This document shows positions 1 to 64,000 of a DNA stretch of 64,000 nucleotides, one piece after another. Every line of letters starts with the position of its first letter. Position 1 is the first letter of the stretch. A program made the position numbers and the translations under genes. The notes under the pieces were generated by a model. It was not told the origin of the DNA and searched no databases. It worked only from the letters and a program-made list of their open reading frames with translations. The stretch covers positions 576,001 through 640,000 of the forward strand of contig CAWEYL010000001.1 in the NCBI GenBank assembly GCA_963813335.1. The letters run 5' to 3'. Source of the stretch: an uncultured Chloroflexia bacterium (GTDB taxonomy: Bacteria; Chloroflexota; Limnocylindria; Limnocylindrales; CSP1-4).

Positions 1-28
1 TACACAGCCGGTTGGCGACACCGGCTTC

Positions 29-1418
29 GTGGAAGTCCTCGGCATGATGGCGAACGGCCTTGCACGGGTCGTCAAGCCGACGGCCGCGGCGGCGCTGGGG
101 TCGGTCGACGCCCTGTTCGACCGGGGCCGCGAAGCGATCCGCGCGTCGCTCTCGGTCGCTCCGTCTCCCGCGGAGCACCTATCCGGAGCGGCGACCCGCG
201 TCAGCGGCCACCCGTCGCCGACTGCCGCCATCCCGCACCTCATGACCTGGCTGCCGGACACCGTCGGGCCGTACGGAGCGCTGGTGGCCGTCGGCGATGC
301 CTGGTCGCTCGAGGTCCTCCCGATCTACGACGCGTCGGCCGTCCTCGACCTGCCGGAGCTGCTGGGTCACGCAGCCGGCGCAACCGCGATCGCGGAGTGG
401 CCGGTGCCGCCGTCGGTGTTCTGGGTACGACCCGATGGGCTCGACGTCCTGCGCGTCGAGGTCGAGGACGGGGTCCTCACCGGCGTGACCTCGTCGGCGG
501 ACCTCGCCGCGCTGGTCGCCCGCCTCCCGGCGGGTCCGCGCCGCCTGCCGCCCGGCCTGGCCGAGATCCTGGGCGAAGAGGGCGGGCGTCGGTTCTACGG
601 TGTGCTCCATGCCGCGGTCGTCGAACGCCTCGGCACCGACCCGGCCGGCCTCGCCGAGCTCGGGGTCCCGAGGATCCGCGGGATCGCCGGCCGATGCCGG
701 GCCGCTCCCGCCGGCGGACTGGGCGGCGCTGATCCGGGCGTGGATGGACGAGATGGCCGCGCCGCGCCGCGAGCTCGACCGGATGACGCAGGCTACGGAC
801 TACTCCGAGGTGGAGCCGGCCCTGTGTCTCAGGGTGGCGCGCCGTGACAACTCGGGCTCCCGGCTCGCGCGCGACGCGGGTGGCGGGCTGGTCGTCTTCC
901 CCGTGATCGGGGCCGCGGGACGCTACCGGCGGGTGACCCACGCGATGCTCGAACGTTGGGGCGTGGACGATGAGCGATGCCACCACGATGCCGCGGTCCG
1001 CACGGCGCTGGCCCCGGACCTCGTCGACGAGCCGATGTACCCGGACCAGCCGTCGGTCCGTCAGGTGTACGGGCGGGAGCTCGAGCGCGAGGCGGCCGGT
1101 CTCTGCCTGCACCTGCGGTACCCGGGCACTCGGCGTGGGTTCGTCGTCTCGATCACCCACGGCAGCCGCGCTCACTACGTCCGCCTGGACGACCCGGGAG
1201 CCATGGCGCTGCTGCCAGTCTTCGCACACGTGATCGCCGGGATCTACGCTAACGCCGAAGCCGCAGCCGACGCGCACAGCCCGTGGCTGATCTGGCTGAC
1301 ACCAGACGGGCGCGTGATCGATCTGTTCGACGTCACGAAGCCGCTCCCGCCGCCGGACCGGCTGCCCGATGACCTTCGCGCGATGATGGACGCGGCCACG
1401 ACGACCCGACTCAATTGA
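29..1418 (+). CDS. hypothetical protein (stitched across a frameshift near 710)
   Basis: ORF 29..847 reads as protein-like until ~710 and ORF 600..1418 takes over after that. The C-terminal half has VTHAMLERWGVD, reminiscent of DUF1444/DUF5688-like motifs (weak). Confidence 0.5.
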
Positions 1419-1530
1419 ACGGCGTGACGGACCATCGAAGGATTGCCCCGCGGAGCTCGCCGGCGAGCCGTCGGCCTGTGGAAGGCCGCGACCCGAGGCT
1501 GCCGGCGCTTATCGACCACGCAGCGATGTC

Positions 1531-2094
1531 GTGATGCAGCCTGAGCCTGACTCCACCATGGCGCGGCCGACCGTCGCTCGTCCTCTATCCGAGGCGATCG
1601 ATCGCGCCCGCCGGCTGACGGCCGAGGAGATCACTGCCCTCGACGGGGTCTTTCGCGACACCGCCGCCATCGGGCCAGCCTGGTCGTGGGCGTATGGCGG
1701 TTGGGTGAAGCATGCGAACAACTATGACTTTGAGGCCCTTTGGAACGGGATCGACGCGTTGAATTCCGACCTAGACGAGGCTCGCGCAGCCGTCTTTGCC
1801 GCCGCAGTGGTGGCCCATGTTCCCGGCAGCGACGATCCCAGACACGCGGAACTCACGCGCCGATGGACGAGCGTGCGACTCAACGCGACCCCGGCACGTT
1901 GGTCTGAGGCGGCTGCCGTAGTCCTGGCCGCGCCTGGTCCGACTTGGGGTGCGGCGTTGGCCGTCGAGGCGGCAGTCCTCGCCTTTGCCGGCGGGCATCT
2001 CGATCCTGACCGTGCCCTGATCCGGCCGTGGGAACTGGTGATCGAACCACTCCCCACATGGCTGCCGCAGTCCTTCTGGCCGTGGTCCTGGTGA
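1531..2094 (+). CDS. hypothetical Ala-rich helical protein
   Basis: 187-aa ORF with two AA..A..A....L..(R/P)W motifs. Confidence 0.55.
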   Translation: MMQPEPDSTMARPTVARPLSEAIDRARRLTAEEITALDGVFRDTAAIGPAWSWAYGGWVKHANNYDFEALWNGIDALNSDLDEARAAVFAAAVVAHVPGSDDPRHAELTRRWTSVRLNATPARWSEAAAVVLAAPGPTWGAALAVEAAVLAFAGGHLDPDRALIRPWELVIEPLPTWLPQSFWPWSW

Positions 2095-2120
2095 CGGTCG
2101 CCCGGCCTGCCGGCCGGACG

Positions 2121-2537
2121 CTATCTGTCCCGCGGGTCTGGAACCGGGTGATCGATGGCCTCGAAATGTGGGTGTTCCGCGATGAGCGGGCCATGGTCGT
2201 CGTGGACCGTCCCGTGAGTGACCTCGATGATCATGTCGGCTCTGGCTGAATCCAGAACCTGATACCGCCCGACCGAGGAGAGGAACGGACCAGCGCAGGT
2301 CCACTCGAGGTACTGGGCGAGCTCGAGACGACGGAGCAACGTCCCGATTTCGAGCGTGACACCAGCGGGGTACGTCTCGCTGCCAGAGACCCGGCGGCGA
2401 ACACGATGCGTTGGTCGAGAGAGGTTGTCGTCGCGAGGGGCCGCTTCCATGTGAGGAACGTATGCAGTCCACGCGCCCGGCGCCAGATGACAGACGTCCT
2501 CCTCGCGGGCAGGTGGCCATCGCGTCGCGGTGCCCAT
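2121..2537 (-). CDS. hypothetical protein
   Basis: 138-aa ORF filling the gap, divergent from dnaE; no recognisable motif. Confidence 0.3.
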   Translation of the reverse strand: MGTATRWPPAREEDVCHLAPGAWTAYVPHMEAAPRDDNLSRPTHRVRRRVSGSETYPAGVTLEIGTLLRRLELAQYLEWTCAGPFLSSVGRYQVLDSARADMIIEVTHGTVHDDHGPLIAEHPHFEAIDHPVPDPRDR

Positions 2538-2560
2538 CCTCGGGCTACCATTGACCTCCC

Positions 2561-5500
2561 GTGACGACCCTCGCCCCGAACGACTTCACGCACCTCCACG
2601 TGCACTCCGAGTTCAGCCTGCTCGACGGGCTGGGGCGGATCACGGACCTGGTCGACGCGGCGGCCCACCAGGGCATGGATTCGATGGCGCTGACCGACCA
2701 CGGGGCGCTCTACGGCGCCGTCGCGTTCTACCAGGCGGCGAAGACCAAGGGCATCAAGCCGATCATCGGCATCGAGACCTACGTCGCCCGCCGCTCGATG
2801 ACCGACAAGGAGGGCAAGGCCGACAGCCAGCCCTTCCACCTGATCCTCCTCGCCCAGGACTGGCAGGGCTACCAGAACCTCTGCCGGCTCGCGACCGACG
2901 CCCACCTCGACGGCTACTACTACAAGCCGCGCATCGACCGCGACCATCTCGCCAAGCACAGCGCCGGACTGATCGGGCTGTCGGCCTGCCTGAGCGGCGA
3001 GGTCGCCAAGGCCCTCGAGGTCGATGACTGGGAGCTCGCCCGGACCGTCGCGGGCCAGTACGGCGACATCTTCGGCAAGGACCGCTTCTTCCTCGAGCTC
3101 CAGGACCACGGCCTGCCCGAGCAGCGGCGGCTCAACGAGCAGCTGCTCCGACTCGCCCCCGAGGCCGGGCTGCCGCTGGTCGTCACCAACGACCTCCACT
3201 ACGTCCGCCAGGACCAGTCCGAGGCGCACGACGTGCTGCTCTGCGTGGGCACCGGCAACAACCTCGACACGCCCAACCGCATGAAGTTCGACAGCGCCGA
3301 GTTCTACGTGAAGTCGGCGGCGCAGATGGCGGCGCTCTTCCCGGACCACCTCGACGCGATCCGCAACAGCCGGCGCATCGCCGAGATGACCGACCTCTCG
3401 CTGCCGCTCGGCCAGTTGCGCATCCCGCACTTCCCGGTGCCTGACGGGTTCACCACCGAGACCTGGCTTCGCGCCGAGTGCCAGCGCGGCCTCGAGCGCC
3501 GCTACGGGACGGTCACGCCGGCGCTCCAGGAGCGGCTCGACTACGAGCTGGGCGTGATCCTCTCGATGGGCTACGCCGGCTACTTCCTCATCGTGGCCGA
3601 CTTCATCGCGTTCGCCCGCGAGCAGGGGATCCAGACGACCTGCCGGGGCAGCGCGCCGGGCAGCATCGTGACCTACACGCTCGGCATCACGCCGGTGGAC
3701 CCGATCCTCTACCAGCTGCCGTTCGAGCGCTTCCTCAACCCGGACCGCGTGACGATGCCCGACATCGACGTGGACTTCGAGGACGGCCGCCGCGATGAGG
3801 TCATCGCCTACGTCGGGCGCAAGTACGGCCAGGACCACGTCGCCCAGATCATCACGTTCGGCACGATGCTGGCCCGGGCCGCCATCCGCGACGTCGGCCG
3901 CGTCCTCGGGCAACACCTACGGCGAGGTGGACCGGATCGCCAAGGCGATCCCGAACCAGCTCGGCATCCGGCTCGACGAGGCGCTCGCAGGTCGCGCCCG
4001 CGCTGCGCGAGCAGGTCGATGCCGACCCGGGGGTCAAGCGGATCATCGACTTCGCCCGCCAGCTCGAGGGCGTGGCGCGGAACGCCTCGACCCATGCCGC
4101 CGGCGTCGTCATCAGCCGCGAGCCGCTGACCGAGCTGATGCCGCTCCAGAAGGCGACCAACTCGGACGGGCTGATGACCCAGTACGAGATGCACGCGATC
4201 GAGGCGCTCGGGCTGCTCAAGTTCGACTTCCTCGGGCTCTCGAACCTGACGATCCTGCGCCAGGCGGTCGACATCGTCCGCGCCGAGCGCGGCACCGTCA
4301 TCGACCTCGACGAGATCCCGCTCGACGACGCGACGACCTTCGAGCTGCTCGCCTCCGGCGAGACGACCGGCATCTTCCAGCTGGAGTCGGCGGGGATGCG
4401 CCGCTACATCCGCGAGCTCCGGCCGACGTCGGTCTACGACCTGGCCGCCATGGTCGCGCTCTACCGGCCCGGCCCGATGGACAACATCCCCGCCTACATC
4501 CGGCGCAAGCACGGGCAGGAGCCGGTGACCTACCTCCACCCGCTCCTCGAGCCGTACCTGGAGAAGACCTACGGGATCTTCGTCTACCAGGAGGACATCA
4601 TGTCCGCGGCCATGGCCCTCGGCGGGTTCACCGGCCCGGAGGCGGACACGCTCGGCTACGCGATCCGCAAGAAGAAGTCCGCGGTGCTGCGCGCCCAGAA
4701 GGAGAAGTTCGTCACCCAGGCCGCCGAGCGGGGGGTCGCGCCGGCGGTGATCGACGCGGTCTTCACCGCCTTCGAGCCGTTCGAGCGCTACGGGTTCAAC
4801 AAGGCGCACGCCACCTGCTACGGCCTGATCGCCTACCAGACGGCGTACCTCAAGGCGAACTACACGGTCGAGTACATGACGGCGGTCCTCACCGCATTCC
4901 GCTCGAACGAGGAGAAGGTGGCCGCCGCGGTCGCCGAATGCCGGCGGATGGGCATCGAGGTCCTGCCGCCCGACGTCGTGACCAGCCATCTCGAGTTCAC
5001 GGTCGAGGGCGACGCGATCCGCTTCGGCCTGCTGGCGGTCAAGAACGTCGGCCAGGGCGCCATCGAATCGATCATCGCGGCGCGCGAGGAGGGCGGGCCG
5101 TTCCGCTCGCTGACCGACTTCTGCACCCGCATCGACCTGCGGCTGTGCAACCGCAAGGTGCTCGAGGCGCTGATCAAGGTCGGCGCGCTCGACTCGATGG
5201 GCCACGCGGCCCAGCTCCTGCTCGGGCTCGACGACGCGATCGGCGCGGCCCAGGCGACCCAGCGCGACCGGATCACCGGCCAGACGTCCCTCTTCGACAT
5301 GACGGTGGCCGACGCCGAGGTCTTCGAGCGGCCGCTGCCCGTCGCCACCGAGGTCCCGATGCGGGAGCGGCTGCGCTGGGAGAAGGAGCTCCTCGGGCTG
5401 TACCTCTCGGAGCACCCGATGGGCGAGGTCGCCGAGCAGGTCGGGCGGTACGTCAACGCCTACTCGGGCGACCTCAAGGACGAGTCGCTCGACGGCCAGC

Positions 5501-6419
5501 GGATCGTCGTCGGCGGGATCGTCACCGGCGTCCGGACGGTCGTCACCAAGCGCAACGACACGATGGCGATCGTGACCATCGAGGACCTCCAGGGGACGAT
5601 CGAGGTGGTCGTCTTCCCGCGCCTCTACGAGACCAGCCGCGCCGACCTGGCGCGACGGCGCGATCCTGCTCATCGCCGGCCGCGTCGACCATCGCGGCGA
5701 GGAGGCCTCGGTGCTCGCGGACCTCGTGCAGGACTGGGACGAGGCGGTCACGCTGGGTCCCGAGGCGTTCGCCCGGGACGTCGCCGCGGGCGACCGTGGC
5801 TCGCGTGGCCGGGCCGGCCAACGGCCGAAACGGGAACGGGAACGGCAACGGCGCGCCACGGCCCATGGTGGCCGTCGGCCCTGGCGCCGCGGCGGTGCCG
5901 GTCGTCGCCGGCGTCGGCGTGGAGCCGCCCGCCGTCGCGTTCGTCTCGCCGCTCCGGGTCGACATGGCGCCGCCGATGTCAGGGGCGTCCGGGATCTCCG
6001 CGCTGCCGCCGATCGCCCCGGCCGAACCGGTCTCCGCCTACGTCGAGGCCGACAGTGTCGCGGCGCTCGCCCCCGACCGCGACCAGGAGCCCGCGGTGCC
6101 CGACGAGGCCCGCGAGCGCATCGTGGCCGCCGCGACCGACGACGCGCCGCTCGACGCCGGTCCGGACTCGATCCTGCACGTGCGGTTCGCGGGGTCGGCC
6201 GGCTCGGAGCGCGTGGTCTCCGCGATGGAGCTGGTCAAGACGCTGTTGCGCGACCGACCCGGTGCCACGCGCGTGGTGATCCACGTTCCGGCGAGCGGGG
6301 CGGGGGAGGCCCTCCCCATGGAGCTGCGGCGGGGCGTCGCCTACGACGCCGAGCTGCTCGCGGAAGTGCACCGCCGCCTGGGCGACGGCCTGGTGGAGCT
6401 GCGCCTGGCCCAGGCCTGA
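2561..6419 (+). CDS. dnaE: DNA polymerase III alpha subunit (frameshifted in this sequence near 3910, 3990, 5640, 5810)
   Basis: PHP HLHVHSEFSLLDG/TDHG/TNDLHY; RGSAPGS; catalytic MPDIDVDF; KFDFLGL; YGFNKAH; OB fold; C-terminal domain. Confidence 0.97.
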
Positions 6420-6434
6420 CGGCCCGGACTCCGC

Positions 6435-7007
6435 CTACTGGGTCCCGGCGACCCGCCGGACTTCCTGGACCGCCGAGAGGTTCTCGTGGTAGTCGGCGCG
6501 GACCGCGTTGACGGTCGCCGGGTCGAGGTCGAGCTCGCGGGCGATCTCGTTGAGGACCACGTTCTCCTCCGCGGAGATCGTGTCGTTGACGGCGGTGATC
6601 GCGAAGCACGCCCGCAGGACGGCGATCCGCTGCGGCTCGGTGGCAAGGTTGCGGAACTCGCGGGTCACGACGTAGTCCTCGGTGCTCCCGACGGTCCTCG
6701 CCTGGAGCTTGGCCATCTCGGCCACCAGGATCGAGGTCGGCTCGTCGATGGCGTCGTGCGCCTGGAGCTCGGCCTCGATCGCCGCGGTCTCCTCGTCGCT
6801 GATCACGAGGTCGGCGTTCGCGGCGCGGGCCAGCGTGTACGCCGCCGACGCGACGAGGCGGGCCTGGTCCGCGGGCATCGCCTCGAGGCGGGCGACGATG
6901 CGGCGCACGGTCTCGGTCTCGCCGGCCGTCGTCGGGGCGCTCTGGAGCGCCGTCTCGGCCTGCACGGCCGCCTGCGCCTTGTCGGCGCCGAAGATGCGTC
7001 GGAACAT
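6435..7007 (-). CDS. TerB-family (tellurite-resistance-like) protein
   Basis: Two TerB-like motifs, ARAANADLVISDEE and AITAVNDTISAEE..L..IARELDL. Confidence 0.75.
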   Translation of the reverse strand: MFRRIFGADKAQAAVQAETALQSAPTTAGETETVRRIVARLEAMPADQARLVASAAYTLARAANADLVISDEETAAIEAELQAHDAIDEPTSILVAEMAKLQARTVGSTEDYVVTREFRNLATEPQRIAVLRACFAITAVNDTISAEENVVLNEIARELDLDPATVNAVRADYHENLSAVQEVRRVAGTQ

Positions 7008-7083
7008 GGATCCCTCGGGTCGGATGGGTGTTGGCTGTCGAGGGGAGGATGTCACAGGTGGCGCGGCGTGTCCCGCCGACGCC

Positions 7084-7531
7084 CTACCGCTTCAGGATGT
7101 CGGACACGTCGGGCTCCGGACCGCGCCAGCGGACCACCTCCTCGGTCGCGAAGCGCCCGTAGTAGTTGACGAAGTGCGCCTCGTGGCGCTCGAGGATCGG
7201 ACTGCGCGGCCGCCTTGGGCGCGTCGCCGCGCACGCGGACCATGACGACCGCCCGGCCGTCGCGCAGCGCCCACTCGTACCAGGCGAAATCGACGAGCTG
7301 GTCCATCAAGGTGAATTCCAGCGCCCGCCGGAGGCGGCCGATCAGGCCGGACACGCTGCCGGTCCCGTCCATCCGGTCCGCGCCCGCCTCGCCTCGCAGC
7401 ACCTCGAGGTCCTTCGTCGCGATCCCGCTCGCCTTCAGCTCGGCCATCGCCGCGGCGGCCGCGGTCGGATCGTCGATGACGGCGAGCAGGCGGTTCGTGG
7501 GGTAGTCGATCGAGCGTCCGGTGGACGTCAC
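7084..7531 (-). CDS. hypothetical protein (frameshift near 7200)
   Basis: YPTNRLLAVIDD...ILERHEAHFVNYYGRFATEE; GTG start at 7531, TAG at 7084. Confidence 0.65.
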
Positions 7532-7558
7532 GGGTGGATCCTCGGGTGCCGGCGGGCG

Positions 7559-7645
7559 TGGTCCCGGAGGAGGGAGTCGAACCCTCATGCCCTTGCGGGC
7601 GGCCGATTTTGAGTCGGCTGCGTATGCCATTCCGCCACTCCGGGC
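7559..7645 (-). tRNA. tRNA-Leu(CAA)
   Basis: GCCCGGA/TCCGGGA acceptor stem, anticodon arm GCCGA-CTCAAAA-TCGGC, long variable arm, TTCGA, CCA end. Confidence 0.95.
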
Positions 7646-7766
7646 TGGCCCGCAGTGTAGGCGAGCGGCCGCCGTCGGAACCCCGGATGCGAGCGACGCG
7701 TCTCGCCCGGGACCGATGCTAGACTCGCCCAGCCTCAGAATCGCCGTCCGGAGGGACCCCCCGATC

Positions 7767-8375
7767 GTGGAGGACCTTCGCTCGACCACGGTCTCCGACG
7801 ACCCCGTCCAGCGCCGCGACCTCATCCTGCTCGAGCAAGCCCGCGACGGGAACCTCGACGCGTTCAACGACCTCGTCACGCTCTACCAGGACCAGCTGTT
7901 CGCGCTCGTCGTGCGGATGGTGCCCGACCGCGACCAGGCCTCCGACTGCGTCCAGGAGGCGTTCTTCTCGGCCTTCCGCAACCTGCGCTCGTTCCGCGGC
8001 GGCAGCGTGAAGTCGTGGCTGAACCGGATCTGCGTCAACGCGGCGATGGACACGCAGCGGGCGCGCAAGCGCCGGCCGGTCCAGCCCTATCCGGAGCTCG
8101 ACGACGAGAGCTGGCAGCCCCCGACCGGTCCTGACGCCGATCCCGAGCGGACCGCCGTCGGCGCCGAGCGGACCCGGGCGCTGTCCGCGGCCCTCGCCAG
8201 CATCACCGACGACCAGCGGACGGCCATCGTGCTGTTCGACGTCGAGGGCTACGACTACGCCGAGATCGCCGCGATGACCAACGTGTCATTGGGCACGGTC
8301 AAGTCGCGCATCCACCGGGGCCGGCTGGCGCTGCGCGACCTGCTCGAGGACCGGATGGAGCTCTTCCGTGGTTGA
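7767..8375 (+). CDS. ECF RNA polymerase sigma factor (SigW/SigE-like)
   Basis: Region 2 DCVQEAFFSAFRNL/WLNRICVN; region 4 YAEIAAMTNVSLGTVKSRIHRGR; GGAGG RBS upstream. Confidence 0.93.
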   Translation: MEDLRSTTVSDDPVQRRDLILLEQARDGNLDAFNDLVTLYQDQLFALVVRMVPDRDQASDCVQEAFFSAFRNLRSFRGGSVKSWLNRICVNAAMDTQRARKRRPVQPYPELDDESWQPPTGPDADPERTAVGAERTRALSAALASITDDQRTAIVLFDVEGYDYAEIAAMTNVSLGTVKSRIHRGRLALRDLLEDRMELFRG

Positions 8376-9444
8376 CGGCCACGCGGGCCACGACCTCGAG
8401 CTCGTCGCCAGCCTGCTCGACGGCGACCTCCGCCCCGAGGACCGCGCCCGCGCCGCCCGCCAGGTCGCGAGCTGCGCCGACTGCGCGGCGATCCAGCGGG
8501 ACCTCCTGGCGCTGTCCGCGGCCACGCAGGCGCTGCCGGCACCGGCCCGGACCCGCGACTTCCGGCTCACCGCCGCCGATGCGGCCCGCCTCGCGGCGGC
8601 GCCGCCGGAACCGGCCCCGTCGTCCGCCCGTCCTGTCGGTGACATGACAACGACCGACCACGCCACCCACGACCTCGAGCGGCTCTCCGCCGCCGTCGAC
8701 GGCACCCTCCCGGCCGCCGACCTCCCTGCCATCGACGCCCAGCTCGCGTCGTGCGCCGAATGCGCCGACCTCCACGCCGACCTCCTCGCGATCGTCGCGG
8801 CGAACCGCGCGCTCGCGACGCCACCCCGGCCGCGCGACTACCGGCTGACCGACGCCGACGCGAAGCGCCTCCAGCCCGGCGGGCTGCGTGGCTGGCTCGC
8901 CCGGGTCGGATCGCCGAAGGACCGCGTTTCGCGCCCGCTGGCCATCGGCCTGACGACGCTCGGGCTGGTCGGGGTGCTGGTGGGGACGGCGCCATCGCTG
9001 CTGCTGTTCGGCAGTGCCTCGTCGTCCGGTGCGTCGGCGGGCGCACCCACCCGCGACAACGCCGCTCAGGCCGGTGGCGACGTGGCCAGTGCCGCGCCGA
9101 GCGCCGCCGCCAGTGCGGCCGCGGCGGCCCCGGTTCCCGAAGGCGCATCGGAGCCGCCGGCCGCCGCCGTGGCGTCGTCCGCGCCGGTCAAGGTCCAGGT
9201 CGACGGCGCGTCCCCGGGTCAGCGCGATCCGAACGCGAGCGTCGGCAGCGACGCCCAGGCCGGCGCCGGGCAGCCGGACCTCGCCGCCCCGCCGGCCGGC
9301 AGCCCCACGTTCGAGACCCTGACCGCCGATCGGGCCAGCGACACCGGCCCGTCACTCGTCCTCGTGGCGTCGCTCGCGGCGCTGCTCGCCGGGATCGCCC
9401 TCTTCGTCCTCCGGCTCGGGGCGCGACGCGGCCGCGGCGTCTGA
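8368..9444 (+). CDS. membrane anti-sigma factor with two tandem zf-HC2/ZAS-like domains
   Basis: Overlaps the sigma stop; two CxxC modules, a TM helix, an Ala/Ser/Pro linker and a C-terminal TM with basic tail. Confidence 0.85.
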   Translation: MVDGHAGHDLELVASLLDGDLRPEDRARAARQVASCADCAAIQRDLLALSAATQALPAPARTRDFRLTAADAARLAAAPPEPAPSSARPVGDMTTTDHATHDLERLSAAVDGTLPAADLPAIDAQLASCAECADLHADLLAIVAANRALATPPRPRDYRLTDADAKRLQPGGLRGWLARVGSPKDRVSRPLAIGLTTLGLVGVLVGTAPSLLLFGSASSSGASAGAPTRDNAAQAGGDVASAAPSAAASAAAAAPVPEGASEPPAAAVASSAPVKVQVDGASPGQRDPNASVGSDAQAGAGQPDLAAPPAGSPTFETLTADRASDTGPSLVLVASLAALLAGIALFVLRLGARRGRGV

Positions 9445-9538
9445 TCGCCGGGCGACCGGGACGTCGCCCCGCTCGCGGCCACGGGTACACTGGACTCCCA
9501 CACCCTCGTCCCGTTCGGACCGACCCCGAGGCCTGCCG

Positions 9539-12498
9539 ATGGACCGCCTGATGCTGCTCGACGGCAACGGGCTCATCTACCGCGGATATTTCGCGCTCCC
9601 GCCGCTGACGACGTCGAAGGGCGAGCTCGTGAACGCGGTCTTCGGGTTCTGCAGCATCGTCCTGCGCGGGATCCAGGACATCCGCCCGGACTACGTCGCG
9701 GTCGCCTTCGACCTGCCCGGCCCGACCTTCCGCCACGAGCAGTACGCCGAGTACAAGGCCACCCGCCAGCGCATGCCGGACGACCTGCGCGACCAGTTCC
9801 CCAAGGTCCGCGAGGTCGTCAAGGCCCTGCGCATCCCGGTCTACGAGCTGGCCGGCTACGAGGCCGATGACGTCATCGGGACGATCACCGTCGACGCGGA
9901 ACGGCGCGGCCTCGACACGACGATCGTGACCGGCGACCTCGACATGCTCCAGCTGGTCACGGACCACACGCGCCTGATGACGACCCGGTCCGGCGTCGAG
10001 AACACGATCCTCTACGACCCGGCGAAGATCTTCGACCGCTTCGAGCTGGTGCCCGGGCCAGATGATCGACTACAAGGCCCTCAAGGGCGACCCGACCGAC
10101 AACATCCCGGGCGTGCCCGGCGTCGGCGAGAAGACCGCGGCGAAGCTGATCCGCGAGTTCGGCACGCTCGACGCGCTGTACGAGCGGATCGACGAGGTCA
10201 AGCCCGACAAGCTGCGCGAGAAGCTCGTCGAGCACCGCGAGTCGGTGTTCATGGGCCGCGACCTCTCGACGATCGTCCGCGACCTGCCCGGTCGAGTTCG
10301 ACCTCGAGGCGGCCCGCCTCGGCGACTACGACCGCGAGACCGTCATCCGGCTCTTCCGCGAGTACGAGTTCCGCTCGCTGATCGAGCGCCTGCCGGCGAT
10401 GACCGGCGAGACGGCCGGCGACGCGGCCGAGGCGCTGCGCAGCGTGGCATCCGACGGCTCGGTCCCGGCGGCCCGGGTCGCCGGCGCGGCCCGTCCCGCC
10501 GGCTGGGGTTCGGCCCGCCCGGTCGCGCCGCCGTCGGAAGGCGGCGGACTCCAGCTCTCGCTCGATTTCGATGCCGTCGCGCGGCCCGCCGCGCCCGCGG
10601 CTCCCGCGGTCGATGCCGCGGCCGAGGTCGCCGCCCAGCCGGCCCGCCCCGCCGTCGAGGTCGACCCGGGCGACCTGCCCACCGCGCTGGCCGCGGCGAT
10701 CGCCGACCCGAGCCGGATCGAGGTCCACGCGGGGCGAGGGGATCGCCGCCCTGGAGCCGTGGCTGGCCGCCCAGCCGGCCGTCGGCGTCGGGCTGCTGCT
10801 CGACGACCCGCGACCGCGGCGCGGCGCGCCGGTCGCCCTCGCGCTCGCGGGCGCGGACGGCCGGACGATCGCGGTGGAAGGCCCGGCGGACGCCGCGGCG
10901 CTGCGGCTCGCTGCTCGAACGGCTGGCCATCCCCGTCGTCGCCCACGAGGTCAAGCCGCTGCTCGTGGCCCGGATCGGCGACGACCTCGACGCGCCCGCC
11001 GACCCCGGTCGCGTTCGACACCCAGATCGCGGCGTACATCCTCAATGCGTCGCTGCGGAGCCAGTCCATCTCGGACGTCGTCGCGGAGCAGCTCGACCTG
11101 ATCCTGCCGCCGGTCGCGGAGCTCGACAACCTGGCCCGGGCCGGTCTCGAGGCGCTCTCCGCGATCGCCGTCCGCGAGCCGCTGGAGCGGCGCCTCCGCG
11201 ACGAGGGCCTCGACCGCCTGTACGCGGAGATCGAGCTGCCGCTGATCGCCGTCCTCGCGCGGATGGAGGCGACCGGCGTCGCACTCGACCTCGACGCGCT
11301 CGCATTGCTCGCCACGGAGTTCGGTGCCGAGATCTCCCGACTCGAGGCCGAGATCTACGCGGACGTCGGCCACGAGTTCAACCTCGGCAGCCCCAAGCAG
11401 CTCGAGCAGATCCTCTTCTACGAGCTGAACCTGCCGAAGGGCAAGCGGACGAAGACCGGGTACTCGACGGACGCCTCGGTGCTCGAGGACCTGCGCCCCG
11501 CCCACCCGATGATCGACAAGCTGCTCGAGTGGCGGACCTACACGAAGCTGCGCTCGACCTACGTCGAGGCGCTGCCGTCGCTGCTCGCGTCGGACGGGCG
11601 GCTGCACACGACCTTCCACCAGGCCGTGGCCGCCACCGGGCGGCTGTCCTCGTCGGATCCGAACCTCCAGAACATCCCGATCCGGACGCCGCTCGGGCGG
11701 CGCATCCGCCGGGCGTTCGTGGCCGGCGCGCCGGACCTCACGCTCGTGGCCGCCGACTACAGCCAGATCGAGCTGCGGATCCTCGCCCACGTGTCGGGAG
11801 ACGAGCACCTGCGCGACGCGTTCGCGCGTGGCGCCGACATCCACCGCGAGACGGCGGCCCGCGTGCTCCACAAGGACCCTGCGGACGTGACGCTCGGCGA
11901 GCGCTCGATGGCCAAGATGGTCAACTTCGGCATCGCCTACGGGATGAGCGACTTCGGGCTGTCGAGCCGGGCCAACATCCCGCGCGCCGAGGCGCAGGAC
12001 TTCATCAACACCTATTTCGCGACCTATTCCGGGATCTCCTACTACATGCTCGCGATCAAGGAGCAGGCGCGGACCCAGGGCTACGTCACGACGCTGCTCG
12101 GACGCAAGCGCCACATCCCCGAGCTGGCGGCGCGCAACCCGACGCTGCGCGCGGCGGGGGAGCGGATGGCCATCAACATGCCGATCCAGGGGACCGCGGC
12201 CGACATCGTCAAGATCGCGATGATCCGCCTCGACGAGCGACTGCGCGACGGCGGGTTCCGGGCGCGGCCGCTGCTCCAGGTCCACGACGAGCTGCTGCTC
12301 GAGGTGCCACGGGCCGAGGTCGACCGGCTCGTGCCGGTCCTCCGCGAGACGATGGAGAGCGCCCTCCCGCTCGACGTCCCGCTGACCGTCGACGTGAAGG
12401 TCGGCGACGACTGGGATTCGATGACGCCGCTGACGCGTGCCGACGCGATCGCGGCCGAGGCGGCCGAGGCGCCCGACATCGCGCTCCCGATCGCCTGA
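9539..12498 (+). CDS. polA: DNA polymerase I (several indels)
   Basis: LLDGN, YEADDVIGT, GDPTDNIPGVPGVGEKTA, TGRLSSSDPNLQNIP, ADYSQIELR, LQVHDEL. Confidence 0.97.
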
Positions 12499-12516
12499 CG
12501 CCGCGGATCGTCAGGG

Positions 12517-13565
12517 ATGCCCGAACTCCCGGAGGTCGAGACCGTCGTCCGCGACCTGCGACCCCACCTGGTCGGCGCCACGATCACCGGTGCCCGCAGC
12601 TCCTGGGGGCGGACGCTCAAGACGCATGACGGCGACGCATTCGCCGCGGCGATCGACGGGACGGCGCGTCGAAGGCGGTCAGCCGGCGCGCGAAGCAGAT
12701 CGTCGTCGAGCTGTCGGGCGACGCCGCGATGACCATCCATCTCAAGATGACCGGCCAGCTGTTCGTGGTGCCGGCCGGCGCCGCGGAGGACCCGTACATC
12801 CGGCTGGTCCTGGAGCTGGCCGACGGGCGCGAGCTGCGGTTCCGCGACATCCGCAAGTTCGGGAAGATCGGGCTGTACGGGCGCGACCCCGTCACCGGCG
12901 AGCTGGTCACGGAGGTCGGCGGTGCCGCGCTGTTCGCGCAGATCGGCCCGGAGCCGCTGGACCCGGCGTTCACGCTGCGCGACTTCCGGCGGCGCATCCG
13001 ACGCCGCTCCGGGCGGCTCAAGCCACTCCTCCTCGACCAGTCGTTCATCGCGGGCGTCGGCAACATCTACGCCGACGAGGCGCTGTGGCAGGCGCGGCTC
13101 CATCCGCTCCGCACGGCCCCGACCCTCCGGCCAGCGGACGAGCGGCACCTGTTCGACGCCGTCCGCTCGATCCTGACCGAGGCGGTCGAGCGCCGCGGCT
13201 CCTCGATCGACGACTACACGGCGCCGGACGGCGACGGCTCGATGCAGGAGCACCTCAACGTCTACCAGCGGACCGGCGAGCCGTGCCCGCGCTGCGGCCG
13301 GCCGATCAAGCGCATCGTCATCGGGGCGCGGAGCACCCACTTCTGCTCGTGGTGCCAGCGGCTGCCGGCGAGCGATCGCGCCGGCGCCAGGGCGATCCTG
13401 CGCGGGATGACCGGCGGCGTGCGGCGGACCGGCCCGCGCTGGTCGGACCTGACGGATCGGACGAAGCAGGCCGCGGCCACGCGGCGAGCGGCGGCACGGC
13501 GAGCGGCCGGATCCGCGCCGGGACTCTGCGGTCCCGCCGGTGCCCGCGACGGCTGGAAACCGCTG

Positions 13566-13566
<1 letters not shown>
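12517..13566 (+). CDS. mutM: formamidopyrimidine-DNA glycosylase (indels)
   Basis: N-terminal PELPEVE, HLKMTG, GVGNIYADE, CPRC..CSWC zinc finger; probable TGA overlapping the ATG of the next gene. Confidence 0.93.
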
Positions 13567-15612
<2,046 letters not shown>

Positions 15613-15727
15613 CCGTCTCGCCGGGTGCGCCGGAGAACCGTCGGTACCAGTGGATCCTGCCGTTCGGGGGATGTCCGGGCGCCGCGCGATAGTCCTACGG
15701 TCCTAGTCGACCTGCCCGTGCGCGCTG

Positions 15728-18421
15728 ATGCCGGGATCGGTCCGCTCGAATGGGGCGCTGGAAAGCCACGTGCGTGCAGCTCGACTCGCCGCGATCGTCC
15801 GGCCCGTGAGATCGCGATCCCAGCAGTTCGTCGCCGGGACATCCGGCTCGACGAGGGTCTGGCTCTTCACGGCGTTCCTCGCTGCGATCGCGGCTGCGCT
15901 CGCGGTGCGGTTCGTCCCGTCCGAGCCTCCCCTCGACATTCCCATCGAGATCCCAGTGTGGCTGCTCGCCGGCGGGTTCTACCTGGCCGAGGCGAAGGTC
16001 ATCCACCTCCACATCGGGCGCAGCGCGCACTCGTTCTCGATGAGCGAGTTGCCGCTTGTCGCCGGACTCTTCCTCATCTCCCCACCGGCGTTCATCGTCG
16101 CGCGCGTCGTCGGTTCCGGCCTGGCACTCGCCTTCCACCGCCGCCAGCGCTCGGTCAAGCTCGCCTTCAACCTCGTCCAGTTCAGCCTGGCCTCGGTGGT
16201 CTCGGTCGCGATCATCCACCTCGCGATCGCACCGGACGCCGTGTTCGGGCCGGCGGTCTGGCTCGCCGTCCTGATGGTGGCGCTCGTCGAGAACGTCATC
16301 GGCGTCCTGGCGGTCAGCACCGCGATCTCCCTGGCCGAGGGAACGGCCCAGTACCGACGGATCCCCGAGATGCTCAAGATCGGGATCGTCGTCTCGCTGA
16401 CGAACGCGAGCATCGGCCTGATGGGCCTTACGGTGATCCTGTCGAACCCGGAGTCGGTCTGGCTCTTCGTCCTGCCGACGGTGACCGCGACCCTGGCGTA
16501 CCGCGCCTACATCTCCGAACGGCAACAGCACGAGAGCATCGAGCTGCTCTACGAGTCGACCCGCATCCTCCAGCGCAGCCCGCAGCTGGACACCGCCCTC
16601 GTCTCGCTGCTCGACCACGCCCGGAAGATGTTCCGGGCGGACGTCGCCGAGATCCGCCTCCTGCCGCGACACGAGGGCGACGACATCCTTCGGTGCCAGG
16701 TCGGACCGGGCGAAGCGGTGGAGGTGATGCAGCCGGTCAGGCCGGCGCTCGACGATGCCGTCCTCGAGCGCGCCGTCACCGAACGACATGGGCGCATCGT
16801 CGATCTGCCGGTCGACGCGGAGATCGACGGGGCAGGACGCCGGCGCGTCCGGAAGGCCCTCGTCGCCCCACTGCTGGGAGAGTCGACGCTCATCGGCACG
16901 CTACTGATCTCCGACCCCCTCAACGACATCAGCACGTTCGAGGCGGAGGATCTCAAGCTCTTCGAGACGCTGGCGAATCACACCGCGATCGCGCTCGAGA
17001 ACGGACAGCTGGAGCAGTCGCTCGAACAGCTCGGCCGGCTCAAGGAAGAGCTGCACCATCAGGCATCGCACGACCCGCTCACGGGGTTGGCGAACCGGTC
17101 GCTCTTCACCCAGGTCGTCGCCTCGCGCCTCGAGGCGCGGGACCCCGGCGGCACGGTGCCGATCGTCCTGTTCGTGGACCTCGACGACTTCAAGCTGGTC
17201 AACGACAGCCTCGGGCATGCCGCGGGCGACGCACTCCTGGTCGCGGTCGGCGACCGCCTTCACTCCGTGCTGCGCACCACCGACATGGCGGCCCGCCTCG
17301 GCGGTGACGAGTTCGCCGTGCTCCTGCGCGACACGCCGGACATGAAGGCGTCGATGCGCGTGGCGAACCGGCTGACGGCCGCCATGGGCCCACTCTTCGA
17401 GATCGAAGGTCGCGACGTCAACGTGCGGGCGAGCGTCGGCGTGGCGGCGGGCCGGCCGGGCGTCGAGACCGCGGGCGACCTGTTGCGCAACGCCGACGTC
17501 GCGATGTACTCGGCGAAGGCTCGCGGCAAGGGTCGCGTCGTCGTCTTCGAGCCGTCGATGCATGACGCGGTGATGGCGCGCGCCCAGCTGTCGGCAGACC
17601 TCGAACATGCGATCGCCGCCCGCGAGTTCGTGCTCCAATACCAACCCATCGTCGAGATCGCGACGGGTCGCATGGTCGGCGTCGAGGCGCTCGTGCGCTG
17701 GGAGCACCCGGAACGCGGCAGGATCGGCCCCGACGACTTCATCCGGGTGGCCGAGGAATCCGACTCGATCCTCGAGATCGGGCGCTGGGTGCTGAGCCAG
17801 GCGTGCCAGCAGCGGCATGCCTGGCAGCGAACCGTCGGTTCGGAGCCATTCACCGTGAGCGTGAACATCTCTGCCAGACAGCTGGTGCAGCCCGATTTCG
17901 TCGACGAGGTGCTGACGATCATCCGCGAGGCCGGCGTCGAACCGACGGACATCGTCCTGGAGATGACGGAGACGTCGATGCTCCAGGACAGCGCGGCGAC
18001 TCGCTCGAAGCTGCAGGACCTCCGCGATGTCGGGGTCGGTGTCTCGATCGACGACTTCGGCACCGGCTACTCGTCGCTGAGCTACCTCCAGCGATTCCCG
18101 GTGACGACGCTCAAGATCGCCCGGGACTTCGTCGACGTCGACGGCGTCGAGGCGGACGCCTGGGAGCTCGCCAATGCGATCGTGGCGCTGGGCCGCGCCC
18201 TCCGGCTGTCGGTCATCGCCGAGGGCGTGGAGCAGTGGTCGCAGCTCGGCCGGCTCCGGACGCTCGGCTGCGAGTTCGCCCAGGGCTTCTACTTCGCTCG
18301 ACCGCTCGACCCAGCCTCGATCGAATCGCTGCTCGTTCATGGCAGGGTCCTGAGCGGAGACCCGGACATCGACCCGGCGTTGCCCGTCCGGGCACCGGGT
18401 CGCGCCGTCGAGGCCGGCTGA
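15728..18421 (+). CDS. membrane sensor-GAF-GGDEF-EAL diguanylate cyclase/phosphodiesterase
   Basis: About 7 N-terminal TM helices, GAF-like region, HDPLTGLANR, RTTD I-site 5 aa before GGDEF, EALVRW, DDFGTGYSS, AEGVE, QGFYF. Confidence 0.95.
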   Translation: MPGSVRSNGALESHVRAARLAAIVRPVRSRSQQFVAGTSGSTRVWLFTAFLAAIAAALAVRFVPSEPPLDIPIEIPVWLLAGGFYLAEAKVIHLHIGRSAHSFSMSELPLVAGLFLISPPAFIVARVVGSGLALAFHRRQRSVKLAFNLVQFSLASVVSVAIIHLAIAPDAVFGPAVWLAVLMVALVENVIGVLAVSTAISLAEGTAQYRRIPEMLKIGIVVSLTNASIGLMGLTVILSNPESVWLFVLPTVTATLAYRAYISERQQHESIELLYESTRILQRSPQLDTALVSLLDHARKMFRADVAEIRLLPRHEGDDILRCQVGPGEAVEVMQPVRPALDDAVLERAVTERHGRIVDLPVDAEIDGAGRRRVRKALVAPLLGESTLIGTLLISDPLNDISTFEAEDLKLFETLANHTAIALENGQLEQSLEQLGRLKEELHHQASHDPLTGLANRSLFTQVVASRLEARDPGGTVPIVLFVDLDDFKLVNDSLGHAAGDALLVAVGDRLHSVLRTTDMAARLGGDEFAVLLRDTPDMKASMRVANRLTAAMGPLFEIEGRDVNVRASVGVAAGRPGVETAGDLLRNADVAMYSAKARGKGRVVVFEPSMHDAVMARAQLSADLEHAIAAREFVLQYQPIVEIATGRMVGVEALVRWEHPERGRIGPDDFIRVAEESDSILEIGRWVLSQACQQRHAWQRTVGSEPFTVSVNISARQLVQPDFVDEVLTIIREAGVEPTDIVLEMTETSMLQDSAATRSKLQDLRDVGVGVSIDDFGTGYSSLSYLQRFPVTTLKIARDFVDVDGVEADAWELANAIVALGRALRLSVIAEGVEQWSQLGRLRTLGCEFAQGFYFARPLDPASIESLLVHGRVLSGDPDIDPALPVRAPGRAVEAG

Positions 18422-18558
18422 CCGCCGGCCCGAGACTCGCCCGCCGGCAACTCCGGTTCCGGCGGGCACCGAATAGGACCATCGTCCTATTGGCCCGTGG
18501 GCCGCCGTCTCGCATCGTCGCGGCAGATGACGGCATCCGCATGGGTGCCGCTGGTACG

Positions 18559-18649
18559 GTCTGCAAACTCGGCAAACCCGTCGAGAGGCGGGGACGCAAA
18601 GCCAGGGATCTTCCGGAGACCGCCTCCGAAGACCGCCCGGTTGCCAGGC
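18559..18649 (+). ncRNA. c-di-GMP-I (GEMM) riboswitch
   Basis: GGCAAACCCGTC-GAGA-GGCGGGGACGCAAAGCC core with GNRA loop, 3' CGGTTGCC, P1 GTCTG/CAGGC; G at the G20-equivalent position; 5' of the S8 gene. Confidence 0.88.
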
Positions 18650-18682
18650 ACCGCACATCGACCCGACCAGAGGGTGGTATCG

Positions 18683-20276
18683 ATGATGCAGGTGGATCGT
18701 CCCGATGGGGGCAGCGCCTCCCCGACGCGCCCTCGCGCAGACCGCGGCTGGAGCCTCGATCTCACAGCGTCAGGTCGCCTCGCCGCGTCCCTCGCCGCTG
18801 TCCTCGTCGCCGCGGCCATCGCGCCCGTCGCCGCCCTCGCGTCCGGCTACGACCCGGCCGACGACGCGAACTCGATGTACAACACGACCGCGTACACCGG
18901 TGCCACGGCGTGGTGGAACGCCGGCTACACCGGCGCGGGCGTCGACGTCGCCCTCATCGACACCGGGGTCAGCCCGGTCCAGGGTCTCGCGACGCCGGGC
19001 AAGATCATCTACGGCCCGGACCTGTCACTCGAGTCCCAGTCGCCGGAGCTGAAGAACCTCGACACGAACGGCCACGGGACGTTCATGGCCGGGCTCATCG
19101 CCGGCAAGGACGGCGACCTCACGGAGCCGTATGCCGGACGCCCCGGCGTCGGCCTACCGGGGGATGGCTCCAGATGCCCGGATCGTGTCGGTCAAGGTCG
19201 GCGTCGCCGACGGTGGGACGGACGTCAGCCAGGTCATCGCCGCGATCGACTGGGTCGTCCAGCACAAGGACGACAACGGCCTGAACATCCGGGTCATCAA
19301 CCTGTCGTACGGGACGAACACGCACGCAGGCCTCCGCGGTCGACCCGCTCGCGTACGCCGCCGAGCAGGCCTGGAAGGCCGGCATCTTCGTCGTCGCCGC
19401 CGGCGGCAACAACGGCTACCAGAGCCGCAGGAGCCAGGCCCCGGCCCTGGCGAACCCGGCCATGGACCGCTACCTCATGGCGGTCGGCTCGTCGGACTCG
19501 ATGGGAACCACCACCGTGGAGGACGACCGGGTGCCGGCGTTCTCGCCCTGGCCGAGGCGCGGGACCGCGCGGAGCGTCGACCTCGTCGCCCCGGGGGTGC
19601 ACATCCAGGGGCTGCGCGTCCCGAACAGCTTCATCGACATGAACCACTCGGGGGGCCAGCTCGACGGACCGCTACTTCCGCGGCAGCGGGACGTCCGAGT
19701 CGGCGGCGATCGTCTCGGGTGCCGCGGCGTTGCTCCTCCAGAAGTACCCGACCGCCACACCCGACCGGATCAAGGCACTGCTCTCGCGCACCGCCTACGA
19801 CATCAACGGGCCGTCGCAGGCCATCGGCGGCGGCGAGCTGCAACTCGGGGAGGCCCTGACCACGGCCCTTCCGCACTCGACCCAGACCTGGCCCTCCTCG
19901 ACCGGCACGGGCTCGCTCGAAGCCGCCCGCGGCGATGATCACCTGACGCTCGACGGCGTCGTGCTGACCGGCGAGCAGGACATCTTCGGAGCGGCGTTCG
20001 ACTCGGAGGCGATGGCCCAGCTCGAGGCTGACGGCAGCAGCTGGTCCGGTGGGACGTGGAACGGCAACTCCTGGTCTGGCAGCAGCTGGTCGGGCAGCTC
20101 GTGGAGCGGCAGTTCCTGGTCTGGCAGCAGCTGGTCGGGCAGCTCGTGGTCCGGTTCGAGCTGGTCCGGCGAACTCCTGGTCCGGTTCGAGCTGGAGCGG
20201 CAGCTCCTGGTCGGGCAGCAGCTGGAGCGGAAGCTCCTGGTCGGGCGACAGCTGGTCCGGGGCGGACTGGGAGTAG
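18683..20276 (+). CDS. secreted S8 (subtilisin-like) serine peptidase with C-terminal GxxWx repeats (indels near 19135, 19325, 19668, 20171)
   Basis: Signal-like LAASLAAVLVAAAIAPVAALA; triad VALIDTG / GHGTFMAG / GSGTSESAAIVSG; INLSYG, AAGGN. Confidence 0.92.
20033..20273 (+). repeat. 16 x 15-bp coding repeat (GSSWS pentapeptide)
   Basis: GSSWS GGTWN GNSWS (GSSWS)6 GNSWS (GSSWS)4 GDSWS GADWE, then stop; one extra G at ~20171. Confidence 0.95.
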
Positions 20277-20336
20277 CAAAGAGGTCCACCTGCGGGACGA
20301 GGTTCACCTGCGCTCGGGGGCCGTACACTCCGAGGC

Positions 20337-20966
20337 GTGACCCGGAGTGCCGCGAACCGCCGCGCTGGACCGCTCCGCCTCGGACTGACAGGACCGATCG
20401 GCTGCGGGAAGTCGACGTGGCCGGATGGCTCGGCGAGCGACCCGGGTGTCGTCGTCATCGACGCGGACGACGTCGTGCGCGGCATCGTCGAGCCGGGTAC
20501 CCCGACGCTCGACGACATCGTCAAGCGATTCGGTCGGGAGGCGCTGGCCGAGGATGGGACGCTCGACCGGGCGAGGCTCGGTCGGATCGTCTTCGGCGAT
20601 GCCACGGCGCTGGCCGACCTCGAGGCGATCACCGGACCGCCGGCACGGGCGCGGATCATGCGGGCGATCGAGGACGCCGAGTCGCACGGCGCCACTGGCG
20701 TGGTCATCGAAGCGATCCGATTGCTCGATGGCGGGTTGGCGACCGCCTGCGACGAGGTCTGGCTCGTCACCTGCGATCCATGGGTCCAGGTCGAGCGCCT
20801 GGCAGGACGGGGGACCGACCCGGAAGACGCTGCCCGCCGCATCGAGGCGCAAGCCGGACTGGTGGAACGGGTCCGGCCGGCTGCCACGCGGGTCATCGAC
20901 ACCTCGGGATCGGTCGAAGCGACGAGGGCCGACGTCGACGCCGCGTTCGATGCGGCCGTTCGCTGA
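20337..20966 (+). CDS. coaE: dephospho-CoA kinase
   Basis: GLTGPIGCGKST, IDAD, LDRARLGRIVF, EAIRLL. Confidence 0.9.
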   Translation: MTRSAANRRAGPLRLGLTGPIGCGKSTWPDGSASDPGVVVIDADDVVRGIVEPGTPTLDDIVKRFGREALAEDGTLDRARLGRIVFGDATALADLEAITGPPARARIMRAIEDAESHGATGVVIEAIRLLDGGLATACDEVWLVTCDPWVQVERLAGRGTDPEDAARRIEAQAGLVERVRPAATRVIDTSGSVEATRADVDAAFDAAVR

Positions 20967-21174
20967 GACTTCGCTGTCAGTGAACGGATGCAGGCTGTGG
21001 GCGGCGATGGACCCGCCCCGAGCGTCGATCGGTCGGATTCGTTCGCCGTGGATGAAGCGAATCAACCTCAAGGCGGTCTGAATCGCCCAACGGAGCGCTT
21101 CGGCCTGCTTTCGTTCGCCCGCAGTGAAGTCGTCGACCGTCCGCTCCCCGCGAGGCCGCAACGAAAACCAATAA

Positions 21175-21188
21175 CGAACACTTGTTCG
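21175..21188 (+). promoter_or_regulatory. LexA (SOS) box upstream of uvrB
   Basis: CGAACACTTGTTCG = CGAAC-N4-GTTCG, about 30 bp before the ATG. Confidence 0.85.
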
Positions 21189-21219
21189 CACGGGTCCAAC
21201 GGCGTATCCTGAGCACCCC

Positions 21220-23604
21220 ATGCCCGACTTCAAGTTCGTCGCCCCCTTCGAGCCCACGGGTGACCAGCCGGCCGCGATCGAGCGCCTGAGCGACGGCCTC
21301 GCCAAGGGCGTCCGGCACCAGACGCTGCTCGGCGCGACCGGCACCGGCAAGACCGCGACCCTCGCCTGGACCATCGCCCGGCACAACAAGCCGACCCTGG
21401 TCCTCGCCCACAACAAAACGCTCGCGGCACAGCTGTACGCGGAGTTCCGCGAGTTCTTCCCGGAGAACGCGGTCGAGTACTTCGTCAGCTACTTCGACTA
21501 CTACCAGCCGGAGGCGTACCTCCCGCGCTCGGACACGTACATCGAGAAGGACTCGTCCCGCAACGACGAGATCGACCGGCTCCGCCATGCGGCGACCCAC
21601 GCGCTCTTCGAGCGGCGCGACGTGATCATCGTGGCCAGCGTCAGCTGCATCTACGGCCTCGGCGCCCCGGTCGACTACGGGGCCACCGTCCTGAAGCTCC
21701 GCGTCGGTGGCCAGTACCGGCGCGACGCGGTCCTCCGCCACCTCGTCGACCTCCAGTACCAGCGCAACGACCAGGCGCTCACGCGCGCCCGGTTCCGCGT
21801 CCGAGGCGACACGCTCGAGCTCCAGCCGGCCTCGGAGGAGACGCTGATCCGCGTCGAGTTCTTCGGCGACGAGGTCGAGCGCATCACCGAGCTGGACCCG
21901 CTGACCGGCGAGCTGCTCGCCGAGCGCAAGGAGACCAACATCTATCCGGCGACCCACTACGTGACGCCGCAGGACAAGCTCAAGGAAGCGATCGTCGACA
22001 TCGAGGCCGAGATGGAGCTCCGCGTCGGCCAGCTGGAGGCGGAAGGCCGGGCGCTGGAGGGCGCGCGCCTCCGCCAGCGGACGACGTTCGACCTCGAGAT
22101 GATGCGCGAGCTCGGCTACTGCACCGGCATCGAGAACTACTCGCGCCACCTGTCCCGCCGCGAGGCCGGCTCGCGGCCGTGGACGCTCCTCGACTACTTC
22201 CCGCCCGACTGGCTGCTGGTCGTCGACGAGTCGCACATGACCATCCCGCAGGTCGTGGGCATGTACAAGAACGACCGGACGCGCAAGGAGATCCTCGTCG
22301 ACTTCGGGTTCCGGCTGCCGTCGGCGCTGGACAACCGGCCACTGACCTTCGAGGAGTTCGAGGCGACCGTCCACCAGGCGGTCTACATGAGCGCGACGCC
22401 CGGCCCGTACGAGCTCGAGCGCAGCGAGCGGGTCGTCCAGCAGCTCATCCGTCCGACCGGCGTCGTCGACCCCGGCATCACGATCCGCCCGACCGAGGGC
22501 CAGATCGACGACCTCCTCGAGGAGATCCGGGTCCGGGCCGAACGAGGCGAGCGGGCGCTGATCACGACCCTCACCAAGAAGATGGCCGAGGACCTGACCG
22601 ACTACCTCAAGGAGCTCGGGATCAAGGTCCAGTACCTCCACAGCGAGGTCGACACGCTGGAGCGGGTCGCGATCCTGCGCGACCTCCGGCTCGGCGTGTT
22701 CGACGTCCTCGTCGGCATCAACCTGCTGCGCGAGGGCATCGACCTGCCGGAGGTGACGCTCGTCGCGATCCTCGACGCCGACAAGGAGGGGTTCCTGCGC
22801 TCCGCCTGGTCGCTGATCCAGATGATCGGCCGGGCGGCCCGGAACATCGGCGGCGAGGTGATCATGTATGCCGACCGGGTCACCGAATCGATGCAGGTCG
22901 CCCTCGACGAGACCGACCGCCGGCGGACCATCCAGGTGGCCTACAACGTCGAGCACGGCATCGAGCCGACGACGATCGTCAAGGGCATCCACGACATCAA
23001 CCAGCGGCTGCGCGCGGTCGCCGAGTCGACGCAGGTCTACACGTCGGAGAAGGGTGGCGAGCTGACAGAGGCGGACCGCCGCAAGGTCGAGGCACTGGTG
23101 GCGCGGATGGAGGCGGAGATGAAGGCGGCCGCCAAGCAGCTCGAGTTCGAGCGGGCGGCGGCGCTGCGCGACGAGATCCAGCAGATCCGCTTGCGCGTCC
23201 TCGAGCAGGACGCGTCGATCACGGTCGGACGGGCCGCCGAGCGGGCCGCCCGCGAGGACCACAGCCTGACCGGCGCCGCCGACCGGGCCCGTGGCCGTCG
23301 GGCGGCCGATGCCGCGTCGCTGGCCCCGGTGATGGAGGTCACGAGCGTCACCGTCCTGCCCGCCGACGAGGAGCCGGCTGCGAACCTGGACGGCGAGCCC
23401 GGCGAGCCCGGCATCGACGAGAACACGATCGCCGACTGGCTGCCGGGCATCCGCGACGAGCACGACGACGACCCCGGCACCCGGGGCCGCTGGCAGGACC
23501 GCCCGACCTGGGACCGCAGCGTGACACCCAACGTCCGCAAGCGGACCGGCCAGCGCCAGGGCGCGTCGCTTCTGCGTCTGGATCAGCGCCCGGTCCTCGG
23601 GTGA
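21220..23604 (+). CDS. uvrB: excinuclease ABC subunit B
   Basis: [37 protein letters not shown] domain FERAAALRD; 3' end uncertain. Confidence 0.97.
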
Positions 23605-24057
23605 CATTGCCGCGAATCGCCGCCGGCGGCCCTGTAGCAGTACCAGGGTGCCGATGATGAGCGTCGCCGCGCAGACCAATAGCGCGATCAGGATGGTGTG
23701 CTGGTCGAACTGGCGGCCGACGACCCTGAACGTGCCCCACACGACGGCCGAGACGATCCCGAACCCAGCCATCGGCGCGAGCCAGACGCGCCGCAGCGAC
23801 TTGCTGACACCGGGGCTGAACGGCGAGATCCGGGACGCCTCGGCGTACGCAGCGGCGGCTTCCGCGTGGCGGCCCTGCGCCTCGAGGGCGCGGCCGAGGG
23901 CCAGGCGGGCGGGGACGTAAGAGGGGTCGCGCGCGGTCGCGGTGCGTGCCATCGTTTCGGCGTCGCCTGGTCGCTTGGCCTTGAGGGCACTGTCGGACCG
24001 GCGCACGAGGTCGGTGGTCGCGGGGTCGGAGGCGGCGTGCTGGTGTTCGACGAGCAT
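23560..24057 (-). CDS. TPR-containing membrane protein
   Basis: TPR-like [25 protein letters not shown] plus two TM helices; stop codon not resolved, end approximate. Confidence 0.65.
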
Positions 24058-24153
24058 CCGGTCCCCCTGTCTCCGCGGTCGGTCGCATCCTACGGCTGGC
24101 GACCGCCTCGCGCTTCCCGTACGGCCGTACTAGTCGAGCCTGGGGTCCGGTGC

Positions 24154-24855
24154 CTAGGTCCCCGTGCTGCCGATGACCGACAGGCAGAAGCCGATCGCGG
24201 TCGCGACGCCGGCGAGGGTCTTCCCGCGATCGAACGCGAACGGCATCAGCGAGTTCGTCAGCATCGCCAGCAGCCCGCCGGCCGCCAGGGCTGCGGCGCG
24301 GTCGCCGGTGACGTCCGGGGCGAGGTTCGTGGCGATGTAGCCCAGGGCCGCCGCCACGCCGCAGGCGAGGACGACGATGCCCCACAACTGGGCGAGCCGG
24401 CGCGGCCCCCAGCCGCTCGCGGCGAGGTCGGCCGACGGCGCGATGGCCTGGGGGACGTTGGAGACCATGACGGCGGCGAGGAAGCTCGGGCTGATCGCCA
24501 GGCCGGTCCCGATCTGGATGCCGAAGATGACCGACTCGGGGACGCCGTCGACGACCGAGCCGACGACGATGCCCATCGCCCCGCCGGCGCCCTCGCTGCC
24601 GAACCGCTGCTCCACGACCCAGTCGCCGGCGATGAAGAGGGCGACGCCGACGAGCATCCAGGTGGCGAACTCGGCGGCCGGCAGCGCCTCGGCCTGGAGC
24701 ACGAGGTCGAAGGCGATCGCCGCGATCATCGCGCCGGCCCCGAAGCCGGCGAGGACGCCGACGACGCGGGCGGGCACCTTGACCCAGCAGACGATCAGGC
24801 CGGCGACGAGTAGCGACGACTGGGCGACCAGCCCCAGGGCGAACGCTTCTAGCAA
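24154..24855 (-). CDS. ZIP-family metal transporter
   Basis: AGFGAGAMI, VVDGVPES, SNVPQ, AAGGLLAML; multiple TM helices. Confidence 0.8.
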   Translation of the reverse strand: MLEAFALGLVAQSSLLVAGLIVCWVKVPARVVGVLAGFGAGAMIAAIAFDLVLQAEALPAAEFATWMLVGVALFIAGDWVVEQRFGSEGAGGAMGIVVGSVVDGVPESVIFGIQIGTGLAISPSFLAAVMVSNVPQAIAPSADLAASGWGPRRLAQLWGIVVLACGVAAALGYIATNLAPDVTGDRAAALAAGGLLAMLTNSLMPFAFDRGKTLAGVATAIGFCLSVIGSTGT

Positions 24856-25014
24856 GCCCGTCCCCCGTCGCTACGGCTACGACCGACGATGCACGGTAGC
24901 ACGGCGTCGAACGCCGGAGCGGCCGGTCCCGACCCGCATGAACTGGTGCGTCGGCGCGCCACGAACCGGGTGCGGACTGCTGCGGACGGGAGCGGTCTGC
25001 CCTAGATTCGAGTA

Positions 25015-25416
25015 GTGATGGCCGGAGTGGTATCGGTGCTCGCCGCTCAGTCGCTCGACCTCGTCGGCCTGGTCGCGGCGGTCTGTCTCCGTGTCGCATC
25101 CGTCGGCTTCCTGCGGTTGGCGACGCTGGCCCTGGCCCAGGCGATCGACCTCGCGACGTTCAGCGTGATGGTGACCCGCCACGGTGCCGTCGCCGAGGCG
25201 AACCCGATCGTCAGCAACCTCTTCGTCACCCTGGGATTGCCGGCGGTCGCGCTCGCCAAGCTGGCGCTGGTGGTGCTCGTGGGCGCGCTGTTCCTGGCGT
25301 CGGCGGCCCGCGGGGGGCGTGGCGTCTGGTCCCTGATCGGCGGGCTGCCCCTGGCCCTGGCGATCGCGGCCGGGATCATCGGCGGCATCACGAACACCGC
25401 GGTGCTGCTGGGCTGA
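25015..25416 (+). CDS. DUF5658-like small membrane protein
   Basis: DLATF...EANPIV...KL motif, TM helices; start uncertain. Confidence 0.6.
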   Translation: MMAGVVSVLAAQSLDLVGLVAAVCLRVASVGFLRLATLALAQAIDLATFSVMVTRHGAVAEANPIVSNLFVTLGLPAVALAKLALVVLVGALFLASAARGGRGVWSLIGGLPLALAIAAGIIGGITNTAVLLG

Positions 25417-25420
25417 CCGC

Positions 25421-25646
25421 TCAGTAGGCCGGCGGCGGGACCTCGAGGCTGGGCGATGGCTTGCCGAGCCCGTCGGACGGGCCGGCGATGGGGTTCTCGA
25501 CGGTGGGTGCGGGGTTCTGGTCCGAAGGACTCGTCGGCCCGATCGGCGTCGTCGGCACGGGGCTCGCGCCGGTGGTCGGCCCCATGCAGCCGGCCAGCAG
25601 CCGGCGAGGCGACCAGAGGCACGGCCGCGAGCTTCAGGCTGCGCAT
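25421..25646 (-). CDS. small Pro/Thr-rich lipoprotein (indel near 25605)
   Basis: MRSLKLAAVPLVA..LLAGC MGPTTGASPVPTT...EVPPPAY; lipobox LAGC. Confidence 0.6.
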
Positions 25647-25668
25647 GGACCCAGCCTACTCCCATGAA

Positions 25669-25698
25669 GAAAGCCCGCCGGTCTCCCGGCGGGCTTTC
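25669..25698. terminator. intrinsic terminator hairpin after the M6 protease gene
   Basis: GAAAGCCCGCCGG-TCTC-CCGGCGGGCTTTC. Confidence 0.75.
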
Positions 25699-25733
25699 CG
25701 TTGCGGCCAAGGTGGCGGAGCCACCACGGCGTC

Positions 25734-28022
25734 CTAGTGCTTGAACTTGACCTCGACGGTCATCCAGTTGCCCTGCTGGGCGAGGACCCGGATGGTCGTC
25801 CCGGTGTTCGGCACCGGCACGCTGGACCACCCGAAGTTGCCGATCGCGGCATTCGGGGCGACCCAGTAGCTCACGCTGTCGTCGAAGACGGGGTTGGCCG
25901 GGAGCCCCCCGTAGGTCTTGGCCACGCTGTTGAGGTGCAGCGTGATCTTGTCGGTCTTCTGCAGCCCGAACGTCGAGTCGTAGGACTGGATGCGCGGGCG
26001 CCAGACCTTGCCATCCGGGCGGATGAGCAGGTTCGGGTGGGCATCCACCGGCAGGAAGAACCCACCGCAGTTGCCCGCAAGGCAGTAGTCGCCGACGTTG
26101 TTGTCGGGATGCGAGTAGTCGAGGTACCAGACGAGGAGCCCGTTCTGGTAGGGGAAGTGCTCGACCCAGTTGCCCAGGGCGGGGTTGTCGAGGAAGCCGA
26201 AGTTGTACGGGCCGGTCTTCAGGGACTGGTCGTAGCCCCAGTAGACGCGGTTCTCCGCGATGTAGTAGTTCTCGTAGGCCTGGGTGATCGACTGGGTGAC
26301 ATTGGCGAACCCATCGAAGGTCCACGCCGGGGCGCCCGCTTCGGCGCCATCGGTGGGATTGCCGGTGATGGCGATGTCGTCGATCAGCGCGCCCTTGGGG
26401 GCGACGCCGCCGTCGGTGATGTACTCGAAGGCGAGACTGACCGTCTGGCCGGCGTAGGCGCTCAGGTCCGCGTGGAGCGGGACGTAGACGCCGCCGCTCG
26501 TGTCCGTGATCCCTTCATTGAAGCCGGGGTCGGACAGGTTGGTGTGGACCGGGGTGCCGTTGACGGTCAGGTACAGGTAGTCGTAGCCCGTCTCGATGTC
26601 GTAGTTGATGAACGCATCCAGGCTGACCGTGCCAGCGGGGAGCGTCACGGACCTCGTCATCGAGTTGTCGAGGTTGTTCCCCGACCCGGAGTAGTACTGG
26701 TGCGTGCCGCTATGCGGTGCGCCGATGTCGGTCGTCACCTCCTTCGGCGGAAGCGTGACCACCAGCTGCTGGGTCTTGGTGGTGTTGTACTCGGCCGGGC
26801 CCATGTGGACCCGGGTCTTCGGTGCGCCGTAGCCGACGATCTCGTAGTTCGACCAGCCGAGGAAGAGCTTTTCGTAGGCGCTCATGTGGACCGGCTCGGT
26901 GCCGATGCCGTCCTTGGGCTTGCCGCTCGAGCCGTACGAGCCGCTCGAGTACAGGGTCCAGAAGCCGGTCGAGTTCTCGGCACCACCGGTGTTGCCGCTG
27001 GTGTCGTAGAGGTCCGGCAGGCCGAGGTCGTGGCCGAACTCATGCGAGAAGACGCCGACGCCGCCGTCCTCGGGCTCGACGGTGTAGTCGCCGATCCATA
27101 CGTTCGAGTCGCCGATCTTGACGCCACCGAGCAGGTTGCCGGCCGGACCGGCGGACCCGATGAGGTTGTAGAAGGCGTACCAGCGGTGGCTCCAGATGGC
27201 GTCCTCGCCCTGGGCGCCGCCGCCGGTCTCCTCGCCGGAGCCGGCGTGGATGGCCTGGAAGTGGTCGATGTAGCCGTCAGGCTCGTTGAAGTTGCCGTCG
27301 CCGTCGTAGTCGTACCGATCCCACTTGTCGAACTGCGACAGGTAGGCGGCGATCTCGGCCGGCGTCTTGCCGGCGGCCACCTGGCCGGCGTACCAGGCGT
27401 TGACCTCGTCCTGGACGAAGCGCCAGACGGTGGAGCAGACGATGTCGCCGCACGCGTTGGTCCCGTAGCGGGCCTCGTTGTACGGGACGGTGACCCAGTC
27501 CTCTACGGTGCCGTTCACCGTGTAGCGGCCGGACGACTGCTCGAGGTAGAAGTCGCGCATCGAGACGGCGTTCTTCTTGTTGCTGAACAGCAGGCTCGTG
27601 TAGTAGGCCTGGTTGAAGTCGGACGCCCAGATGCTGGTGTTGTCGACCGAGCGGTCCGGGGCCGGGATCTGGTTGTGCACCGGGCCGGTCGTGCCGCCGT
27701 AGGACGGGTGGACCGTGTCGCCGAACTGGCCAAGGACCGTCCAGATCGTGTCTTCGCCCTGGCGATCGAGTTCCACGAACTTGCCGCGGCGGACCTGGAC
27801 GACTCCGTTGTGTCCGTGCTTGTCGAGGTGGCCGGACAGGTAGCCCTGCAGGCCCTGTGCGCGAAGCGCGGACTGCTCGGATCCGAGCGGATGGGGCATG
27901 TCGTCGACCGGCATCGAATCCGGCGTGGCCGGCGGAGCCTTGGGCTTGGCCGCGAAGGCGGTGCCAGCCGTGAGCGAGAGCAGCATGGTTAGGGTCGTCA
28001 CGACGACCAGGAGTTTCCTCAA
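25734..28022 (-). CDS. immune inhibitor A-like M6 metalloprotease, secreted
   Basis: TTG start after GAGGAGG; signal peptide; EPDGYIDHF, HAG, IWSHRW, HEFGHDLGLPDLYD, YSGSGN domain. Confidence 0.93.
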   Translation of the reverse strand: MRKLLVVVTTLTMLLSLTAGTAFAAKPKAPPATPDSMPVDDMPHPLGSEQSALRAQGLQGYLSGHLDKHGHNGVVQVRRGKFVELDRQGEDTIWTVLGQFGDTVHPSYGGTTGPVHNQIPAPDRSVDNTSIWASDFNQAYYTSLLFSNKKNAVSMRDFYLEQSSGRYTVNGTVEDWVTVPYNEARYGTNACGDIVCSTVWRFVQDEVNAWYAGQVAAGKTPAEIAAYLSQFDKWDRYDYDGDGNFNEPDGYIDHFQAIHAGSGEETGGGAQGEDAIWSHRWYAFYNLIGSAGPAGNLLGGVKIGDSNVWIGDYTVEPEDGGVGVFSHEFGHDLGLPDLYDTSGNTGGAENSTGFWTLYSSGSYGSSGKPKDGIGTEPVHMSAYEKLFLGWSNYEIVGYGAPKTRVHMGPAEYNTTKTQQLVVTLPPKEVTTDIGAPHSGTHQYYSGSGNNLDNSMTRSVTLPAGTVSLDAFINYDIETGYDYLYLTVNGTPVHTNLSDPGFNEGITDTSGGVYVPLHADLSAYAGQTVSLAFEYITDGGVAPKGALIDDIAITGNPTDGAEAGAPAWTFDGFANVTQSITQAYENYYIAENRVYWGYDQSLKTGPYNFGFLDNPALGNWVEHFPYQNGLLVWYLDYSHPDNNVGDYCLAGNCGGFFLPVDAHPNLLIRPDGKVWRPRIQSYDSTFGLQKTDKITLHLNSVAKTYGGLPANPVFDDSVSYWVAPNAAIGNFGWSSVPVPNTGTTIRVLAQQGNWMTVEVKFKH

Positions 28023-28283
28023 GACCGATCCCTCCTCAATGGGCATGTCGAGGCTGATGGGCGCGGGCGTGAGACAGCCAGAGACACCTCCTTCGGCGGC
28101 TGTCGGAGCCTGGGGCAAAGGGGTTGCGAGCACTCTCCCGTGTGCTGCGCGCTGGGCGCCAACCATAGCCCGGCCGCAGGCCGCCTCGCAACCCGGCGAC
28201 GGAGCGTCTGGCTTCGGAGCGTTGCCCGGACGCACCGGACTTCTGGCCCCGGGCCGCAGAACCCCACCGGTCGCCGCCGTCAA

Positions 28284-28295
28284 GAACACCTGTTC
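28284..28295 (+). promoter_or_regulatory. LexA (SOS) box upstream of uvrA
   Basis: GAACACCTGTTC = GAAC-N4-GTTC, about 30 bp before the GTG. Confidence 0.8.
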
Positions 28296-28325
28296 CATAT
28301 GACGGCAGTCCGCTACACTGGGGCC

Positions 28326-31397
<3,072 letters not shown>

Positions 31398-31427
31398 GCG
31401 CCCGGCACCGGCGTACCATCACGGGCC

Positions 31428-31877
31428 ATGCCGGAGATCGATTTCGCGTTCCTGGCCGACGCCGCGGAGACGATCCCCGGCCAGAAGTTCCACGTGCTCG
31501 GCGGCGGGGTCGCGCGGATCGGTGGCCGTCGCTTCCCGCTGCGCCACCCGCACCTGGCCCTCGTGATCGGCCTGCAGGTGACGGCGCCGGAGACCGAGCG
31601 TGAGCACGAGATCCGCTTCGTGCTGCTCGACCCCGACGGTGCCGAGGTGGCCGGCGCGACCGGCAGCGTGGTGGCCCGCAGCCAGCGCGACGGCCGGGAC
31701 GCCATCCTGACGTTCTCGATCGACCTCTGGAACCTGACCTTCCCCGCACCCGGCGACTACTCGTTCCGGATCCTCGTCAACGGATCGGAGCGCAAGCGCC
31801 TGCCGCTCGTGCTGCTCAAGCCCAGCGACGGCAACGGCGAGTCCGGCACGGCGGGCGCGCGCTCGCCGGATGACTGA
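31428..31877 (+). CDS. DUF6941-like beta-rich hypothetical protein
   Basis: [18 protein letters not shown] ... [15 protein letters not shown]. Confidence 0.7.
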
Positions 31878-32217
31878 GCCGGGGGTCGCCTGGACCCTGC
31901 CGTCGCCGGGCCGCCACGAGCGTCCGGTCATCGACGCGGCCGGCCTGGAGGCGGCGCGCCACGCCGACCGCCTGCTGGCCGCCGCGCGCGACCTGGGCCT
32001 GACCCGCTGGGCGGCCTACCTCGAGCCGCTGCCCGAGCACCTGCGCGACGACGAGCTGGCCCCGCTCCGCCGGACGGCGCTGCGGGCACGGGCCGCCTAC
32101 GGCCCGAAGGACTCGGTGCGCGACGCACTGCCGGAGTCGCTGACCGAGCCGTTCCTCGTCGCGATCGACCGGCTGATCCGCGAGCTCAACCGCGAGGCGC
32201 ACCGGGCCAGGGGATGA
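31870..32217 (+). CDS. hypothetical protein
   Basis: 115-aa ORF overlapping the upstream stop; good codon bias. Confidence 0.6.
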   Translation: MTEPGVAWTLPSPGRHERPVIDAAGLEAARHADRLLAAARDLGLTRWAAYLEPLPEHLRDDELAPLRRTALRARAAYGPKDSVRDALPESLTEPFLVAIDRLIRELNREAHRARG

Positions 32218-32674
32218 GGCGCCGGGTCCGCGTCCGGTACGCCGGATAGTCGGGGAACCGGTCGACGAGCCACGCTTCCTCGCGCATCGACTTGACCGTG
32301 AAGAACCCCCAGACGACGGCCGCCATGACCAGCGCCGGGATCGACGCGGTCACCAGCGCCCAGCCGAGGGACGCCAGGACGATGCCGCCGTAGATGGGAT
32401 GACGGACCCACCGGTAGACACCGGTCTGGACGAGCGCCGCGTCGGCGCGCGGATGGGGGAACGGGGTCAACGCGTTGCCGAGGTCGAGCGTGCCACGGAT
32501 GGCGAGGACGGCGCCCGCACCGATGAGCGCCGCGCCCAGGACGGCGCACGCCACCCTGGCCGCGCCGTCCCACGCGGGGCCGAGCGACCCAGCGGCGGCC
32601 GTCAGGACGAGGAGCACCCCCTGGGCGACGACCCAGCCCTCACCGCGCGAACCAAGAGCTGGGAGCCGGGACAT
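32186..32674 (-). CDS. isoprenylcysteine carboxyl/phospholipid methyltransferase family protein
   Basis: LVQTGVYRWVRHPIY, REEAWL..F.DY..Y...T.R.IP. Confidence 0.85.
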   Translation of the reverse strand: MSRLPALGSRGEGWVVAQGVLLVLTAAAGSLGPAWDGAARVACAVLGAALIGAGAVLAIRGTLDLGNALTPFPHPRADAALVQTGVYRWVRHPIYGGIVLASLGWALVTASIPALVMAAVVWGFFTVKSMREEAWLVDRFPDYPAYRTRTRRLIPWPGAPRG

Positions 32675-32678
32675 GCCG

Positions 32679-34334
32679 TCATCCTAGCGACCGACCGCCG
32701 GCGGGATCTGCATCGTGGAGCGGTCCTCCCCGATCCCTAGCTCGTCCGGGCGAGAACGCCTCCAGCAGGAACGGCGACGGCGCCGCGGGGTCGTACAGGA
32801 GCGTCAGCGACCGGCGCGCCCGCGTCCACGCGACGTAGGCGAGGCGTCGCTCCTCCTCGTACGCCCGCAGCGGGTCGGCGGCGGCCTCGACCGCACGGGC
32901 GCTCGGGAAGCGGGCGGCATCCATGCCGAGGACGACGACATGGTCGAACTCGAGGCCCTTGGTCGCGTGCGCCGTCGCCAGGGTCAGGGGCGCGTCGTCC
33001 CGGCGCAGGTCGGCCAGGCGCCGTCGGCCATCGTCCACCGCCGCGCGGAACGCCTCGAACCCGGGGTACGCCGCTGCCCAGGCCAGCATCGCGGTCGCGA
33101 GCCCGAGGTCCGGCGACGCGGTCGCGGCGGCGCGGTCCCGGAGGACCCCAAGCGCGGGGAGGAGCGGTCGGCCGGCGGCGACCAGCGTCCCCGCCTCCGT
33201 CAGCAGTCCATCGAGCGCCGGGTCCTCGAGCGGCAGCGCGAGCCGCGGCGCCCGGAACGGGCGGTCGAGCGCGATCGCCACCACGACCGCGGGGATCAGC
33301 TCGCGGTTGGTCCGGGCGAGGACCGCCTGGGTCGAGGCGTCGTCGGGCCACGACCCCATGACCCGCTGCAGCCGGACGGCGTCGTCGTCGCCGTCGGGTG
33401 CCAGGACGAGCCGCCCCTCGGCCGCCGGCCCGGCCCGGATCCGCTTGGCGAACCGTTCGCGGTTGCAGGCGACCAGGCGGACCGCGCGCTCGACGACCGG
33501 CGCCGGGCAGCGGTAGTTGACCTCGAGGTCGATGCGCCGCAGGCCCGCCAGGTGCGCGTCGAGTCCGAGGACGCGCCGGACGTCGGCGAGCCGCCAGCCG
33601 TAGATCGACTGGTCGTCGTCGCCGACAAGGAGGATCCGGTCGGCCGGCGCCGCGAGGAGGAGCGCCAGGCGCAGCTGGGCGCGGTCAACGTCCTGCACCT
33701 CGTCGACCAGCAGGTGGGCGCAGCGGTCCCGCCAGAACGCGAGGCGAGTCGCGTCCGCCTCGAGGAGCGCGATCGCCCGCAACACGAGGTCGTCGAAGTC
33801 CATCTGGCGGCGGGCGGCCATCGCCCCCTCGTAGGCGACGAAGGTCCGCGCGGTCGGTCCCGCACCTGGGTCGGCGGCGACGTCGCCGGCCGACACCTCC
33901 AGCTCGATCTTGAGGCGCGAGACCGCTCCGTCCAGCTCGACCAGGCGGGCCTCGTCGGCCTCGGGCTCCAGCTCGCGCAGCAGCGCCGCTCGATCGGCCA
34001 GGTCGACCTCGACCCCCGCGTCGCGGAGGATCTCCAGACCGAGGGCGTGGAACGTGCGGACGCGGACCGTGCCCGGCTCCACGCCCAACGGCGCCAGCGC
34101 GACGTCGAGGCGCTCCGCCAGCTCGACCGCGGCGCGCCGGTTGAACGTGATCGCCGCGATGGTGTCGGGCGGGACGCCGCCGTCCACCAGCCAGGCGATC
34201 CGCGCGACGAGGGTCGTCGTCTTGCCCGATCCGGCTGGCGCGACGACGAGGACCGGACCCGGCGGCGCGGTCGCCGCAGCCCGCTGGTCGGGAGCCAGTC
34301 TCGCCAGGCGGTCCGCCACCGACGCGTGGGTCAC
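32679..34334 (-). CDS. UvrD/Rep/PcrA-family SF1 helicase (compact)
   Basis: APAGSGKT, TFH, DEVQD, GDDDQSIYGWR, NYRC, ARTN, TAHATKGLEF, EERRLAYVAWTRAR. Confidence 0.92.
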   Translation of the reverse strand: MTHASVADRLARLAPDQRAAATAPPGPVLVVAPAGSGKTTTLVARIAWLVDGGVPPDTIAAITFNRRAAVELAERLDVALAPLGVEPGTVRVRTFHALGLEILRDAGVEVDLADRAALLRELEPEADEARLVELDGAVSRLKIELEVSAGDVAADPGAGPTARTFVAYEGAMAARRQMDFDDLVLRAIALLEADATRLAFWRDRCAHLLVDEVQDVDRAQLRLALLLAAPADRILLVGDDDQSIYGWRLADVRRVLGLDAHLAGLRRIDLEVNYRCPAPVVERAVRLVACNRERFAKRIRAGPAAEGRLVLAPDGDDDAVRLQRVMGSWPDDASTQAVLARTNRELIPAVVVAIALDRPFRAPRLALPLEDPALDGLLTEAGTLVAAGRPLLPALGVLRDRAAATASPDLGLATAMLAWAAAYPGFEAFRAAVDDGRRRLADLRRDDAPLTLATAHATKGLEFDHVVVLGMDAARFPSARAVEAAADPLRAYEEERRLAYVAWTRARRSLTLLYDPAAPSPFLLEAFSPGRARDRGGPLHDADPAGGRSLG

Positions 34335-34551
34335 GCCGCGCAGTGTCTGCGGCCACGCTCATCGCGTGCTTGCGCGCACATCAACAGACGGTCAACGGAT
34401 GGAGTTGTAACGCGTCCGAAAGGTGCGCAGGGGTTCACGGCCCGCTATCGTGGGCGGCCTACGGTCGCGACGCGCACGGGTGGGAACCGCGTCTCCGTCC
34501 CCGCCCCTCGCGCATCGGTCCGTCGTCGGTTCGAGTCGCGGAGGTGCCCAC

Positions 34552-37500
34552 GTGTCCCGATCGTCCCGCCTGTTCGTGCTGCTCAGCACGGCACTCCTGA
34601 TCGTCACCCAGCTCGGCCTGGCGTCGGCGGTCCTCGCCCATCACGACGAGTCGCCCGGGAGCGACCACGCGATCTTCTTCGCCGCCGATGGCATGCGCCA
34701 GGACGCGGTCAAGCGCTACGCCGACCAGGGCGTCATGCCCACGATGCGCTCGTTCCTGCGCAACGGCACCTACGCGTCGGGCAACGGCCTGCTGACCCAG
34801 GCGCCGCCGAACACCGGCGCGGGCTGGTACACGCTCGCGACCGGCGCATGGCCGGGTATCGCGGGCTCGACCAACAACACGTTCCACAAGTCGGGGCAGC
34901 CGTTCGCCAACCGGACGGCCGCGTTCGACCCGGGGACGCTCCAGGTCGAATCGATCGCGCAGTCGGCCGAGCGCGGCGGCCTCAAGGTCGCCCAGGTCGA
35001 GTGGGCCGGCGGTCGGAACGCCACCATCTCGGGGCCGACCATCGACTACCAGAGCTTCCTCTCCGGTCGCGGCGTCGCGACCAACTTCATCGGCACCAGC
35101 TCGGACCCGCTGTTCGATGATGTCGGGCTCATCTCGGGGCTCGGCCTGCAGTTCGACCATCCGTCCGGCTACGCCGGGCAGGCGCCCTTCCCGGGCGCGG
35201 CCCCCACCGACGCCGCCGGCTGGACCGGTGTCCCGATCTCGTACAGCCCGCCGAAGGAGATGCGCCTTCGCGTGCTCGACTTCGGCGTCGACAAGTACGG
35301 CCTCAACGCCTACATCTACGACCGCACGAACAACGGCAAGGTCGACTACGACCGTGTGCTGTTCTCCGCGTCCAAGAACGGCGCCGAGGCGGTCGCCACG
35401 CTCAAGCCCGGCCAGCTGGCCGACGTCAAGGTCAAGATCGTCGGCGGCGCGCTCGCCGGCAAGACGGCCGGGATGCTGATCAAGGTCGAGGAGCTCTCGA
35501 AGGACCTCTCGCGGGTCCGCCTGTTCCACACGTCGGTGACGCGGGCGATCGCGTCCTGGCCGACCTGGCCCGGCGAGCCGGGCTTCACCGGCGACTTCGA
35601 GGAATACCTCGCCCAGACGTTCCCGACCGCGACCGCCGCGGACTTCGCGGTCCTCGAGGCCGGCATCGTCAGCGAGGACACGTACGTCCAGCAGGGCCTC
35701 TACTGGGCGACCGGTCACCAGCCGATGCTCAAGTACGTCATGCGGACCTACAAGCCCGACCTGCTGCTGGCCGGCTTCCCGACCACGGACGAGTTCCAGC
35801 ACCAGTTCCTCGGCCTCGTGACGAAGACGCTGCCCAATGGCGCCGACAACCCGTCGTACGACGACGTGAACCTCGACGGCATCAAGGACCACCGCGTCGC
35901 CGAGCGCTCCGCCTACCTGCGGCGCGCCTACGCGGGCGCCGACGACACCCTGACCCTCGCCCGGAACCTGATGGGCCACGACCCGACGACCTTCGTCGCG
36001 TCGGACCACGGGTTCGCCCCGCAGTTCCTGGCCATCGACGCCAGCAAGGTCCTCGTCGACCTCGGCCTGCTCTCGAAGCCGCAGACGTCCAACTGCCGCC
36101 CGGCGACGGGCGAGACCATCGGCAAGGCCAAGGCCTGCTGGGCCGGCGGCACGGTCCAGATCTACCTGAACCAGGCCGGCCGCGATCCCGCCGGCGGCGG
36201 GCTCCAGCAGGTCGCCGCCGGCGACGCCGCGGCGACGGTCGCCACGATCAAGGCCGCCTTCCTGGCCCTCAGCGACCCGAACGACTGGACCCACGACAAG
36301 AACCCCGAAGGCTGGAAGGTCATCGACCGCGCCTATACGCGGGCCGAATCCAGGTACATCCCCAACGGGCCCGGCTCGACCGCGGACATGGCCCATCCGA
36401 CGCGGACCGGCGACCTCGTCGCCTTCTCCTATCCGCCCTACCAGTTCGACGCGGAGACGCCGGGGACGCTGATCGCGCCCTCGAAGTTCTTCGGCCAGCA
36501 CGGCTACGTGCCGGACGTCCAGGACCTCGACAGCAACACCAACATGCGCGCGACGTTCCTCGCCGGCGGCGAGGGGGTCGACCGCGGTTCCGTGAAGGCC
36601 CGCTCGATCGACCTGGCGCCGACGCTCGCCTACATGCTCGGGATCCCCGAGCCGCAGTACAGCCAGGGCAAGGTCCTGCTCTCGATGCTCAAGGGCGGCT
36701 CGTCGGTGAAGCCGATCTCGATCGTCGGGCTCAGCGACTTCCACGGCCAGCTCGACCCGACCACGATGACCTTCGACGGCATCGCGTCACCCGTCGGTGG
36801 CGCCGGCCAGCTGGCGACCATGTTCGACGAAGAGCTCGCCGGCCTCCCCGGACCGGGGTTGCTCCTCGCCGGCGGCGACAACGTCGGCGCGTCGCCGCCC
36901 AACTCGGCGCTCCTCGAGGACAAGCCGGCGATCGACGCCGAGAACGCCTGGGGCCTCGATGCGACGTCGTACGGCAACCATGAGTTCGACTACGGGGTGA
37001 CCCGCCTGCTGGCGCAGCAGGCCCAGGCGCATTTCCCGTTCCTTGCCACGAACATCGTCGAGACCGCGACCGGCAAGGCCCCATCGTGGGTCACGCCCTC
37101 GGTGGTCTTCACGGTCAACGGCACCAAGGTCGGCGTCATCGGCGCCGAGCTCCTGAACACGCCGGAGCTGGTCTCGGCCGGGAACACGGTCGGGCTCAAG
37201 TTCCTCCCGGAGGCGGAGCGCATCAAGGCCGAGTCGGAGCGCCTGCGCAAGCAGGGCGTGAAGGTCCAGGTCGTGGTCATCCACCAGGGCACCAACGTCG
37301 GGACGAACACGCTCGGGAACACGCCCGGGACGCCGTGGGTCGGGCCGATCATCGACATCGCCAACGCCCTCCAGTCGACGACCGTCGACGCCATGATCGT
37401 CGGCCACACCCACCGGGTCTCCAACCTGATGGTGGGCGACATCCTGGTGACCGAGGGCATCAACGCCGGGGCCACCTACTCGGTGCTCCAGCTGATGGTC

Positions 37501-38270
37501 AAGGGCGGCGACGTCGCCTGGGCCGGCGGCGCGACCCGCGTGGCGAAGGACCTCGGCGTGACGCCGCGGGCCGACGTCCAGGCGATCGTCGACGAGGCGA
37601 ACGCCGACACGGCGGTCCTCCGCAACAAGGTGATCGGCACGCAGCCGATCGATATCCGGCGCGCCCCCGACCGGCTCCACGAGTCGGCGATGGGCAACAT
37701 GGTCGCGGACGCGATGCGAGCCAAGTACCCGGGGGTCGACGCGGCCTTCACCAACTCCGGCGGCCTGCGACAGGACATCCTCGTCACCCCGCCGCTCGGC
37801 GGGCGAGGCCAGCCGGCGAGATCACCTGGGGCGAGGTGTTCGCGGTCCTGCCGTTCGGCAACCGGACCGTGATCGAGACCCTGACCGGGGCCCAGATGAC
37901 CACGGCGTTCCTCAACGGGTTCACGCCGTTCTGCGATCCGGCGTTCGCCGGCGGGACCGGCCGTTTCCCGCAGATCTCCGGTCTGCGCGGTCCAGTTCCA
38001 CTGCACCGGGACGACCCCGGTCATCGACGGGATCTGGAAGACGCCGGGCGGCGCGGGCGATCCGGGGACGCTGGTCGGCCCCGCCGACACCATCCGGTTC
38101 GTCACCAACGACTTCATGTTCACGGGCGGCGACGGCTACACCGTCTTCGCCCAGGGCACGAACGTCCTCCAGCCGGGCGACGCCCTGCTCGACGTCTCCA
38201 TCGAGTAGATCACCGCCCATTCGCCGGTCGCGCCGGTCGTGGACGGCCGAAGCATCGTCGCGGCCCGTGA
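34552..38270 (+). CDS. secreted alkaline-phosphatase-superfamily (NPP) / 5'-nucleotidase fusion (indels near the 3' end, in-frame TAG at 38206)
   Basis: Signal peptide; ADGMR, PPNT, DEFQH, SDHG, GQHG; then [41 protein letters not shown]. Confidence 0.88.
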
Positions 38271-38295
38271 TCGGTCGCTCCCACCGTTCCGCGCC

Positions 38296-38328
38296 ACGCC
38301 GGACCCGGGCCACGCCCGGGTCCGGCGT
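38296..38328 (+). terminator. GC-rich hairpin, probable terminator
   Basis: ACGCCGGACCCGGGC-CAC-GCCCGGGTCCGGCGT, perfect 15-bp stem. Confidence 0.6.
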
Positions 38329-38347
38329 TCTCGTCTAGCATCGACGG

Positions 38348-40198
38348 GTGACCCCCGCCCTCGAAGCCACGCTCAAGGGACTCCCCGACCGGCCCGGCGT
38401 CTACCTCATGAAGGACGAGCGCGGCGACGTCGTCTATGTCGGCAAGGCGCAGAGCCTGCGCAACCGGGTCCGCTCGTACTGGCAGAAGGCGACGCCGGCC
38501 GGCGAGATCCACCGCATCCGCAGCGTCATCGACCGCGTGGCGGAGGTCGAGTACACGCTGACGGACTCCGTCTCGGAGGCGCTCCTCCTCGAGGCGAACC
38601 TCATCAAGCGCTTCAAGCCGCGCTTCAACGTCCGCCTCAAGGACGACAAGAGCTACCCGTACATCAAGGTGACCCTCGGCGACGACTTCCCGCGGGTCGA
38701 GCGCACGCGCAAGCTCCCCAACGACGGCAGCCGCTACTTCGGGCCGTACGCGTCGGCGACGAGCGTCGACGAATCGATGAACCTGGTCCGCCGGCTCTTC
38801 CCGTTCCGCACCTGCACCATCGACATCAGGGACGGCGAGCGCGCGCTCCAGCGGCCCTGCCTGCTGTATCACATCAAGAAGTGCCAGGGCCCCTGCATCC
38901 AGGCGATCTCGAAGGACGACTACCGCGCCGACATCGCCCAGGTGGAGCTGTTCCTCGAGGGCCGCCAGGAGACGCTGGTGACCGCGCTCCAGCGCGAGAT
39001 GGCGGCGGCCGCGGAGCGGACCGACTACGAATCGGCTGCCGCGCTGCGCGACAAGATCCGCGCGATCGAGCGGACGATGGAGAGCCAGAAGATGGCCGCG
39101 TTCGCGCGGACCGAGCTGGACCTCGTCGGCCTCGCCCGGCAGGACAACCAGGCCGCCGTCCAGCTGTTCGCGATCCGGGCCGGCAAGCTGGTCGGCCGCG
39201 ACGTCTTCCTGCTCGAGGCGGTCCGCGAGGCGGCCGACGCGGAGGTCGTCGCCAGCTTCCTCGAGCAGTACTACGCGCGCGCGACCTCCATCCCGCGCGA
39301 GGTCTACCTGCCCACGCTCACCGAGGACGTGGCCGACCTCGAGGCGTTCCTCGCCGATCGCCGCGGCGGGCCCGTCCACCTCAAGCTCGCGCAGCGCGGC
39401 GAGAAGCGCGAGCTGATGGCCCTTGCCACGCGCAATGCCGCCGAGACGCTCGCGAAGGAGCAGGCGCGCTGGCTGGTCGACCAGGGCAAGACGCTGGCGG
39501 CGCTCGAGGAGCTCGCCGACGCGCTGGGCCTGCCCGGACCGCCCGCCCGCATCGAGTGCTACGACATCAGCAACTTCCAGGGCAGCGAATCGGTCGGCAG
39601 CATGGTCGTGTTCGAGGACGGCAAGCCGCGCAGCGGCGAGTACCGCCGGTTCCGGATCAAGACGGTCGAGGGACCCAACGACTTCGCCAGCCACCAGGAG
39701 GTGCTCCGCCGCCGGTTCCGGGCGAGCCGCATCGGCCAGGAGGGGAGCGAGGAGGAGCGCCGCTGGGCGATGCCGGACCTCGTCGTCATCGACGGCGGAC
39801 GCGGCCAGGTCGCGGCGGCGAAGGTCGTTCTCGACGAGCTCGGCCTGCACGATCTCGCGGTCGTCGGCCTGGCCAAGGAGCGCGAGGAGCTGTTCCTGCC
39901 CGGCCGGTCCGACCCGGTCGTCCTCGCCGCCACCTCACCCGCGCTGTACCTCGTGCAGCGGCTCCGCGACGAGGCGCATCGCTTCGCGATCACCTATCAC
40001 CGCGACCTGCGGGCCAGGCGGACCGTCCGCTCCGCGTTCGACGACCTGCCCGGCGTCGGGCCGAAGCGCAAGCGCGAGCTGCTCAAGGTCTTCGGCTCGA
40101 TCAAGCGCGTCCGCGAGGCCCCGGTCGAGCAGATCGCCGCGGTCCCGGGCATCGGCCGCTCGCTCGCGGAGCGGATCAAGGCGACGCTCGACGCCTAG
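38348..40198 (+). CDS. uvrC: excinuclease ABC subunit C
   Basis: PGVYLM..YVGKA..LRNRVRSY GIY-YIG; ECYDISN; IDGGRGQ; RDEAHRFA; HhH. Confidence 0.97.
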   Translation: MTPALEATLKGLPDRPGVYLMKDERGDVVYVGKAQSLRNRVRSYWQKATPAGEIHRIRSVIDRVAEVEYTLTDSVSEALLLEANLIKRFKPRFNVRLKDDKSYPYIKVTLGDDFPRVERTRKLPNDGSRYFGPYASATSVDESMNLVRRLFPFRTCTIDIRDGERALQRPCLLYHIKKCQGPCIQAISKDDYRADIAQVELFLEGRQETLVTALQREMAAAAERTDYESAAALRDKIRAIERTMESQKMAAFARTELDLVGLARQDNQAAVQLFAIRAGKLVGRDVFLLEAVREAADAEVVASFLEQYYARATSIPREVYLPTLTEDVADLEAFLADRRGGPVHLKLAQRGEKRELMALATRNAAETLAKEQARWLVDQGKTLAALEELADALGLPGPPARIECYDISNFQGSESVGSMVVFEDGKPRSGEYRRFRIKTVEGPNDFASHQEVLRRRFRASRIGQEGSEEERRWAMPDLVVIDGGRGQVAAAKVVLDELGLHDLAVVGLAKEREELFLPGRSDPVVLAATSPALYLVQRLRDEAHRFAITYHRDLRARRTVRSAFDDLPGVGPKRKRELLKVFGSIKRVREAPVEQIAAVPGIGRSLAERIKATLDA

Positions 40199-40246
40199 GA
40201 CTCCCCGGCGGCGTCCTCGGGACGTTCCGTGTACCATCCCGCGGAC

Positions 40247-41605
40247 ATGCGAAAAGCCGGCCCCATCCTCATCGTCCTGATCGGCGTCATCGCCCTCATC
40301 ATCAACTTCTTCCCGAACCTGACCGTCCCGGACAGCACGTCCGCGAGCGGGAGCCGCCCGATCGAGACGAAGCTGGGTCTCGACCTGTCCGGCGGCCTGC
40401 GCGTCGAGTACCAGGCGCAGACGGTCAACGGCACGTCGCCGACCGGCGCGGACATGGCGATCATCAAGGACATCATCGAGCGCCGGGTGAACACGACCGG
40501 CGTCTCCGAGCCCGTGGTCGTCACCCAGGGCAGCGACCGGATCGTGGTCGAGCTGCCGGGCGTCACCGACCCGGACGCGGTCCGTCGCCTCGTCGGCCAG
40601 ACCGGCCGCCTCGACTTCGTCCCGCTCGGCCAGGCGACCGCTACCGAGGGCCAGGTCCTCGACCTCGCGAAGACGCCGCCGCTGTTCAGCGGCGACCAGG
40701 TCGCGTCGGCCTCGATCGGCAACGACCAGCAAGGCGGGCTGACCGTCAACTTCGTGCTCAAGGACGACGGCGCCAAGCGCTTCGCCACCTTCACGAGCGA
40801 CCACGTCGGCGACTACTTCGCGATCACCCTCGACTCGGCGGTGATCTCGGCGCCGCGCATCAACGAGGCGATCCCGGGCGGGAATGTCCAGATCACCGCC
40901 GGCGGCATCGGCGGGTTCCCCGCGAAGGAAGCGAACAACCTCGTCACGATCCTGAAGTTCGGCTCTCTGCCATTCCCGATCCTCGAGCTCTCGAGCGAGC
41001 GGATCAGCGCGACCCTGGGATCCCAGTTCCTGAACCAGAGCCTGATGGCCGGCGCGCTGGGCATCCTGATGGTGATGCTCTTCATGGTCATCTACTACCG
41101 GGCGATCGGCCTGGTCGCCTGCTTCGCCCTCGGCTACTACACGCTGGTGGTGCTGGCGATCTTCCGGCTCATCCCGGTCACCCTCACGCTCGCCGGCATC
41201 GCGGGCTTCGTGCTCTCGGTCGGCATGGCCGTCGACGCGAACATCCTGATCTTCGAGCGGATGAAGGAAGAGCTGCGCCTCGGCAAGTCGCTGCCCTCCG
41301 CGGTGGAGGCCGGCTTCAACCGGGCCTGGAACTCGATCCTCGACTCGAACGTGTCGAGCCTGATCACCGCCACCATCCTGTACGCCTTCGGCTCGTCCAC
41401 GATCCGCGGCTTCGCGCTGGTCCTGATCATCGGCGTCCTCACGTCGATGTTCAGCGCCATCGTGGTGACCCGCTCGATCATGCGGGTCATGGTCCGCCAG
41501 CCGTGGGCGAGGCGCGCCTCGTTCTACGGCCTGCGCGACGAGGAGTTCGTGACCCGCGAGCCGATGGGCCGGCCATCCAGCCGCCGCGGAGCCGCCGGTG
41601 TTTGA
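40247..41605 (+). CDS. secD: protein translocase subunit SecD
   Basis: KLGLDLSGG, IERRVN, GMAVDANILIFER. Confidence 0.95.
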   Translation: MRKAGPILIVLIGVIALIINFFPNLTVPDSTSASGSRPIETKLGLDLSGGLRVEYQAQTVNGTSPTGADMAIIKDIIERRVNTTGVSEPVVVTQGSDRIVVELPGVTDPDAVRRLVGQTGRLDFVPLGQATATEGQVLDLAKTPPLFSGDQVASASIGNDQQGGLTVNFVLKDDGAKRFATFTSDHVGDYFAITLDSAVISAPRINEAIPGGNVQITAGGIGGFPAKEANNLVTILKFGSLPFPILELSSERISATLGSQFLNQSLMAGALGILMVMLFMVIYYRAIGLVACFALGYYTLVVLAIFRLIPVTLTLAGIAGFVLSVGMAVDANILIFERMKEELRLGKSLPSAVEAGFNRAWNSILDSNVSSLITATILYAFGSSTIRGFALVLIIGVLTSMFSAIVVTRSIMRVMVRQPWARRASFYGLRDEEFVTREPMGRPSSRRGAAGV

Positions 41606-42848
41606 CGTCATCGGCAAACGTCGGTGGTTCTACGCGTTCTCACTGCTCCTCACGATCCCGGGACTGATCTTCATCCTCCTCACCCCGATCTCCGACGCCG
41701 GCCTGCAGTTCAGCATCGACTACACCGGCGGGACCAAGTGGGAGATCAAGTTCGAGGACCCGACGGTCACCCCGGACCAGGTCGAGGCCGTCTTCGCCGA
41801 GCACGGCCTGGAGGCCAGCGCGATCACGACGGGCTCCGGCTTCATCGAGATCCGCACCGTGGTGCCGATCGGCCTCCAGCCGCAGGCCCCGCAGGCCACC
41901 CCGGTGCCGACCCTGGCCCTACCGAGCGCGACCCCATCGGGCTCGGCGTCCGCGTCCGCCTCCGCTTCGGCTTCCGCGTCCGCGTCCGCCTCCGCCTCGA
42001 CCGCCGCGAGCGCCAGCGCCAGCCCGGCCGCCTCGGCCAGCGGGAGCGCCGTCCCGTCCGCGAGCCCGGCGCCGTCGGCCACGCCGGCGCCCTCGGCAAG
42101 CCCATCCGCGAGCCCGTCGGCCGGCGCCTCGCCCTCGGCGTCGCCATCGGCCGCACCGGCCGGCACCATCGAGCTGCCGACGACCGGCCCGCTCGGCGAG
42201 GTCCGCACCGCGCTCGAGGCCCAGCTCGGCAAGATCGCGGCCCAGAACAGCCTGACGACCATCGGCGCCGTCGTGAGCTCCGACCTGATCAGCCAGGCGC
42301 TCATCCTGATCCTGGTCGGGTCGATCGGGATCCTGCTCTGGATCACCTACCGCTTCCGCGACGTGAAGTTCGGGGTCACGGCGCTCGTCGCGCTGCTGCA
42401 CGACGTCATCCTCGTCGTCGGCTTCTTCGCCCTGCTCGGGACGTTCTTCAACGTCCAGATCGACGCCCTGTTCGTGACGGCGATGCTGACGATCATCGGG
42501 TTCAGCGTGCACGACACGATCGTGGTGTTCGACCGCGTCCGCGAGAACCGCGCCCGGCATGCCGGCGAGCCGTTCGCCGACATCGTCAACCACTCCATCC
42601 TGCAGACGTTCGGGCGCTCCATCACGACCAGCCTGACCGTCGTCCTGACGCTCCTCGCCCTCCTGCTGTTCGGCGGCTCGGCGATCAACGACTTCATCCT
42701 CGCGCTGCTGATCGGCATCGTGTCCGGGACGTACTCCTCGATCTTCGTGGCCAGCCCGCTGCTCGTGGACTGGCATCTCTGGGAGGACCGCCGGCGCGGC
42801 CGCGTCGCCACGACCCGCGCCCCTCGACCCCGCCGTTCCGTTTCCTGA
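41598..42848 (+). CDS. secF: protein translocase subunit SecF
   Basis: SIDYTGG, LLHD, GFSVHDTIVVFDRVREN, GTYSSIFVASP. Confidence 0.95.
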   Translation: MFDVIGKRRWFYAFSLLLTIPGLIFILLTPISDAGLQFSIDYTGGTKWEIKFEDPTVTPDQVEAVFAEHGLEASAITTGSGFIEIRTVVPIGLQPQAPQATPVPTLALPSATPSGSASASASASASASASASASTAASASASPAASASGSAVPSASPAPSATPAPSASPSASPSAGASPSASPSAAPAGTIELPTTGPLGEVRTALEAQLGKIAAQNSLTTIGAVVSSDLISQALILILVGSIGILLWITYRFRDVKFGVTALVALLHDVILVVGFFALLGTFFNVQIDALFVTAMLTIIGFSVHDTIVVFDRVRENRARHAGEPFADIVNHSILQTFGRSITTSLTVVLTLLALLLFGGSAINDFILALLIGIVSGTYSSIFVASPLLVDWHLWEDRRRGRVATTRAPRPRRSVS

Positions 42849-42903
42849 CCCGACCGATGGAGGCGCCCGTCAAAGCCGCGGTGCAGCGACGGATGTCAGA
42901 CTG

Positions 42904-44672
42904 ATGGACGTGCTCGAGCCGCGTTTCCGCTGGGTGTTCCCGGACCACGCCGAGGTCTCGGCCGACGCGGCCGCCGCCGCGACGCGGCACGGCCTGTCGG
43001 CGCGCGTGGCCAGCCTCCTCGTGGCCCGTGGCGCGCCGGACGGACCCGCCATCGACGCGTTCTTCGGCGATCCCCTCGACGGGCTGCACGACCCGGCCCT
43101 GCTCCCCGACATCGGGATCCTGCTGGGACGGCTCGCGCTCGCGCGCGAGCAGGGTGAGCGCGTGCTCGTCTTCGGCGACTTCGACGCGGACGGGCTGACC
43201 GGGCTGGCGATCATGGTCCAGGCCCTCGAACGCTACGGGCTGACGGTCGAGCCATACGTCCCGAGCCGCCTCGAGGAGGGCCACGGCCTCTCGATCGCGG
43301 CCCTCGACCGGGCCCAGGCGGTCGGGGCCACGGTGATCATCACGGTCGACTGCGGTGCGACCAGCCACGCCGAGATCGCCGAGGCCGGCCGCCGCGGGCT
43401 CGACGTCATCGTCACCGACCACCACCGCGTCCCGCCGGTGATGCCGCCGGCGCTGGCCGTGGTGGACCCGCACCGCGCCGGACTCGGTCTACCCGGACCG
43501 GCGGCTCGCGGGCAGCGGCGTCGCCTTCAAGATCGCCGGCGCGCTCCTGGCCGACCTGCCCGGGCGGCCCGGCGGCGGCGCTCGCGCTGGCGGACCTCGC
43601 GACCATCGGGACCGTCGCGGACGTGGCGCCGATCGTCGGCGAGAACCGGGCGATCGCCCGCCTCGGGCTGGCGATCCTGCGCGCCGCGCCGCGGCCCGGC
43701 ATCGCTGCGCTTCTGGAGCGGGCCAACGTCGCGCCCGCCGCCGTCGACCTCGAGACCGTCTCGTTCGCGATCGCCCCCCGGCTGAACGCCGCCGGCCGGG
43801 TGGGGGAGGCCGTGGAGGCCGCGCGCCTCCTGCTGGCGACGACGAGCGAGGACGCGAACCGCCACGCCGACGCCCTCGAAGCGGCCAACCTCGAGCGTCG
43901 CGACCTGCTCAAGCGGGCGCTGGTCGAGGCGCGCGCCGCGGTGGACGTCGGCGCGACCCCGCCTGCCACCCTCATCCACGGGCCGTGGCCGGTGGGCATC
44001 GTCGGGCTCCTCGCGGCCAGGCTGGTCGAGGACCTCGGGCGGCCCGCCGTGGTCGGATCGGAGCAAGGCGACACGATCCGCGCGTCGTGCCGCAGCGACG
44101 GGTCGATGGACCTCGGCGCCGCGCTCGAGCGGTGCGGCGACCTCTTCACGCGGTATGGCGGCCATGCCGGCGCCGCCGGCTTCGAGCTCCCGACGGCGGA
44201 CTGGGACGCCTTCTGCGCGCGGTTCCTCGTGCTCGCCGAGGCGACCGCGCCGGTCGACCCGCGCGTCCCGTTGCGGATCGACCTGGTCGTGTCGGCCCTC
44301 GAGGTCGACTACGCCTTCCTGCGCGAGCTCGCCGGGCTGGCGCCCTACGGCCCGGGCAACCCGGACCCGCTCGTGGCGGTGCTCGGCATGACCGTGACCC
44401 GCGTCCGGGCCGCGACCGGTGGGCACAGCCAGCTCACGCTGCGCCGCGATCGCGACGTCCTCGACGGGATCGCCTTCGGCCGGCCGGACCTCGCCGAGGT
44501 CGTCCGGGAAGGGGACCGGCTCGACATCGTGGCGCGGCTGGTCAGCCGCCAGTTCGGCGGCCTCGAGACGCTCCAGCTCGAGATCCGCGACGCCGCGCCG
44601 GCCGGCCACCACGTCGGGCTGCGCGCCGCGGCGCAGCCCCTTGGCGGCTCGCTCGCCGGGGTCGGGGCATGA
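42904..44672 (+). CDS. recJ: ssDNA-specific exonuclease RecJ (indels at ~43480-43570)
   Basis: GDFDADG, TVDCG, TDHH, APRLNAAGR, GGHAGAAG, PYGPGNP. Confidence 0.93.
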
Positions 44673-45913
44673 CCGGCTCCGCGCGCCCGCCGCGCGCCTC
44701 CGACCCGTACGGCGTCGGGCCGGTCCGCTCGCTCATCGCCCCGGTCGCGTCCGTCGTCGGCCTGCTGGTCGTCGCGTTCGTGACGCTCAGCCTGCTCAAC
44801 GGGAACGTGCCGCTGGTCGGGGCGCCAGCCGCAGGGCCAGCCGGCTCCGGCGGTACGGTCCCGGGGGTCGCGCAGACCGCGGCCCCGTCCAACGTGATCG
44901 TGGTGGAGCCTGAGGCCGCCTTCCCGGGCTCGATCGTCTACGCGAAGGCCGGCAACATCTGGATCCAGTCAGGCAAGGACGTCAAGCAGCTCACGAACGG
45001 CGGGACGGACTCGATGCCGTCGTGGTCCCCCGACGGCCAGCAGGTCTACTTCGTCCGGACCATCAACGAGATCGGGACGTGGCCGTCGCAGGGCAAGCCG
45101 TCCCACTACCTGATGACCGTCCCGAGCGTGATGGTGGTCAACGCCGATGGCAGCGGGTCGCCGTCGCGGATCATCAACGGCAAGATCCACAAGGGCAGCC
45201 TCGAGTGGTTCACCTGGCTCCGCCAGCCGGTGTCCTCGCCGAACGGCAACACGCTGGCCCTCGTCTCGGACGCGCCCGATCCGACCAAGTCGGACGTGAT
45301 CCTGCAGCTGTACGACCTCGCCAAGAAGAAGTCGACCATCCCCGACGTGACCGAGGTCGCGCCGCTCGGTCACCAGGACCCGGCCTGGAAGCCGGATGGG
45401 CTGACGCTGCTGTATGTCCGCAACGCGCGCGACGGACCCAAGGGTGCCGCGGCGATCTACCGCTACGACCTGAAGACCAAGAAGGGCACGCCCCTGACAG
45501 GCCCGGGCTATCTCGAGCCCAACTACTCGCCGGATGGGCGCTACATCACCGCGACCAAGTCGGGCACGTTCGGCTCGGACATCGTGGTGCTCGACGCGTC
45601 CCGCGGCCGCGAGCTCCTGCGGGTCACCAACGACGGCGGATCCTGGGCACCGGTCTGGTCGCCCAAGGGCGACGCGATCGCGTTCCTCCACATCGAGGGC
45701 CAGATCGTCGACCTGCGCATGGCCACGCTCGGCGGGAGCGCGCCGGACTGGACCGTCACGTCGGTCAAGCCCCTGACCGAGGTCTCGGGCCTGGACGGGG
45801 CGTCCCGACCGGATTGGTTCATCCCCGCGAGCGAGCTGCCGATCCCGACGCCGGCGCCGACGCCGAGCGCGACCACCGTGCCGTCCGCCAGCCAGAGCGC
45901 GCCCGCGCCGTGA
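44669..45913 (+). CDS. TolB-like PD40 beta-propeller membrane protein
   Basis: N-terminal TM; PSWSPDG, PAWKPDG, PNYSPDG, PVWSPKG repeats. Confidence 0.8.
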   Translation: MTGSARPPRASDPYGVGPVRSLIAPVASVVGLLVVAFVTLSLLNGNVPLVGAPAAGPAGSGGTVPGVAQTAAPSNVIVVEPEAAFPGSIVYAKAGNIWIQSGKDVKQLTNGGTDSMPSWSPDGQQVYFVRTINEIGTWPSQGKPSHYLMTVPSVMVVNADGSGSPSRIINGKIHKGSLEWFTWLRQPVSSPNGNTLALVSDAPDPTKSDVILQLYDLAKKKSTIPDVTEVAPLGHQDPAWKPDGLTLLYVRNARDGPKGAAAIYRYDLKTKKGTPLTGPGYLEPNYSPDGRYITATKSGTFGSDIVVLDASRGRELLRVTNDGGSWAPVWSPKGDAIAFLHIEGQIVDLRMATLGGSAPDWTVTSVKPLTEVSGLDGASRPDWFIPASELPIPTPAPTPSATTVPSASQSAPAP

Positions 45914-46785
45914 CGACGACCTACCTCGAACGGCTCGCGGCACGGTCCGCGGCGACCGGCACGGTGCTCTGCCTCGGGCTGGATCCCGACCCGGCGACCA
46001 TGCCGGACGGGTTCTCCCGCGACCTCGCCGGCCTCGAGCGGTTCGCGACGCTGGTCGTGGAGGCTGCGGCACCGCATGCCGCGGCCATCAAGCCGAACCT
46101 CGCCTTCTTCGAGGCGTTCGGGTCGGCCGGGATGGCGGCCCTCGAGCGCATCCGGGCGCGCCTCCCGGGGGACCTCCCGGTGCTGGCCGACGCGAAGCGC
46201 GGCGACATCGGGTCGACCGCGGCCCGCCAGGCCGTCGCGCTGTTCGACGTCCTCGGCGCCGACGCGGTGACCGTCAACCCGTACCTCGGCGCGGAGGCGA
46301 TCGCGCCGCTCCTCGATCGAGCAGACCGGTTCGCCTACGTCCTGTGCCGGACGTCCAATCCCGGGGCAGGGGAGCTCCAGGATCTCATGGTCACGGAGGA
46401 CCTCGACGCGGGCTTCCCGGCCGAGCCGCTCCACCGACGCGTGGCCCGGCGAGCGGCGACCTGGGGCCCGGGCGGCACCGTCGGACTGGTCGTCGGCGGG
46501 ACCGCGCCCGCCGAGCTCGCCGGCATCCGCGCGACGGTGCCCGGCCTGGCCTTCCTCGTGCCCGGCGTCGGCGCCCAGGGTGGCGAGGCGGACGCCGTCC
46601 TCGAGCACGGGATGGCCAGCGCCGCACCAGCCGGGAGCCGCGCTGGCCGAGGCCTGCTGGTCAACGTGTCGCGCGCGATCGCCGACCCGCCGACGGTCGC
46701 GGGGACGGGCGGTCCGACCGACCCCTTCGAGCGTGTCGCGCACGCCGCCGCCGAGTGGGCCCGAAAGCTCCCTGTGCTACCCTAG
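45910..46785 (+). CDS. pyrF: orotidine-5'-phosphate decarboxylase
   Basis: LCLGLDP, KPNLAFF, DAKRGDIGST, RTSN, PGVGAQGG, NVSR. Confidence 0.94.
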   Translation: MTTTYLERLAARSAATGTVLCLGLDPDPATMPDGFSRDLAGLERFATLVVEAAAPHAAAIKPNLAFFEAFGSAGMAALERIRARLPGDLPVLADAKRGDIGSTAARQAVALFDVLGADAVTVNPYLGAEAIAPLLDRADRFAYVLCRTSNPGAGELQDLMVTEDLDAGFPAEPLHRRVARRAATWGPGGTVGLVVGGTAPAELAGIRATVPGLAFLVPGVGAQGGEADAVLEHGMASAAPAGSRAGRGLLVNVSRAIADPPTVAGTGGPTDPFERVAHAAAEWARKLPVLP

Positions 46786-46865
46786 CCGGCGCACCGGACG
46801 GTCCCCGCGCCTCGTCCCCGAGCGACGTGGCGCATCCCTGAAACGACCTTCACAGGAGCACGACG

Positions 46866-47201
46866 ATGCCGAACATCGGAGCCCCGGAGCTCATCATCAT
46901 CCTGGTCATCGCGCTGCTGGTCCTCGGCCCGGGCAAGCTTCCCGAGGTCGGCAAGTCGATCGGCCAGAGCATCAAGGAATTCCGGAAGGCGTCGACCGAC
47001 GTCCAGGAAGGCATGAACCTCAACCCGACCCCGGCGACGCCGGCCGCGGGCGCGGTGGCCCGCGGCGCGCCGGTGGCCCAGGTCGAGGCCGCCCCGGTCG
47101 CCGCAGCGCCGGTGGCCGCCGCCGTCGCTGCGCCTGCCACCGCTCCTGAGCCGGTCGCGGCTGCGCCCGCCGCCAGCGAGCCGACGGCCCCGAGCAACTG
47201 A
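46866..47201 (+). CDS. tatA: twin-arginine translocase TatA/TatE
   Basis: IGAPELIIILVIALLVLGPGKLPEVGKSIGQSIKEFRK. Confidence 0.93.
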   Translation: MPNIGAPELIIILVIALLVLGPGKLPEVGKSIGQSIKEFRKASTDVQEGMNLNPTPATPAAGAVARGAPVAQVEAAPVAAAPVAAAVAAPATAPEPVAAAPAASEPTAPSN

Positions 47202-47224
47202 CGCTCCGCGTCCTGGTCCGCTAG

Positions 47225-48037
47225 ATGGCCGACGCCGACGCCCTGCGCGACGCCGGCGTCCCGGCGATCCCGGTGACGCCCGGGTCGACGCCGCCCCCGG
47301 ACGCCGCGCCGCCCAGCGCGCCCGACAGCTCGGTGATGACGCTCATCGACCATCTCGGTGAGCTGCGCACTCGGCTCTTCCGCGCGATCCTGGCGGTCGC
47401 GGTCGGCAGCGCCATCGGGTTCTACTTCGCCAGGGACATCCGGAACCTCCTGATCGCGCCGCTGCCACCGGACCCACTGACGGGCCACCCCAGCGTGCAG
47501 GTCCTCGGCCTCGGCGATGCCTTCGTCATCCAGCTCAAGATCTCCATCGTCTTCGGCATCATCGTGGCGATGCCCGTGCTGCTCTACCAGCTCTGGGCCT
47601 TCGTCGCGCCTGGCTTGACCCCATCGGAGAGGAAGACGGTCCGGCCATGGATCCCGTTGGCGCTCTTCTTCTTCGCCCTCGGCGTCGTGATCGCGTACTT
47701 CATCCTCCCCTACGCGGTCGCCTTCCTGCTCGCGTTCACCGACGAATACCTGACACAGGGCATCGCGGCCGGCCCGTACTTCGAGTTCGTGACCACGATG
47801 TTCCTGGCGTTCGGCCTGGTGTTGGAGTTCCCGATCGTGATGGTCGGCCTCTCGAAGGTCGGCATCCTGACGTCGGAGCGGCTGAACGGCACGCGTCGGA
47901 TGACGATCCTCGGGATCGCGATCTTCGCGGCCGTGGCGACCCCGGGCGGCGACCTCGTGAGCCCGTTCGTGCTGGGGCTCACGATGTACCTGCTCTACGA
48001 GCTGACGACCTTGTACATCAAGCGCACCGGGCGGTGA
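47225..48037 (+). CDS. tatC: twin-arginine translocase TatC
   Basis: HLGELRTRL, YQLWAFVAPGL, EFP, TPGGD. Confidence 0.94.
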   Translation: MADADALRDAGVPAIPVTPGSTPPPDAAPPSAPDSSVMTLIDHLGELRTRLFRAILAVAVGSAIGFYFARDIRNLLIAPLPPDPLTGHPSVQVLGLGDAFVIQLKISIVFGIIVAMPVLLYQLWAFVAPGLTPSERKTVRPWIPLALFFFALGVVIAYFILPYAVAFLLAFTDEYLTQGIAAGPYFEFVTTMFLAFGLVLEFPIVMVGLSKVGILTSERLNGTRRMTILGIAIFAAVATPGGDLVSPFVLGLTMYLLYELTTLYIKRTGR

Positions 48038-48942
48038 CCGGGCGGCCGGAGGGCGGCGCGGTCGGCGAGGCCCTGCCCGGACCCGCGGTCGTGATCGTCA
48101 GCGGCCTGTCCGGTGGCGGCAAGACCGCCGCGGCCAAGCTGTTCGAGGACATCGGCTACACCGTCGTGGACAACCTGCCCGGTGAGCTGCTGCCCGAGCT
48201 GGCCGAGCTCGTCTCGTCCGACAGCGAGCGCTTCGCTCACGTCGCGATCGTGCTGGACGTGCGGGCGGGCGACGCGGCCATGGCCTTCGGGGCGATGCGC
48301 GGCGCGCTGGAGGGCCGCGGCATCCAGCCCAGGGTCGTCTTCCTCGAGGCGCGCGACGAGGTCCTCATCCGCCGCTTCAGCGAGACCCGCCACCGCCACC
48401 CGCTCGGGGACCAGCGCGGGATCGCGAGCTCCATCGCCGAGGAGCGCCGCCTCCTCGACCCGGTCCGCTCCGAGTCCGACATCGTCCTCGACACCTCGGA
48501 CCTGTCGCTGCGCGAGCTGCGCGAGCGGCTGTTCGCGGAGCTCGGCACGACCAGCGGCCCGGACCAGCTCGCAGTCCAGCTCATCAGCTTCGGGTTCAAG
48601 TTCGGCGTGCCCCTCGAGTCGGACCTCGTCTTCGACGTCCGGTTCATGCAGAACCCGTACTACGTCGCCGACCTGCGCCAGCTGTCGGGACTGACCGAGG
48701 CCGTCCGCGAGTTCGTCCTCGCGCAGCCCGTGGCCGGCCGCTTCCTCGCCTTCCTGCAGGATTTCCTCGACTTCGCGGTCCCGGCCTACATCGCCGAGGG
48801 CAAGACCCGGCTGACGATCGGCATCGGCTGCACCGGCGGCTACCACCGCTCGATCGTCATCAGCGAGGAGCTGGCGGCCTGGCTGCGCGAGCGCGGGTTC
48901 GGGCCGGTCGCGGTCTTCCACCGCGAGCTGGAGCGGGCGTGA
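48034..48942 (+). CDS. rapZ: RNase adapter RapZ/YvcJ P-loop protein
   Basis: SGLSGGGKT, VDNLP, DVR, ETRHRHP, SFGFKFG, GCTGGYHRS. Confidence 0.94.
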   Translation: MTGRPEGGAVGEALPGPAVVIVSGLSGGGKTAAAKLFEDIGYTVVDNLPGELLPELAELVSSDSERFAHVAIVLDVRAGDAAMAFGAMRGALEGRGIQPRVVFLEARDEVLIRRFSETRHRHPLGDQRGIASSIAEERRLLDPVRSESDIVLDTSDLSLRELRERLFAELGTTSGPDQLAVQLISFGFKFGVPLESDLVFDVRFMQNPYYVADLRQLSGLTEAVREFVLAQPVAGRFLAFLQDFLDFAVPAYIAEGKTRLTIGIGCTGGYHRSIVISEELAAWLRERGFGPVAVFHRELERA

Positions 48943-50270
48943 ACCTGCGCCGCTGGCTGAGCCCGGGGATCGGGGTCAAGCGCTGGCTGCTGGTCGTCTT
49001 CGCCGGGCTGCTCCTGCTCGCGCTCGGCGTGGCGCACGTGCTCCGCCAGGTCACCCGCGACTTCGCGCCGGTCGGCCCGCTCGGCGCCTTCATCGACATC
49101 CTGACCCTGCAGTTCCTGCCGTACCCGTTGCGCGGCCTGATCGCCGGCGGCGTCGGGTTGATCGTGCTGGTCATCGGCGCCGTCCAGGTGATCCGTGCCT
49201 TCATGGGGCCCTTCCGCACCTCGGACGCCGACCAGCCGCCCCTCGTCGAGCTGATCTACCAGAAGCGGTTCCTGGCCCGCGGGCCGCGGATCGTCGCGAT
49301 CGGCGGCGGGACCGGCCTCTCCACGCTGCTCCGCGGCCTCAAGGAGCACACCAGCAATCTCACGGCGATCGTGACGGTCGCCGACGACGGCGGATCGTCC
49401 GGCGTGCTGCGCGAGTCGCTCGGGATCCCGCCGGTCGGCGACATCCGCAACTGCATCGCCGCGCTGGCCGACGCGGAGCCGCTGATGAACGAGGTCCTCC
49501 AGTACCGCTTCCCGGCCGGGGAGGACGCCGGCGGCGACCCGTCGGGGCTCGCCGGGCATCCCGTCGGCAACCTCCTGATCGCGGCGATGACCGCGATCGA
49601 GGATGGCGACTTCGAGGAGGGCGTCCGGCAGGTCAACCGGGTGCTGGCGGTGCGCGGCCAGGTCGTGCCGGCGTCGGGGACGCCGCTCACGCTCCATGCC
49701 GAGCTCGGCGACGGGTCCACCATCCACGGCCAGTCGCTGATCATGCGGACCGCGGGGATCGGCCGGGTCTGGCTGACGCCGGCCGACGTCCGCCCGTCGG
49801 AGGACGCCCTGACGGCCATCGCCGAGGCGGACCTGATCGTCCTCGGGCCTGGCAGCCTGTACACGAGCCTGCTGCCGAGCCTGCTGATCCCGGGCATCCG
49901 CGAGGCGCTGCTGGCCAGTCACGCGCCGCGGGTCTTCGCCTGCAACGTCGCCACGCAGGACGGTGAGACGGCCGGCTATGACCTGGCCGCCCACGTCGAG
50001 GCGCTGGTCGCCCACACCGCCCCGGGGATCATCGACATGGTCCTGGCCAACAACCGGTTCGAGGCGAAGGTGCCCGAGGTCTGGCACGCGGAGCCCGTCC
50101 GGCTCCGCTGGCCGGCGGCGGTGACGCCGCTCCCGCGCCTCGTCCTCGACGACGTCGTCGACCCGGCGAACGCCCACCACCACGACCCCGAGCGCCTCGC
50201 GCTGGCGCTCCTCTCGATCGTCGAGCGCGAGACGGGCGCCCGACGGAAGACCGTCGCGCGGACGGCCTGA
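48939..50270 (+). CDS. yvcK: gluconeogenesis factor YvcK/CofD-like protein with N-terminal TM
   Basis: GGGTGLS, VADDGGSSG, GDIRNC, GPGSLYTS, HHDPE.LA. Confidence 0.92.
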   Translation: MNLRRWLSPGIGVKRWLLVVFAGLLLLALGVAHVLRQVTRDFAPVGPLGAFIDILTLQFLPYPLRGLIAGGVGLIVLVIGAVQVIRAFMGPFRTSDADQPPLVELIYQKRFLARGPRIVAIGGGTGLSTLLRGLKEHTSNLTAIVTVADDGGSSGVLRESLGIPPVGDIRNCIAALADAEPLMNEVLQYRFPAGEDAGGDPSGLAGHPVGNLLIAAMTAIEDGDFEEGVRQVNRVLAVRGQVVPASGTPLTLHAELGDGSTIHGQSLIMRTAGIGRVWLTPADVRPSEDALTAIAEADLIVLGPGSLYTSLLPSLLIPGIREALLASHAPRVFACNVATQDGETAGYDLAAHVEALVAHTAPGIIDMVLANNRFEAKVPEVWHAEPVRLRWPAAVTPLPRLVLDDVVDPANAHHHDPERLALALLSIVERETGARRKTVARTA

Positions 50271-50316
50271 GCGTGCCCCTCGTCCCCGGTCGCCGACCCG
50301 CCACGACGCTTGCCCC

Positions 50317-51165
50317 ATGACCCGCTCCGAGCGCGACCTCGTCCTGAGCCTGCGCGCCGAGCTGGCCGGCATCGACCCGTCGCGCGCCTGCGACCGGCTC
50401 GCGGAGGCCGCCGGCCTCGGCTCGAGCGCGGTCCGGCGGGAGGGGCCGGTCGCGCGGCTGGCCGTCCGGCTGCGCCGCGGCTCGGATGGCGCCGGGCGCC
50501 CGGCGGTGGCCGGCGAGGGCCCGGCCAGCGCCCCCGCCGCGTTCGACTGGGACGGCGCCGCCGAGCACTGCCGGACCGCGTGGCTGCGGGGCCGGTTCCT
50601 CGCCTGCGGCTCGCTCAGCCTGTCGGGCGGCCGGACCCACCTCGAATTCGTCGTCGATCCGGCGGACGCCCCGGTCCTTGCCGCACGCCTCGCGGACATC
50701 GACCTGCCGGCCTCGTGGCGGATCCGCCGCGGTCGCGGCGTCGTGACCTGGAAGAGCGGCGAGGCGGTCGGCACGTTCCTGCGCCGCATCGGGGCGGCGG
50801 GCGGCCTGCTGGAGCTCGAGGCGCGCCAGGTCTCGCGTGCCCTGCGCGGCGACCTCAACCGCGTCCTGAACGCCGAATCGGCCAACCTGCAGCGGGCCGT
50901 CAGCGCCGCCGGCCGACAACTCGACGCCATCGCCGTCCTCGAGGCGGACGGCCGGCTGGCGCGCCAGCCGGAGGTCGTCCGGATGGTCGCGGCGGCACGG
51001 CGCGAGACCCCCGAAGCCACCCTGTCGGAGCTGGCGGAGCGGCTGCACCTCCACCGGTCCGCGGCCCAGCGGGCGCTCGAGCGCATCGAGGATCTCTCCC
51101 TGCACGGTGACGACGCCCCGGTCGAGCGCCCGGCCCGCCGCCGCCGGTCGCCCGCTCTGGCATGA
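50317..51165 (+). CDS. whiA: DNA-binding protein WhiA
   Basis: LRGRFLACGS..HLEF, NRVLNAESANL, PEATLSELA; position after yvcK. Confidence 0.85.
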   Translation: MTRSERDLVLSLRAELAGIDPSRACDRLAEAAGLGSSAVRREGPVARLAVRLRRGSDGAGRPAVAGEGPASAPAAFDWDGAAEHCRTAWLRGRFLACGSLSLSGGRTHLEFVVDPADAPVLAARLADIDLPASWRIRRGRGVVTWKSGEAVGTFLRRIGAAGGLLELEARQVSRALRGDLNRVLNAESANLQRAVSAAGRQLDAIAVLEADGRLARQPEVVRMVAAARRETPEATLSELAERLHLHRSAAQRALERIEDLSLHGDDAPVERPARRRRSPALA

Positions 51166-51965
51166 TTCCGATGATGCGTGACGTGATCGTGGCCGCGAAC
51201 TGGAAGATGAACACGACGCCGGCCGATGCCGGGGACCTCGCCCGGACGATCGCAGCGCGGACCCGCGAGCCCGGCGTCATCCGGGTCATCTGCCCGCCGT
51301 TCGTCTGCCTCGCCGCCGTCCGCGATGCCCTGGCCGAGAGCGACCCCGACGTCGCCGTCGGCGCCCAGACCGTCCACCACGAGCTGGCCGGCGCCTACAC
51401 GGGCGAGGTCTCCGCGCCGATGCTGGCCGGCCTCGCGACCTGGGTCATCGTCGGCCATTCCGAACGCCGCCGCGACGCCGGCGAGACCGACGAGCTGATC
51501 GGCCGCAAGCTGACACGGGCCGTCGATGCGGGCCTGCGCCCGATCCTGTGCGTGGGCGAGCAGCTGGCCGAGCGGGACGCCGGGGCGCAGGAGGGCGTGG
51601 TCGAGCGCCAGCTCGCCGGTGCCCTCGCGGCCGACGACCCGGCACGCCTGGCGGCGGCCGGCCTGGTCATCGCCTACGAGCCGGTCTGGGCGATCGGCAC
51701 GGGCCGCAACGCCAGCGGCCAGGACGCCTCGGCGATGGCCGACGCGATCCGCGCGGCGCTCGCCGCCGCCGGCCTCGGCGCGGCTGCCGAGGCGATCCCG
51801 GTCCTCTACGGCGGCAGCGTCACGTCCGCGAACATCGGGGAGTTCCTCGCGGAGCCCGCGATCGACGGCGCGCTCGTCGGCGGGGCATCGCTCAAGCCGG
51901 ACGAGATGGCGGGCATCGTCGCCCGCGCCGGCCTCACCGCCCGCGCACGCCGCGCCGCGGCGTGA
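51162..51965 (+). CDS. tpiA: triosephosphate isomerase
   Basis: ANWKMN, GHSERR, AYEPVWAIGTG, YGGSV, LVGGASL. Confidence 0.97.
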   Translation: MIPMMRDVIVAANWKMNTTPADAGDLARTIAARTREPGVIRVICPPFVCLAAVRDALAESDPDVAVGAQTVHHELAGAYTGEVSAPMLAGLATWVIVGHSERRRDAGETDELIGRKLTRAVDAGLRPILCVGEQLAERDAGAQEGVVERQLAGALAADDPARLAAAGLVIAYEPVWAIGTGRNASGQDASAMADAIRAALAAAGLGAAAEAIPVLYGGSVTSANIGEFLAEPAIDGALVGGASLKPDEMAGIVARAGLTARARRAAA

Positions 51966-53549
51966 CCGTCGCGCCCCGAGGCCGGCCCCGCCCGATCGTC
52001 CTCGTCGTCCTCGACGGGTTCGGGATCGGGCACGACCCCGCGGCCGACGCGATCGCCGCCGCGCCGATGCCGACCTGGCGCGGCCTGCTGGCACGCTGGC
52101 CGCACGCATGCCCTGGGCGCCTCGGAAGGGGACGTCGGGCTGCCCGCGGGCCAGATGGGCAATTCGGAGGTCGGCCACCTGAACCTCGGCGCCGGCCGAC
52201 CGGTCCTCCAGGACCTGCCACGCATCGACGCGGCCATCGCCGACGGCTCGTTCTTCGAGCGCCCCGCGCTCGTCGCCGCCTGCCGCCGGGCCGTCGAGCG
52301 GGGCGGGACGCTGCACCTGATCAGCCTGGTCGGCCCGGGCGGCGTCCACGCCAACGACCGGCACCTGGTGGCCCTGGCCGAGCTGGCCGCCCGGACCGGC
52401 GTCTCGCGCGTCCGCGTCCACGCCCTCCTCGACGGCCGCGACACGCCGCCCTCGTCCGCGCTCGGGTTCGTCGCGGACCTGGAACGGCGCCTCGCGGCGG
52501 CCCATCCGGACGCCCGGATCGCGACGGTCGGTGGGCGCTACTACGCGATGGACCGCGACGGCCGGTGGGAGCGGGTCGAGCGCGGCTACGACGCGATCGT
52601 CCACGGCGAGGCGGAGCACCGCGCGCCGAGCGCGACGGCCGCCGTCGAAGCCGCCTACGCCCGCGGCGAGACCGACGAGTTCGTGGTCCCGACCGTCATC
52701 GACGGCACGGACGCGGCGGTCCGCGACGGTGAGCCGGTGATCCACGCCAACTTCCGGGCCGACCGGGCACGCCAGCTGACGCACGCCCTCGCCGACGGCC
52801 CGGGGTTCGCCGGCTTCGAGCGGACCTCGCCGGCGGGCCGCCCCGCCCCGACCGGCCTCCTCGTCGTGACGATGACCGAGTACGAGGCCGGCCTCCCGGT
52901 CGAGGTCGCGTTCCCGCCCGAGATCGTCCGCTCGCTGGCCGACGCCGTCGCGGATGCCGGCTGGCGGCAGTGCCACGTCGCCGAGACCGAGAAGTACGCC
53001 CACGTGACCTACTTCTTCAACGGTGGCGTCGAAGCGGTCCACCCGGGCGAGGACCGGCGCCTCATCCCGAGCCCCAAGGTCGCGACCTACGACCTCGCCC
53101 CGGCGATGAGCGCCGTCGGGGTGACCGACGCGCTGGTCGCCGCGATCACCGATGGCGACTACGACGTCATCGTCGCCAACTTCGCCAACGCCGACATGGT
53201 CGGCCATACCGGCGTGTGGGACGCGACGATCGAGGCGCTCGGCGTGGTGGACGGCTGTCTCGCCCGGATCGTCGCGGCGATCGAGGCCGTCGAGGCCCGC
53301 GACCCCGACGGGCCAGGCGCGCTGCTCGCGATCACGGCCGACCACGGCAACGCCGACGAGCTCCGCGACGCACAGGGACGGCCGGTGACGGCGCATTCGC
53401 TGAACCCCGTGCCGTTCGTCCTCGTCGGCCGCGCGGCGGCCGGCCTGACGCTCCAGGACGGGGTCCTGGCCGACGTCGCCCCGACCCTGCTCGAGTTCGC
53501 GGGTCTCCCGCGCTGGGACGGCATGACGGGTCGGTCGCGCATCCTGTGA
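51962..53549 (+). CDS. gpmI: 2,3-BPG-independent phosphoglycerate mutase (indel at ~52110)
   Basis: LVVLDGFG, MGNSEVGH, DGRD, GRYYAMDRD, NFRADR, AETEKYAHVT, DMVGHTG, ADHGN. Confidence 0.96.
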
Positions 53550-53587
53550 TAGCATCCGTCGCCGTACCGCACTGAGGCCACCGACCC

Positions 53588-53815
53588 GTGGATCCGCTCC
53601 TGGCATTCGGCCAGATCATCGTCTCGATCGCGCTCATCGTCTCCATCCTGCTGCAGGCCCGGGGCACCGGCCTGTCGGGGACCTTCGGCGGCGATTCGGC
53701 CGTTTACCGCAGCCGTCGCGGCGTCGAGCGCCGCCTCTGGCAGTTCACGATCGCGCTGCTGGTCCTGTTCATCCTGTTCTCGCTGGCCTCCTTCGTCCTC
53801 GCCCCCGTCGCCTGA
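53588..53815 (+). CDS. secG: preprotein translocase subunit SecG
   Basis: ILLQARGTGLSGTFGG..RRGVE; two TM helices. Confidence 0.9.
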   Translation: MDPLLAFGQIIVSIALIVSILLQARGTGLSGTFGGDSAVYRSRRGVERRLWQFTIALLVLFILFSLASFVLAPVA

Positions 53816-53864
53816 CGGGAGCCCCGCGCCGACCTCCCGCGGCGACCGATCCGCACGGAGCCTC

Positions 53865-55595
53865 ATGACCCGGACAGAAACCACCGTGGTCGGGGCGCTG
53901 GTCGTCCTGCTCGCGCTGATCGCGGGCCTCGTCGGCATCCCAGCGCTCACCGCGACCACGGCGACGCCATCGCCGACCGGCCCCTCGTACGCGTCCGCCC
54001 GCGCCTACCGCGAGGGCGTGGTCGGGCACCCGGTGTCCGTCAGCCCGCTGACCGCGCGCACGCAGGCCGACCGCGACCTCGTCGCGCTGGTCTTCTCCGG
54101 GCTGGTGCGCAACGGCCCCAACGGCACGATCGTGCCGGATCTCGCCTCGAGCTGGACGGTCGATCCGACCGGCAAGGTCTGGACGTTCGACCTGCGGCCC
54201 GACGCACGCTGGCATGACGGCGAGCCGGTGACCGCCGACGACGTGGTCTACACGATCCAGACCCTCCAGGATCCGGCCTACAAGGGCCCGGCGTCGACGT
54301 CGTGGAGCGAGGTCTCGGTCGAGGCCCTGTCGCCGCTCGAGGTGACCTTCACCCTCACCACGCCGCTCGGCGGCTTCCTGCAGGCCGCGACCCAGCCGAT
54401 CGCCCCGGTCCACCTGCTCGGCGAGGTCCCGGTCGACCTGCTGCCCGACCACCCCTTCGGGCGCCAGCCGGTCGGCTCCGGGCCGTTCGCGGTCGTCACG
54501 CTCGACGACGATCACGCCGACCTCGTCCCGGCCGAAGCCGTCCAGCCGGCAGCGGCCGCATCCGCCGACCCGTCGGCTATCCCGACCGATTCGCTCACGA
54601 CCGCCCGGCCGACGGGGCGGCCCGAGCGGCCGACGCCCTACCTCGCCGGGATCGACATGCGCTTCTACGACACCGCGGACCAGCTGGTCGCGGCCTACAA
54701 GTCGGGCGACCTCGACGCCGCCGCGGGCCTGCCGCCGGCGGCCGGCACCGAGCTCGCCACGGCGTCCGACAGCCGGCTCCTGCGCTATCCGGGCTCGACG
54801 CTGACCGCGGTGCTGCTCAATCTGCGCCCGACCCACGCCGAGTTCCGCGATCCGGCCGTGCGCACGGCGCTCCTCCGGGCGATCGATCGGGCCGCGATCG
54901 TCGGCACCGTGTTCGCGGACGCCGCGGTCGTGGCCCCCGACCCCATCCCGCCGAGCTCGACGCTCTTCGACCCCGCCGCGGACCCTGCCGTCGCGTTTTC
55001 GCGCACCGAGGCGAAGAAGGCGCTCAAGGCCGCCGGCTGGACCCAGGAGAACGACGGCTGGCACCTGCCCAAGACCAAGGCGCCGTTGGCCATCGAGATC
55101 GCCAGCCCGGACAAGGCCACCAACCCGGTCGCGTTCGCGGTCGCCGCGGCCGTGGTCAAGGACTGGAAGGCGATCGGTCTCGACGTCAGCCACGAGGCCC
55201 TGCCCGCGGCCCAGTTCGTCATGGAGCGGCTCTCGAGCGGGACCTTCTCGGCGGCCGTCACCGACGTGACCATCGGCCTCGACCCGGACCTGTACCCGCT
55301 GCTCGCGTCGAGCCAGACCCGGACCGGCGGCTCGAACGTCGCCGGCGTCCAGGACCCGGCCCTCGACAAGCTGCTCACGAAGGCCCGCGCGCCCGGCAGC
55401 CAGGCCGACCGCGAGGCGGCCTACTCGGCCCTCGAGAAGGCGCTCGGGACCGGCCGCTACCTCCTCCCGATCGCCTTCGCGGACGAGACGGTCGTGGTCC
55501 GTGACACGGTCCAGGGACCCGCCGCGCGACAGGTCGCCGACCCGGCTGACCGATTTTGGGATGTGCTAACATGGCGCCTCGCCGACGGCCGGTAA
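53865..55595 (+). CDS. family 5 (peptide/nickel) ABC transporter substrate-binding protein
   Basis: VFSGLV..PDLA.SW, WHDGEPVTADDV.YT, PVGSGPF, VR.AL..AIDR. Confidence 0.88.
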   Translation: MTRTETTVVGALVVLLALIAGLVGIPALTATTATPSPTGPSYASARAYREGVVGHPVSVSPLTARTQADRDLVALVFSGLVRNGPNGTIVPDLASSWTVDPTGKVWTFDLRPDARWHDGEPVTADDVVYTIQTLQDPAYKGPASTSWSEVSVEALSPLEVTFTLTTPLGGFLQAATQPIAPVHLLGEVPVDLLPDHPFGRQPVGSGPFAVVTLDDDHADLVPAEAVQPAAAASADPSAIPTDSLTTARPTGRPERPTPYLAGIDMRFYDTADQLVAAYKSGDLDAAAGLPPAAGTELATASDSRLLRYPGSTLTAVLLNLRPTHAEFRDPAVRTALLRAIDRAAIVGTVFADAAVVAPDPIPPSSTLFDPAADPAVAFSRTEAKKALKAAGWTQENDGWHLPKTKAPLAIEIASPDKATNPVAFAVAAAVVKDWKAIGLDVSHEALPAAQFVMERLSSGTFSAAVTDVTIGLDPDLYPLLASSQTRTGGSNVAGVQDPALDKLLTKARAPGSQADREAAYSALEKALGTGRYLLPIAFADETVVVRDTVQGPAARQVADPADRFWDVLTWRLADGR

Positions 55596-55613
55596 CGGTC
55601 GAAAGGGTCCATC

Positions 55614-55700
55614 GCCGAGGTGGCGGAACTGGTAGACGCGCTAGCTTCAGGAGCTAGTGTCCGCAAGGGCGTATGGGTTCAAATCCCTTCCTCGGTACCA
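55614..55700 (+). tRNA. tRNA-Leu(CAG)
   Basis: Anticodon arm CTAGC-TTCAGGA-GCTAG, long variable arm, CCA. Confidence 0.95.
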
Positions 55701-55734
55701 ACCCCTCCGTGATGGACCCGAGCCCGGTGCACCT

Positions 55735-55819
55735 GCCCAGGTGGCGGAATTGGTATACGCGTACGTTTGAGGGGCGTATGAGGCAACTCATCCGGGTTCA
55801 AGTCCCGGCCTGGGCACCA
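55735..55819 (+). tRNA. tRNA-Leu(GAG)
   Basis: Anticodon arm TACGT-TTGAGGG-GCGTA, long variable arm, CCA. Confidence 0.95.
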
Positions 55820-55872
55820 ACCTTCGAGCGACCTGACGACCGTCCCACGCGGACGGTCGTCATACTGTCCGC

Positions 55873-55949
55873 GGGCGGTTAGCTCAGAGGGTCAGAGCGC
55901 CCCGTTTACACCGGGGAGGTCACTGGTTCGATCCCAGTACCGCCCACCA
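55873..55949 (+). tRNA. tRNA-Val(TAC)
   Basis: Anticodon arm CCCCG-TTTACAC-CGGGG, TTCGA, CCA. Confidence 0.95.
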
Positions 55950-56045
55950 GTCCCGCGCATGGCCCGACGGTCGGCGCGCGGGACGCGTCCTGCTAGACTC
56001 GATGGCGACGGTCGCCGCCCCAGGACGGCCTGATGGAGGACACGG

Positions 56046-56615
56046 ATGAACTGGCCCCTGATCATCATCATCGCGATCGTCGTCATCCTGGTCGTCGGGC
56101 TGATCGCGCTCTACAACGGCCTCGTGCAGCGGCGCCTGCGCGTCGACGAGGCGTTCGCCCAGATCGAGGTCCAGCTCAAGCGCCGCCACGACCTGATCCC
56201 GAACCTCGTCAACGCCGTGAAGGGCTACATGGGGTTCGAGCAGAAGGTCCTGACCGACGTCACCAACGCCCGGGCCAACGCCGTGGCCGCCGGGGCCCAG
56301 GGCCCCGCCCAGCAGGCCGCCGCCGAGAACGCCCTGACCAGCACGCTCCGCTCGCTCTTCGCCACGGTCGAGAACTACCCCGAGCTGAAGGCGAACGAGA
56401 ACGTCCTCTCGCTCCAGGAGCAGCTGACCACGACCGAGAACCAGATCTCGTTCTCGCGCCAGCACTACAACGCCAGCGTGCTCGACTACAACACCAGCAT
56501 CGCCACCTTCCCGAGCGTCCTGATCGCCGGGATCTTCGGCTTCGTCAAGCGCGAGTTCTTCGACGCCGAGCCCGAGGCCCAGACGGTCCCGAACGTCGAC
56601 CTGACGCTGGGCTGA
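56046..56615 (+). CDS. lemA: LemA family protein
   Basis: YNGLV, QLKRRHDLIPNLV, ENYPELKAN, TENQI..SRQ.YN. Confidence 0.95.
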   Translation: MNWPLIIIIAIVVILVVGLIALYNGLVQRRLRVDEAFAQIEVQLKRRHDLIPNLVNAVKGYMGFEQKVLTDVTNARANAVAAGAQGPAQQAAAENALTSTLRSLFATVENYPELKANENVLSLQEQLTTTENQISFSRQHYNASVLDYNTSIATFPSVLIAGIFGFVKREFFDAEPEAQTVPNVDLTLG

Positions 56616-56637
56616 CCGCCCGCTCGCGGGAGACCCG

Positions 56638-57624
56638 GTGGCCGGCTCGACGTTCTATAGCCAGATCTCCGCGAACCGGCGGAACTCCTTCCTGCTGGCG
56701 CTGCTCGTCGTCGCGATCTTCGGGCTGCTGGGCTTCAGCATCGGCTACGCCTGGACCGGCGGCCCGGCCGGGGCCGTCGCGATCGCGCTCTTCGCGCTGT
56801 TCCTGGGTGGCCTGAGCGGGGTCGGCAGCTATTACGCCGGCGACAAGCTGGTCCTTGCCGCCAGCCAGGCTCGTGAGGTCGACCCGACCGCCGCGCCCCA
56901 GCTCATGAACGTCGTGCAGGAGATCGCGATCGCGGCGAACGTGCCGATGCCCAAGGTCTACATCATCGACGACACGGCACCGAACGCCTTCGCCACCGGC
57001 CGGGATCCCAAGCATGCCTCGGTGGCGATCACGACCGGCCTGCTCGAGAAGCTCGACCGCGAGGAGCTGCAGGGCGTCCTCGGCCATGAGCTGTCGCACA
57101 TCCGCAACTACGACATCCGCTTCGCGCTGATCGTCGGCGTGATGGTCGGCGTCATCGCGATCCTGGCCGACTTCTTCCTCCGCTTCACGTTCTGGAGCGG
57201 CGTCACGGGACGACGTCGCGAGAGCGGCTCGAGCAGCTCGGGCGGCGGAGCCCAGGCCATCTTCATGGTCATCGCGTTCGTCCTGGCGATCCTCGCGCCG
57301 ATCATCAGCCGCTTCATCCAGCTGGCCGTCAGCCGCCAACGTGAGTACCTCGCGGACGCGTCATCGGTCGAGCTCACCCGCAACCCGGTCGGGCTGGAGC
57401 GGGCGCTGGCCAAGATCGCCGGCGACCAGGAGGTCCTCGAGGTGGCCAACCGCGGGACGCAGCACATGTACTTCACGAACCCGATCAAGAAGTTCGAGGA
57501 TCGCTCGTCGGGGCTCATGTCGACCCACCCGCCGATCATCGACCGGATCAATCGCCTGCGCGAGCTGACGGGGGAGGGGCCGCTCGCGCCGAGCGACGCG
57601 GCGAGCCTCGCCGGCCTCGACTAG
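56638..57624 (+). CDS. htpX: M48 metalloprotease HtpX
   Basis: PNAFATG, GVLGHELSH, SRQREYLAD, STHPP..RI. Confidence 0.94.
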   Translation: MAGSTFYSQISANRRNSFLLALLVVAIFGLLGFSIGYAWTGGPAGAVAIALFALFLGGLSGVGSYYAGDKLVLAASQAREVDPTAAPQLMNVVQEIAIAANVPMPKVYIIDDTAPNAFATGRDPKHASVAITTGLLEKLDREELQGVLGHELSHIRNYDIRFALIVGVMVGVIAILADFFLRFTFWSGVTGRRRESGSSSSGGGAQAIFMVIAFVLAILAPIISRFIQLAVSRQREYLADASSVELTRNPVGLERALAKIAGDQEVLEVANRGTQHMYFTNPIKKFEDRSSGLMSTHPPIIDRINRLRELTGEGPLAPSDAASLAGLD

Positions 57625-57720
57625 CGCGTCCCGGGCGCCTGGCCGCCTCCGGCGTCGGCCCGGCTGCTCGTGGTATCCTGCCCACCGCCGACGGACAGCC
57701 CCAGGCTGGTTGGCCATCGG

Positions 57721-57796
57721 GCCGAGATAGCTCAGTTGGTAGAGCACGCGACTGAAAATCGCGGTGTCGCCAGTTCGAATCTGGCTCTCGGCACCA
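57721..57796 (+). tRNA. tRNA-Phe(GAA)
   Basis: CGCGA-CTGAAAA-TCGCG, 76 nt, CCA. Confidence 0.96.
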
Positions 57797-57820
57797 CCGC
57801 TCGCGGTGGTCGCGCTCCGG

Positions 57821-57896
57821 GCGGAAGTGGCTCAGTTGGTAGAGCATCACCTTGCCAAGGTGAGGGTCGCGGGTTCGAGTCCCGTCTTCCGCTCCA
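57821..57896 (+). tRNA. tRNA-Gly(GCC)
   Basis: TCACC-TTGCCAA-GGTGA, 76 nt, CCA. Confidence 0.96.
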
Positions 57897-58086
57897 ACCC
57901 CCTCGTCGTCGACCCTCGTTCGCCGCGCCCCGTGCCGTGGACGGGCTCCTCGGGCGTCCCGGCTGCGCGGTTCGTGGCGCATGGCACTTGTGAAACGCAG
58001 CCAGGACGACGACGATTCGATACGAACGGCGTCGGTGACCACCGAGCCTTCGCCCGGGTCACGGCCGTCGAAGTCGCCGAGACTCG

Positions 58087-59408
58087 ATGTTGGCACGCAC
58101 GCTCCTCGGATCCGCCCTGTCGGTGATGCTGGTCGCGGCCTGCGCCGCGCCGGCGGCCGAGCCTGCCTCATCGGCCCCGTCGCCGTCCGTCGCGCCCACC
58201 CCGACCGCTACAGCCGCCGTCGTGAGCCCGACGCCGGTCGCAGCCTGGCAGCTCGCCACCATCCCGCCTGCCGTCCATGGCTGGCTCGCGACGCCGATGG
58301 CTGTCGCCGTGGGCGGCGGACACCTCGTCGCCGTCGGTGGGGTGGTCTCCCGGCATCCCTTCGCCGAGGGCCCCTGGTACGGCGGCATCTGGACGTCAGT
58401 CGACGGGCTCGTCTGGACCCCTGCCAGTCTCGACCCGGTCCTCGAGGTCGGCAACCTCCAGCCGACAAGCGGTCCACAGATCGGGCTCTCGGACGTGGCC
58501 TACGGTCCCGGCGGGTTCGTCGTGCTCGGTCACACGGGGTTCCCGGGCAAAGGCGTGCGGGTCGGCCTGTGGCGATCCTCCGATGGTGAGACGTGGGAGC
58601 GTACCGATCTACCGGACGCACTGTTCGCAGGAGCCCGCGTGGCCGCGTTCGAGCCGGAGGCCCGGGCTATCTGATCGTCGGCGCCGTCCTGGATCGTGAG
58701 GCGCCGTCGAAGGGTGCCGTCCCGCCAAAGGCGGCGGTCTGGACGTCGCGTGACGGGATCACCTGGACACGAGTCGCCGACCAGGAGGCATTCGCCGTCG
58801 GCGGCTACATCGACACCGGCGAGGCGCCCGAGTCGGGCGGGATGCTCGACGTGACGGCGTCGGACACGGGGTTGACCGCGGTCGGACGGCAGTGCCCCAC
58901 GACGGACCTCGGGCAGTTCGTGGGATCGAGCGGGATGTGCCGGCCGCTCGTCTGGACATCCGCAACCGGTGAGACCTGGACGAGGATCGACCCCAAGGTC
59001 GCCGGGCATCCGGGCGACGTGACCTCGATCGCGGCGGTCGCAGGCATGGTCGTGGCGGTCGGCGGTAGCACAGGCGACGCCCCGGCGCGGTACACGCTGC
59101 GCTCCACCGATGGCGTCACGTGGCAATGGGCGGAGGTGTCGGGCCTGCCTCGCCTCGATGCCATCACCGCGACGGGCGGGGGGTTCGCCGCCAGCAGCCA
59201 CGATGCCGGGCACGTGGACGTGTGGACCTCGGTCGACGGCCGCGCCTGGCGCACCGTCCCCGACCTGCCGGCCATGGCCGGCGACGCCAGCGTGCGGGCC
59301 ACGGACCTGGTGGCGTCGGACGATCGACTGGTCGTTGTCGGCTGGCGCGAGACCCACGACGAGCCCGATGCGTCAGGCTTCGCGCTGGTCGGTCCGCTCG
59401 GACCGTAG
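58087..59408 (+). CDS. lipoprotein with Asp-box (BNR-like) beta-propeller (indel at ~58660)
   Basis: Lipobox VAAC, P/T linker, six (W)xSxDGxxW-type repeats. Confidence 0.75.
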
Positions 59409-59529
59409 GACCGACGCCGCACGCTTGACAGGAACCGGCAGCGCGCCACACCCTAGACACACGGAATTGGCATTCGAGCCGGTGCCCGGAGCACGGATGA
59501 CAGCCTGCAGAGGCGAGTCGGAGACGGGG

Positions 59530-59576
59530 CCTCGCCACGGTGAGGCTCATGGGTTCGAGTCGCGTCGTCCGCTCCA
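59530..59576 (+). repeat. degenerate copy of the tRNA-Gly 3' half (att-like remnant)
   Basis: 40/47 identical to 57850..57896 by manual alignment. Confidence 0.8.
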
Positions 59577-59598
59577 TCCCTCCCTCGAAGGTCCCCGC

Positions 59599-59672
59599 TG
59601 CCCCTTCGTCTAGTGGTAGGACAGCGGACTTTGGATCCGTGAACCGAGGTTCGAATCCTCGAGGGGCAGCCA
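59599..59672 (+). tRNA. tRNA-Gln(TTG)
   Basis: GCGGA-CTTTGGA-TCCGT, T1-A72 pair, CCA. Confidence 0.95.
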
Positions 59673-59700
59673 GACAACCCGGGACGGCCCGGGCGATCGC

Positions 59701-59777
59701 GGCGACGTGGTGAAGTGGCTCAACACGGAGGTCTGCAAAACCTCTATTCACCGGTTCGAATCCGGTCGTCGCCTCCA
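59701..59777 (+). tRNA. tRNA-Cys(GCA)
   Basis: GAGGT-CTGCAAA-ACCTC, T73-CCA. Confidence 0.95.
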
Positions 59778-59794
59778 CATCCTGAGCACGAAAC

Positions 59795-59825
59795 GACCCG
59801 CTGGGTGACCAGCGGGTCTTCGTTT
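59795..59825 (+). terminator. intrinsic terminator after the tRNA cluster
   Basis: GACCCGCTGG-GTGA-CCAGCGGGTC-TTCGTTT. Confidence 0.8.
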
Positions 59826-60111
59826 GGTCGTGAGTTCGGGCCGTCCCCTCTCAGCCTCGACGTCTGAGTCGACGAGGGACCGTCCCTCGTGACGAATGAG
59901 CGTCCCGCCGCTGCGCCCGGCGTAGCCCCGGAGCTGTCGCCGCCCATGCTGGCGGCCTGGCGCGCCAGGACCGGGCCTCAGAAGCTTGTTGAAGTGAGGG
60001 AGGGCCTACCGGCGCGAGACAGACGGGGGTCTGGAAGGTCCGGGCGGGGCGCACGCTCCGGGGCGAACTAGGACATTCGGGGAATGGCGAGGCGACTGAC
60101 TCCGTGCGGAG

Positions 60112-61008
60112 ATGAGTGACAAAGCACGGAGTAGCTCGATCGTGCGCGAAGCCCCATCGCCGTCATCGTCGGTGCTGTTTGATTCCGATTGGCCCGCGGG
60201 CATCGGCAGCATCGCGTTCGCCCTGACGCACCATCGGGTCCCCGATCAGCGCTACGGTCCGAACACGGCGGCGGTCATCTACTTCCTGCGTGCGGATGTG
60301 ATGGCGGCGACCGAGGCGAGTGTGCAGCGCATCACCGCGAGCGCGGTCACCGACCCTCAGCACCTTGCCCGTCACGAGGCCAAGCTCCTGAGCACTGCCC
60401 GAAGGGCCGGCCTCGAGGACGCTGCGCGGCACGCCTTTAGCGACGGCGCCCAGCTCGCTCTCAGCTCGATCAACTTCGGCATGAACGAGCAGGACCAATT
60501 CTTCGTTTCGAGGCCAGACGGGCTCGAGGAGACCTTCGCGTGGGCGGCCGGGCTCGCCGCCACGGCCACGGCGCTCGATCCAGCCCTGTCGCCCTCGATC
60601 GCGGCCGGCATTCGCGACCCTTGGCTGCTCGCTTCGGCCGCGACGCTGCGGGTCGCTAACACCAACGACGAGCAATGGGGTGCAGGCGGTGAGCCGCTGG
60701 GACCGCCAGCGCGGTTGGCCCGATGCGGGCGATGTGGGGAGCCGCCCGCCGGCTATCAGGCCACGCGCGCAGGCGGTCCGTTCCCCCTCTGCAAGAGACA
60801 CCTTGAGCAGGAGGCCGCGTCCTGGGCGGATCACCCGGACGGTCGTGCGCCGATCCTCGCTCGGTACTGGGCCGAGCCGGGCGAGATCCCGTGCCAGTGC
60901 GAGTGTGGCTGCACTCGTGCCGACGGCGATACCCTCATGGATCCCCGCTATGGCCTCCCGTTCCGCTGCGCCTCGTGCAGCCGCGACCAGCACCCAGAGC
61001 CGGGGTAG
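60112..61008 (+). CDS. hypothetical protein with Cys-rich C-terminus
   Basis: YGPN..AAGLAA..IRDPW helical domain, then CGRC..CKRH and CQCECGC..CASC. Confidence 0.6.
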   Translation: MSDKARSSSIVREAPSPSSSVLFDSDWPAGIGSIAFALTHHRVPDQRYGPNTAAVIYFLRADVMAATEASVQRITASAVTDPQHLARHEAKLLSTARRAGLEDAARHAFSDGAQLALSSINFGMNEQDQFFVSRPDGLEETFAWAAGLAATATALDPALSPSIAAGIRDPWLLASAATLRVANTNDEQWGAGGEPLGPPARLARCGRCGEPPAGYQATRAGGPFPLCKRHLEQEAASWADHPDGRAPILARYWAEPGEIPCQCECGCTRADGDTLMDPRYGLPFRCASCSRDQHPEPG

Positions 61009-61151
61009 CGTTGGCCCGTCCCGAGTCCCGACCCGTTCTTCATGTCCGGACTTGGTGTCCATCGGCACTTGCCGGGAGACGTCGAGCCGACGACGCTAAG
61101 CAGTTGCGGGCGGACCTGCGAATTCGCCCGTGGACGAGGAGGCATGGATCC

Positions 61152-61475
61152 ATGGAGTACGACCTTGGATCGCAGGGCCTGGCGCTGCTGATCGTCCCGG
61201 CCCTTCTCTTTGGCTTGCTGGCACAACTCGTCGTCTGGCGGAGTGCCACGCATTGGATGTGGCTGATCGGGACTGCTGCGTGGTTCCTGGGCGGCCTGTT
61301 CGCGAGCGAGGTCCTCTACGGCTCCGAAACGACCGAGGAGAACTTCCAGCCACTGATCGACGGGCTGCTCTGGGATGAGGCGCTGCTCGGCGGACTGGTG
61401 GCCGGCCTGGTCGCGGTCATCGTGACCTGGTTCGCGACGAGGCACCACGTGACGGAGCCGATGCCGGCCCACTGA
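61152..61475 (+). CDS. small membrane protein
   Basis: MEYDLGSQGLALL..., three hydrophobic segments. Confidence 0.6.
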   Translation: MEYDLGSQGLALLIVPALLFGLLAQLVVWRSATHWMWLIGTAAWFLGGLFASEVLYGSETTEENFQPLIDGLLWDEALLGGLVAGLVAVIVTWFATRHHVTEPMPAH

Positions 61476-61521
61476 CGACGCAAGACCGCCCGACGCCAAG
61501 GATGGGTACATCCTTCCTGCC

Positions 61522-61785
61522 ATGCGACAGAAGACCCGCCTCAGCCTCCGGTCTGAGAGACCGATCAAGGACGATCCCTCGCCGATCGACCTGGGTGACA
61601 CGGCGCGCCAGATCGGCCTGTTCGAGACGGGGAACGGCTGGCAGCACAGCATCTTCGGCATCCTGCTCGCGTTGATCGTCGCCTTGCTGTGGCTGCCGAT
61701 ACGCGCGTTCCTGCGCTCCGGGTGGCGGGACGGCGCCGAGCCACCGGCGAGACCGACCCGGGAGAAAGGGGAAGACCGTGGATAG
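61522..61785 (+). CDS. small hypothetical membrane protein
   Basis: One TM helix; overlaps the next start. Confidence 0.45.
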   Translation: MRQKTRLSLRSERPIKDDPSPIDLGDTARQIGLFETGNGWQHSIFGILLALIVALLWLPIRAFLRSGWRDGAEPPARPTREKGEDRG

Positions 61786-61999
61786 GCTGCGGAGCATCGA
61801 TGTCGGAGCGATCCTCCTCGGGCTGCTGGTCCTCGGGGTGGGGATCTACTACACGCTCGTGAACGTGTTCGGCCTCCAGCTGGCTGAGCTGGACTGGGAC
61901 ATGATCTGGCCGCTTGCCGTGATCGCGCTCGGGATCGGCATCCTCTGGGGTGCCTGGAGTCGGATGACCCCGCGCGGGCACGGACCGACCGGCACCTGA
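61778..61999 (+). CDS. small membrane protein, LiaI/LiaF-TM (DUF5668)-like
   Basis: GLLVLGVGIYY.L...WDMIWPLAVIALGIGIL. Confidence 0.65.
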   Translation: MDRLRSIDVGAILLGLLVLGVGIYYTLVNVFGLQLAELDWDMIWPLAVIALGIGILWGAWSRMTPRGHGPTGT

Positions 62000-62090
62000 T
62001 CGAGCGAGGTCAGTCGCCCACTGGCCGCGGCGCGACAGGCCCGCGGTCCGTCTGGCCGAGCCCGTGAGGCGGGCGCTACCCTTGCCTGGC

Positions 62091-62177
62091 ACCGGAGTGG
62101 CGGAACGGCAGACGCAGCGGTCTTAAACACCGCGGCCCGCAAGGGCGTCCGAGTTCGAAATCTCGGCTCCGGTACCA
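62091..62177 (+). tRNA. tRNA-Leu(TAA)
   Basis: GCGGT-CTTAAAC-ACCGC, long variable arm, CCA; the T-loop has one extra A (probable homopolymer error). Confidence 0.92.
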
Positions 62178-62194
62178 GGCGGACAGACATGACG

Positions 62195-62233
62195 AAGCCC
62201 GCCGAGGAGGTCATTCGTCCCTCGGCGGGCTTT
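62195..62233 (+). terminator. terminator after tRNA-Leu(TAA)
   Basis: AAGCCCGCCGAGG...CCTCGGCGGGCTTT. Confidence 0.7.
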
Positions 62234-62489
62234 GGTCCGGACCGCCCCCGATGCCGCTTGCGCGGAACCTCGATCCGTGCCTCGAATGGTTCCACAGCCG
62301 GACGCCGCCGGAAGCCGACGATGGTCCCGGTAGTGCCAGACCATCGGATCGGGCGCTGTTATGCATCTGTAATGCGCTGCCGCGGCGGCGCTGCGCCGAC
62401 GTAACGCGGCGGGCCGGCGCCTCGCTACCATTGGCTCCGGCGAGCGGCCCGTCGCGCGTGACGGGGCACTTGACCGCAAGGGTGACGCC

Positions 62490-62675
62490 ATGGGCGAGTC
62501 CACCGAGGCGCGTGCCCGCGACCTCGAGCTGGAGAGCTGGAACGACGACGTCCGGACGCTCCGCGAGCTGCACGAGCGACGGAGCCGGACGCCGCGCGAC
62601 GATCCCGAATGGGACGAGCTCCAACGCCAGGAGCAAGCGCTCCGCCTGAAGATCCGGGGCTGGGTCACCGGCTGA
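62490..62675 (+). CDS. small hypothetical protein
   Basis: 61-aa charged helical ORF with good codon bias. Confidence 0.5.
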   Translation: MGESTEARARDLELESWNDDVRTLRELHERRSRTPRDDPEWDELQRQEQALRLKIRGWVTG

Positions 62676-62882
62676 CGGCCGGTCATCGTCCCGCCCGGCG
62701 CGCGACCACGGCCGCGGTGGTGCGTGCCCGCCACAGACCCAGGTCCGGCCCGGGACGAACGTTCGGACCATGGCGCGGGCACCTGCCGCGGCCCGACTGT
62801 CGGGTCGGCCCCAGGGTGCTCTTTCGGGGAAGGTCCAACGGAGCACCTGGGGGCCGCCAAACCCCGCCCGGCGCAGCCCGGG

Positions 62883-64000
62883 TCAGGCCCGGCGGCGAAG
62901 CCCGAACCGGCCCGACCGGCGTTCTGGCCCTGCGTCTGGGACGGTGTAGCCGTCCTCGCCGAAGGCGCTCATGCTCAGCTTGTTCAGCCGGTCCGCGGCC
63001 GCCGACTTCGGCGCCCCGATGACGACCGGGATGCCCTCGTTCACGGCCTTCAGGTAGAGGAACGGGTCGTACGGCAGCTCCGCGCCGACCTTCGAGCCCA
63101 GCGCGCTCTCGACGTCGCGCGGCTTGAGGATGTCCCTGGCGAAGACGTTGTTGAGGATGAAGGTCGACTTCTGGGTGATCGAGCCGACATCGTTGAAGTA
63201 GTCGATCAGGTTGTGGACGGCCCGGAGCGCGGCGACCTCCGGGTAGACCGGCAGCATCACCGCCTCCGCGGCCTCGAGCGCGGTCATCGACCGCTCGTCG
63301 AGTACCGCGCCCGCGTCGACCACGACGTAGTCGTAGCCCTCGAGGAGATTCTTGAGGATCCGGGCGACGTGGTCGGGGGTGACCAGGTCCGCGCCCTCGG
63401 GCGTGCCGGGCGCGGCCAGCACGTGCAGCCCGGAGTCGTGGCGGATGGCGTAGGGCCGCATGATCTCCGGCTCGCGCATGGCGATCTCGTCGCGGACGAG
63501 GTCGGCCAGGGTGCCGCGCGTCTCCAGGTTGAGGTGGCTCGAGACGCCCCCGAACTGCAGGGCGAGGTCGACCAGGACCACCTTGTCGGGCCGGCGCAAT
63601 GCCGCGGAGACCGCGATGTTGGTCGCGATCGTGGTGGTCCCGACGCCGCCCTTGGGGCTGAAGACCGCGATGGTCCGACGGGCGCGGGCCATCGTCAGGC
63701 CATCGGCGGAGTAGACCGGGCTGAGGCCGCCCGAGCGCTGGAAGCGGAGCAGCAAGGCCTCGACCCGGGCCTCCAGCTCGCGGCCGTCGAAGGGCTTGGC
63801 CATGACGTCGTCGGCACCGGCCACCAGGAAGGCGATCCGCTCGTCGACGTCGTCGGTCTGGCTGACGCAGACGATCGGGACCTCGCTCATCGCCGGCGTC
63901 GCCCGCATCCCCTCGCAGACCTCGATCGGCGTCATCGGGCCGGTGACGAGGTCGATGATGACGAGCTGGTGGTCCGAGGCCCGGGCGATCGCGTCGGCCG
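62883..64000 (-). CDS. receiver-domain/ParA-like pilus assembly ATPase, CpaE/TadZ-like (5' end outside the window)
   Basis: REC domain (GADDVMAKPF), then FSPKGGVGTTT, VDLALQFG, VVVDAG, AVNEGIPVV. Confidence 0.82.
   Translation of the reverse strand, partial: ADAIARASDHQLVIIDLVTGPMTPIEVCEGMRATPAMSEVPIVCVSQTDDVDERIAFLVAGADDVMAKPFDGRELEARVEALLLRFQRSGGLSPVYSADGLTMARARRTIAVFSPKGGVGTTTIATNIAVSAALRRPDKVVLVDLALQFGGVSSHLNLETRGTLADLVRDEIAMREPEIMRPYAIRHDSGLHVLAAPGTPEGADLVTPDHVARILKNLLEGYDYVVVDAGAVLDERSMTALEAAEAVMLPVYPEVAALRAVHNLIDYFNDVGSITQKSTFILNNVFARDILKPRDVESALGSKVGAELPYDPFLYLKAVNEGIPVVIGAPKSAAADRLNKLSMSAFGEDGYTVPDAGPERRSGRFGLRRRA

Follow-up and report, generated by a model that had tools for sequence, protein, structure and literature searches.

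A candidate mobile protease-sensor module with a c-di-GMP riboswitch in a soil bacterium

In the window, i.e. the whole stretch of 64,000 nucleotides analysed here, the block at positions 15728-20276 probably (we estimate approximately 60%) represents a mobile two-gene signalling module of a soil bacterium combined with an RNA switch, whereby the pair of protease and sensor is uncharacterised and translation of the protease is controlled by a riboswitch. The three parts named in the first-pass annotation, a sensor gene, an aptamer, and an S8 protease gene, are all present. Together with the bordering genes they are arranged as follows:

13533-15600, + strand: gene of an ABC-F ATPase (Pfam ABC_tran, ABC_tran_Xtn), left border of the cassette, with two frame breaks in the assembly
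15728-18421, + strand: gene of the membrane sensor enzyme, 897 aa, ORF intact, with multi-pass N-domain, GAF, GGDEF, and EAL (ORF list, Pfam)
18557-18653, + strand: c-di-GMP-I aptamer with an outer P1 extension (CGGU.CUG pairs with CAG..ACCG), Rfam match at 18561-18648
18654-18698, + strand: expression platform with the Shine-Dalgarno-like sequence GAGGGUGG (18671-18679) and the start codon ATG at 18683
18683-20276, + strand: S8 (subtilase) gene in five frame pieces in this assembly (Pfam Peptidase_S8)
20337-20966, + strand: coaE (dephospho-CoA kinase; Pfam CoaE, 6.9e-35), right border of the cassette

In all five congeners tested, which lack the block, coaE follows directly after the ABC-F gene. 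Due to this empty site the block is regarded as a cassette, in agreement with its earlier description as accessory, once the ABC-F gene, previously included in the block, is counted as conserved backbone. The same site is occupied in L002-L004, where coaE is located behind the S8 gene; G009 contains the block with no coaE behind it. At E <= 1e-90, the protease was found in only 7 out of 201 genomes representing an even draw of the phylum.

The sensor protein is composed of the following domains and motifs:

15845-16582, + strand: N-terminal membrane domain, approximately 8 hydrophobic segments (hydropathy profile, alignment of 20 homologues)
16586-17002, + strand: GAF domain (Pfam GAF_3, 1.1e-09, residues 287-425)
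17063-17533, + strand: GGDEF domain (Pfam, 8.5e-42, residues 446-602)
17273-17284, + strand: RTTD (RxxD) I-site, five residues ahead of the GGDEF motif
17300-17314, + strand: GGDEF motif (motif scan of the sensor)
17597-18304, + strand: EAL domain (Pfam, 1.8e-71, residues 624-859)
17684-17692, + strand: EAL motif of the EAL domain
18050-18067, + strand: DDFGTG motif of the EAL domain
18221-18232, + strand: EGVE motif of the EAL domain

With GGDEF and EAL domains behind a GAF domain and with intact motifs, the protein looks bifunctional for c-di-GMP, as judged from its sequence. The GGDEF, RxxD, EAL, and DDFGTG motifs reported earlier were all located in the 897-aa ORF; the number of membrane segments is to be corrected from approximately seven to about eight according to the hydropathy profile. 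NCBIfam matches are confined to residues 376-871, i.e. the GAF/GGDEF/EAL part, and for the N-domain of this protein neither a Pfam nor an NCBIfam family was matched. Its outer loops are short, and neither a periplasmic domain nor a HAMP domain was detected by Pfam and hydropathy profile. In the alignment of 20 homologues, conserved polar residues (E, H, H, S, E, R, K, and FN) occur in or near the membrane and in inferred cytoplasmic loops.

Linkage of repeat-tailed S8 genes to membrane sensors, as expected in the first-pass annotation, was observed in a census of 79 loci with such homologues from Chloroflexota and Actinomycetota, all on MAG contigs. In 67 of these loci, a homologue of the same membrane N-domain directly adjoins the protease. 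The output behind this domain is GGDEF/EAL in 60 cases and PAS-HisKA-HATPase in five, and two loci contain the N-domain only (L039 being without output). The N-domains of kinases and cyclases are homologous (hhalign probability 99.2%, E 9.8e-20, 208 columns), and among the neighbour ORFs, all 54 with the GGDEF domain in one frame have an intact GGDEF motif. The S8 gene precedes the sensor gene in 43 loci and follows it in 21, and in three the genes are divergent. Gaps between the matched stretches of S8 and sensor amount to 19-684 nt, with an overlap in one frame-broken locus; for three out of five kinase loci, the protease is followed at a distance of 8-132 nt by the adjoining ORFs. A neighbouring N-domain is missing from 12 loci; seven of these end at a contig end beside the gene, and in five (L030, L057, L060, L065, and L086) the sensor is absent despite enough flanking DNA. 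Any third gene family recurs in at most 11 of the 79.

The genome to which the window belongs contains 17 GGDEF matches in 2.54 Mb, and chance adjacency within 1 kb is therefore estimated to be on the order of 1%. Due to the mutual relatedness of the loci, 67 out of 79 overstates the count of independent events; the independent part of the linkage is given by the diversity in gene order (three), output type (three), and aptamer class (two). The pair is co-inherited in both Chloroflexota and Actinomycetota, with three different gene orders; what stays constant beside the protease is the membrane N-domain, whereas the output module varies.

The aptamer of the window was matched by Rfam with 66.1 bits (gathering score 35; E 1e-10 in the 64-kb window), which bears out its earlier identification as c-di-GMP-I, and it is the sole c-di-GMP-I match in its assembly. 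The class assignment of the ligand follows the Rfam family, and a related dinucleotide would be compatible with the match. Compensatory changes were observed at 7 of the 17 consensus pairs among 28 class I sequences, and the P1 extension varies in concert from clade to clade. The expected linkage to riboswitches was likewise found, a c-di-GMP-class aptamer being situated just ahead of the protease gene in 31 of the 79 loci: class I in 28, always on the strand of the gene, and class II-GAG in three further loci (L038, L056, and L042, the latter with a partial match of 40.1 bits). The class I aptamers occur in one phylum, the three non-homologous c-di-GMP-II-type aptamers in the other. With the models used, no aptamer was found in 47 out of 50 Actinomycetota-labelled loci.

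For the 24 loci scored, the start codon is located 27-33 nt behind the aptamer model. A hairpin is predicted in which the protease AUG is paired with a CAU just after P1, and this AUG is paired in 27 out of 27 folds. In 8 of the 12 cases tested, the stability of this hairpin did not exceed that of shuffled sequence, and for the clade of the window it was likewise no higher than in shuffled controls. Competition for the 3' strand of P1 showed no gain over shuffled 9-mers (mean -5.9 versus -5.3 kcal/mol), and in 0 out of 27 cases was it beyond 5 in 100 shuffles. In one clade, the stop codon of a leader ORF overlaps the S8 ATG as cgATGa in all 10 loci.

We consider it rather unlikely that the protease is simply an ordinary c-di-GMP-controlled enzyme of surface or matrix remodelling, whose neighbour supplies or removes c-di-GMP locally with no sensory or physical link between the two. 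Co-regulation of this kind is in agreement with the riboswitch ahead of the gene in 31 loci and with the intact catalytic motifs of the neighbour, and a precedent is given, in the part of PMC6366702 concerned, by ZmpI/PPEP-1 of Clostridioides difficile, a secreted protease whose gene is negatively regulated by a class I c-di-GMP riboswitch. However, it explains neither why the same N-domain neighbour is kept in the five loci with kinase output and in L039 with none, nor the survival of the pair through three gene orders, and the 47 Actinomycetota-labelled loci keep the pair without a detected aptamer.

The following features were assigned to the S8 gene, insertions excepted:

18833-18847, + strand: ALA|SG, the end of an N-terminal hydrophobic signal-like segment
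18959-18967, + strand: triad motif DTG
19073-19081, + strand: triad motif HGT
19688-19702, + strand: triad motif GTSES
20033-20273, + strand: C-terminal tail of 16 G-x-S-W-S-type units with Trp at every fifth residue, extending to the last residues of the protein

The tail is present in all 120 best homologues with 16 as the commonest repeat count (exactly 16 in 47, 14-18 in 102). Its first units (SWSGGxWNG) and the preceding linker of approximately 50 residues are conserved. For two intact orthologous tails, no Pfam family was found at E up to 10. Since two AlphaFold2 runs yielded no usable tail model (mean pLDDT 38.2 and 38.7), composition and position are the only basis on which the tail is proposed as a membrane tether.

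In the first-pass annotation, the protease itself or tail-derived peptides had been proposed to act outside the cell, with precursor and maturase in one chain. In the peptide version, the protease would release (GxSWS)n peptides from its own tail, diffusible or membrane-partitioning, to the neighbouring sensor in a quorum-like manner. Tail and sensor are indeed linked as predicted there, and due to the lack of sizeable outer loops and the conserved polar residues in the membrane, a Trp-rich amphipathic ligand of the sensor is conceivable; for MASE9 domains, ligand binding inside the membrane was proposed in the relevant part of bioRxiv 10.1101/2021.11.05.467447. Nevertheless we regard this explanation as improbable. 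A repeat number held near 16 fits a fixed-size domain better than a multi-copy precursor, and the conservation of the first units and the linker is a further indirect argument against it, as is the fact that no recurring residue distinct from the unit, which could mark cleavage, was seen between the units. Support for tail peptides as signals was not obtained.

Given a secreted protease adjoining a membrane GGDEF/EAL protein, control from the inside to the outside is conceivable as well, in which the membrane protein binds c-di-GMP and, by way of its membrane part, either retains the protease on the surface of the cell or sets it free. In the system that provides this model, the c-di-GMP receptor LapD has degenerate domains and a periplasmic one, and its partner LapG belongs to the cysteine proteases. 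The sensor shows a generic similarity to LapD in NCBIfam, restricted to the GGDEF-EAL part (1.6e-39, far below the cut-off). Yet the GGDEF, I-site, EAL, and DDFGTG motifs are preserved in this protein as well as throughout the family, neither a periplasmic domain nor HAMP was detected, partners with kinase output or no output are unlike a c-di-GMP receptor, and the protease is a serine protease of the S8 type rather than a LapG-type cysteine protease, which together make this explanation very doubtful.

The S8 gene contains all three triad motifs and 16 repeats as described earlier, but in the window it is not a single ORF, a fact that the first-pass annotation passed over: its pieces run through five frames (1>2>0>1>2), and Peptidase_S8 was matched on four of them (profile positions 1-68, 75-122, 133-211, and 229-288). 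Its orthologues in L002, L003, and L005 are intact in one frame. By alignment to these orthologues and to contigs of four public soil runs (X1-X4, one study), the extra bases were placed as follows, the orthologues pointing to positions near 19136, 19322, 19666, and 20171 and the soil-run contigs to 19134, 19321, 19669, and 20168:

19134-19136, + strand: assembly insertion 1, one extra base, absent from the X1, X2, and X4 contigs
19321-19322, + strand: assembly insertion 2, one extra base, absent from the X1, X2, and X3 contigs
19666-19669, + strand: assembly insertion 3, one extra base, absent from the X1 and X2 contigs
20168-20171, + strand: assembly insertion 4, one extra base within the repeat tail, absent from the X1-X4 contigs

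Further frame breaks occur in polA (2), mutM (1), and the ABC-F gene (2). Due to the soil-run contigs that lack the extra bases and to these equally broken neighbours, the S8 gene is intact in nature and the four one-base insertions are assembly errors rather than decay. The notion of a decaying pseudogene, and hence of a circuit that is dead in this organism, is suggested by the four frame breaks and is practically negligible, as each break comes from one surplus base that up to four public runs lack in their near-identical contigs, the essential polA as well as mutM and the ABC-F gene are broken likewise, and the S8 pieces are still 50-93% identical to the L026 orthologue, which is in one frame.

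Returning to the signalling module, we propose that the Trp-rich tail would keep the exported subtilase at the surface of the membrane and that the protease would work jointly with the membrane domain, either by altering the input which this domain perceives within or at the membrane, or by docking on it. The input of the sensor would be received by the multi-pass domain with hardly any extracytoplasmic loops, and the sensor would then set c-di-GMP or, in the kinase versions, phosphorylation. The short outer loops and the polar residues conserved in or near the membrane are in line with this reading and with MASE9, for which Galperin and Chou proposed that ligands bind within the membrane. In this lineage, c-di-GMP may feed back on the protease, on or off, via the riboswitch at translation initiation; in one clade, this feedback presumably runs through a leader ORF of 23-35 codons with a stop codon overlapping the protease ATG. 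Since many other GGDEF genes are present in the same genome, the neighbour need not supply the c-di-GMP that is read by the aptamer.

Among the matches listed, the closest solved relative of the catalytic domain is Tk-SP of Thermococcus kodakarensis (PDB 3AFG / 9UES; query residues 68-370 with E 1.4e-27 and 6.3e-28). In all 45 solved chains listed, the best-scoring stretch ends at or before query residue 398, and thus the tail is without a solved relative among these matches. The best NCBIfam match of the protease is mycosin (MycP, type VII secretion subtilase, PDB 4J94 and 4KG7; TIGR03921, 6.3e-37, score 127.5 versus a cut-off of 278.75). Mycosins are exported subtilases without a classical propeptide, whose C-terminus holds the enzyme at the membrane beside a membrane complex. 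Here, the C-terminus is a Trp-repeat tail instead of a transmembrane helix, and no ESX genes recur in the 79 loci. Pentapeptide-repeat proteins (PF00805) display a strict five-residue period in which a large hydrophobic residue is preceded, two positions earlier, by a small one. The tail shares both features, and with approximately 16 units it would make four turns if wound as a four-sided beta-helix; unlike these proteins it carries Trp at the centre position, its AlphaFold2 fold is not confident, and PF00805 gave no match at E up to 10, either to two intact tails or to a longer C-terminal piece.

Similar to MASE9 (PF20972; Galperin and Chou, bioRxiv 10.1101/2021.11.05.467447, as far as its MASE9 passages extend), the N-domain has approximately 8 membrane segments, outer loops that are short and poorly conserved, polar membrane residues, and promiscuous fusion to GGDEF-EAL and other outputs; these passages mention no link of MASE9 to a protease gene. 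The earlier label of a MASE-type domain holds weakly: PF20972 gave sub-threshold matches in 8 of 20 relatives (best E 7.7e-5; 17.4 and 16.8 bits versus a cut-off of 24.3 in two relatives scanned singly) and none in the protein of the window itself.

In LapD-LapG of Pseudomonas fluorescens, a GGDEF/EAL protein of the membrane works in functional coupling with a protease outside the cytoplasm, and a comparable coupling is proposed here; unlike in LapD, the motifs are intact, a periplasmic domain is lacking, and the output of the partner may be a kinase. In line with the earlier statement that no characterised system has this layout, a literature search found no description of the protease-sensor pair. 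Similar to ZmpI, as presented in the part of PMC6366702 concerned, a secreted protease is encoded behind a c-di-GMP-I aptamer, so that the second messenger would set the protease level; ZmpI belongs to the zinc metalloproteases and its adhesin substrates are known, whereas the enzyme described here is an S8 subtilase with a Trp-repeat tail that is tied to one membrane sensor gene.

The constant members of this locus form a two-gene unit, in which an exported subtilase with a Trp-repeat tail is paired with a loop-less membrane domain, and the output attached to that membrane domain is interchangeable. In the window, the unit is arranged around a c-di-GMP-I aptamer as follows:

15728-18421, + strand: sensor gene, intact ORF of 897 aa (ORF and Pfam)
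sensor residues 287-425, + strand: GAF domain (Pfam)
sensor residues 446-602, + strand: GGDEF domain (PF00990; Pfam, 8.5e-42)
sensor residues 624-859, + strand: EAL domain (PF00563; Pfam, 1.8e-71)
18561-18648, + strand: c-di-GMP-I aptamer (RF01051), full length 1-87, score 66.1 bits (gathering score 35)
18683 (ATG) to 20276 (end), + strand: S8 subtilase gene, present in five frame pieces

A scan of one genome per species returned at least 523 relatives of the protease, the best 80 of which gave 79 loci, all of them MAG contigs, with record titles referring to Chloroflexota/Limnocylindria (27), Actinomycetota (50; Actinomycetes, Thermoleophilia/Gaiellaceae, and Acidimicrobiia), and other labels (2). 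Profile HMMs detected a homologue of the N-terminal multi-pass membrane domain of the sensor (N-domain) in 67 of the 79 loci, always in the gene adjoining the protease gene, and the linkage of repeat-tailed S8 proteases to membrane sensors, which the first-pass annotation proposed to test, was thus observed. The sensor gene precedes the protease gene as in the window in 21 loci and follows it in 43, and three pairs are divergent. Sixty sensors carry a GAF-GGDEF-EAL output, five a PAS-HisKA-HATPase output, and two consist of the N-domain alone, one as a stand-alone 365-aa ORF and the other truncated by the contig end. The N-domains of kinases and cyclases are homologous (hhalign probability 99.2%, E 9.8e-20), and all 54 neighbour ORFs in which the GGDEF domain is in one piece have an intact motif. 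Among the 12 loci lacking a sensor, seven stop only a few bases from the protease gene or start inside an EAL fragment; the remaining five have enough flanking sequence to tell that the sensor is absent. Considering ORFs of at least 110 aa, no family of a third partner gene occurs in more than 11 of the 79 loci. In locus L039, the lone N-domain of 365 aa (9678-10772, + strand) is situated directly behind the protease gene without any output domain and is followed by an unrelated helix-hairpin-helix protein.

The window has a G+C content of 71%, and its source assembly (2.54 Mb, 7 contigs, 81% completeness) contains 17 GGDEF matches. The window sensor combines the PF00990 match with GGDEF at residue 525 and an RxxD I-site (RTTD) at residue 516, five residues ahead of GGDEF, and is therefore a predicted diguanylate cyclase. 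Likewise, the PF00563 match is accompanied by all motifs of an EAL phosphodiesterase (EAL, N, ExxE, DDFGTG, EGVE, and QG at residues 653, 713, 745, 775, 832, and 852, respectively), which predicts this second activity as well. Residues 1-285 match no Pfam or NCBIfam family, even with E up to 10. A hydropathy profile of 20 aligned homologues, crude and made without a topology predictor, shows about eight hydrophobic segments with short outer loops; polar residues conserved in this alignment fall within the membrane, near it, and in loops inferred to be cytoplasmic. Among described membrane domains, MASE9 (PF20972), as defined by Galperin and Chou (bioRxiv 10.1101/2021.11.05.467447), comes nearest. 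The window sensor gave no match to MASE9 at E up to 10 and did not reach the Pfam cut-off of 24.3 bits, and a PF20972 search of the window's genome matched another place only. Weak matches were obtained for 8 of the 20 sensor relatives (best E 7.7e-5), two of which, scanned singly, scored 17.4 and 16.8 bits against the same cut-off.

The frame breaks of the protease gene are errors of the assembly; in nature, this gene is intact. Orthologues in three congeners are single ORFs of 524-540 aa, that of locus L005 with a Peptidase_S8 match of 1.7e-39, and in alignment with the three congener orthologues each break corresponds to one extra base in the window (near 19136, 19322, 19666, and 20171). 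Near-identical contigs from four public soil runs, all of one study that may include the source sample, have one base fewer at 19134, 19321, 19669, and 20168 wherever they match closely. Of the 11 sequencing runs found, none is listed as containing RNA data. Due to the absence of the extra bases from these contigs, a pseudogene reading was rejected. The fragments cover profile positions 1-288 of Peptidase_S8 (PF00082) piecewise and retain the triad contexts DTG, HGT, and GTSES, in agreement with a predicted S8 peptidase. Measured against the short-read contig L026, mutM contains one frame break and ABC-F two, and the sensor gene and coaE contain none. Domains of polA are spread over three frames (9539-10381, from 10062, and 10399-12498), mutM switches frame near 12665, and ABC-F near 13790 and 15400; together with the four breaks in the S8 gene, about 11 kb thus contain nine indels, which go in both directions. 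With an indel about every 1-2 kb of the examined stretch, genes of this assembly that look like pseudogenes are not to be trusted as such.

The window protease ends in a tail with 16 Trp residues spaced by five. Using the intact orthologue of the closest congener as query, 7,922 of 8,000 scored database proteins matched at E<=1e-3. All of the 120 best homologues (60-100% identity, 465-666 aa) have the tail with Trp at every fifth position, with exactly 16 repeats in 47 and 14-18 repeats in 102 of them. The first tail units (SWSGGxWNG) and a linker of about 50 residues ahead of them are conserved in the family. For the tails of two orthologues (L002 and L005) and a 124-aa C-terminal piece, no Pfam family was found at E up to 10, and the Pentapeptide repeat (PF00805) is likewise without a match at this threshold. 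Tk-SP is the nearest solved structure of the catalytic domain; among the solved chains listed, no best-scoring stretch reaches the tail. In the ESM Atlas, the nearest clusters for residues 400-524 are unnamed "hypothetical proteins" of 95-145 aa without family. AlphaFold2 models of the whole protease (12 sequences, mean pLDDT 38.2) are not usable, and those of the C-terminal 124 residues (29 sequences, mean pLDDT 38.7, tail below 35) are meaningless. Complex prediction for the N-domain and the linker with tail scored 0.00 in two runs, in which the controls themselves were not folded, and this score is evidence in neither direction.

Several further features of the protease genes were observed. 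A GWS(L/I)D(F/L) motif (18740-18760 and homologues) is conserved just ahead of a signal-like hydrophobic segment in the Chloroflexota clades, and lies within five residues of the initiator Met in the clade with a leader ORF. A single contig of soil run X3 (depth 2.4) goes back by 90 positions at 20062-20151, with 15 other letters between; it would correspond to a tail with extra units and hint that the repeat number varies in the population. Tandem subtilase genes occur in L086 (6115-7854 and 8001-9509), without an adjoining sensor gene, and in L041 (from about 824 and 4117-5643).

The aptamer of the window, the only c-di-GMP-I aptamer of the assembly, is supported by compensatory changes: across 28 sequences, 7 of 17 consensus pairs are altered on both sides, and the outer P1 changes in step between clades from ACCG/CGGU to GCCG/CGGC. 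With this covariation and its RF01051 score, the RNA is predicted to bind c-di-GMP. A covariance model built from five genus-level aptamers placed a class I aptamer directly upstream of the protease gene, on the same strand, in 28 of 79 loci, i.e., in 26 of the 27 Chloroflexota-labelled and both oddly labelled loci, and in none of the 50 Actinomycetota-labelled ones. In Rfam scans, the protease genes of L038 and L056 proved to be closely preceded by a c-di-GMP-II-GAG aptamer, and L042 contains a partial match (40.1 bits) in the stretch that separates sensor and protease genes. With class I in 28 loci and II-GAG in three others, the association with c-di-GMP riboswitches that the first-pass annotation proposed to test was also recovered. 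The class II fold is unrelated to that of class I; for the GAG variant we know of no established ligand, and a search of titles and abstracts found none. Two non-homologous aptamer classes thus precede the same protease gene family, which is independent evidence for the protease as a c-di-GMP output. Apart from these loci, congeners carry c-di-GMP-I-GGC variant aptamers (RF03167, 63-65 bits) at places without relation to the protease: L006 (998-1075 and 1501-1578, - strand) and L007 (1004-1083 and 1492-1571, + strand) each have two, spaced by about 500 nt, and L008-L010 have single copies. In L056, the c-di-GMP-II-GAG aptamer of the protease has a guanidine-I riboswitch (7438-7556, - strand) about 220 nt away, on the opposite strand.

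Behind the aptamer, a Shine-Dalgarno-like sequence and an AUG follow at 27-33 nt. This spacing leaves too little room for a terminator, and no U-run is present behind the window aptamer. In the clade of the window this AUG is the protease start; in a second clade a long N-terminal extension of the protease begins there, and in a third a leader ORF of 23-35 codons, whose TGA shares bases with the protease ATG (cgATGa, 10 of 10 loci). Judged from the sequence, this overlap is a signature of translational coupling, and the leader-ORF variant would represent a natural case of riboswitch control relayed in this way. In all 27 minimum-energy folds, the AUG is paired with a CAU following P1. An ON switch, in which the P1 3' strand extends this start-codon hairpin, was considered, as the strand pairs accordingly in 27/27 folds; the idea was dropped since shuffled 9-mers stabilise the hairpin as much (-5.3 vs -5.9 kcal/mol), none of the 27 cases lying beyond 5 in 100 shuffles. 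The hairpin itself yields z-scores of -1.25 to +0.77 in 8 of 12 sequences and of -2.2 to -2.8 in four, i.e., its pairing is not above chance in most cases, and the RNAalifold consensus did not place the expression platform.

The order polA-mutM-ABC-F, sensor-aptamer-protease, coaE-uvrB is common to the nearest loci only. In five congeners (completeness of at least 91%), coaE comes next after ABC-F, the matched stretches being separated by about 100-300 nt, and this empty site proves that the block is a cassette. One congener genome (G009) has the block without coaE behind it. In an even draw of the phylum, the protease was found at E<=1e-90 in 7 of 201 genomes, a threshold at which the window's genome is missed because its protease copy is split. 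Protease identity across the two phyla is 54-69%, which is high for the distance and fits a transfer of the module. A second large secreted protease, an InhA-like M6 metalloprotease of 910 aa (Peptidase_M6, MAM, VEG; 25734-28466, - strand), is located 5.5 kb downstream in the window. Seven tRNA genes, in two clusters on the + strand (55614-59774) and one on the - strand (7562-7644), are ordinary.

Protease and membrane domain probably act jointly at the outer face of the membrane, and the sensor would convert this joint action into c-di-GMP turnover or, in the kinase versions, into phosphorylation; in the lineage of the window, c-di-GMP would feed back on protease translation. For a contact or tether, the obvious candidate is the tail: it is located at the C-terminus, rich in Trp, and constant in length, and the partner offers nothing outside the membrane that could bind a globular domain. 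It is tempting to speculate, at a chance of roughly one in six, that the tail is the physical link. It would insert at the interface of the membrane, where the loop-less intramembrane sensor domain would read it, so that the state of the extracellular protease (substrate-engaged, tail-cleaved, or released) would directly set c-di-GMP turnover or kinase activity. The two proteins would then together constitute a bacterial "protease-coupled receptor"; as a module they would have spread between phyla, with two unrelated riboswitch classes recruited to close a feedback loop. Alternatively, the tail may be a multi-copy peptide precursor, against which the fixed repeat number argues weakly. Mere co-regulation of protease and sensor is harder to reconcile with the constancy of the N-domain beside the protease. 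An inside-out mechanism of the LapD/LapG type, which is defined by a receptor with degenerate GGDEF/EAL domains, a periplasmic domain, and a cysteine protease partner, is opposed by the kinase-output partners, the intact catalytic motifs of the sensors, the lack of a large outer loop, and the S8 serine protease as partner.

To our knowledge, membrane-only input domains are very common among c-di-GMP enzymes, and the signal is known for almost none of these enzymes. Here, an exported protease with a unique tail is the faithful genetic partner of such a domain, and this partnership provides a concrete, testable candidate for what the membrane domain responds to, within a large protease family whose hosts, soil Chloroflexota and Actinomycetota, are barely studied.

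Aptamer, GGDEF/EAL enzyme, and S8 fold are ordinary members of their families. The nearest NCBIfam family of the catalytic domain is that of the mycosins (TIGR03921; 127.5 bits against a cut-off of 278.75); in contrast to these, the window protease has the Trp-repeat tail in place of the C-terminal membrane helix, and a third gene that would correspond to the ESX neighbourhood of mycosins does not recur in the protease loci. No report on the pairing of protease and sensor, on the tail, or on a subtilase gene with a riboswitch was found in the literature covered, outside of which most subscription journals lie. ZmpI of C. difficile is an already described case of a secreted protease whose gene has a class I riboswitch (PMC6366702). 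The present case adds the wiring of a class I riboswitch with three start-codon arrangements, the occurrence of a second aptamer class among Actinomycetota-labelled loci, proof of the cassette by its empty site, and the proof that an apparent pseudogene is an assembly artefact.
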